A stretch of 44,335 bases of DNA from Basidiobolus ranarum. Taxonomy: Eukaryota. The position numbers and the translations under genes were made by a program. Shown piece after piece: positions 1 to 44,335 of this stretch; positions within the stretch are counted from its first letter, which is position 1; each line of letters opens with the position of its first letter. The notes below the pieces were generated by a model, which saw nothing but the letters and a program-made list of their open reading frames with translations, had not been told where the DNA came from and searched no databases. The stretch spans positions 1-44,335 of the forward strand of contig JASJQH010006906.1 in NCBI GenBank assembly GCA_040143965.1, given 5' to 3'.

Positions 1-3000
1 GTTGAGATCTTCTTCATCCTGAAACTCGACTTCTTCAGGAAGTTCTTGATCCGCAAGCTCCTCTTCCTCATCTTCATCATGATACTCATCCTCAGAGTCA
101 TCATCTGAGTATTTTCCAGGGCGTGCACGACGCTTGGAAGATGCTTTGATTGGAGATGGAATGGTTGGCTCTTTCAATAGTCTTTTATATTCATTCACTA
201 GTTGTTTAGCTAGTTTAGTGATCGGAGCGTTTACTTGATTAAAAATAGCGGCATTACTACTGATTAGCTCTACATCGAACAAAACCGCTCCACTTCTACG
301 ATAAAAACCCTGGGAAACTCTCTCCAAAACCATTTCAAAACACATGGGATAAGGAATAAGTTGAAGATAGGCCGGATAATGTTTGAAATTCACATGTTCT
401 CTGAAAGGCTCTGACTCTGCTTTGGATAGAATATATTCAAGTGCTTTCCTAATGTGAGTAGCTTCATCATCTGGTAATCTTTCTATCTCCCCAAGGTCTT
501 GTTGATAATTGGATCGGTACAATTCCCAGGGGCTATATGTTTGAATAGAGTCGCTGGAAGAGCCCCATTTAACGGTAAAGCATCGCCATGGGCTACTAGA
601 AGGTTCATCGGTTATATTGACTGGGGCAGAAATGGTACCTGGTGAGGTTTTGTCATTATAGATGGTCAACACCTCGTCTCCAACTTGAAGATTTTGTTCC
701 ATTCCAACCCTATACTGTGATAATAACATGATAAAATCCGGCGTCGTAGTTATATTATGGTACTCAATTTTGATGGTTTTCTTAGTAGGGTTCAAGTCAG
801 TTGAGGCTGGAAGAAAAGGCGAGGTAAATCCCGTTGGTTCCAATACTTTCACAGATAGCGTACACCAAGTAGGTGGGCCAACGCAATAGCTAATATCCAC
901 AATGACTCCAAACGTGACCATACTTAGTTCAGGATGGGAAACCCATGGATAGTGCTTGTCATTGAACTTTTCCAGAAGTGGTGTATGCTCTAAGTACTCT
1001 TTATGGCCTGGAATGATATAAGCGATTGTGTCTCCAGTTTGAGGAGTATACGGAGTTAGATTTGGCCTAGTGGATGAGATCCAATCACTGGGCACATACT
1101 TCGGAGCATGTTCAGAATCAGCATTCCCCTTCTTAACCAATTTTTTCTTACGTTTAGTGGTATCTTCCTCCTTAACAGTGCTGGCTGCTACCTCCACTTC
1201 TGTCTTCGAAGAGCCTTCGCCTGGGTCATTATAAGAGGGCTCTTCAGGATCGTCGGAATCATCGGATTGACTTGAATTTGAATCAGAAAATTCACTTGAG
1301 TCAGGCTCTTGATAACTAACTTGCTTACTACGCCTGGTGCGTTTTCCGACATCGTCAGTTTTACTGGAGGCTTTACGTTTTTCCCTTCTACGACTAGATT
1401 TTGCTTTCCGCTTTTTAGCTTTTAGAGCGGATCTTCTCGTTTGGACTCTACTATTCGCATCTTCCTCATCCTCTTCCTCCTCGTCTTTAACGACAAAATC
1501 CCTTAGACCATCATCATTTCGTTCTGGGAAATCTTCTCTTACAACTGCACAGTCTATTGAACCATCCGACTCTGATTCTGCTTCTGCCTCCTCTTCCGTA
1601 TACTCTTCATCATCATCGTCATCTGGTAATGGTATAATTGGGATGTCTATCGTCATGGGATCGATATCGTCATCATCAGAATCTCTAATCATCTTACTTC
1701 GACGCTTGTAGAGTTGTTTTTTGTCCAAGGTTTCAGGGATATGACAGCTGGTTTGGGTCGGAGTCAAATATTTCACCTCATCTGTTAGAAGTGCAACTTT
1801 GTATTGGTGTTCTTGTTGAAGCTCGCCAGGGGGAAGGCCTATAGGAAAATCAAAGCCGTATTTTGCCCCTTTCTGATGAACATACTCGCGACCATCAAAG
1901 TCAAAAATGGTCGATCGTTCCATTAGATGAGGGGCTAGTTGAGTTTGCTCGTCAACGACAAAAAAATTAATATCAAGTCTTATGGGTAGATAATCAGACC
2001 AAAACATTTGTTCTTTAAATTGTCGAACATGTTTGTACGGTTCAATGGGTTGCCCTGCACCAAATAGAAGGCACATTCCTTGATGATCAGTCACCGCAAA
2101 TAAAAGACCATCTTCTGACATGCGAATATCCAAAAATTGCCGCTCTGGATAACTAAAGCTGTTCAATTCATTGCCCGTGAAAATATCCCATATGACAATT
2201 TGTCCATCATATCCAGCACTGAGCAGTATTCTCGAGTCCGTAGTATGTGTTGCCAATGCGTAAACCTCAGCGGTATGCTTTCTTAATGTATGAATTAGTT
2301 CACCAGTACGAGATTCAAAAACTCGGATACCACCATCAGTTCCGGAGACAATGACGTAAACATCGTTAAGACTCCAGTTGACCATAGCTACTTTGTTCTT
2401 TTTCTGATGTGCAGCTCGACTACGTCCGCGAGAGGGATGAGGATCAGGATTTGAATCTTGCAATAAATTGGATGAGCCATTTTCGACTCCTGCCTCAAGA
2501 CCAGCATTTATTGAATTGGCGTTATCAACTGTATTTGTGTAGTTAGCTTCTTGGCGAGATAATTCTTCGGGTCTTTCAATGGTATTTGGCGGGGCCGACT
2601 GAGATGTCGGATGTGTTGATGGGGCTGGAGTTGATACGACTATCGGGTCACCTGCCTGCGTAGGAGGTGCATCTGGCTGGCCTTCATCCTTTAGATCATC
2701 GCGAACATCCAAAATAATTGAAGACCAAGTATTTTGAATTGAATCGAAGGTCCAAATGCGTGCAGTTCCATCAATAGAGCCTGATAGAAGTTGCTTTCCA
2801 CTATGACTGTAGATCAGTGTTGTTACGCATCCTTGATGACCATCGAGCTGTGCTGTTAATCTAGGCTCAGCGAAAATGGGAAACCGAGATTGAATTGACG
2901 AGATCAAATTTTTACGCTCTTCTGGGGAAACATCTGACAATTCATTTTCACAAGGATGAATGGTTGATATAACTCTAACAAACCCATCTGTCCCAGCCAC

Positions 3001-4567
3001 TGCAAACTGGGTTCCAGTTTTGTTAAAGCTACAACAACGGGCTTCATCTCTGGCCAGAGTTTTACAATCGATGATGTAAGGATACGGGTCGAAAGTGTTC
3101 TTCTCACAGTCCCATTTCCAAATTCTAGAAGTACCATCGTCGCTAGTGGCCAATATATACCGGTTTTCAGGAATCGGAGAAGGAGAAAATACGACATTTG
3201 TAAAGGCTTTGCGCTAAAAGAAGGGAATATATTAATCTAAAGCGCAATATAGAGCTATGAATTCAACTGTCTCGTAGACTATGATTCTTACCCCAGTCCC
3301 AGTATTACCCCGAAGTACGGCTATAGGCTCACCATTGGCCAATGCCCAAATTCTAACTACTCCATCTTGAGAGGCTGTAGCCAACATTGTATTCCCGGGA
3401 TTGATAGCAAGATCAGTAATAACGTCGAGATGACCTCTTAAAGTATATATCAAGTACCCCGTTCGAGCGCACCATATTTTGACAAGATAATCATCACTTC
3501 CCTTTGATATCGTATTTTTAGTTAGTTATAGACGAGATACGTATTTGGAGGTTTGGCTTCACCAACTTACAGTTATAACTCGCAGTCCAACTCTATCGAA
3601 AAGTACACAATAAACTGGATATTTGTGACCTTGCATTGGAACCAACTACAAAATGGAATCGTTAATAATCCACGCGCAAACAAAATTTTTCAACCTATAA
3701 AACCTCGGTGTATTGAGAGTGGAGATATCGAGCGGGCTCAGTAGGTATGCGAGGAAGGTTCTCTATTTGTCGTGTAAATACATTGACACCTAGACCCGTA
3801 GTAACATCGAGTTAATTCAAATGATGGTAATTGGCTGAAAGAAGCCAGAATATTCATACTCGAACCAAACTGGGCTAGACCAGGAAAATGCCGCCATTTG
3901 AGTTGCCTACGACGTTTGTCATTACTTCGCCACTCTGGGTTGTGAACTGACTGTTCTCGCATAACTGAACCTTCATCTTCACCAAGAACAGTATTTAACC
4001 CAGTGGTAGGTGGGGGGATTAATTTGTCAGTGTTTTTGATGTGCTTCTCTAATAGATCGTATAAAAAAGTGGGAGGGAGATGTGAATGTTTTTTTGTCTA
4101 GGTCGGAAATCGAGTAATTTAGTCAATGCTTGAAATCTATGTTTAGCAATAACTATATTCCATGTGAGGATATATGTAAATATCAACTCTACTCACCAAC
4201 TCAAAAACCGATCTTGGTCGTGGATTCCCTTTCCAGTCGTACCGGATTGGGAGGAGATCCGGCATGTTATTTATATCATCAAGTAGAGCTTTTGCGGCAT
4301 TTTGGCAAGGACCACTGGCCAAAAAACGCGCTATTAAGTAATATATCTAAAATAAGGAAACGCCAGCCATTAAGAAGTTTCTTCTAAAAAAAGACAAAGA
4401 GAACGCGTTTTACCTCTGCGTAAATGGAACAAATGGAAAGTGCGACATAAGAATATTGAGGAGGTTGTAGTATGGATGGAGAAGGTTAGGTGTTGCTGTC
4501 TTGAAGAAATGATTGAAAAAAGATTGATAATAAATTTAGACGAACCTCGAGCAAGGTTTGGGTCCAT
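1..4567 (-). CDS. PHIP/BRWD-family WD40-repeat and bromodomain protein (multi-exon, 3' end outside window)
   Basis: Spliced translation gives IYYLIARFLASGPCQNAAKALL...LLPIRYDWKGNPR (4346 downward, LisH-like PHIP N-terminus), WD40 repeats (GHKYPVYCVLFD...GSDDYLVKIW; LRGHLDVITDLAINPGNTMLATASQDGVVRIW), a YTPQTGDTIAYIIPGH segment and a bromodomain at ~200-420 (SEPFREHVNFKHYPAYLQLIPYPMCFEMVLERVSQGFYR). The long last exon runs from ~3214 off the window. The start at 4567 depends on a micro-exon model (see findings). Confidence 0.9.
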
Positions 4568-4921
4568 ATAAATAGTTGACCCTTCTTTACAACACCTATG
4601 AAATAACGAAGTATCTAAGAACCTAAAGAGACTTTAGCAAAAGTAGCCACCACCATAAAACTTTAGTATACTATCTTAACCATTCTGAGATATCTGAAGC
4701 GATCAATCAATTCATCAGCTGAAATTTGTTGGGTACTTTGAAGTTATTTGGTTTCAGATCATAATGCAGTCAAGCGAATCATAATTATGATCAATTAATC
4801 GGTGATTGAAATCGGTTGATTACAAATAACTGTTGATAGCATTGAAGTAGAATATTTGAAGCAAGAGTTTATTATTTGGTTATGGATCGAAAACACTGAG
4901 TGAAAGCTATACTCTGTTGCG

Positions 4922-6191
4922 CTATTGCTGCCGCTGATTATGAAGCTAGAATTGAATGTAATGTTGAGTACGTAGAAAATACAAGCAGAATAGTGAACCT
5001 ATTATACCTCTTCATTTTCAGCCAGGAGTTCCGTGACTGCAGTCTGTAACTCTTGAACTTCATTTTGTGATTCAATATATTTCGATTCGAATGGTTCTGA
5101 TATTGATATTTGCTTTTGTAAGTGATCAATGGCTGCTTTCTGCTCTTCTAATTGTATAGTCTGGACCTCGAGATTAGAAGAGTCGGGAGACACCGCTTGT
5201 TCAAGAAGATATTTATGATCTTCTAGAGTTGCCTCACTGTTTTCCAGCTCTTTTTTGATTTCCATAAAGCTCGATTTAGGAACGTAGCTGCTCTGTAGTT
5301 GAGCAATACTCTCTTGTAGCTCTTGGATTCTAATAGACTCTTGATCTACTTCTTTCGAATTCTTATCTCGCTTTACTTGACTGTGAATGTAACGATGTAA
5401 TTCATCTTCAATACCACGAACGACCACTTGGAGACGATCTTGATAAGCCTTAAGAGAAGGATCATCTTTGATGGTTTCGAAAATGGATGTAATCTGGGCC
5501 ATTTCAGTGGAGATATTGTGAATAACATCTTTATAGTAAGCCTCTCGAACACTTTTCTCGTTGATTTTCTTTTTCACACGCATAGTTTTCGATGGGGTTG
5601 CTGGATTGATATTCTCCTAAAAGTTATTATAGAATATCCAGTAGATTAATAATTATACCAAGAAATATGGATGTACAGGGAGTCTCTACTTTTTCTCCTT
5701 CAACATTCTCGCATGCTTGCAGTGACTTTGAGGTGATTGGTGTAAGTTTTTTGGGAGAAGTGTGTTTGAGTGCTTTTATCCGAAGAGGACTCTTGTGAAA
5801 TGACTAAATTTGACACGTTAATGAGAGTAAAATAAACAACGATACAGAGTTTGAACTTACCTTTGGTAATTTGATGGATTTGCTTTTTGTTTGCAATTTT
5901 TTAGAAAGAGTACCCTAACAATGTGAAGGTTAGTATAAGTGACACAGCGGGACACTAACGATAAAGATAATAAGATAATTGAGACGTACGGTTATGTTCT
6001 GTACTTGAGTTTTGTCCTGAAGTGGTTTTTGAGTTTTTTTCTAAGCAAAAAGATTCGGTTAGAAAAGAAATCCGATACTTGAATCGAAGGTTAAGAATAT
6101 TAATTACGTTTAGAGAACTCTTGATAGTATCCGTGTTGAATACTTCGACCTTTGAGGCTCTACGATTCTCATTTTCTAACAAATGAGCCAT
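4922..6191 (-). CDS. Hypothetical coiled-coil protein with KEN box and CDK-type sites (6 exons)
   Basis: Exons join through GT-AG introns: MAHLLENEN...SSLN / KKTQKPLQDKTQVQNIT / GTLSKK...LPK / SFHKSPLR...GEK / ENINPATPSK + ORF 5002-5583 (heptad-rich, E/Q/K/L-rich) / LHNQRQQ*. No family recognised. Confidence 0.7.
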
Positions 6192-6301
6192 TCTTGGAAT
6201 AGTACTGGTGGTTGGCGTTGTGAAGTGGTTATCTTTTGTTTACATAAATGAATGGGTTTATTTTGTATTTAAAAAATTCCGTATTCTTGATATCAGATCG
6301 A

Positions 6302-6324
6302 ACGCGTTATGGAAAGGTAAACAA
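6302..6324. promoter_or_regulatory. MCB-like (ACGCGT) and forkhead-like (GTAAACAA) motifs upstream of the coiled-coil gene
   Basis: ACGCGT at 6302-6307 and GTAAACAA at 6317-6324, 110-135 bp upstream of the ATG at 6191. Short motifs, so chance occurrence is possible. Confidence 0.35.
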
Positions 6325-6565
6325 TCGAAAATTCCTCGAACATCATTCGCGTGTTCTAAGCATTCATGAAAGAAGATCAACAGAGATGATTAATCGTTGT
6401 TTGGATCATGTCGATTTCATCTAGTAGATAAATGGATCTTATTACAAATATTAACATCACTGCTGAGTTTATTATTTAATGATTGAACGGCATGATAAAG
6501 AAGGGTTGTTATTAAGCACAATGAATCAATCAAAAAGCAGCTAAACATGTAATACATTCTTTGCT

Positions 6566-9500
6566 CTACATGGAAGAGGTGTAACCGAAGTTGTTACCAG
6601 TATAGCCTTGGTCTACAGAATACTGATCGATGTTATCAGGAGTCTTTCGTTCATTAATCCGTTGGGTTGTTATATATTGCCTGAGTGAAGCAAAGTTATA
6701 GTTAGTGCGCTGAGAGTACAACGTAGAATATTCTTAAACTTACAGGGACCCAGATGTATATTTACGCATGGCTTGTTTGCGCTGTTTCTCGTTCAATTTA
6801 GATTTGGGAAGAGCATCATTTTTGACAAACACAATCGTATCTATCAAGAATTGATGCTCATCAAGAAGAGCATCTACAATCAAAGGTATCATCCCAAGTG
6901 CTAGATGCTCATAGTTGGCCTGGATTTGAATGATTGCAACCACCTCCTCGTCCAATGTTTTGAAAACAATACTACACAATGCCAGTCAAGTTAGTCTCAA
7001 GTGGATAGAAGAAACATACGGTAGTAAATGGGCTTACCTTCCATCTGGAGTGATTAGTTCATGGGACTTCTCGATGGTGTTCTCTACATCAATGGGGTAA
7101 TGAGTAAGGTCATTCACATCAAAGGTGTCATCGATCGAACCAAGGACGAAGAGAAGAGGGTCATCTTCTGAGTTGTTTGGATCTGGGTACAAAAAGCCTA
7201 GATCTCCAGTACGAACATAATTCATTTGTGGATCTCCATTTTCAATATGAACCATATATCGTTCAGCGTTAACTGCGTCAGATCCACCGATACCATTGCA
7301 TTCACTAGAAACCCAAATCTCCCCAATCTCACCAGAGTAACATATCTTTCTAGTCACTGGATTCACAATCGCGACCAATGTATTCCGCGGAACCTGGAGA
7401 TAGTAAACATCAGCATGAAATGAAATGAAATAGTTAACTCAGGTCAAGTGCTAGATTAATTTACCTTGCCAGAATCATGGAGCATGATACAGAAAGGTGC
7501 ATCATTCTCTTCCAAAACAACAACCTTTCCTCTTCTCAAACTCTTGGGATCAAGGAAAAGTTGAAGAGGTTCGGATTTAAGATACGACCGAGTACTGACC
7601 ATCGGATTAGCGCTAGTTCCGTACAAAGTGACCACTGCAGAGTGCTCCAATCTATTGGCAAGGAAGGCTTTGACCACACTCTCATCTATATAAACAAAAG
7701 AAGCTATTAAAAATAGGCAACGCAAGAGGCTGACGAAATTTGCTTCCTACGTATTTCTGGACTAGGGCGGCCTTCAGATGGGATAAGAAGGTTATGAACC
7801 TGACTCAAAGAGAAGGTTTTATAATCACCGCTGCCCATATACGACATAGCGTGTTGTAACATGGGAGTTGTCGCGAATGCGTCTTTGACTGGATTTGAAG
7901 AGGATTAGCCAAATGCCGACATATTCAAAATATGAACAAACCGCTAACCTTTATACTTATACACCACCTCAAACCACACTTGAGGGTTCGAAAAGAAGTC
8001 TGGCGGGGTAATCAAAAGACTGGTACATCCTTATATCGTTAAAGAGTGAGTTGTGATGAGGTTATAGTTGCTTACATACGATAAATGAATACATACCAAC
8101 AAATATCCCCATCATGGTGGCTTGCATAAATCCAAAACCGTTGAATGTTCTAGCACAGGATATTAATGGTCGTCCTGAGATCATTTGGAAGATAGATTTT
8201 TGTAATTGGCAGTGTGAAATGACGGCATGGTGTGTGAGACGAACGGACGTGCGCTTCATATCCGGGCTCATATACGATAATATCAAGGCAGTGCTACCAG
8301 GTTGAAGCCATTGTTCTCTACCCTTAAAGCTACCATCTTGACCCAACATCTTGCTAGTTTTAGGGGCTTTAGTTGTATTGAAAATGTAAGGAAAACGAAG
8401 ATTTGGATAATAGGAGCGCAAATATGATTGAACTTGCTTCCCGCTCATCAATTCTTCGGTGACGGTATTCACTAGAATACTCTTAACCCTGAATTCTTGT
8501 ATGATTTCTACAAGTTCAATAAAATCCGCGTGTAGTCGTGTGACATCTGGTTGCGCGAGTGGAATTGGAATAAGACCACATACTAAACAAGCATGAACGG
8601 CGACGATGAAGTCCAGTCCATGAGGGAAAATCAATACTACATGATCACCAGCTTTCAATCCTCTTTTTTCAACCAAGTAATATGCTAACGAGGAGATCTT
8701 TCCGTTCAATTTTTTGAAAGTTATCGACTTGATTTCACGTCCTCTCAAGTCTAATGTAACGAACGCTCTATCTTCGGGAGTCATTGATGATCTCCAAATA
8801 AGAATATCCGTGATGTTTTGGAATTGAACTAAGTCGGTACCGGTCCGCTCATCGATCACATTATGAATGGGCTCCAGCCTTGTACATTGCGGAACCTTGG
8901 GGCTGCTTGGATTCTCCAAATTGGAATCTGTTTTTAATAAGGTATGAGATGGAAACTAAAGGGTAGAGTCAAGTAGGTTTATACATTACCGTAGGGATCA
9001 TCGCCATCCAGAGTGGGAAGAGTAGACAAGAGGTCGTTCACTGAGAATTTAAGCATGATTATTTGAAGCTTTCCATTACGGAAATGTTTTCGACAAAGTT
9101 CGGTATTAATGGTGTATTTTCCATTTCTGAGAGACCGAGGAAGTGTACTGGGAAGACATATAGCTATACAATACAGATCCAAGTGATAGAAATCCAAGAC
9201 AAATTGATGCAAACGTTCTACAAACGCGGTGTGTTGCTCTTTTGAAATGTTACTCTCCAAAACCAACACCGGCAGATTTTCTTCATTAGCATAATGATTG
9301 AAGATTGCACTATATATGAGGAATGGAACCAATAAGCCATGTGTGTAGAAGTAAATAATTGAAGAAAGCGCTTTCTTTACCAAACATCAATCGCGTCAAT
9401 GTATGTCTTGATAGTGTTGATCATGTCGGGAGTATAGTGATATTTGTACTTTACAACGCTGATTGCTCTGGTAGTAGAGCCCTCTGTGATCATCGCATCG

Positions 9501-12500
9501 TACACTTTCTGCCGAATTCTCTGCTCGTAAAGACCAAAAATAACCAGTTTTCCGTTGATTAAAGTTCCCATCAGACCTGTTCTCAAGAACTCTTGCTCAA
9601 TTGGCTTTGGGACCTCTTCGTGGCTGGAAAAATAGAGCGGCTGGGCATGGAAAATACTTCGAGTGAGTTTGGGAAGTGCCCAGAAACCACCACTTAATGC
9701 GGGTGAGTCAATCCAGACTTCACCAATGACATTGGGTGCGCATAAAATTTTAGTGTCAGGATCGACAATCGCTACCGTAGCTATAAAGAAAGAAATGTTA
9801 AGCTAATACGACGATTCAAGAGTATAGGTAAAATAAATACATTGAGGCATGGCATAGCCGAATGGCTCTACCCACAAAGTATCTTTTGGATCCCATCTAG
9901 AGAAATTCTCCTGGCAAGTATCAAGAATCTTCATGGAATTTCCTCTTAACGCATCTCGCTCAATTAAGCAATTCCACGTTTCTCTTTCTCTTTCGTCTGC
10001 TACACTAACTTGTGGAATTGGGTTTTTCGGTAAATAATCACGGAAACTTAAGATCATGCCACCATGTTCAGGCAAGCTGCACATAGGAGTAATAACTTGT
10101 TGTGGGTACCGACAACCAAATGGAGTCAAGAGGTACTCGGCAATCTCCATATTGAAATATGGATCAATATTAAAGGTGTCGATCAGCAACAAACGAAGGC
10201 TCGAGAATTCAAACTCTTGCTTTTTGTTGTAACTTAAAGAGTTGTCATTTTCTTTTCGGAAGGAGGATATGACAGTGGCAAGGCCTGTATAATCGGATAC
10301 ACCAATGGTGGCTACAAAGGAATCAGAGTATTTTAGCAAGGCAGTACTATCAAGAAGATAGGCTCAATAAACCAATCACTAACCTCGGTATCTAGTCATA
10401 CAACCCATCCATAACCCAGGGATTTCAAGAGCAGTACTACTGCTAATACAAACCGTATAATTGCCACAGTATACACCAATAAAAGCGGTAAGAATAAGAC
10501 CAACTTGCATTCTTGGCTCAATGGCATTTACTAGTACGTCTCCCGAACTTCTAGATGCCGCTTTGAATGCTGCACACTGGGCCATAATCGTCATATGGCT
10601 AATTCCCACACCTTTTAACTCGCCATTGGGACTCTTCGAATACTCAATATAAGCTAAATCGGTTGGTTCAACAGCAGAATTTTGCTCATTATAGTTCTGT
10701 TTACGGTTGAGACTTCCTAAATCATTGGTTTTAATCCACTCTAGAGAAGTGGGCCATTCATCACGATGATTTTGAAGATCTCGAGTCAAAGCTTTAATGT
10801 TAAGCTCAGTAGACAAGACTAAAGCAGTTCTAGTGGTTTTTAGAATAAACACTACTTCGGCAAGACTATCGGTGTTCACAATCGGAACCGCAACAGCCCC
10901 AATGAAAAAGCAAGCAAACAATGCTGAAATGAAATCCAGATATTCCGATTTACGATAAACTAACCCAATTCTATCTCCTTTACGAACATCAGATTTGCCT
11001 CTAAGAAGTTGGGCAATCTTTTCAGCTCTTCCCACAAGTTTATCCCATGAGTAAGCGCCAATATCTTTGCCTTTACCGTCCAATACACTATACGCAACGT
11101 TTCGAGGAGTGTGGGCAGCTCGAAAGCGCAAAACACTTGGGAGAGTGGTAAAATTTTCGAGAGAAACGTTAGACTCGCCGTCATATAGAGTGAAGGGAAT
11201 TGGTCTGGGCATAGAAGGAAGCACTGGTATATCATGAGATTCGTCTCTTTCATTGATGGAGTCGGATCTTAGCGACTGGCTCTCCGTCTCGACGTTATCG
11301 TATTCGCGTCTCTCTGCATATAACAATGCAATGGTTTTTTAGTTAAGAAACTTCAACAACATTAAAAATTTAGAATACTACACACCATCCGAGTGTAAGT
11401 TAGTTTGTCCTAGTCTTTCATTCAAAGAGGATATGCCATCATCGGAAGGATAGTTTTTGGTCATAGGGGCGACTGGGGGATATGTGCTACTTGGAGTACT
11501 TTGTCCATAGGCCCCTGTGGGTGCTTCAATACTTTGATTCAAAGAAACAGGTGAATCAGTCCTATCAAAATATCCAATGTTCTGAGGAGCTCCAGGGTTA
11601 TTCGGTAAAAAATTAGGATTGTATGGCTGAGTGGAATATCCAGGATTTGAATTGTCTGATTGGGCGGATATTTGGGAAAGTCGATGGATATCCAAACCAC
11701 CTGTGGGTGATCTTCCCAGGTTGTAGGAAGTTGGTGATATCGGAGATGTAGGGTTCGAAGGTGATTGAAGAGTGTCACTATGGTGAGAATACCTCGACCC
11801 TGAGCTATATCGTTGATCAGAGGGGTGTGGGTACCCGGGTGTGGTCTGGTGAGGAATTATATTGACTTGGATTCTTCCTCTATCAGTGTCGGTCTCCACT
11901 CTGGGAGGAGCAGCCAAGCGAGCATTATAAGGTAAAGCATTAGTAGGAGGTTGGGGATGGTTATATTGTGCTTTTCCTATGTTTGGGTCGTATTCATAGG
12001 ATCCATAATTGTTATAGGGTGAGTACGGTGTAGAATAGGAGGGGTATTGTTGATTTTCTGCATTGGTGTCTGCTGGATATGGGTAACTATCGTTTCTAGA
12101 TAACTGATAGTCAGGGACACTAGTCATATCATTACTTGTTCGTACACCTGCAGTTTGAGGATACTGCTGAGGATACTGTTGGGGAGGAGGAGCATGAGTG
12201 TAGGGATACTGTTGAGGATAGTGATGCTGGAAATTTTGTGCTCCAGCTGAAGTTCGACCACCGGAATTAGCTGGGGGTAATTGACTACCACCAGAATAAC
12301 TTGGATGAGCTTGAATATCATAAGGTCTTCCAATATCCCGATTAGAAGTTGAACTAGATATAGAGTTTCCGGAGAGTCGCACACGTTGATAATCCAAAAG
12401 AATCTGGTTCCTTTTTTTATGGTAACCCTTTTGTGTTATATCACCATCTGCAAGCTCCCGCTCTAATTGAGCTAGTTGATGACGTATTGGAGCAGGAAAC

Positions 12501-12529
12501 TCTGGCGAGCCTCTGTTATCGAGTTCCAT
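6566..12529 (-). CDS. DIP2: DIP2/Cmr2/Cps1-family protein: DMAP1-binding domain plus tandem FAAL-like AMP-binding domains
   Basis: N-terminal LAQLERELADGDITQKGYHKKR (DMAP-binding signature), adenylation-like domain 1 (DLAYIEYSKSPNGELKGV; FLRTGLMG) and domain 2 (GEIGEIWV, YVRTGDLGFL, HYPIDVENTIE). About 11 exons, all joined in frame by GT-AG; last exon ends YTSSM* at 6566. Confidence 0.93.
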
Positions 12530-13438
12530 TATTAGCCCAAACCTAAGTTCGCTTTACCCTGAAATCAAGGAAACTGTAAATAATGATTAGCACCTCTACA
12601 CTTTTAAAAACAAATGACAATTGTCACTACAAACAAGTCGGGCAATAGAATAAAGTATAACGCGTTCAGAATACTTGTATATATATTCTCGCTATCTCGA
12701 ATTGGGAAACGAGACAAGATTATTTAGTGAGAGGAGGTGGAATGTTATGCGTACCTTTATAAACTCAATTGCAAGGAATCTGTGTTTTCCAGACGAAGAA
12801 GTAGGTCAGGATTTAATACAATACTAATAGCTAATTCACGAAAATATTAGTCCCTATGGTGATAGGTTGATGCAATACAAATTGCAAGGCTGATTGCCAA
12901 TAGTGCCTTACATTACGGAAACCACACTAATCGTAGAAACAACGATACATACAATGTTATGCCAAGTATTCCACAAATTGCTTAAAATAACATGAAGCAG
13001 GCCACAGCCAAATATGTAATTTGAAAAACCAGTATTTTCCGGCGGGTTATGTTACCCCCAAATACATAAACCAAGTGAGAAGTCACTGAACACAGGTGTA
13101 AATTAAATGTGGATGTGCATTGTCTTTGATTTATCCAAAACATAGCTAAACACATGTACTTCGAATCCACACACATCAGGTTTAGGGTGTTAACTCATCC
13201 ATCTTTTTTACACATCTTTTACATATTATCTGAAAGCATTAATGATCATTTTGGGATGATTTACTGAAATACACCATTATCCATATAATTCTGATGACAG
13301 CTGAATTTAATATTTGTACGTGTTGTATTAGGAAACCAATTTATTGTGATCGACTAGGATATGCAACGAGACAGATTAGATTTCGCGTTTGTTTTTTAGC
13401 TAATACCTATTTTCTTCTGAACCAAAGTCAATAGTAAA

Positions 13439-16867
<3,429 letters not shown>

Positions 16868-17538
16868 AGTGATATATTCCAATGTTCTAAATTCCTTCGT
16901 ATGTATTCTTATGTTTGTTGCCACAATTACTCAATAAATTGAATAAGCTGTACATGTGGTATAGATTCTATTACTTGTTAATTGTTGAATTGTATTCGTT
17001 GCTATATCGTCACTGCATAAACCGCTCGAACCCGATCCAACCCAAAACAATCATGTATCTGGAATATGACGACTGAATTGGCGCTAAAATATCCTGATTA
17101 AACATAAATATCGAAAATATCGTTAGGAAGGTTTATTTACATACAATCAACCATCCGCAAAACAATCCGATGTTTCTAAACCGAACTGGGGTAAGATGTA
17201 ATTTAGATAATTAACCTACATCATCACTACCTACCTATATTCTATATAACCTCGTAATAAACTACATGCCACAACAGGTATAACCTATTAATTTATTATA
17301 TACTAACTTAAAGTTGTCCACACTAGTGTCGGTTCGATATACACGTCTCACCAAGACAAATGTTTATTTGTATAACTCTTGAAGCAAAATATATTTATTG
17401 ATCCACTTCAAGCAACGCCTATAAGCCTACAAGTATTCTTGGCATCTCTATAGATTATTTTGCTCCACCATTACTTCAAGCTACGCGAGTCTCCCCTTTA
17501 TTTTATCGTCGTCTTTTCCCCCCGGATTTAGTGTGGCT

Positions 17539-20500
17539 ATGCAAGGGTTTGAAAACCATTTACGTACGGCCGCTACCCAGTTTTCCAATGGAGACTTGAA
17601 GGTACATCAATACATCCTGCCACCACACTTTTCTTCAAGCTCAACGTGTATTCCCTTTTATATTAATGACGTGAAATAGGAGGCGTATTTGAGCTACCTT
17701 TTTGCTGCGCAATCTTTATTGAGTAAATTATCGACAGAAGTGGTTTTTGAAGACAAGAGTAAGTTGACTCTGAATGTTTTCTTTATGTTCATTTTAAACT
17801 AAACTGTCCTGTTTTAAAGGCAGAATTAGTTCCCAGCCCGAATATATACAAAGTCTTTTTTCTATATCAACGAAATGTTTACGGTCAGCTGAGGACATCG
17901 TACGCAATCGGTGTGTTTACTCTCCTTCAACACATCCCTTGATTGAAGAAGAGGAAAAAGATGGCGATATTACGGATACTCCTATATCTGCTTCACCCAA
18001 TATTGTTACTGTCGAGGCTACACTTCCATTGATTCCCTTGTCTCCTTTAACTCAAATGTCAATAATTCATTCAAGCTCCTTAGCATCTGCGAGTCAAAAG
18101 TTAACGCTCGCCAAACGTTCCAAGACTCCTGTTGGATTACCTACTCTAAGAAGATTAACAGAGGATGTTCGTATTCAGCGTGGAAAATTAGATTCCATCA
18201 ACAAACAAATCAAGTCAGTTGCTGATGTAGTGATTTCGAGTTGGAATCCGGATGCCTTAGCAAAGCAATTAACTATAATTGAAGCGCAACTTTTCTCCAA
18301 ACTATCTATCAAAGGTGATTTTCTTTCCGCTAAACCACGTACGACTAAGATTCAAGGATGTCTCGATTTCCATCGGTATATTACGAATAGTATCACTCAT
18401 CAGATAATTGCTGGTTCAGAGGTCAGTAATTCTGCGACTCGTGAACATCCTAGAGACTATATAATCGCTCATGTTATTCGAGCCGCTTATTTGCTGCTGC
18501 ATGTTTACCGAAATTTCAGTGGGTTCGCTGCTATCATTAAGGCTCTAACAAGCCCTGAAGTCAGACGTTTAAGAAAGTCCTGGAAAAAGGTGCCCAGTAA
18601 AACGAAAGAAATGCTGAAAGATCTTAGTAGACATATCAAAGAAGAAAACAAGTTTCGCTCGTATCATGATGCTTTATCTTATAAACTTGGAGAAACCAAG
18701 GAGTTCGGCCCTGGATTGGTGGCTATTCCGTGGATAGAAAGACACCTGGAAAAGTTGGAGGCAGTGCTAAAATCGTATTCCACAGGACGAAAATCCGATG
18801 CAAACAAGTTCGATCCAAGTGTATATCTTTCCGAGCCAGGGGCACGCAAGTTAGAAACAATCTTGTTTACTCTGGAGCAATGCCAAGGAAACCCTTCAGA
18901 AGATCAATTTACAGTAGAAAGACAGAAAACTCCCAGAAGAAGAACTTTCATGGAAATTGATGGTGCAAAGTCACAAATTGCATTGCCATCCAATCTTTTA
19001 GATATTGGTGGAACTGATCTTGCTCTTCATCATTGGCTTGTGTCTCGTGTTTACCTAACAAGGTACCAGCTTTGGGAGGAGAGTTTGGAATACGAATCGC
19101 CGGCATTTGGCGAGCTTGTCCCTACCTTTGTCAAAGAAAATGGCCAAACTCTGATTGAATCCCATCACATGGGTCACCATACAGATACCCCTCACTTCGA
19201 AGACGTGGGGCAATTCAACGACTATTTCCCATCTGAAGGAGACCATCCTCCTATGGATCTGGATAGAATGGAATCTGTAGACGAGTTCTTATCGTTTTTA
19301 GATCAAGATTTGATCGAGTCCTCCACTCCCAATACAGTTCTTCCTAGCGCAAAAGACTATCAATACAACAACCCCTGGGATGAAGGTGACCATACTCCAA
19401 GCCCAACGATAGCCCAGACCCCAAATAGTCATCAGCCCTCTGTTGAGAGAGTATTCGAGGAAACTTCTCCAATCATGTCAGGTTCGGCAGCTGACTCTGA
19501 AATTCTAAGGCGGTTTAAATCGGATCTCCCTGGTCATCGAAATGGTATCCTCTTCAACTCGGTCAAGCCTTCCTCGGCGTTCAACAATGTCTTTGGAGGT
19601 AATTATTTCTTGAAGCCGAGATTTGGATAACGTACAACTCGACTAACATTATTTTTAATTAGATGATTACGATAGCTCATGCAACTCCAGTCCTTTGCCC
19701 TCCAATAGACGCTCAATATTTATCCCTGATGTTGATCCTCTAACTAAAGATTCTAATGAAATTGCTGCCGCTGCCTCCATTCCTACAAATGGAGTGCAAG
19801 CCGATTCTCAGCAATCCCCATCGGGTTCATTGAGTGAACATTCAGATAGTCAGCACTCCGATGCTGAAGAGGACCAGAGCAACGTAGAAGTTGAGAGTGG
19901 TGATCATAAGTTGCTAGATACGGGGGACACGCAAGAGTTCCTCTCGACCTTGTATTTTTCTACTGTTGATATGAATCACGAGAATAATGATCTCGATGAG
20001 TCCTCAGCTTTAGAAAGTATGCACGGCAATCGAGAAGTGCCGGCAATCCAACCTTCCAAAGGCGACAATGATCCGATCTCCCCCAACGGAGTTGACGAGC
20101 ATCATCACCCTTCTGATACTCCAGAGAGCGAACAACTTGAGTCGCTTGGCGAACTAAATGAACCAATATCAACCGAGAAAACAATAGAAGATATCAACGA
20201 ACTCAATGCCACTCCACCGAGTCGGCAACTCGACACTGAACAGGACATATATACAGCAGTCGAATCAGAGGTAAATGAAGATGTGAGCTTCGACGAAGGC
20301 GATACAAAACAAGAGATTTCAAATGCTCAAGATGAAACCCTTGAATTCATCAAAGATAGTAGCTACGATCCTGTAGACGCACCTCAAGAATTGGACCGCA
20401 CAAGCGAGTTGAATGTTGATCCATTGACGAGTAGCTTGCCAGACACTCCTTTTAGTCAAAAGGAAGCGGCCTTGGTTGTACCTGACTTCCAGGAGGATGG

Positions 20501-20765
20501 TGATAATAGTTCTGAAGAGGAGCCTAGAAAATTTCTATCTTTGGAGAAATTGATTCGATTAAATGAACTTGACTATGTTGAGGAGAAGAGTGATGGTGAC
20601 ACTTCCATCACAATCAGCGACGATGAGGCTGGTACTGATACGAAACAAGCAACTGAATACAAGCAGGACTATCGCAAGCCGAATGGTAGAACTGGACCCG
20701 ATTACAATAGCGATGATAGTATTAAAATGAACAACTCCGATCACAACGACAATCCAGATTCTTGA
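17539..20765 (+). CDS. RasGEF (CDC25-like) domain protein with small helical N-terminal domain and long acidic tail
   Basis: Exons MQGFENHLRTAATQFSNGDLK / EAYLSYL... lead into ORF 17939-19630 with RasGEF motifs (LAKQLTIIE, YRNFSGFAAIIKALTSPEVRRLRKSW, AIPW). One intron then leads to the D/E/S-rich ORF 19695-20765. Confidence 0.8.
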
Positions 20766-21070
20766 TTGATATCACACTATGGCAACCCTTCTTCCTTTCC
20801 AATACTCATTTGATATCATATATACCATTTCCTTTACCTTATCGCCACATTGAATCGTGTCTGTGTACGTGTATAAACCTTTTTCATAGTTGACTTTATT
20901 ATTACTATTTATGTTGTTTCCTCCTACAGTCCTTCATCCAATACTTCCGGATTTTTGTGAATCACATCTTCGTCAATAAAAGTATATTTATTTGTTGATC
21001 TGTTGGAGGATGAGGAATATGGCCTCACTAATCAAGTTCCTCATTTATAAGTCCGCCTTCTATCCAAGAA

Positions 21071-22580
21071 TCAACCTCCTAAATGGATTGACAAGCTAGC
21101 ACGTACATCATTAGGATTAAGTTTACTACGAACATTAAATCCCACTCCAATAGCGACCGATACAGCTGGTATTGTACGACTAGTCCCTATGCCAAATAAC
21201 AAGTCAACATCGCCGTTTGAGGTAACGCGAAGCTTGACTGCAGAGCGATTGCTTAGTTGCCATGCACCCCCCACACGTAACACACTCTCAGGAATTGTTG
21301 GCTCTGAATGAATATTTTGATTGATAACACGCTCGAATTCGCCGGCTAGAGTGACTGCTCTTCCGTAATAGAGTACCTTATGTAAATAACCGCCCACTAT
21401 ACGGGATTGTCCATCAGTAGAGAGGACATCCAAGGCCGATACACTGATTTTATATTGATTTGGCTATCGTAGATCAATATTTACCATGAGAAGTCAACGA
21501 GGTTAATATGCAAAGAGCAAAAAATCAACTTGAAGAAAATTGACATTACCATCTCTGAACCGCTTAAATTGTTAAAAACATCACTAGTGTATACTCCAAC
21601 TAAATCGATTTTTTGAAGGGCCAAAAGGGGTTCAATTGCCAACGTAGAGGGATTCCTAAATTTATTTAGAAATTCTTCTCTAGTATGGAGTCGACAACCA
21701 AGTTGTATTTTTTGATTTCTATAAACAATCCAACCACCCATCTTCCTTTTGAGGGGGTTATAAGACGTCTCCATAGTGAAATTCTGGGTTTTAAGGCCGC
21801 CAGCTATTTCCAAATCATAGATGTCAATGGGTTTTTCTTTGGTGAAAGCTTGCTCCGTTTTTCCTCGTAAAGCTAAGTAATTCTTATGTGTTGCAAGATC
21901 ACCATAACTACCCAGAATTAGTGTAAAGACCAAAAGTTAGTTGTCACACAGTATATTATTTAAACAAAGGGTATGCAATTTACCTTAATATGAAAGATTG
22001 AACACTGTTGGTACTGAGGAATAATCTTAATGCAGTCAAACCATCGCCCACACTAAACGTAATAGAGAGCAAACGTATTGGTTACGTGTAGAAAAGCAAA
22101 GATTTAAAAACAGTGAAATAACCATATGTAAGATTTCCCTGAACTACGTGTAGCCTCATTGAAATACTTCACTCCAACCTCCTACGATACAGATGAAGAA
22201 AAGAATATACTTTCAACTAAAGTTCTATTTACGTAGAAAATACAGAATATTCCCACCACTCCCGGCTCAGGGTTTAGTGAAAATGCAATACTGGTATCGT
22301 TGTAGTTACTGTGTAGACATCTCTTGATTTCCTTTGTTAATAGTTCGAAGCTATTTAGGTATCTAACACACAATAGTTGTTATCCCACTTGTTTGCCTAC
22401 CCAAAGTATGTAAGGGTCAAGTTACCTTGTTTTAGGTATTGGGAAAACGGGGAAATCAAAAATAGGATTTATCATACTAGAGGTGTTTTAATGCAACAAG
22501 CAAATAGCCTAATTTCCCCATATATTTGACATCTACAAGCATAAGCTATATCGTCACCTCTTCGACTTCAAATCAGCCAT
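21071..22580 (-). CDS. Predicted beta-barrel membrane protein, eukaryotic porin (VDAC/Tom40/Mdm10) superfamily, OM47-like
   Basis: Exons splice to MADLKSKS-MINPIFDFPVFPIPKTR-YLNSFELLTKEIKRCLHSNY...; the remainder is runs of alternating hydrophobic/polar residues (IDIYDLEIAGG, GGWIVYR, IDLVGVYT, VTLAGEF, LRVGGAWQL, AVKLRVT, VSVAIGVGFNV, VRASLSIHLGG*) with no long hydrophobic helix. The start is 22580 or 22475. Confidence 0.65.
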
Positions 22581-23456
22581 CAAAGTCCCCCCCCCTTTTT
22601 AATATTGCAATTGATTGGCCGCCTAAGCAACGACCAGCTTTACTGCAAAATGATTAACAAACACCATGCACTCCGACTGTAAATTAAAGCACCACAATTC
22701 CACAGAGGTCTTGCAACATCTCTGTACACTTCTAAGCCGTGACATTTAACCTCACCTAAAAAGAAGTATCTTCAGCCATCGAGAACCCTAGCTCTGATGA
22801 GCAACCTGGCGGCACTTGCTCGCAACTCCTCCTAACATCAGGTCAAACTTGGTAATGGTATTAGGGAGGATTGATTTACACAGCTTATCGATCAAAATTC
22901 AGGCTGAAGATAACTGATAACAGAGCATGATAAACCCTTATCTCGATTCTTATCTTACTCCCATCACTCAGTAGCAATCACATGAAAGCAACTTGTCTAA
23001 CCGATCAACAAGCTAGCAAGCTTGACAGGCGATATACCATGTTTTAAGTTACTAAGGCTATTGGTTACATGTCACTACCTGTCATTAATAATGACATATT
23101 ACGCCAATTAAGGAAATGTGCACTATAACCTCCACTTGAAATAACCGAGAGCAGAGCCAATCATTCGCTAGGAATGGGCTATTTCCTGAATTGACCCTTG
23201 ACCCACTAATTTGATAAACCGTTAAAATGTTGATTGGTAAAAGACTACCCAGTCCTAATACAGATCGCACGCAATAGCCAAGAAGCGAAAGTCCAATTTG
23301 GCATGCGATATGTTGTTTTGGGCAATGATGGTGCAAGTGAAAGTTTATCCGACAGGAAGTGATTCTAAAAAGAAAGCCCAACAACGGTAAAAGTTGATTA
23401 TTATGTTGGTTTTATTCAATCCAATTTCATGTAGTACCCGCATGCACCAATCTAGT

Positions 23457-23672
23457 TGAGTCAAATACTGAATGACGAATATGACAACCCTGTTTTCCAA
23501 GAAAATACCTGAATGTGAGAATTCATAGGAAAGTAGGGGAATTGCTATAATTAAAACAGTGGCATTATTGCCGCATGACTGCTCCTTGTAGCTCTCATCA
23601 GATCAATTTAGTCAATGAAAGGGTTTATCTGAGTTGGTCATGGTGACTTGGATAACAATATCCAATGACTGA
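23457..23672. promoter_or_regulatory. Gcn4/CpcA-type bZIP sites upstream of phosphoglycerate dehydrogenase
   Basis: Perfect TGAGTCA at 23457-23463; variants TGACTG at 23576, TTAGTCA at 23608-23614 and TGACTGA at 23666-23672. Confidence 0.5.
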
Positions 23673-23787
23673 TTTACAAATTTTTAATCCTTTCAAATAA
23701 ATAGAGACGCCAAATTCTACGGTGTTAATTATCTTCCATCTCGACGTCTAAGTACACGTTTCCTTCTAATCTATTCCATTTATCAAT

Positions 23788-25144
23788 ATGGTTAGCGACA
23801 GCTTCACTCAACACTTCCAAAACAACACCACACAGTTCAAGCAACTCAGACCTCTTAATAGTGGTGATATTAAGATTCTTTTGCTTGAGAATGTGAACAC
23901 AGCTGCCGTAGAAATGCTTACCAAACAGGGTTACCAGGTATGACATAGAGTATTTCACACAGTCCTTCATTTATTCTAAATATTGATTTCTACACTAGGT
24001 CGAACATCACACCAAAGCTTTGCCCGAGGACGTGTTAATAGAGAAGATTCGCGATGTCAGTGCTATTGGTATCAGAAGCAAGACAAAACTCAGCGCTCGC
24101 GTTCTCAAGGAAGCCAAAGAGCTTCTCCTAATTGGTTGTTTCTGCATTGGTACCAACCAAGTTGACCTTGAGGTTGCCACTAAGCAAGGAATCGCCGTAT
24201 TCAATTCTCCTTTTAGTAATAGTCGCAGTGTTGCCGAGATGGTCATCTCCAACATCATCAGTTTGGCCCGACAATTCGGAGACCGTAACAAAGAAATGCA
24301 CCAAGGTATCTGGAATAAGGTTTCTGCCAATTGCTATGAAATCAGAGGAAAGAAGCTTGGTATTATTGGTTACGGTCACATCGGATCTCAGCTTAGTGTA
24401 TTAGCAGAATCCATGGGTATGCAAGTAATTTTCTATGACGTTCTTCAACTGATGCCCCTTGGTACCGCAAGAACCTGCAGCTCCCTTGAGGAGCTTTTGG
24501 AGAGTGCCGACTTTGTTACCCTTCACGTTCCAGAGACCCCAGAAACCAAGAACATGATTAGCAAACAACAACTAGCTAGAATGCGCAAGGGTTCTTATTT
24601 GATTAATGCTAGTCGTGGAACTGTTGTAGATATTCCTGAATTGGCTGCTGCTTTGAAGTCTGGCCATTTGGCTGGTGCCGCTGTCGACGTATATCCTCAG
24701 GAGCCTCGTGCTAATGGAGATGGTTTTGTCAACGAACTTCAAGGTTGTCCCAATACTATCCTTACCCCTCATATTGGTGGATCTACCGAGGAAGCCCAAT
24801 CCATGATTGGTGTTGAAGTTGCCACTGCTATCATCAAGTACGTGAATTATGGTACCAGTCTTGGTGCAGTTAACTTCCCCCAAGTCGACCTCCGTGCTAT
24901 CCGTGCAAATGAATCCAAGACCATCCGTGTCATCCATACCCATCACAATGTTCCAGGTGTATTGAAGGAGGTCAATAACATTTTGTCTAATCACAATGTG
25001 GAGAAACAAATTTGTGATTCTACTGGGGACATTGCTTATCTTATGGCTGATCTAACGATTAGCGAAGGTGAGGAAGATTTGCACAAGCTTTACGAAAGAG
25101 TTGCTGCTACTCCTGAAACCATTATGACTCGTGTGTTATATTAA
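23788..25144 (+). CDS. SER3: D-3-phosphoglycerate dehydrogenase (one intron, ~23938-23998)
   Basis: KILLLENVN, GIRSKTKL, FCIGTNQVDL, NSPFSNSRSVAE, GIIGYGHIGSQL, INASRG, LTPHIGGSTEEAQ; C-terminal ACT domain (HHNVPGVL). Confidence 0.97.
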
Positions 25145-25370
25145 TCTTCTTTGACCCTTGCCTTTATCTCACATCATGTATAGACATTTAGCCCCCCTTC
25201 ACCATTTAATTCGCATTTGTCTATATGTGTGACATTGCTCACTCCATATAGAACTTTGTGCATGTTAATAAATATCATACACAATTAACCCCTTAGACGA
25301 TTTGACATTGGAAATGGTTTATGATTATTATGATTATTATTATGCATTGATCACCGCCAGGCAAAGCTTA

Positions 25371-26833
25371 TCATTCATGGATCTCCACCAGGTAAAGCTT
25401 CGACAATTCTTCTACCATATTATTCAAGTATGACATGACAGTATGTTCATCTTCGTTGGATAACGTGTTCACTTCGCATGTGGCATGAGTGAATTCCTTT
25501 TCGAATTCTTTCACAATCAAAGTAATAACGATATCCTAAGGCCACATCTGAATAAATATCCATAATTTGATACATTTACTAAGAAAAAAGAAACCTACGT
25601 TGGATTGAAAACGAAATCCAGCCCCTAAAGGAATTCCCTGGGTTGGGTTCAACTTGAATAGCTTTCGCAATGGTGATAAAGGAACATTCACCTTGGTAGA
25701 AGAACCCTCAAGTTCACAGTCGTTAAGAAACTCTTTCTTACACTAAATGAAAACGAAGGTTGGTATGGATGTAAACAGTGGATTTTCTGGAAATACTCAC
25801 CTGATGTACGAGGTACAATCCAAATTCATGGTGGGTACTCAATAATTTCCCAGTACCTGGGCTCGGGAAGTCAACTCTAACCGTAACTATATACTGAATG
25901 TAAAATGGTTGAGTAAGCACTCGAGTTTGAAAAATGCTTCAAGTAAACGTTATACTTGGGAAAATTCGGGTGGTGTCAATAATAATTCAATGCTCACTGC
26001 GGAGAATGGTTCGAGGGTGATCAATTCAGAATCCAGTTTGGATGCCAGACTACTATCGAAGATGGGGGTCATACTATTTGGATGTAATATATGCAGCTAT
26101 GAGAGTAAAGAACATTATACACGCTAAATGTACGTATACTAACCTCTTGGCCATCGAAGAGTTCTGGGATATTAGATAAGAGCTGGATTTAATATGTTCC
26201 AAATCAAAGGGTGTCTATGGAAGGATAGAAATCAGTAATACATCATAACAACCATTTCAAATATGAACTTCGTCTACCTCTTCCGCACCTTCACGAGGTT
26301 TAAATTCGATATGGCAGATAACTTTAGAAACTGGCATCTGGCTATTGTTACTTATCGTAAGAAATAAACGGGGTTTCCCTTCTTCGTCAATAATGACAGT
26401 TTCTTGAAAAAAAATTTAAAATAGGTTTCGAGAAAGCAATAATCGTAAACCCATTACTTGTACGAACACTGATTCGTAAAAAATGTTCCATCACCGAATT
26501 CATAGTTTGTGTCATTTCCAGACTTTGTCGTAAGTTGGTTGCCATAGTCTGTTTAAAAGCAATAAAAGTCAATAACTTGTTGGGTATACCAGGAGGATTA
26601 GTCCTAATTTCATACCGAATATACAGTTCCAAGTGTATTCTGCATTCCTTCGATACTTTGAGCCATTACAGAAGCAACATTATTTCTATTTTATATATAT
26701 AAAGCACTATTAGTATGCTGAGTATCATATAAACAAATCCGCTTTTAGCAGCTAGGTTGTTAGTTACGTACAAAGGGGAATCATTCCTTACTTCGTCCTC
26801 TTTAGCGTTTGTAGTTTTTTTTGAAGTCGACAT
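25371..26833 (-). CDS. Hypothetical multi-exon protein
   Basis: 5' exons splice in frame: MSTSKKTTNAKEDE / LLKADL / NNVASVMAQSIEGMQNTLGTVYS / TMATNL...ISVRT / KTVIIDEEGKPRLFLTISNNSQMPV...; later YIVTVRVDFPSPGTGKLLSTHHEFGLYLVHQ and PLRKLFKLNPTQGIPLG; stop after LVEIHE. Central exon boundaries are uncertain. Confidence 0.65.
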
Positions 26834-27025
26834 GTTAAGTTAACGTCTTCCAAGTTGTTTCAATTGGATATATATTTATTTGAATCTTGGCTGAACTTTT
26901 TTTTCGAAAATTGGGCATTGTTATTACGATTCTAATGTTGACGTCTTCCAGTGATTATACACACAGGAATTAACCAAATCAATGCTAAGATATTTCTAAA
27001 TTCATTTTTTTAAATAAAAAGGGGG

Positions 27026-27164
27026 TCAGAAAGTTTCAGTGTTTGTTCGTAACAAGGTAGGAGCCAAACACCTAGTATCACCGTCTTTCCTCCGAAGAGG
27101 AATGAGTAATCAACTGGAAACATTCATCATGATTGTTGAACTTCTAAATAGAAGGACATTAACA
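27026..27164 (-). ncRNA. SNORD13: Box C/D snoRNA, U13 (SNORD13)/snR45 type, copy 1
   Basis: Reverse complement of copy 2 (137/139 identical). Has the same C box, D box and both 18S antisense elements, and is followed by CCCCCTTTTT. Confidence 0.85.
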
Positions 27165-27189
27165 TCGATTCACACTCCACACACGACGC

Positions 27190-27283
27190 TTATATTGATT
27201 TATGGAATTTATGGGATGTGATTTATGTAGATACCACTGGAAATCCTTTTTCAGAATCCCACATTCAGAATGGAAATATAAAA
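27190..27283. promoter_or_regulatory. Two back-to-back snoRNA promoters (ATCCCA element plus TATA on each strand)
   Basis: + strand: ATCCCA 27256-27261 and TATAAAA 27277-27283. - strand: ATCCCA 27217-27212 and TATAA 27194-27190. Each ATCCCA starts 53 nt from its repeat arm. Confidence 0.6.
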
Positions 27284-27308
27284 GCACAACGCTTTATTAA
27301 GGATTCAG

Positions 27309-27447
27309 TGTTAATGTCCTTCTATTTAGAAGTTCAACAATCATGATGAATGTTTCCAATTGATTACTCATTCCTCTTGGGAGGAAAGACGGTGATACTA
27401 GGTGTTTGGCTCCTACCTTGTTACGAACAAACACTGAAACTTTCTGA
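27309..27447 (+). ncRNA. SNORD13: Box C/D snoRNA, U13 (SNORD13)/snR45 type, copy 2
   Basis: 5' extension TAATG-TCCTTC (27312-27322) and GTTCA (27332-27336) antisense to the conserved 18S 3' end (TGAAC...GAAGGATCATTA). C box ATGATGA 27343-27349. ACCTTGTTACGA (27415-27426) is perfectly antisense to 18S TCGTAACAAGGT and sits in the loop of stem GTGTTTG/CAAACAC. D box CTGA 27444-27447, then a T-run. Confidence 0.87.
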
Positions 27448-27553
27448 TCTTTTTTACTTTAAATTGTACTAAAACCAAAACCTGACTTTAAGCTGATTCG
27501 TTTTTCATATTTATTTACATACAAATCTATGATCAATATATACAGAATTGAAA

Positions 27554-28111
27554 TCAATACATGTGCATATCTCGATGACAAGTTTTACAGAGATATTTCA
27601 TACTCTGAACGTTTCTAGGATTGATGCAGGAAGTGGGTCTGCGAGAACGGAACAGTTTTCGTACCATCGTAGTAAACTTCTGTGAAAATGTAGATTTCAC
27701 TTTCGTATAAACTTCTACACTAGCTTGGCAGTGAGGACAAAAGGCTACAATTGGTGCATGACTGGGCAATGCTACAATCTCGAATTCAGTTGGTCGACGT
27801 TCATGATCCACGACCTCATAAGAAAGTCTACCTTCTTCGTTATTATCTATTACATAGGGTGGAGGTATTTCATTTTCTTCACTTTGAATTGGAGGCGCCG
27901 GTGTCAAATTAGCTAAAGGAGTTTCAATCGAACAGGTCGTCGATTCCTCTATATTCTCAGTGGATCTTGAAGTAGAGTTCGTAGGTGATTGTATGGAAAA
28001 TTCGGAAGGAGTTTCTTCAATATCCTCATAAGAGAAGTAGTTAACGGTGGGTGCAACTTTGTATGGTGTGCTATTGCATATGTAATTTGGATTGCTATTG
28101 TGTGCGTACAT
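27554..28111 (-). CDS. LITAF-like zinc-ribbon protein (intronless)
   Basis: S/T/E/P-rich N-terminus with PPPY motif; C-terminal CPHC ... CKTC knuckles. The hydrophobic segment between the knuckles is weak. Confidence 0.65.
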   Translation of the reverse strand: MYAHNSNPNYICNSTPYKVAPTVNYFSYEDIEETPSEFSIQSPTNSTSRSTENIEESTTCSIETPLANLTPAPPIQSEENEIPPPYVIDNNEEGRLSYEVVDHERRPTEFEIVALPSHAPIVAFCPHCQASVEVYTKVKSTFSQKFTTMVRKLFRSRRPTSCINPRNVQSMKYLCKTCHRDMHMY

Positions 28112-28336
28112 TTCGGATGCTTTTAATGAAGAGAAATTCCAGAATTGGGGGATTCCTGTGACCTTCTAGTTATATAGATTTTCATCAGTAATAGCATCAA
28201 CATGTATCGTAAAATCATCGAATATAGTTGAAATTCTACGGGTTTTTAAGAAAATCATGAATTCTTTTAAAATGAGCATAGTTTGAATGAAATTGGTTTA
28301 TTACAGAGTATAAGTACAAACAAAATTTGACCAAAG

Positions 28337-30175
28337 CTAGTTAGTTTCACATATCAACTCAATTAGCCTGTCAATCCTAGAAAGTCTGGCTTCAAACTGA
28401 GGCAACATATGATTTCCGAATGCATTGAATGTATCTTGAGTCCATAGACGCTCGCTCATGGCACCCAGCCTACCTTTTAAGCAGTGAATTTCTTTTTCGA
28501 CTTCAGATTCCCACACTACAATACTGGCACCGTGTACTCGAGGTCCTCTTGAGTAGGGTGCTCCAGCTTCCTTAGGCAAAGTGACCCATTTTGTCTTCCT
28601 TCCTCGTTCAGGGATGCCTCCGAATTCACAACTCCCTTGCCACTTGAGAATATCTTTGACGGAGGAGCCATCGGTTCCTACCACGTATAAGGGTGACCAC
28701 GCTCCATTGATGATGCTGTAGCCGTCTCGGATCAAGTGATCTGGTTGGTAATCTTGCATTGACCAGGTCATGATCAAGATATCCTTTGGTGGGAGTGGGG
28801 TCGAATGTGCAGCAAAGGATTCCCAAACGATGGACCTTCTGGTGGGTTGATAGAAACCAAGATCGGCTGGAATGTTGGATCCGGGTAAGGTCGGAGGAGA
28901 GTAACACGAGTGAATGTTAAGATTTCTAACATGGTAATTCATGAAGCCCATGAAATCCCATAGTAATTCCTTATCTGAGGAAATGTGATGTTTTCTATTA
29001 ATAGCTCTCTGAAAATGGGGATCTTCATCAGCATCAGTCACATCAACCTCGTCGAAGCCAATATGTATATATGGAGAGTAGGGGAACAGTTTGGCTACAT
29101 GGCTCAACATGGGCAGAATCACACAGTTTAGCACCGTTTCATTGGCGAAGTTGACTACTGAGCGTATACGATCCTGGCCATCATTACTGTATGTGCCCAA
29201 GAGCTCAGGTGAGGACCGAATGAGGGCTTCAGAGTGGCCAGGAATATCGAACTCTGGCACCAAGATGACTCCACGTGTAAATGCGTACAAATTCAGGTCT
29301 TTCAATTCTTGAATGGTATAGGCTGGCTCACCATGCACGTTATGAATGGCTTTCCCGATTTCTGATAAATCCACCCCATTATAGAATTCCGGACTGGGCG
29401 AAGGGATCATGAAGTTCTCGTTATCGGTCAAATGCAAATGCAAATATCGAAGCTTATACAAACTGCACAGATCGATAATGGATTGTAGATGCTCAATTGA
29501 ATGGTACTCTCGTGCCACATCCAACATCAATCCACGATATTCGTCAGGTGTCGATGGCCAATCTTCAACGATGATATTTGGCCATATAAATTCGTTTGGA
29601 GTGCGCTCCTCCAATAGTTGAACGAGGGTACTGACTGCGTATGCGGCTCCTTCGGGGTTTTGAACATCTATGGTAACTTGCCGTTGTTGAGCATCAATGA
29701 CAACCCTGTACCTACCATCCATAGAAGCATCTCCAAATCTTTGTAGATTAAAACTAACATTTACGATATTGCTTTGGGGATTTCCCCCTCCAAGAAATTC
29801 ATTCGTGACCACTATTCTCTCTTCCCCGGCATTTAATATCCGTTGTAACCATGCTTTCAACACCAAAGCGTTCCCCAAGAGCCAACTAGAGTTACAATTA
29901 ATTTCTACGCTAACCTCTCCTAGTGATATCAGAGCGACGTGGTCATGTTTCGTTTCATTTTTGGGGGTTGGAATCACCTGAAATTGATGCTCTAATGTCA
30001 AGCCCGGTCTTGGTGGAACTACTGGAGGAGCATTTTCACAAGGGTACTGTTGAGGTGTGTCATATCTTGAGCCAGGTGGTGTTTGTGAGTTCCCGGAGTC
30101 TTCTTCACCCAAAACATCCTTAGCCTTGTATAAAGCTTTCTTAAAAAAAGTGCTAGTTTTCTGTAGAAAAGGCAT
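28337..30175 (-). CDS. Glycoside hydrolase family 20 beta-N-acetylhexosaminidase (intronless, no signal peptide evident)
   Basis: GH20b-like domain, then YRGLMLDVAR, LHLHLTD, VPEFDIPGH, catalytic HIGFDEV, VVWESE and AMSERLW. Confidence 0.92.
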   Translation of the reverse strand: MPFLQKTSTFFKKALYKAKDVLGEEDSGNSQTPPGSRYDTPQQYPCENAPPVVPPRPGLTLEHQFQVIPTPKNETKHDHVALISLGEVSVEINCNSSWLLGNALVLKAWLQRILNAGEERIVVTNEFLGGGNPQSNIVNVSFNLQRFGDASMDGRYRVVIDAQQRQVTIDVQNPEGAAYAVSTLVQLLEERTPNEFIWPNIIVEDWPSTPDEYRGLMLDVAREYHSIEHLQSIIDLCSLYKLRYLHLHLTDNENFMIPSPSPEFYNGVDLSEIGKAIHNVHGEPAYTIQELKDLNLYAFTRGVILVPEFDIPGHSEALIRSSPELLGTYSNDGQDRIRSVVNFANETVLNCVILPMLSHVAKLFPYSPYIHIGFDEVDVTDADEDPHFQRAINRKHHISSDKELLWDFMGFMNYHVRNLNIHSCYSPPTLPGSNIPADLGFYQPTRRSIVWESFAAHSTPLPPKDILIMTWSMQDYQPDHLIRDGYSIINGAWSPLYVVGTDGSSVKDILKWQGSCEFGGIPERGRKTKWVTLPKEAGAPYSRGPRVHGASIVVWESEVEKEIHCLKGRLGAMSERLWTQDTFNAFGNHMLPQFEARLSRIDRLIELICETN

Positions 30176-30552
30176 AGTTACATGCGACTATGGGTAACCC
30201 ACTCCACTTTTATACTCATTGGTGATTGCATGGGAAATCGGAGGACAATACACCACTGAGCACGGCAATCGGAATCAATAAATAGCAATTTTTAAAGTAG
30301 CAATATGTTAGTGGAATATACAAGTAAATTATCGTAACATAATGACTCTTTTATATCCAGCGCCTCTTGGCGTTGTATTATGGCTAGATCAGAATTACAA
30401 TGTTTATCCATTTTAGCGCTTTTTATTGGTTAAGATAAAAGAAGTTGGGGATGTATGATTCATTAGGTATTTGGCTATAATAATTGAAATACCGCTAGAA
30501 ATACAACTAGAAATACAGCTTGCGAAACACTGATTTAATCACGATCACTGGT

Positions 30553-30628
30553 TTTAGCTCAGTCAAGTTACCTAATAAGTGCTGTTTCTGTTTAGCTCAG
30601 TCAAGTTACCTAATAGGTGCTGTTTCTG
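30553..30628. repeat. 38-bp tandem duplication (2 copies, 1 mismatch)
   Basis: TTTAGCTCAGTCAAGTTACCTAATA(A/G)GTGCTGTTTCTG at 30553-30590 and 30591-30628. Confidence 0.9.
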
Positions 30629-30947
30629 ATACATTTGTGTTCTGGCTCGAGAGACTACTCGAGAAACTCTACTTTTCTAGCTCAGTGAAGAATAAGAAGG
30701 TTATATATATTCGTACTTTGTTAAGTATGTCGAAGCTGGTAGAGGGAGATCTAAAGTTCATTTTCACTGGATCCAGCCCAACTTATCACCATAACAGTGT
30801 TCTAGCTCCCGCCTTGCCGCCTTCCCACTTATTTGTCATATATGTTGTAAACATTCTAAACCAGGAGGAGTAACATTCATGTATACTTGATTTCTGATAG
30901 TAGAAGACGTAAATAATTCCAACTATTACCAGGTTTCTCTGTATACC

Positions 30948-31631
30948 TTATCGATTTAGGGGTAATAATTCAGAGCCAAGAGGCGGATAACAAATAGAGT
31001 ATCCATTGGAATAAGGATGGCGGCTGTATACATTGGAATAAGGATGGTGGTTAGAATTTCTTGTGATATCACAATAGTTGGATTTCCAAGAATTTAAGAA
31101 GGGTAGATCTACTGTATCCAAGTAGGTGATTTCTTGATGGTGTACAAATTGCTCTACATAAAGCAACCATTGAGAGAACTCTTCTTCCGACATATGTAAA
31201 TCATATTTAATTGAACGGAGAAATTCCACTTCCATTTGGTTAAGCTCCTCCACTGGGATAAAGGTTATGTCGGACCAGGTTTGGTTTGTATATGTGGAAT
31301 CTTCCAACATCTTATGAGATATCATTAAAGAAATCACGAATAGTCGGCATTCAGATCCCTCTTCCCCACGAATTCCGGGACAATACTTCGTTAATCGTTG
31401 TATGTATTTTAAACCGAGAAAAATGACCGATGGACTCGCTTCACTACGCGTTATCACTCCTTTATAGAAATCTCGAAACATTAAGTTAGGTGTCTCCAGT
31501 CTTATATTGGGCTGATAATGCCACATTTGATGTACCATATAACCAGCAAAATTTGACAGCAGAGGGATGTTTTGATTTGAAAATTGGGATAGTAGCGGAT
31601 ATTTAACCGACAACCAAGTTTGTGGCATCAT
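30948..31631 (-). CDS. Pho80/Pcl-family cyclin (intronless)
   Basis: Cyclin box: LGLKYIQRL...SECRLFVISLMISHKMLEDSTYTNQTWS...ELNQMEVEFLRSIKYDL. Confidence 0.9.
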   Translation of the reverse strand: MMPQTWLSVKYPLLSQFSNQNIPLLSNFAGYMVHQMWHYQPNIRLETPNLMFRDFYKGVITRSEASPSVIFLGLKYIQRLTKYCPGIRGEEGSECRLFVISLMISHKMLEDSTYTNQTWSDITFIPVEELNQMEVEFLRSIKYDLHMSEEEFSQWLLYVEQFVHHQEITYLDTVDLPFLNSWKSNYCDITRNSNHHPYSNVYSRHPYSNGYSICYPPLGSELLPLNR

Positions 31632-32369
31632 TTAAAGAGATCTTTGTTTTACAGGGTAGTTACGATTTAAGGATTAAAAAGCGATATCTCTAAAGAAAGT
31701 GAAGGCAAGCGGTGTGAACGGGGTGATGGAGCTCCTTGTTAGGAGGAGAGGGAAAGAAGGGATCCAAATTCACCAGTTTGGAGTAATCCAAGATGGAGCG
31801 AACAGATAGTATAAGGTGAAGTACATTTGAGATTAGGGACTCATTTGTATTATATACAGATAGCCAGAAACCATAGTAAATAAATGGCTGAATTCTCTCA
31901 AAAACTCAGGAGGTAGCGTGGTACATACATAATTGTGCTTTATTCATCGTTGATCAAATTATGCATTAGGGATCATAGACTGTAAATCCATTTGTATGGA
32001 AATCTTATTTTTGTTCGTCTTTGTTGCTTGTTCCAATAATCACATTTGTTCCTCTTTATCACACCACAAGCCGTCCATTTAGTGTACTCATTCTGTACAC
32101 ATAACTCGTCTTTGTTCAAATAAGTTGTAAAGCAATAACAGTGTGCCAGGGTAGCAAAAGATGGTCATATAGCTGAAGCACACGCCACCTGCAAACCATG
32201 ACTGATTTCTATTATTTAGTATTGTTTATTGTGCTCATATATTAGCATCAAGTAGCCTTTAAATCGATATATCAGAAATCACGCAGTATTATAGGAAGCT
32301 ATAACCATTGCTTATATAAACGATAAAGAGAAACCAGGTTTAGTGATGGTACGATGGTCTTCAATCAAG

Positions 32370-32623
32370 TTACTAATCATTACTAATTCTTCTTCCTATG
32401 AAATTGAAACGTACCTTTCACTTTATGCAAAATCACATCAATTCTTGACTAATCTACTTCTACAATTTCATAAATTTAATATCCAATGAAAAGTCTGAAA
32501 TTAATAAGCTGGAGATCATTTTTTCTATGAAAAATGAATAGTGTATATTAGTCAGCAATACTGATTAGTAAGCAAATGGAAACACGATGATTTTTTTCTG
32601 CACACTTTGGCTTGGTATAAATA
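32370..32623. promoter_or_regulatory. Cluster of Yap1/AP-1-like response elements and TATA box upstream of the OYE gene
   Basis: TTACTAA 32370-32376 and 32380-32386, TGACTAA 32446-32452, TTAGTCA 32548-32554, TTAGTAA 32565-32571; TATAAATA 32616-32623. Confidence 0.6.
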
Positions 32624-32683
32624 GTCAGTGATTCTTACCAATGGTATTTATCATTTCAAGACATAAATCTCCGATATCACAAA

Positions 32684-33862
32684 ATGACTGTTGCTCAAAA
32701 CATTTCTTCTCAGTTTGTTCAGCAAGCTAAACCAGCTCCTGGTGCCGTGATGCCCACTCATCAAGGTGAAATTCCGGGCCTATTCAAACCTTTAACTATA
32801 CGTGATGTGACTTTGAAGAATCGCATTGCTGTACCACCCATGTGCACCTATACCGCTGAAGATGGCTTTATGAATGATTTCCATCTTGTACATATTGGCC
32901 AATATGCCAATTATGGTGTTGGTTTAATCATTGTAGAAGCTACTGCAGTGCTCCCTAATGGTAGAATAACTCCTAATTGTCTCGGCTTATGGAAAGACGA
33001 ACACATGGTTCAAATGAAGAGGGTCGTAGACTACATCCATGGTGCCGGATCTATTGCTGGTATACAGATTGGCCACGCAGGTCGTAAGGCATCCACTCCA
33101 CCACCATTCATCGTTAAGAAATCTGACAGAGAAACCCTCACAGATGCACAAGGTGGCTGGGGAGATATCTGGGCTCCATCTCCCATTAGCTGGGATGAAG
33201 GTTGGGCAGTGCCTCATGAGATCTCTTTAAGTGATATTGCCACCGTCAAACAAGCATTTGTCGACGCAGCCGTTCGTGCTAACCAGGTTGGATATGATGT
33301 ACTCGAAATCCATGGTGCTCATGGTTACTTGATCAGCGAGTTCCTCTCCCCCATTAGTAACCAACGTACTGATGATTATGGAGGTAGCTTTGAAAATCGC
33401 GTACGACTTGCTGTTGAGATAGTTCAAGCAATTCGTCAAGTCTGGCCAGCCGAAAAACCTCTATTCTTCCGTATCTCTGCCTTCGAATGGGTTGAAGGGG
33501 GATGGTCAGCTGAAGATACTATCGAGTTTGCCAAAATAATTTACCCTCTTGGTGTTGATCTATTAGATTGCTCTACAGGTGGCAACGTTTCCACACAAAA
33601 GATCGCCGCTAAGCCCGGGTTCCAAGTAACATATGCTGAACAGGTCAAACATCAAGTTCCAGGATTGTTAACCGGAGCAGTTGGTTTGATTACTGAAGCT
33701 CACCAGGCCAATGAGATTGTTGAAAAGGATGAAGCTGACTTGGTACTCATAGGAAGAGAGCTCCTACGTAATCCTACTTGGGCGTTGCAAGCGGCTCTAG
33801 ACTTAGGGGTTGATGTTAACTGGCCTGCACAGTACGGCTATTGCTCTAAACCTCGTAAATGA
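32684..33862 (+). CDS. NADH:flavin oxidoreductase / Old Yellow Enzyme, YqjM-like class (intronless)
   Basis: LKNRIAVPPMCTY, EATAV..GRI, QIGHAGRK, EIHGAHGYL..FLSP.SNQRTDDYGGSFENR, GRELLRNP.W, WPAQY. Confidence 0.95.
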   Translation: MTVAQNISSQFVQQAKPAPGAVMPTHQGEIPGLFKPLTIRDVTLKNRIAVPPMCTYTAEDGFMNDFHLVHIGQYANYGVGLIIVEATAVLPNGRITPNCLGLWKDEHMVQMKRVVDYIHGAGSIAGIQIGHAGRKASTPPPFIVKKSDRETLTDAQGGWGDIWAPSPISWDEGWAVPHEISLSDIATVKQAFVDAAVRANQVGYDVLEIHGAHGYLISEFLSPISNQRTDDYGGSFENRVRLAVEIVQAIRQVWPAEKPLFFRISAFEWVEGGWSAEDTIEFAKIIYPLGVDLLDCSTGGNVSTQKIAAKPGFQVTYAEQVKHQVPGLLTGAVGLITEAHQANEIVEKDEADLVLIGRELLRNPTWALQAALDLGVDVNWPAQYGYCSKPRK

Positions 33863-34153
33863 TTACCCCGATCTGTCTCTATAGTTCAATACAATACGTC
33901 ATAGACATAATTTACGCACAAACCAATAAATCATTATCATAATGAGATGTTTATTATATATATATCATCAACAGTTAGAGATTTAGGAAACGATCATCGG
34001 TAATACAAGCGATCGTTGCTAATCTGAGGGCAAGAAATGAATTTTTACGAAGTCTTAAATATTTGGTGTTTACATGTGCTAATTAGAAATTACTAAGGCT
34101 CATTCCACTCTCGCATTTAATACAAGTATGTAACAGGATCACTTATGAAGTTA

Positions 34154-35458
34154 TCAAATACGGATATACCAACCTCTCCAATCCATAAAGTAGGCAATTG
34201 GCACGTAAACCAGCCAGATCCAACTTAGAGACCAAGCTAAACTAGCCAGATGTCCAGGTAACCAAGAAGCCCAGATTAGTTTATACATAAAACTATAGAA
34301 GCTCATGGATCCTCCCGTGGCGAAACTCAAGGAAGTATTGATTCGAACGAAATACATAAATCCAGCGAAATTCTCCGCAAACACGTAGATAATGAGGGGA
34401 TTTTTGCCAACGACTATACAAGTATTGAAGAAAAATCTGACAATTCGGTAAGGTGAGTTCAGGAAATCTTTCACATCAATAGCCCACATAAACACGGCCA
34501 ACACGGACACCGATACACCGCCAGCCAAGAGAACAAACGTAGGTGTCCATAGTGCTTTACTTATAGGAATGCCAGTTTGAATGAAATATGAAAATATCAT
34601 CAAAAATATAGCGATGAGCAAGAGCTGGGCAATCTTTTGGTAGCGATACGAGATTTCAACTAGCTTTTGACGGCGTTTCAGGATGTTCATACCAATAATA
34701 ACCCCTAGCCAGCATGAAACGCATGCCGTAACAGTGGACAAGCTTCCTTCTGGGTCGAATCTCTTCTTCTGATAGTTATGATTTTGCCCCCATAGATTAG
34801 AATCAAAGTAGGATTGAGTTGAGCATTCAGCGGTTAACAGTCCTCGTCCACAGCCCTCCCATGGAACGTTTACACCATAAGCAAGAGCAATCCACAACAC
34901 TATGGCGCTCAGGGGAAACCCAATACGTAGATAATAGTAGCCGATGGTTCCCTTGCGCTGTTTATAAGATAAGATGTACAGTACAGCATTGACCAAGTAA
35001 CAAATAGCTAAGCGTTGTAGCACACCCACAGGCCTCCACCATCCGGCAAGTCCATCCCACGCAAATGGGAAAGTATTATTCCAAATACCCAACAAGTAAA
35101 TGATGACAAATCTTTTTATGACCTTGAACCACATAGCCTTTTGGGAGATTTTCCCTTCGTTGGCGTGAATTGCTAGTGGAATAGCCAAACCCATGATAAA
35201 CAAAAAGTTGGGGAAAATCGAATCAGCCACCGAGAATCCTATCCACTCTGGATGCTCTAAGATACTGAAAGCGTCTGGTTGATAGTTACATAAGATCATG
35301 AACATTACGGTTAATCCTCGAGATACATCCACCGAGACTAATCGTTTAGATTTTGCTTTGGGAATTTCTTCGATGTCCAGGGTAGTTTCTTGTATTGTTT
35401 CCTTCATTTCTTCGTGTACCCTGTCAGTGTCATCTTGGGTCTTGGTAATTTCATTCAT
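34154..35458 (-). CDS. HGSNAT/NagX-like transmembrane acetyltransferase (intronless)
   Basis: RLVSVDVSRGL, LEHPEWIGFSVADSIFPNFLFIMG (conserved His), GVLQRLAICY, FDPEGSLST, PISKALWTPTFV, GKNPL; many hydrophobic segments. First ATG at 35458. Confidence 0.9.
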   Translation of the reverse strand: MNEITKTQDDTDRVHEEMKETIQETTLDIEEIPKAKSKRLVSVDVSRGLTVMFMILCNYQPDAFSILEHPEWIGFSVADSIFPNFLFIMGLAIPLAIHANEGKISQKAMWFKVIKRFVIIYLLGIWNNTFPFAWDGLAGWWRPVGVLQRLAICYLVNAVLYILSYKQRKGTIGYYYLRIGFPLSAIVLWIALAYGVNVPWEGCGRGLLTAECSTQSYFDSNLWGQNHNYQKKRFDPEGSLSTVTACVSCWLGVIIGMNILKRRQKLVEISYRYQKIAQLLLIAIFLMIFSYFIQTGIPISKALWTPTFVLLAGGVSVSVLAVFMWAIDVKDFLNSPYRIVRFFFNTCIVVGKNPLIIYVFAENFAGFMYFVRINTSLSFATGGSMSFYSFMYKLIWASWLPGHLASLAWSLSWIWLVYVPIAYFMDWRGWYIRI

Positions 35459-36121
35459 GGTATAGAATGGGAGATGGAGTAGGAAAGTCCAAGTCAGTAT
35501 TTTGATGGATGGAGGCTTTATATACAAAGCTACTTTTGTTGTCAAAAATTTTTATCTGAATTAGAGCTCCTAGTGTGTGACGATAGATGGAGTTAATTAG
35601 CTCTTGAATTAGAATATATTCAAATGTCATTAAAATATTTAGAGCCCAATTAGTACATATATATCTTAGAACGGGTTGACGCCGTGGATATTGAAATCAA
35701 GATAGAGTTTGCGATACACTTGTATAAAGCGTTGCATTTTATGAGGCAACACTGTATATAGTAGAATTGATGTATACCAGACTTCCGAATACACTGAAGG
35801 ATCGGCAACTGGGCACTAGGTGGATATATTAAGCTTAATGAATGTGATACTAAAAGTCTCCTGACTGAATTGTCACCATTAGTTAACGCTTCCCCGGCTC
35901 AGTAGCTTGCTTCTCACAAGTTCATTCCAGGATTTGTTATGTGCTAGACAAAAAAGATTTATTACAATATGAAAGCCTTAATTTTACACTCAACTAAGAC
36001 GACACTTCAATAATAGAATGTGAACAGTAACTACGGATACATTCAATGTGTAAGTTGCATAGATTATACATAAAATAACCATCTTCAAAATAAATAAATG
36101 AAATTTGGCCAGTTGCTAATT

Positions 36122-37423
<1,302 letters not shown>

Positions 37424-37756
37424 GATGCAATACAAGTGAGAAGTAGTTTGTGTAAGTAACTGATCTGTGGCTATTAAAGCTCAACACTCAGTTTGATACT
37501 TGAATTTTAGTGAAGTGTGTAGTTTTACCCACCGCACCTTTTCTAGCTCTTACAAAACCCCTAAATGAAGCAAATTTAACACGAAATCACCATACAAATA
37601 CACATGAAAATATGATCGATTAATCTAATGAATTAAGATCAACCGATAATGAATAATGCCAAAGGTGAATTTACAACTTTCGGAGATAATTCGACCACCA
37701 AGTCTCAACTATTTTGATAAACACTAATCTTAAACCACCGTCAAGCTCATCTCAGT

Positions 37757-39555
37757 ATGATTAGTGCCTTCTTCATTTACAATCAGAAGGGAGAGGTATT
37801 AATTTCTCGACTATATCGTCAAGATTTGAAGTAACTTCTACTCCTATTCCCTCTTTATGTAACTTTCTTCTGATGGATATTTTTTTAGACGTTCTATAGC
37901 AGATATCTTTCGCATACAAGTGATCTCAAACACAGAAGTTCGCTCACCTATTATAACTCTTGGGTCTACTTCTTTCCTCCACGTGAGACATGAGAATCTG
38001 TATCTCGTGGCGGTAACAAAGTGGAATGCAAATGCTGCGCTCATTTTTGAAGTGTGTTACCGAATGATTAATATTGGAAAATCTTATTTCGGGAAGTTTG
38101 ATGAGGAATCAGTAAAAAACAACTTTGTTCTGATCTATGAACTTCTAGATGGTATGACACTGCTTTATCAACAATTGAATATTCGAGCAGAAATCATTCA
38201 ACAATAGAACATATTTCCTAATTTCACTTCATACGTTTTTTAGAAATTCTTGACTTTGGCTATCCTCAGAATAGTGAACCAGAAACCTTGAAGATGTATA
38301 TTACCACGGAAGGTGTCAAAAGTGAACGTGCCGGGGTATGTATTTATTGATAGCATTTTCTGGAGATTCACTTGAGCCAGTACTAATCCTATCCGAGTAG
38401 AAGGTAGATTCCTCTCGAATCACTATTCAAGCCACTGGTGCTACATCATGGAGACGTGCAGACATTAAATACCGTAAAAATGAAGCATTCATGGATGTCA
38501 TTGAAAACGTCAACCTCTTGATGAGTAACAAAGGTATTTTGGTGTTTGGGTCATAAGTTGTGGTGTTCAATTGAAAAGCTCATATTACGAGCAGGAACTG
38601 TGCTGAGAGCCGACGTAGCTGGACAGATCATCATGCGGGCTTATTTATCTGGAACACCTGAGTGTAAATTTGGTCTGAACGATAAAATTCTTCTAGAAAA
38701 TGACGTGCAAAGCAGAGGATCGTAAGAGTGGTTACTTGACAAATCAGCCTAACACACAGTACTAACACTCTGCATTTTAGAGCCCCACGACGCACCAATT
38801 CAGTTGCCATTGATGATTATCAGTTTCATCAATGCGTCAAATTGGGGAAATTCAATAATGATCGAAGCATTAGCTTCATTCCACCAGACGGTGAATTTGA
38901 ACTGATGAGGTAGGCTTTTCCTTCATCTTGTAGAAACAGCCTGGAACTAACCATATGTGTCTGTAGATACCGTACAACCGAGAATGTCAACATTCCTTTT
39001 AAAGTTTATCCTGTTGTAAATGAAATGGGAAAGACTAGAGTGGAATACAAGATTCAAGTAAAAGCCAACTTTTCGCCAAAGCTCTATGCCAATAATGTAG
39101 TTCTCAAAATACCTACCCCACTCAACACTGCTGGGACTAATATCCGAGTGAGTTCTGGAAAAGCCAAATACGTTCCCGATGAGAACTGCATCATATGGAA
39201 GTAAGAGTAGTTTTTTAAGTCAAACAGAGAGCATTCTGATTAACACCCTTCTTGGCAGAGTTCAAAAGTTCCAAGGACAGGCGGAGTATGGCTTTAGCTG
39301 CGAAGTTACTCTAACTTCCATGACCATTGTGAAAGCTTGGTCTAGACCACCCATATCCATGGACTTCCAGGTTCTGATGTTCACTTCCTCTGGCTTGCTA
39401 GTCAGATTCTTGAAAGTATTTGAAAAGAGCAACTATCAATCTGTCAAGTGGGTGCGGTACATGACCAAAGCCGGATCTTATCAAATCAGAGTAAGCTGAG
39501 TCCATTATATATGTGAGTGTATATCTAGATACTGACTGATTTTAATTAGTTCTAG
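37757..39555 (+). CDS. AP2M1: AP-2 adaptor complex mu subunit
   Basis: [116 protein letters not shown]. Confidence 0.97.
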
Positions 39556-40569
39556 ATGTAAGGGGCTATCACACCACCCGCCACCCGCCACCCACATCTA
39601 TGCTCTATAATTACCTCCTTTAGAAAAACACAATACACACCCATGCTGCCCTGCCCCGCCCTGAATCGAATATCAGATTTTCTCAAATGCCTTCATTCTT
39701 TACTCCCATCTAGAACATGCAATCAATATTCTCGTTAAGAAAGTCACATCCCCATATTTCTGTGGTTGATAAATAGATCTCACCTGTTTTCACAGCATAC
39801 TTGCCATGCTTACGATATCATTTTTAGTTCTTTGCTTGGTTGACAAAACATTTCGGTCTTGATGGCACACCAGCAGAAACAATAGTCCTTATTGTGCTAC
39901 CAAATATACATAATTATAGCCTGTTCTACTTGATCATCTAATTGCCGATATTTGTTATTACCCATGTCATAGGTCGCATCTAGATTAAATATAGAACTTC
40001 AGTCTCGAATTCCGATTTGAATAAACTATAGTATGATATCATTGAAATCCAATGGTTTCAATCTGCATAACATGTTGCTCAACCCATCCACCAAAGGGTA
40101 AATCTGGTGAATTTCCTGCGGCATGTTACCATTCATTCTTAAATTTACCCAGAGATCTGGCCAGATGAGAGGGGTGGTTGATACCCTGACCCAAAGATAA
40201 CACGCCATTTAAAATCAGCTTATGTCATAATAGACCGAGTCACATTAAACTCTCAAAACCATAGTCCTTTTGGTGAGATAGTGTTTTCTCCTTTTCATTT
40301 CTCTCTCCGACTTTTAAAGTAAAAGAGACAGTTTCCTTTGATACTTCAACTTCTTTTTCTTTATTCCAACCAAGATTGTGTTGGTATTGTGTTTAATACT
40401 ACTTTCTAACTTTGGCCTTAATCATCTGGATTCTTGAATCAGATTTTTCTGCCTATTTGAGTGTTGTCTTTGTTTTTTTTTACTAAAGAAAACAACTAAT
40501 CGACTTCTTAAACCGAACATTATTTCATGGAGAGCGTTGCAGCTCTTTAAACCTGTTTTTTTACTCTGC

Positions 40570-43500
40570 ATGGAATCGCATCCTTACAAACATATTAATT
40601 CAACAAACACCGATTCAGACGACGACAGTATCCATCAACGTACTCCAACCAGAGCTTCATTAAAATCTGAGTCAGTGATTTCCAACAAGAAAGGAATCAA
40701 CCAACATTCAGAAAGCAAACACAAAACAAGTACTCGTATTGATATTTCCAAAGACAAGAACCGTTCCGAAAATACTGGGTAATTTTTTAGGAAATCTTTT
40801 TTCAAATATCCCTTTCTTTTGGAATTATTTGGGAAATTTGTTAGTCAATATTCACTTCTTTCTCATCTCATTGGGTTTTTTTGAAGGCAAATCACTTCCA
40901 GTGCTAGGTTTAGGAAACAATTAAAAGAGAAAACAAAGTTCATTGTTTCACCTAAAGAGATTGAAAATCTCGAAGTAAAAATGTATTTCTTGGATCAACT
41001 ACATTTATTTCAAATTCTTTCACTAACTTTTGTTTTTACTTCTATATCTGTATGTATAGAAACTCTCGTCCGGAAAAAACGAAGAAATCATCCAATATCC
41101 CACGTAACAGAGAGGACTTGTTTAGCGATAAAACAAATATAGAGACATCGAGAAAGAGAAAGAGTAATTACACTTCACATAATTTTAGGGAAACTTTTTC
41201 GGAAATCAAGAAATCTCGTCAAGATATGCAGAATCAAGAGAGGTATATCTTATTTCGTTTTTGAGTTGTTTGCTTTCGTAATTGAGTAATACTTATTTCT
41301 TTGTAGCGAGGGTAGTAAAAGACAATCGGATAAAGTCACAGAAACTAAATCTGAGAATGATAAATCAAATTCATCCAAACGATCCAGTCTTAGTGCCCCA
41401 GAAAGTAATAAGCAACGCTCGAGTTCACCGGTGATCGACTCCAATGTTGTTGATAATCCTGAGTTAGCCATGTATGGTGATCTTTCTGATGGATTGGATA
41501 TCGAAGAAACCTCAGGAAACGAATACGGAGACTATCCTGAGGAGGGCTTCGACGATCTTCATGAAGAAGGGATGGAGTTTGATGAAGCCGATGATTTCGA
41601 TGATCTTGATGAGCATGATGAAGAGGATGAGGAAGATGATGATGACGAAGATGACTACGAAGATGAGGAGCTCACAGGGACTGGCGAGTTCGAAAGCTCG
41701 TTCAGTGGACTAGCCGGACTTCGTGGCCTTGGTGGTATCATGAGCGGAGGTTTGTTATATTATCAGAAGTGTAGTTTTTCAAACTCTGGAAAACCATGCT
41801 AATATCATTTCGATTCAATAGTTTCAGCAAGATTGAAGTCAATTCTTGGCCACTTGAGATGTTATCAAGAGCCTTCCATTCAGCTTATTGCATTACAAGA
41901 GCTCGCTGAAATCCTCTCTGTAGCTACAGAAGACACTCTAACTGGCTATTTTTCTTGCGACCCATTCGTCAAAGAGTTGGTAAATCTTATGAAGGGAAGT
42001 GAATTTAGCTTTGGCGAAGAGAGCCCTGAAATTATGCTTCTGGCATGCCGTTGTTTATCCAATTTAATGGAAGCTTTACCAAGTGCGGTTGGCAGTGTTG
42101 TATATAATGGTGCTATTCCCGTCCTCTGCTCTAAACTTATGGAGATTCAGTACATTGATCTAGCGGAGCAAGCCTTAAGTACCTTGGAAAAAATTTCTGC
42201 TGAATACCCGACTTCGGTTGTTCGAGAGGGTGGATTACTTGCAGTGCTTATGTATCTCGATTTCTTCTCTACCAATGTCCAGCGTACAGCAGTAACAACA
42301 GCTGCAAACTGCTCTCGAAACGTACCCAATGAATGTTTCGACATGATAAAAGAAGTGGTTCCTATCCTTGAGCGTTTGCTTTCTTACTCTGACCAAAAGG
42401 TTGTAGATCAAGCTTGCTTAGCCTTGGTTCGTCTTGTCGAAAGCTTCAAGTACAATACTGAGCATTTGGAGTCCATTGTTTCGAAGGATTTGGCTCAAAA
42501 CATTCTCAATCTCATATCCTCTTCCACAACCAGCGTAGTCAGCCCATATCTTTACACCCAGCTTTTGACTCTTCTACGTCATTCTGCTAAAGGATCATCC
42601 AAACTTGCATTCGAACTATTGGGCAATAATATTGTTGAAATCTTGTACCAAGTTTTAACTGGTAGCGTTTATAGCAAGAGTGAGCCAAATCATCTAGGAG
42701 ACGACTCAGTAGCCCTCACCAAGTTAGTTAATCGTCCTGGCGATCAAGTTTGGGAGGCCCTGGGTGTGGCAATTGAATTGCTACCACCCTTACCGAAAGA
42801 TGGAGTGTTCACATCAGAGAACAATAATCCCGATATTACCAAGACTAGTTCTGATTCTGACCCCGATTTGCGCACGGATCTTTTGAAGAAAAATCCAGCA
42901 GTAATGGCCAAATTTACTGAAGTACTTCTGCCCACATTCATAGAAGTATTTTCTTCTACTGTTGTCACCCAAGTACGTCTTCGTGTAGTAGCAGCTTTGC
43001 TCAAAACTGTCTTTTACGCGGATGTCGAAGTTTTAACGAATATCCTAAAAAGCGTACCTTTTGCTGGGTTTGTCGCGGCTATCCTTTCTCGTCAAGATCA
43101 CCCGATGTTAGTGGTAGGAGCTGTTCAGCTTGCTGAATTGCTCATGGCTAAATTACCTGACCTATATCATTTGTTATTCTATCGCGAAGGTGTCATGAAT
43201 GAGATCTTAAAGCTTTCGGATAATACCAACGTTCCAGAATCACCAAATGAGACATCGGAACATTCGATGCCAGAAGAAAAGCTCGATGAATTATTTGGAG
43301 AGTCGAGCAAATCCAACAAGGATGAAGATGGCAAATTGAAGGAGTCAAATGAAGACAATGAACATTTGGATTCAAACCATAAAGAAGCGGAGTGTTCTAC
43401 ATCAGATGCCCCACAAAATCCACGTACACCGGTAAAAGATTCCAAGACCTCCAGTGAGTTCGAAAGGACTCCATCTGCAGGAATGAGACTGATTGAAAAG

Positions 43501-44335
43501 TTTGCTATGAGTCTTGGGTCTAAAAATCTTAGCAGCGCTTTAACTAGAGTTGAAAGAGAGAATGGAATTAGTGACGTTCGAAAGTGGATTTTCCAAAAGT
43601 CTATGGAATTCAGAACCAAGTACATTGATGTTGAAGAACAAGATGAAGATAGTCAGAATATCATTCAATCCGCACATAAGATTATGTCCGATCTAACGGA
43701 GCTAGCATCAAAACTTAAAGGGGATGACAGTGATCCTCTCGCTCTTGACACGCTGGTAAACTTGACCAAGTTTTTGAAAACTCCCGACGAGTCGGCTACT
43801 TCTTTCGAGTTCCTTCAAAGTGGACTGATGGAGAACTTGTTGGAGTACTTGACTAATCCTCATTACTCTTCTGCAGATCTTTCAAAGAGACAATTAGCTT
43901 TCCTTCATGTTTTCGTTGGAGGTCCTCATCCTTCGTTTAAAGAAGTCGACCAAGCCAAAATCATCAGTAGCGAACCCAAGATAGCGGCTTTCCCAGTCTT
44001 GGTGAAAAAGTTACAACAATCATTGACTCAACTAGAACCTTTTGAAGTGGTGACATCTTACCAGAGTCCACTTGATGAGGTCAGGAACTCTACCTCGATG
44101 CTTGCTAAGCAAATCAAACTTAAACTTATACCCGAAGAAGGGTTGGAAGTTCCCACCAGTTATTCAAATTTGGTGGTTTCGATCCATGCAATTGCTACAT
44201 TTAAAGCTTTAGATGATTATCTTAAACCTAGAGTTGCTTTTGCTTCTTCATCCTCTAGATTGGGTGAAAGACTTTCCTCTTCTCGTCTGGCGAACGCCTT
44301 CGCAGCTTTTGCCGCGGCCGCTGGGCTTAGTGGTG
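40570..44335 (+). CDS. Ufd4/TRIP12-like E3 ubiquitin ligase, 5' part (ARM repeats; HECT domain expected beyond the window)
   Basis: Low-complexity and acidic N-terminal exons, then from ~41821 LQELAEILSVATED, EIMLLACRCLSNLMEALP, LCSKLMEIQYIDLAEQAL, YLDFFSTNVQRTA, FYREGV, TSFEFLQSGL, VSIHAIAT. N-terminal exon structure is uncertain. Confidence 0.9.

Follow-up and report, generated by a model that had tools for sequence, protein, structure and literature searches.

The protein K7432_001394 of Basidiobolus ranarum is a remotely related member of the eukaryotic porin superfamily (VDAC/Tom40/Mdm10). Its gene lies on the minus strand of a 44,335-nucleotide stretch of contig JASJQH010006906.1, the whole of which we refer to as the window. 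With moderate confidence, we interpret the protein as a superfamily member that has diverged strongly, is restricted to its lineage and falls outside canonical VDAC and Tom40. To our knowledge, transmembrane β-barrels of eukaryotes without plastids are found in the mitochondrial outer membrane alone, and the fungal set is thought to consist of Por1/Por2, Tom40, Mdm10 and Sam50 only.

The deposited protein (P0001, 344 aa) is the exact splice product of six minus-strand exons running from 22475 to 21071, as established by comparing the translations letter for letter, and the gene is thus where a sequence-only reading of the same DNA had placed it. The coding sequence comprises 1035 nt, stop codon included, and is interrupted by five introns of 63, 75, 70, 76 and 86 nt, all of which have GT..AG boundaries. 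The start-codon exon of the deposited model (22426..22475), MINPIFDFPVFPIPKT, ends in phase 2; it reproduces P0001 on splicing, and the N-terminus that it encodes is conserved in P0002, the orthologue from B. meristosporus. Exon 2 (22257..22362) carries a predicted N-terminal helix at residues 20-34 (22311-22355), NSFELLTKEIKRCLH, and exons 3 (22123..22181) and 4 (21984..22052) follow from agreement of the splice translation with P0001. Exon 5 (21550..21907, residues 96-214) contains an MGGW..V.....LGC hairpin in common with the metagenomic protein P0006. The last exon (21071..21463) encodes residues 215-344 and the stop codon.

The sequence-only reading had counted seven exons and a product of ~370 aa. 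Six of its exons match P0001 exactly. The seventh, a proposed first exon on the minus strand (22558..22580), consists of ATG plus 20 nt encoding MADLKSK-; it is in frame, is separated from the next exon by a GT..AG intron of 81 nt (22477-22557), and would add 8 residues to give 352 aa. This 23-nt exon occurs in neither the deposited P0001 nor P0002, both of which begin MIN-, so that six exons are certain, a seventh is possible, and the length is 344-352 aa rather than ~370. The peptides picked out in that reading, NPIFDFP, RYLNSFELL, KRCL..NY and VGGAWQLSNRSAVKLRV, are all found in the protein.

Conservation between the two Basidiobolus species extends over the full gene. P0002 (337 aa) is full length and shares 68-69% identity with P0001 across all exons, which argues that the gene is not a chance chain of open reading frames. 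The N-terminal motif NP/SIFDFPVFP is conserved in both proteins; the metagenomic relatives are without N-termini. An exhaustive hmmsearch of 1.84e9 representative proteins with the Basidiobolus profile gave seven matches at E ≤ 1e-3, comprising the orthologue, the metagenomic proteins P0006, P0004, P0005 and P0008, and two repeat proteins. P0006 covers residues 128-322 and aligns by BLASTP with 24% identity (E 4e-12). Of the two repeat proteins, P0003 matches in 22 stretches (aRib repeats) and P0007 in 6 stretches (CARDB and similar); both are probably false matches caused by their repeats and were kept out of all alignments. Word-indexed searches retrieved P0001 and P0002 alone when either the last exon or the full protein served as the query, and P0001, P0002 and P0008 alone when the query was the six-sequence alignment. 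Scans of metagenomic loci with profile A3 (182 pattern matches) and with P0006 (93 pattern matches) confirmed no relative, and neither did a scan of viral contigs with P0004 (5 pattern matches). So far, the range of the protein appears to comprise two Basidiobolus species and the one metagenomic protein P0006.

Placement in the porin superfamily proceeds through intermediates. Direct matching to Pfam Porin_3 (PF01459) gave scores of 16.2 and 14.5 bits, with E-values of 0.007 and 0.024 and a cut-off of 28.4 bits. The metagenomic fragments P0004, P0005 and P0008 all match Porin_3, and two of them exceed the cut-off (P0005 at 39.8 bits, P0008 at 32.8 bits). These same two fragments are found by the Basidiobolus profile at E-values of 3.0e-4 and 4.6e-4 in the library of 1.84e9 proteins. 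The predicted Porin_3 membership, sub-threshold by direct match, is hence significant through P0005 and P0008. In agreement, hhalign aligned the Basidiobolus/P0006 alignment with that of P0004, P0005 and P0008 at a probability of 98.35% (E 1.1e-14) over 94 columns. The similarity to Porin_3 that hhalign detects is confined to approximately the last 95 residues. Within this part, the Porin_3-like region (residues 233-325; 21131..21409, minus strand) corresponds to profile positions 183-261 of 271, is identified by both the Pfam match and hhalign, and is the best-predicted part of the structural model, with pLDDT values of 64-87.

Structural predictions point to the same superfamily, and show a barrel-type fold in the models obtained. 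The ESM Atlas holds a model of the exact protein with a pTM of 0.72, and 27 of its 30 feature neighbours belong to the Porin_3 set. By structure, the Atlas model superposes at a TM of 0.73 on a porin cluster from ciliates, at 0.72 on a cluster from Apicomplexa and at 0.71 on a cluster of Mdm10. A Foldseek search of the PDB with an AlphaFold model returned VDAC or TOM-complex entries at all of ranks 1-9, with E-values from 5.9e-5 to 4.4e-4; superposed on PDB porins, the AlphaFold model gave low TM-scores of 0.20-0.45. Mean pLDDT was 31.0 with two input sequences and 50.7 (pTM 0.41) with six. The six-sequence model, of low confidence, contains a single helix (residues 20-34) together with 16 strands, which lie between residues 78 and 343; the helix is present, again with low confidence, in both AlphaFold runs. 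With most of the N-terminal 190 residues below a pLDDT of 50 and 16 strands resolved, AlphaFold does not establish a closed barrel or a count of 19 strands. Taken together with the Porin_3 intermediates and the hhalign probability, the Atlas TM-scores of 0.71-0.73 support the proposal that the gene encodes a mitochondrial-type β-barrel of the porin superfamily.

Features of the sequence itself are in keeping with a barrel. As the sequence-only reading had stated, there is no transmembrane helix; the highest Kyte-Doolittle mean over 19 residues is 1.37. Its description of the protein as a succession of amphipathic strands holds in part. Windows of high β-amphipathic moment number 28, against 11.0 ± 6.6 in shuffled sequences, and 28 was reached in 9 of 500 shuffles. 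The enrichment is modest, and the strands themselves are the 16 of the low-confidence AlphaFold model.

A search by VIA, which is independent of Foldseek, supported a membrane barrel in general terms, since all 50 of the 50 matches listed are transmembrane β-barrels. The Z-scores, 9-12.4, are shared by mitochondrial barrels and bacterial ones (SusC, OccK and TonB-dependent receptors) alike, and being tied in this way they carry no information on subfamily. Such equality would also be expected if K7432_001394 were some other β-rich protein, for example of the Omp85/Sam50 type or an outer-membrane protein of bacterial derivation, and both the label that P0001 carries in UniRef ('Bacterial surface antigen (D15) domain-containing protein') and the sub-threshold direct Porin_3 score are compatible with such an origin. 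We consider it highly improbable. No Omp85 or D15 family was detected in Pfam at E ≤ 10, and NCBIfam yielded nothing relevant; prokaryotic homologues are missing from the seven matches of the exhaustive search, except for the two repeat proteins, with their short multi-copy matches. The gene is also interrupted by five spliceosomal introns, and the hhalign probability to Porin_3-positive fragments and the nine leading Foldseek matches both point to porins instead.

Within the superfamily, K7432_001394 is not a canonical VDAC (Por1), nor is it a canonical Tom40, as had been surmised from the sequence alone. Its Porin_3 score is approximately half of the cut-off, and searching the PDB sequences with three family profiles (A1, A2 and A4) returned no porin-family chain (VDAC, Tom40 or Mdm10) at E ≤ 10. 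The sole matches were an unrelated protein of the mitochondrial ribosome (E 0.18) and LIN-41 (E 0.68); profile A1 gave none, and A2 gave the ribosomal protein. Likenesses to VDAC and Tom40 are found in the stretch of residues ~233-325 that aligns with Porin_3, in the nine best Foldseek matches in the PDB, and in the general layout, where a helix predicted near the N-terminus leads into an extended series of strands and no transmembrane helix occurs. In contrast, the N-terminal two thirds of the protein have no detectable sequence similarity to these families, and the barrel part of the Basidiobolus protein, at ~310 residues, is longer than the VDAC chains among those PDB matches (281-294 residues).

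Fungi are described as having a third barrel of the porin superfamily, Mdm10 (Pereira & Lupas 2018, PMC6193526). K7432_001394 could be a fast-evolving Basidiobolus orthologue of this ERMES anchor and SAM-associated protein, one that profile models have missed. We regard this as somewhat unlikely. The two share a superfamily and a fungal distribution, and in the Atlas structure search the Ascomycota Mdm10 cluster aligned with a TM of 0.71 over 286 residues, a value to be set beside 0.73 for the ciliate porin and 0.72 for the apicomplexan cluster. A chytrid Mdm10 cluster is found among the Atlas feature neighbours at rank 26 (score 0.93), and its representative, at 362 aa, is near the 344 aa of the Basidiobolus protein; however, Mdm10 clusters account for 1 of the 30 feature neighbours, as against the 27 in the Porin_3 set. 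Yeast Mdm10 is also among the top tied VIA matches (7btx_L, Z 12.3, rmsd 8.2, 237 residues aligned; 7bty_L, Z 12.0), but these Z-scores are tied with those of bacterial barrels and do not discriminate among subfamilies. At the level of sequence, the Pfam MDM10 family (PF12519), present in 73% of the proteins of the chytrid cluster, is absent at E ≤ 10 from P0001, P0002 and P0006, a result to be read with the HMMER filters in mind, as these drop most matches above E ~0.1. Nor did the yeast Mdm10 sequence in the PDB match the family profiles at E ≤ 10. Conserved surface residues reported for yeast Mdm10 are Y73/Y75, G144 and Y296/F298/Y301 (PMC5476798). A literature search for Basidiobolus together with Mdm10 found no paper, one for Basidiobolus together with ERMES gave an unrelated match, and the accessions of the present proteins are named nowhere in the literature searched.

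The sequence-only reading had favoured a different relationship, in which K7432_001394 would be the fungal orthologue of plant OM47 (At3g27930), an ancient VDAC-related metabolite channel retained in early-diverging fungi. That reading drew in part on the N-terminal P-I/L-F-D-F-P, which it likened to an OM47 start of the form PLFDFPP..., and in part on a 'VGGAWQ...K.R...' strand pair taken as a mark of OM47. The strand pair falls within Porin_3 positions 183-261 of 271 and is common to the Porin_3-matching fragments; it therefore marks the superfamily and not OM47. The layout is compatible with OM47, which is reported to be a Porin3-superfamily barrel, with 18 strands predicted over residues 33-371, and to complement a yeast VDAC deletion (PMC5100019): in both proteins an N-terminal segment of ~30 residues precedes a predicted barrel longer than that of VDAC. 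Both would also be divergent Porin3-superfamily barrels that are neither VDAC nor Tom40. In the same report, however, OM47 is described as plant-specific, with a role in leaf senescence (PMC5100019), while K7432_001394 is fungal.

Searches for a plant connection gave the following picture. Named plant proteins are absent from the seven matches of the exhaustive profile search (E ≤ 1e-3), four of which are metagenomic and without affiliation. The literature searches brought up OM47 in plants alone, every paper retrieved on both OM47 and VDAC being concerned with plants. In the Atlas, the structural neighbours include one Streptophyta cluster to which no Pfam family is assigned; its TM of 0.57 is lower than the values for the ciliate (0.73), apicomplexan (0.72) and Mdm10 (0.71) clusters. 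The metagenomic fragments P0004, P0005 and P0008, like the Basidiobolus protein, have no PDB sequence match to VDAC or Tom40, which would allow for a separate lineage with these fragments among its members. An Atlas search with P0008 placed 29 of its 30 feature neighbours in the Porin_3 set, led by Chlorophyta, Ciliophora and Streptophyta clusters, a result that does not discriminate among subfamilies. A specific kinship with OM47 is not supported so far, and we consider orthology improbable.

A broader grouping may also be envisaged, in which P0001, P0002 and P0006 would constitute an undescribed, mitochondria-only barrel subfamily, possibly joined by P0004, P0005 and P0008 and perhaps by OM47. 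Such a subfamily would represent a porin lineage that predates fungi and has been patchily retained, additional to Por1, Tom40, Mdm10 and Sam50. We think this rather unlikely, and prefer the narrower reading of K7432_001394 as a highly divergent and lineage-restricted porin-superfamily member.

Lineage-specific barrels have precedents. Besides VDAC, Tom40, Mdm10 and Sam50, the reports consulted name ATOM, TAC40, OM47 and MBOMP30 as barrels of restricted occurrence. The trypanosomal TAC40 and ATOM are described as taxon-restricted, highly divergent mitochondrial outer-membrane barrels (PMC6193526), and MBOMP30 of Entamoeba as a divergent, taxon-restricted barrel of the mitosomal outer membrane (PMC4339806). 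These proteins come from unrelated taxa, and the parallel with K7432_001394 is one of restriction and divergence. If true, the presence of another divergent barrel in a fungus of an early-diverging lineage would inform how this class of proteins diversified, which metabolites pass the outer membrane independently of VDAC, and whether OM47-like channels predate plants. Were the protein instead the Mdm10 of Basidiobolus, it would show that Mdm10 can drift beyond the reach of present profile models, which matters for surveys of ERMES distribution.

By analogy with its family, K7432_001394 would be located in the mitochondrial outer membrane. We speculate that the protein, once translated in the cytosol, enters the mitochondrion via TOM, and that SAM then inserts it into the outer membrane by way of a β-signal-like motif in the last strand. 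The barrel so formed would be large, probably with 19 strands, and the N-terminal helix would be associated with the pore. The protein would most probably serve as an accessory channel for solutes or metabolites, in the manner of VDAC and, reportedly, of OM47.

The putative insertion signal is found at the very C-terminus. The β-signal has the consensus polar-x-G-x-x-hydrophobic-x-hydrophobic. Comparison with this pattern identified RASLSIHL (residues 335-342; 21080..21103, minus strand), which lies in the last predicted strand and fits the consensus except for a serine in place of the glycine. The same substitution occurs in the B. meristosporus orthologue P0002 (RVSLSIHL), and the glycine is present at this position in the metagenomic relatives P0006 (RLGGEFVV) and P0004 (RLGAIFTM).

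The porin-like gene lies on the minus strand in the region 21071-22580, as read on the reverse strand with alternative donors tried. The deposited model comprises six exons, at 22475-22426, 22362-22257, 22181-22123, 22052-21984, 21907-21550 and, lastly, 21463-21071 (spliced translation, minus strand throughout), which when joined encode exactly the 344 residues of P0001, the Basidiobolus ranarum hypothetical protein K7432_001394. The five introns measure 63-86 nt, all five with GT..AG borders, and have a GC content of 29-40% against 39.9% for the coding sequence. The sequence-only reading had proposed seven exons and about 370 residues; six match P0001 exactly, but the seventh is only a candidate, giving six certain exons, perhaps a seventh, and a protein of 344-352 aa. 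The optional upstream exon (23 nt from 22580, minus strand; ATG..., MADLKSK) is followed by an 81-nt GT..AG intron, and the interval of that reading begins at 22580 because this exon was counted in. It is in frame, yields a 352-aa product and is absent from both deposited models compared, P0001 and its B. meristosporus counterpart P0002. A run of nine C at 22587-22595 (nine G on the gene strand) sits 7 bases upstream of the optional ATG.

P0002 (337 residues) is an orthologue with 68-69% identity to P0001 over the full length, which establishes the gene as real and as conserved in the genus Basidiobolus. The N-terminal segment MIN(P/S)IFDFPVFP is kept in both proteins, and all peptides previously quoted from the DNA occur in P0001. 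UniRef names P0001 a 'Bacterial surface antigen (D15) domain-containing protein', a label recovered by neither NCBIfam nor Pfam; since Omp85/D15 was absent from Pfam matches at E <= 10, the name seems to be an automatic annotation error that placed the protein in a different class of barrels.

The absence of a transmembrane helix, noted earlier, held: the highest 19-residue Kyte-Doolittle mean is 1.37, with no hydrophobic helix. Enrichment in β-amphipathic windows is moderate (28 versus 11.0 +/- 6.6 in shuffles, with at least 28 in 9 of 500 shuffles). The Pfam Porin_3 profile (PF01459, the VDAC/Tom40 class) matched the last exon at E 0.007 (16.2 bits) and the whole protein at E 0.024 (14.5 bits), both below its cut-off of 28.4 bits, with residues 233-325 aligned to profile positions 183-261 of 271. 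A two-sequence profile (P0001 and P0002), searched exhaustively by HMM against 1.84 billion representative proteins, returned seven proteins at E <= 1e-3: P0002, P0003, P0004, P0005, P0006, P0007 and P0008. P0003 (aRib) and P0007 (CARDB), long repeat proteins with many short matching stretches, were set aside as probable false matches. P0006, the sole family member found outside Basidiobolus, is a 241-aa protein from one metagenome contig that aligns to residues 129-324 with 24% identity (BLASTP E 4e-12) and shares the motifs MGGW...GC, VGGY.H, R.VTL.G and LRVGG.W with the Basidiobolus proteins; it has no Pfam match.

Porin_3 matched all three of the remaining metagenomic fragments, scoring above the cut-off in P0005 (39.8 bits) and P0008 (32.8 bits) and reaching 18.9 bits in P0004. 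Profile-profile comparison of {P0001, P0002, P0006} with {P0008, P0005, P0004} gave a probability of 98.35% and an E-value of 1.1e-14 over 94 C-terminal columns. Since the fragments are Porin_3-positive and the profiles match, homology to the eukaryotic porin superfamily is well supported at the sequence level, but only across roughly the five or six C-terminal strands. With P0008 as query in the ESM Atlas of predicted structures, 29 of the 30 feature neighbours belonged to the Porin_3 set. The three fragments could belong to an unrecognised lineage. P0004 (116 aa; cluster members P0009 and P0010) is a Porin_3-like C-terminal fragment carried by 25 metagenome contigs, the longest of 51 kb; it resembles the terminal exon of a gene in the porin superfamily, from a eukaryote common in metagenomes, and was not found in the viral contigs scanned.

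The Atlas model of exactly the P0001 sequence has a pTM of 0.72 and a mean pLDDT of 0.69. By features, 27 of its 30 nearest clusters are Porin_3. Superposed by structure, the model reaches TM 0.73 with a ciliate porin cluster (270 residues), 0.72 with an apicomplexan cluster and a lower 0.57 with a Streptophyta cluster that has no name. AlphaFold confidence was low because the alignment is shallow: pLDDT was 31.0 with two sequences and 50.7 (pTM 0.41) with six, the last ~115 residues of the latter model reaching 64-87. In this six-sequence model (pLDDT 50.7), DSSP places a helix at residues 20-34 and 16 strands within residues 78-343; three more could fit into residues 36-77. Foldseek of the same model against the PDB ranked VDAC and TOM-complex entries 1-9 (E 5.9e-5 to 4.4e-4); their TM-scores are low, at 0.20-0.45. 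The independent VIA alignment gave Z 9-12.4 for all kinds of large transmembrane barrel, including yeast Mdm10 (12.3 and 12.0), zebrafish VDAC2 (12.1) and a yeast TOM-complex entry (11.8), with bacterial OccK and TonB-dependent receptors equalling the mitochondrial barrels. Judged from these models, the fold class is clear, and structure comparisons do not separate the subfamilies.

A canonical VDAC or Tom40 is unlikely, with Porin_3 scoring at roughly half its cut-off and no solved VDAC or Tom40 sequence matched. Searched against PDB sequences, the family profiles matched no VDAC, Tom40 or Mdm10 at E <= 10, and P0004, P0005 and P0008 likewise matched no solved VDAC or Tom40. The main rival is that the gene is Mdm10, as no other fungal member of the superfamily varies as much. 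Superposition on an Ascomycota Mdm10 cluster (TM 0.71) favours this assignment, as does a chytrid Mdm10 cluster among the Atlas feature neighbours; however, Mdm10 clusters account for just 1 of those 30, and the Mdm10 family PF12519 gave no match at E <= 10. The choice between an extra lineage and a drifted Mdm10 decides the interest of the protein.

The proposed homology to plant OM47 had leaned in part on a 'VGGAWQ...K.R' strand pair. This pair sits in the generic Porin_3-matching stretch and recurs in the Porin_3-positive fragments (GGLWQIS..LLKGR, GGSWQVS..LIKAK, GGKWQIA..FLKAK), and is therefore no specific pointer to OM47; nor was any named plant protein significant among the 1.84 billion searched at E <= 1e-3. 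OM47 is described as a barrel of the Porin3 superfamily that is specific to plants, can complement a yeast VDAC deletion and makes up a separate clade adjoining VDAC (PMC5100019). The 19-stranded, mitochondria-only family is described with five subfamilies, TOM40, VDAC, MDM10, ATOM and TAC40 (PMC6193526), and further mitochondrial or mitosomal barrels are reported as OM47 in plants (PMC5100019) and MBOMP30 in Entamoeba (PMC4339806). A literature search, supplements aside, found neither the porin-like protein nor any fungal OM47 in print. At a minimum, the Basidiobolus protein represents a strongly divergent variant within the known barrel class.

Fungi have no plastids, and outside plastids eukaryotic transmembrane β-barrels are known only in mitochondria; from its host and barrel class, the protein is therefore expected to reside in the mitochondrial outer membrane. 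It would be imported via TOM and then inserted by SAM through its last strand. This strand carries RASLSIHL, which resembles a β-signal with Ser replacing the consensus Gly; the Gly is retained in the relatives P0006 and P0004. The conserved N-terminal segment includes an amphipathic helix predicted at low confidence by AlphaFold (residues 20-34), a counterpart to the N-terminal helices that associate with the pore in VDAC and Tom40. The putative function is most likely that of an accessory solute channel, with an Mdm10-like scaffold role as the alternative.

The neighbouring genes are eukaryotic and unrelated, and this context has no bearing on function. A RasGEF-domain ORF (Pfam; 17798-19630, plus strand), convergent with the porin-like gene, and an acidic Ser/Asp/Glu-rich ORF of 368 codons with no Pfam match (19659-20765, plus) are probably one gene (17798-20765 region); 305 bp separate the stop codons of the acidic ORF and the porin-like gene. 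Past the 5' end of the latter is a D-2-hydroxyacid dehydrogenase ORF (23999-25144, plus). Further out are a WD40 plus bromodomain protein (1-3213, minus), a GH20 hexosaminidase (28337-30187, minus), a Pho80-type cyclin (30948-31631, minus), an Old-Yellow-Enzyme-type flavin oxidoreductase (32621-33862, plus) and a TRIP12-like E3 ligase N-terminus (41803-44334, plus). Two AMP-binding domain ORFs (8062-8955 and 10379-11338, minus) adjoin a DMAP1-binding domain ORF on the same strand (11378-12553), an arrangement (8062-12553) that resembles the DIP2-type architecture of DMAP1-binding and tandem adenylate-forming domains.

What the first reader, a model, noticed from the sequence alone, without database searches (positions are those of the whole stretch)
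27026..27447. Apparent MITE-like palindrome is a head-to-head pair of U13/snR45 rRNA-acetylation guide snoRNAs
Seen: two 139-bp arms, 137/139 identical. Read outward from the centre, each has a 5' extension antisense to the 18S 3' end, a C box (ATGATGA), a 12-nt ACCTTGTTACGA guide in a stem-loop, a terminal D box (CTGA) and a T-run. Known: this layout defines U13/snR45, which directs NAT10/Kre33 to form ac4C in helix 45 of 18S rRNA; the family diverges fast and is often unannotated. Identity stops at the predicted RNA ends while spacer and flanks differ, which points to selection or gene conversion on the RNA rather than a fresh duplication. A divergent twin arrangement is unusual, and read-through would make a long dsRNA hairpin.
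Basis: partly seen in the sequence, partly recalled or inferred. Interest (0 to 1): 0.78.

Follow-up and report, generated by a model that had tools for sequence, protein, structure and literature searches.

The report
Twin snoRNA genes for rRNA acetylation
Two almost identical small-RNA genes pointing away from each other in a Basidiobolus-like fungus look like the known guide RNA (U13/snR45) that directs acetylation of one cytidine near the 3' end of 18S ribosomal RNA; I found no report of this family from this branch of fungi.

Summary
The inverted repeat is real. A 141-nt core (27024-27164 on the minus strand, 27309-27449 on the plus strand) differs at 3 positions. The 144-nt spacer and the outer flanks are no more alike than shuffled sequence.

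Read outward, each arm has:
- a 5' stretch antisense to the 18S 3' tail and to the 3' strand of helix 45;
- a C box (AUGAUGA);
- a hairpin;
- an 8-bp stem enclosing ACCUUGUUACGA, which is antisense to the 12 nt just 5' of helix 45;
- a terminal D box, followed by a T-run.

Rfam's U13 model aligns full-length to both arms and is the best snoRNA hit. It scores only 20.1 and 19.3 bits against a gathering score of 46.

By eye, the 3' half shares five ordered blocks with published budding-yeast snR45 sequences. Three metagenomic U13-like RNAs show the same layout.

Weak points: fold energy is not better than shuffles, no expression data were available, no genome was available for a copy count, and the organism's own 18S was not seen.

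This is a new member of a known family, in a zygomycete-grade fungus, arranged as a divergent gene pair probably homogenised by gene conversion. Interest is moderate.

The parts
27309..27449 (+). Right copy: predicted ~141-nt U13/snR45-like box C/D RNA. The ends are inferred from where identity between the copies starts and stops.
   Evidence: Rfam snoU13 27316-27449, 19.3 bits, model positions 1-104
27024..27164 (-). Left copy: the same RNA, with 3 differences (RNA positions 51, 71, 140)
   Evidence: Rfam snoU13 27024-27157, 20.1 bits, model positions 1-104
27165..27308 (.). 144-nt unique spacer between the two 5' ends; presumed shared divergent promoter region
   Evidence: its two halves are not significantly alike (72 of 500 shuffles as good)
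27277..27284 (+). TATA-like TATAAAAG. Its first T lies 32 nt upstream of the start of identity of the right copy.
   Evidence: read; weak evidence in 65% A+T DNA
27189..27194 (-). TATA-like TATAAG. Its first T lies 30 nt upstream of the start of identity of the left copy.
   Evidence: read
27312..27323 (+). 5' antisense element UAAUGUCCUUCU (18S-A plus an extension). It pairs with GGAAGGA(U)CAUUA of the 18S 3' tail, leaving one rRNA U bulged.
   Evidence: duplex with a stand-in 18S 3' end (L037); 18S tail consensus
27332..27336 (+). GUUCA (18S-B), antisense to UGAAC in the loop and 3' strand of helix 45
27343..27349 (+). Box C, AUGAUGA
27352..27356 (+). GUUUC, 5' strand of the internal stem next to the C/D kink-turn; pairs with GAAAC at 27436-27440
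   Evidence: 37 of 500 shuffles as good for the right copy, 16 of 500 for the left; MFE
27363..27396 (+). Internal hairpin, closed by a UUGG loop in the right copy and UUCG in the left. The difference at RNA position 71 lies in this loop.
27401..27408 (+). GGUGUUUG, 5' strand of the 8-bp stem enclosing the guide (stem II); pairs with CAAACACU at 27428-27435
   Evidence: 8 of 500 shuffles as good for the right copy, 2 of 500 for the left
27415..27426 (+). Internal guide ACCUUGUUACGA (18S-C), antisense to UCGUAACAAGGU, which ends one nucleotide 5' of the ITS1-primer site
27444..27447 (+). Box D, CUGA
27450..27455 (+). T6 run two nucleotides after box D
27124..27130 (-). Box C of the left copy
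27047..27058 (-). Guide ACCUUGUUACGA of the left copy
27026..27029 (-). Box D of the left copy
27016..27020 (-). T5 run after CCCCC, downstream of the left copy

Best explanation
The two arms are two independent, divergently oriented genes for one small nucleolar RNA of about 140 nt. The RNA belongs to the U13 (SNORD13) / snR45 family of atypical box C/D snoRNAs. The host is a fungus of the genus Basidiobolus or close to it.

Inferred mechanism:
1. Each copy is transcribed outward from the 144-nt spacer, where a TATA-like box lies about 30 nt upstream of each copy.
2. Boxes C and D, with the adjacent GUUUC/GAAAC stem, form the kink-turn that binds the core box C/D proteins.
3. The 5' end (UAAUG-UCCUUCU ... 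GUUCA) pairs with the 3' tail of 18S and the 3' strand of helix 45.
4. The loop-borne ACCUUGUUACGA pairs with the 12 nt that end one nucleotide 5' of the primer site, which begins UCCG.
5. The 5' strand of helix 45, with its CCG, is thereby left single-stranded for the acetyltransferase Kre33/NAT10, which makes ac4C.

Shown here: the sequence anatomy, the complementarity, and the likeness to U13 and snR45. Inferred: transcription, RNP assembly and acetylation.

The near-identity of the copies against unrelated flanks is best explained by gene conversion between the inverted copies, on top of selection on the RNA.
For: - Anatomy.
- Rfam: snoU13 aligns over model positions 1-104 on both arms (20.1 and 19.3 bits; E 0.08 and 0.13 for 701 nt against 4227 families; E 0.028 when only 156 nt are searched). 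It is the top snoRNA hit, and its identities fall on UCCUU, GUUCA, UGAUGA, ACCUUGUUACGA and UCUGA.
- 18S target: among 52 eukaryote-type rDNA fragments fetched with the ITS1 primer, 48 carry TCGTAACAAGGT one base before the primer site, and 42 carry AAGGATCATT directly after it.
- Duplex with one of these fragments (L037): the guide gives 12 perfect pairs at -19.0 kcal/mol, matched by 7 of 12510 40-mers of the window. The 5' end gives 20 pairs over 22 rRNA nucleotides at -17.1 kcal/mol, matched by 99 of 12514 34-mers.
- Stem enclosing the guide: matched by 8 of 500 shuffles (right copy) and 2 of 500 (left copy). The same stem, with a different sequence, is seen in three metagenomic U13-like RNAs (1, 3 and 24 of 500). 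PMC9670809 describes a stem II flanking the 18S-C element.
- Metagenomic relatives: L001, L002 and L006 also carry ATCCTTCC, a hairpin and AGGTTC upstream of box C. None of these was part of the search pattern. They hit the plant U13 family RF00304, which is in the same clan as snoU13.
- Yeast snR45: in Supplementary Data 1 of PMC9226516 the C. lusitaniae sequence shares, in the same order, GGTGA, GTGTTTGGC, CTTGTTAC, CAAACACTGAAA and TTTCTGATC with this RNA. The yeasts' invariant 5' end ATGACCTTCC resembles TAATGTCCTTC here (compared by eye).
- All three differences between the copies lie in predicted unpaired positions, outside the boxes, guides and stems.
- Flanks and spacer are not alike.
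Against: - The Rfam score is less than half the gathering score, and the gathering-level scan of the window found nothing. No family other than snoU13 and the hairpin artefact MIR8007 matched the whole element at E<=10.
- Folding energy is no better than for shuffled sequence (z -0.26 and -0.09; 70 and 88 of 200 shuffles fold as well). The antisense strand scores slightly better, z -1.33.
- The 5' complementarity alone is not rare (99 of 12514).
- TATA-like words are common in 65% A+T DNA.
- The 18S sequence used is a stand-in, not the organism's own.
- The comparison with yeast snR45 was by eye, not by a scored alignment.
- I had no expression data, no genome-wide copy count and no orthologues from other Basidiobolus genomes. 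I could not find the pseudoknot proposed for yeast snR45.
Confidence: 0.75

Rival explanations
1. A non-functional inverted duplication or a MITE/foldback-type mobile element whose arms resemble a snoRNA by chance, or which derives from a dead snoRNA copy.
For: Long terminal inverted repeats with a short spacer. The whole region folds as a long hairpin, hence the MIR8007 artefact at 40.3 bits. The DNA is A+T-rich. Copy number in the genome could not be checked.
Against: The sequences abutting the arms (…AAGGGGG and TCTTTTT…) form no target-site duplication. There is no other copy in 44 kb. Identity ends within 2 nt of box D and about 30 nt downstream of a TATA-like box on both sides. Five separate family features occur in the right order.
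Confidence: 0.05
2. A genuine U13/snR45-type snoRNA whose main role is chaperoning or processing of the 18S 3' end (helix 45, 3' tail, ITS1 junction) rather than guiding acetylation.
For: The 5' complementarity extends to the very last nucleotides of 18S (CAUUA). Some box C/D snoRNAs (U3, U14, U8) act in processing rather than modification (passage of PMC5464676). Loss of the acetylation guide has no growth phenotype in yeast, human cells or zebrafish (abstract and passages of PMC9226516), so selection for acetylation alone seems weak.
Against: In every organism tested (yeast, human, zebrafish, fly), removing the homologue abolishes helix 45 ac4C and leaves processing intact (PMC5464676 and PMC9226516 passages). 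The bipartite layout that leaves the CCG strand unpaired is the acetylation layout.
Confidence: 0.1
3. A recent duplication of only the transcribed segment (for example by retroposition or template switching) in which one copy is a silent pseudogene. On this reading the near-identity reflects youth, not gene conversion or selection.
For: Identity starts and stops almost exactly at the predicted RNA ends, as expected for a copy made from the RNA. There are only 3 differences.
Against: There is no A-tail and there are no flanking direct repeats at either copy. Each copy has its own TATA-like box at the same distance, and a similar T-run followed by TTTAAA downstream. A short stretch beyond box D is shared.
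Confidence: 0.08
4. A canonical box C/D guide for ribose 2'-O-methylation of 18S.
For: C and D boxes and a 12-nt perfect antisense element.
Against: The antisense element ends 7 nt before the internal CUGA and 17 nt before the terminal box D. The rule that the target pairs with the fifth nucleotide upstream of D/D' (passage of PMC5464676) therefore cannot apply.
Confidence: 0.02

Closest known systems
snR45 of budding yeasts (Saccharomycotina): guide for Kre33-dependent ac4C1773 in helix 45 of 18S (PMC5464676; sequences in Supplementary Data 1 of PMC9226516)
   Same: It is an independent gene. The order of elements is the same: 5'-terminal antisense element ahead of box C, a GGUGA/GGAGA motif, a helix, a loop carrying CUUGUUAC, and box D. 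By eye, five blocks are identical and in the same order as in the C. lusitaniae sequence: GGTGA, GTGTTTGGC, CTTGTTAC, CAAACACTGAAA, TTTCTGATC. The 5' end is of the same type (ATGACCTTCC against TAATGTCCTTC), and in each one rRNA base is left unpaired.
   Different: This RNA is shorter: 141 nt, against the ~161-279 nt I counted by eye in the listed yeast sequences. Its internal guide is 12 nt (ACCUUGUUACGA), as in animals, against 8-9 nt in most yeasts. It has a separate GUUCA element after a small hairpin. I could not find the pseudoknot proposed for snR45. There are two copies. No scored alignment was made.
Vertebrate U13 / SNORD13 (Rfam RF01210)
   Same: The model aligns end to end. The order 18S-A (UCCUU), 18S-B (GUUCA), box C, hairpin, stem II enclosing ACCUUGUUACGA and box D is the same. 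The spacing from guide to box D is nearly the same: one gap in the Rfam alignment (PMC9670809).
   Different: It scores 20.1 and 19.3 bits against a gathering score of 46. It is about 37 nt longer, through insertions after box C and in the hairpin. About 8 extra 5' nucleotides extend the pairing to the last bases of 18S.
Plant snoR105/snoR108/snoR146 (Rfam RF00304) and the metagenomic RNAs on L001, L002, L006
   Same: The layout is the same: antisense element, hairpin, second antisense element, box C, internal stem, hairpin, stem enclosing the guide, box D. The 12-mer ACCTTGTTACGA is identical, but it was required by the search.
   Different: In L001 and L006 a GGGG/CCCC terminal stem flanks boxes C and D; L002 has no such stem, and neither does this RNA. 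All three use AGGTTC rather than GTTCA, and all three are followed by a tRNA-Sec gene. The window has no tRNA.
MITEs / foldback elements
   Same: Long inverted arms, a short spacer, A+T-rich DNA.
   Different: No target-site duplication and no further copy in 44 kb. The arms carry an ordered set of snoRNA features, and identity ends at the predicted RNA ends.

Membership tests
U13/SNORD13-snR45 family of acetylation-guide box C/D snoRNAs | Box C (RUGAUGA) and box D (CUGA), with box D at the 3' end | tested here: met
   AUGAUGA at RNA positions 35-41 and CUGA at 136-139 in both copies
U13/SNORD13-snR45 family of acetylation-guide box C/D snoRNAs | 5'-terminal antisense element(s), ahead of box C, complementary to 18S 3' of the target cytidine (18S-A and 18S-B of PMC9670809) | tested here: met
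   UAAUG-UCCUUCU, UAG and GUUCA give 20 pairs over 22 nt of a stand-in 18S tail, -17.1 kcal/mol. The tail consensus AAGGATCATT is present in 42 of 52 rDNA fragments. Caveats: the organism's own 18S was not available, and 99 of 12514 window 34-mers bind as well.
U13/SNORD13-snR45 family of acetylation-guide box C/D snoRNAs | Internal antisense element complementary to 18S just 5' of helix 45 (18S-C), not adjacent to a D/D' box | tested here: met
   ACCUUGUUACGA is a perfect 12-nt antisense to TCGTAACAAGGT, which is present one base before the primer site in 48 of 52 rDNA fragments. Duplex -19.0 kcal/mol, matched by 7 of 12510 window 40-mers. The element ends 7 and 17 nt before the two CUGA motifs.
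U13/SNORD13-snR45 family of acetylation-guide box C/D snoRNAs | Conserved stem flanking the internal guide (stem II), plus an internal hairpin (stem I) | tested here: met
   An 8-bp stem GGUGUUUG/CAAACACU, matched by 8 of 500 and 2 of 500 shuffles. An equivalent stem of different sequence occurs in L001, L006 and L002. A hairpin spans positions 55-88 in the MFE and centroid folds. Overall fold energy is not significant (z -0.26, -0.09).
U13/SNORD13-snR45 family of acetylation-guide box C/D snoRNAs | A stable nucleolar RNA bound to core box C/D proteins and to Kre33/NAT10, and required for ac4C in helix 45 | not testable with these tools
U13/SNORD13-snR45 family of acetylation-guide box C/D snoRNAs | Target 5'-CCG-3' in helix 45 of the organism's own 18S | not testable with these tools
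   There is no rDNA in the window. The motif lies within the ITS1-primer site used to fetch the stand-ins.
Rfam RF01210 snoU13 (curated model) | Score at or above the gathering score of 46 bits | tested here: not met
   20.1 and 19.3 bits, although model positions 1-104 are covered in full. I therefore do not file it under this Rfam family as curated, but under the wider U13/snR45 kind.
Yeast snR45 (as described in PMC5464676) | Pseudoknot between the guide loop and nucleotides downstream of box C | tested here: inconclusive
   I saw no convincing complement to the loop GCUCCU downstream of box C (inspection). No formal pseudoknot search was run.
MITE / foldback transposon | Target-site duplication abutting the terminal inverted repeats | tested here: not met
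   The abutting sequences differ (…AAGGGGG | arms | TCTTTTT…).
MITE / foldback transposon | Many dispersed copies | tested here: inconclusive
   There is no further copy in the 44 kb window. The genome is not available.
Canonical 2'-O-methylation guide box C/D snoRNA | Antisense element directly upstream of box D or D', so that the target pairs with the fifth nucleotide upstream | tested here: not met
   There are gaps of 7 nt and 17 nt between the antisense element and the two CUGA motifs.

The most novel reading that the evidence does not exclude
This Basidiobolus RNA is a sequence intermediate that ties yeast snR45 to animal and plant U13. Its 3' half is snR45-like, while its 12-nt guide and GUUCA element are U13-like. 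That would favour one ancient origin of RNA-guided 18S acetylation over convergence, a question left open in PMC9226516. In addition, the gene would exist as a divergent pair kept identical by gene conversion. With a TATA-like box at about -30, no internal T4 run and a T5/T6 run right after box D, the pair might be transcribed by RNA polymerase III rather than II.
Probability: 0.35. Interest if true: 0.55.

Novelty: new member of a known kind. Interest (0 to 1): 0.4.

Why it matters
In the literature I could see, fungal members of this family are reported only from budding yeasts. The fungal snoRNAome survey found snR45 'exclusively in Saccharomycetaceae' (PMC5824354, passage). The fungal list in Supplementary Data 1 of PMC9226516 is headed 'Fungi (budding yeasts)'.

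PMC9226516 leaves open whether snR45 and U13 share an ancestor or arose by convergence (passage). A member from an early-branching fungus that resembles both would speak for common descent. It would also give a better seed for finding the RNA in other fungi.

The twin arrangement is a small curiosity about how a non-essential guide RNA is kept in two identical copies.

None of this changes what is known about the mechanism.

Tried and rejected
1. Whole-genome copy count: no genome is held for this window.
3. Rfam at gathering level on the whole window: 0 hits. A permissive scan of 25100-27030 also found nothing.
4. Thermodynamic support: fold z-scores of -0.26 and -0.09 give none.
5. Metagenome pattern scan: 11 loci.
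   - Three (L001, L002, L006) are U13-like, but of the plant/alga type, not close relatives.
   - The other eight looked like chance matches in coding DNA. I judged this by eye. Only 3 of the 11 loci were given to Rfam.
6. Fetching real yeast snR45 genes as tool-held loci, using the yeast 5' motif, in genome contigs: 1 hit, L064. It is an unrelated stretch with no Rfam match.
7. Two scans of viral contigs: 7 chance hits lacking box C and the stem, and 0 hits.
8. A scored alignment or covariance model with the yeast snR45 sequences printed in the supplement was left out, because those letters are not held as loci. That comparison is by eye only.
9. A covariance model built from L001, L002 and L006 was not made. 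Those loci were selected with motifs taken from this element, so a hit back on the window would be partly circular.
10. The search of earlier findings: nothing by place, sequence or words.
11. Pfam on the small ORFs between 25.8 and 26.7 kb: nothing. I therefore found no sign that the pair sits in an intron of a recognisable gene.

Full report
**1. The observation**

The inverted repeat is real.
- The repeat finder gives arms 27026-27171 and 27302-27447: 146 nt, 97% complementary, 130 nt apart.
- Aligning the right arm with the reverse complement of the left shows a 141-nt core (27309-27449 plus strand; 27024-27164 minus strand). It has three differences, at RNA positions 51 (A/G), 71 (G/C) and 140 (U/C).
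- Outside the core the similarity collapses. The 72 nt upstream of each copy (the two halves of the spacer) and the 80 nt downstream align no better than shuffles: 72 of 500 and 101 of 500 shuffles score at least as well.
- A short T-run followed by TTTAAA is shared just after each copy.
- blastn finds no other copy in the 44 kb.

**2. The organism and the neighbourhood**

- No genome is held for the window.
- The neighbouring 612-aa GH20 hexosaminidase (28337-30175, minus strand) is 76% identical to a protein of Basidiobolus meristosporus and 64% identical to one of B. ranarum. The window therefore comes from a Basidiobolus-like fungus.
- The pair lies in a gene-poor stretch. On one side is a 2-hydroxyacid/phosphoglycerate-dehydrogenase-like ORF ending at 25144. 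On the other is a 185-aa ORF (27554-28111, minus strand) with only faint zinc-ribbon/LITAF-like matches.
- There is no tRNA and no Rfam family at gathering level in the window.

**3. Anatomy of each arm, read outward (RNA numbering 1-141)**

| RNA positions | Feature |
|---|---|
| 4-15 | UAAUGUCCUUCU |
| 11-24 | small hairpin CUUCU/AGAAG |
| 24-28 | GUUCA |
| 35-41 | box C, AUGAUGA |
| 44-48 with 128-132 | GUUUC pairing with GAAAC |
| 55-88 | irregular hairpin, closed by UUGG (right copy) or UUCG (left copy) |
| 93-100 with 120-127 | 8-bp stem GGUGUUUG/CAAACACU |
| 107-118 | ACCUUGUUACGA, in the loop of that stem |
| 136-139 | box D, CUGA |

- T6 (right copy) or CCCCC then T5 (left copy) follows within a few nucleotides of box D.
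- No run of four or more T lies inside the RNA.
- TATA-like boxes sit with their first T 32 nt (TATAAAAG, 27277-27284, plus strand) and 30 nt (TATAAG, 27189-27194, minus strand) upstream of the start of identity. This is only weak evidence in DNA that is 65% A+T.
- All three differences between the copies fall in predicted unpaired positions: a linker, the hairpin loop, and the base after box D.

**4. Complementarity to 18S**

The window has no rDNA.
- 48 of 52 carry TCGTAACAAGGT one base before the primer site; 44 of these read GTCGTAACAAGGTT.
- 42 of 52 carry AAGGATCATT directly after the primer site; 27 read AAGGATCATTA.

Using one fragment (L037) as a stand-in:
- The internal element forms 12 perfect pairs with UCGUAACAAGGU at -19.0 kcal/mol. 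Only 7 of 12510 40-mers of the window bind that target as well.
- The 5' end pairs GUUCA:UGAAC, UAG:CUG, UCCUUCU:GGAAGGA and UAAUG:CAUUA, with one rRNA C left unpaired and one U bulged. That is 20 pairs over 22 nt at -17.1 kcal/mol.
- The 5' pairing is less exceptional on its own: 99 of 12514 34-mers bind as well.

Together the two elements would hold both flanks of the 5' strand of helix 45 and leave its UCCG unpaired. This is the published model for this family (PMC5464676 and PMC9226516, passages).

The guide ends 7 nt before the internal CUGA and 17 nt before box D. The box D+5 rule for methylation guides therefore cannot apply.

**5. Comparison with known families**

*Rfam.* A permissive scan of all 4227 families over 26900-27600 returns snoU13 (RF01210) on both arms.
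- The alignment covers model positions 1-104, at 20.1 and 19.3 bits (E 0.08 and 0.13). E is 0.028 when only 156 nt are searched.
- The identities fall on UCCUU, GUUCA, UGAUGA, ACCUUGUUACGA and UCUGA.
- The score is far below the gathering score of 46.
- The higher-scoring MIR8007 match (40.3 bits against a gathering score of 195) only reflects the long hairpin formed by the two arms.

*Published architecture.* PMC9670809 (section 5 and passages) defines 18S-A and 18S-B at the 5' end and 18S-C internally. It describes a stem II flanking 18S-C, and places 18S-A at nt 1-6 of human SNORD13. The present RNA has all of these in the same order.

*Metagenome scan.* I scanned for TGATGA..ACCTTGTTACGA..TCTGA and got 11 loci.
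- Three (L001, L002, L006) are U13-like. They hit the plant U13 family RF00304, which is in the same clan, at 40.7, 25.3 and 31.2 bits, below its gathering score of 54.
- Upstream of box C they carry ATCCTTCC, a hairpin and AGGTTC, none of which the pattern required.
- Each has a stem of different sequence around the guide, matched by 1, 24 and 3 of 500 shuffles for L001, L002 and L006.
- The other eight looked like chance matches, judged by eye.

*Yeast snR45.* Supplementary Data 1 of PMC9226516 prints snR45 of about thirty budding yeasts (I read part 5 and ran one term search of the archive).
- By eye, the C. lusitaniae sequence shares GGTGA, GTGTTTGGC, CTTGTTAC, CAAACACTGAAA and TTTCTGATC with this RNA, in the same order.
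- The yeasts' almost invariant 5' end ATGACCTTCC corresponds to TAATGTCCTTC here.
- I could not make a scored alignment, because these sequences are not held as loci. An attempt to fetch yeast copies from genome contigs gave only one chance hit.

**6. What speaks against the interpretation**

- Folding energy is ordinary (z -0.26 and -0.09). This is usual for box C/D RNAs, but it gives no support.
- The Rfam threshold is not met.
- The organism's own 18S, expression, copy number and orthologues could not be examined.
- I did not find the pseudoknot proposed for snR45.

**7. Mechanism and rivals**

Most likely (about 0.75), these are two active genes for a U13/snR45-type RNA that guides Kre33/NAT10 to the CCG of helix 45.

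The contrast between 98% identity over the RNA and unrelated flanks suggests gene conversion between the inverted copies, because interspecies comparisons show that much of this RNA is free to vary. A recent copy of the transcribed segment alone is the alternative.

The polymerase is open. A TATA-like box at about -30, no internal T4 run and a T-run right after box D would fit Pol III as well as Pol II.

The genes are head to head, so read-through leaves the twin behind. Only a transcript crossing both arms from outside would fold into a long hairpin.

The MITE reading is unlikely: there is no target-site duplication, no other copy in 44 kb, and identity ends at the RNA ends.

**8. Novelty**

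The family and its mechanism are known.

In what I could search, fungal members are reported only from budding yeasts:
- PMC5824354 (passage): 'exclusively found in Saccharomycetaceae'.
- The PMC9226516 supplement heading: 'Fungi (budding yeasts)'. It has no occurrence of Basidiobolus, Mucor, Rhizopus or Neurospora.
- A search for Basidiobolus plus snoRNA gave one unrelated paper, seen as a listing only.
- A search for snR45, pombe and homolog gave 12 papers, seen as listings only; none was about other fungi.

This is therefore a new member of a known kind. Its modest added value is as a possible link between snR45 and U13, together with an unusual divergent twin arrangement.

Noticed in passing
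L001:379-611, L002:74-598, L006:326-627 (all on the minus strand of the locus): In three unrelated metagenome contigs a U13-like box C/D RNA is followed on the same strand by a tRNA-Sec gene, 31, 337 and 66 nt downstream. The snoRNA hits are to RF00304 at 40.7, 25.3 and 31.2 bits, below gathering. The tRNA-Sec hits are at 72, 67 and 61 bits, above the gathering score of 47. PMC9226516 (Figure 4C legend) says no obvious SNORD13 was found in algae. From recall, selenocysteine is used by green algae and not by land plants, so these may be the missing algal or protist counterparts, linked to tRNA-Sec.
   Followed up: partly
window 28337-30175 (-): A GH20 beta-N-acetylhexosaminidase. After three Basidiobolus proteins (76, 64 and 59% identity), the next matches drop to 34% or less. 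They come mostly from metagenomes and bacteria and carry bacterial-type accessory domains. A bacterial origin of this gene family in Basidiobolus is possible.
   Followed up: no
window 25145-27020: About 1.9 kb with no stop-free frame longer than 101 aa. The three stop-free frames of 92-101 aa between 25846 and 26702 have no Pfam match at E<=1, and there is no Rfam match at E<=1. That is a long stretch without recognisable content beside the snoRNA pair.
   Followed up: partly
L012-L063: An exact ITS1-primer match is present in at least 52 contigs of assemblies labelled as bacteria or archaea. Most have eukaryote-type 18S 3' ends and ITS1 starts, which indicates eukaryotic rDNA contamination of those assemblies.
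   Followed up: no
window 27554-28111 (-): A 185-aa ORF ending about 100 nt from the right snoRNA copy and convergent with it. It has a C-terminal CxxC...CxxC region and only faint zinc-ribbon/LITAF-like Pfam matches (E 0.007 to 0.7, below cut-offs).
   Followed up: partly
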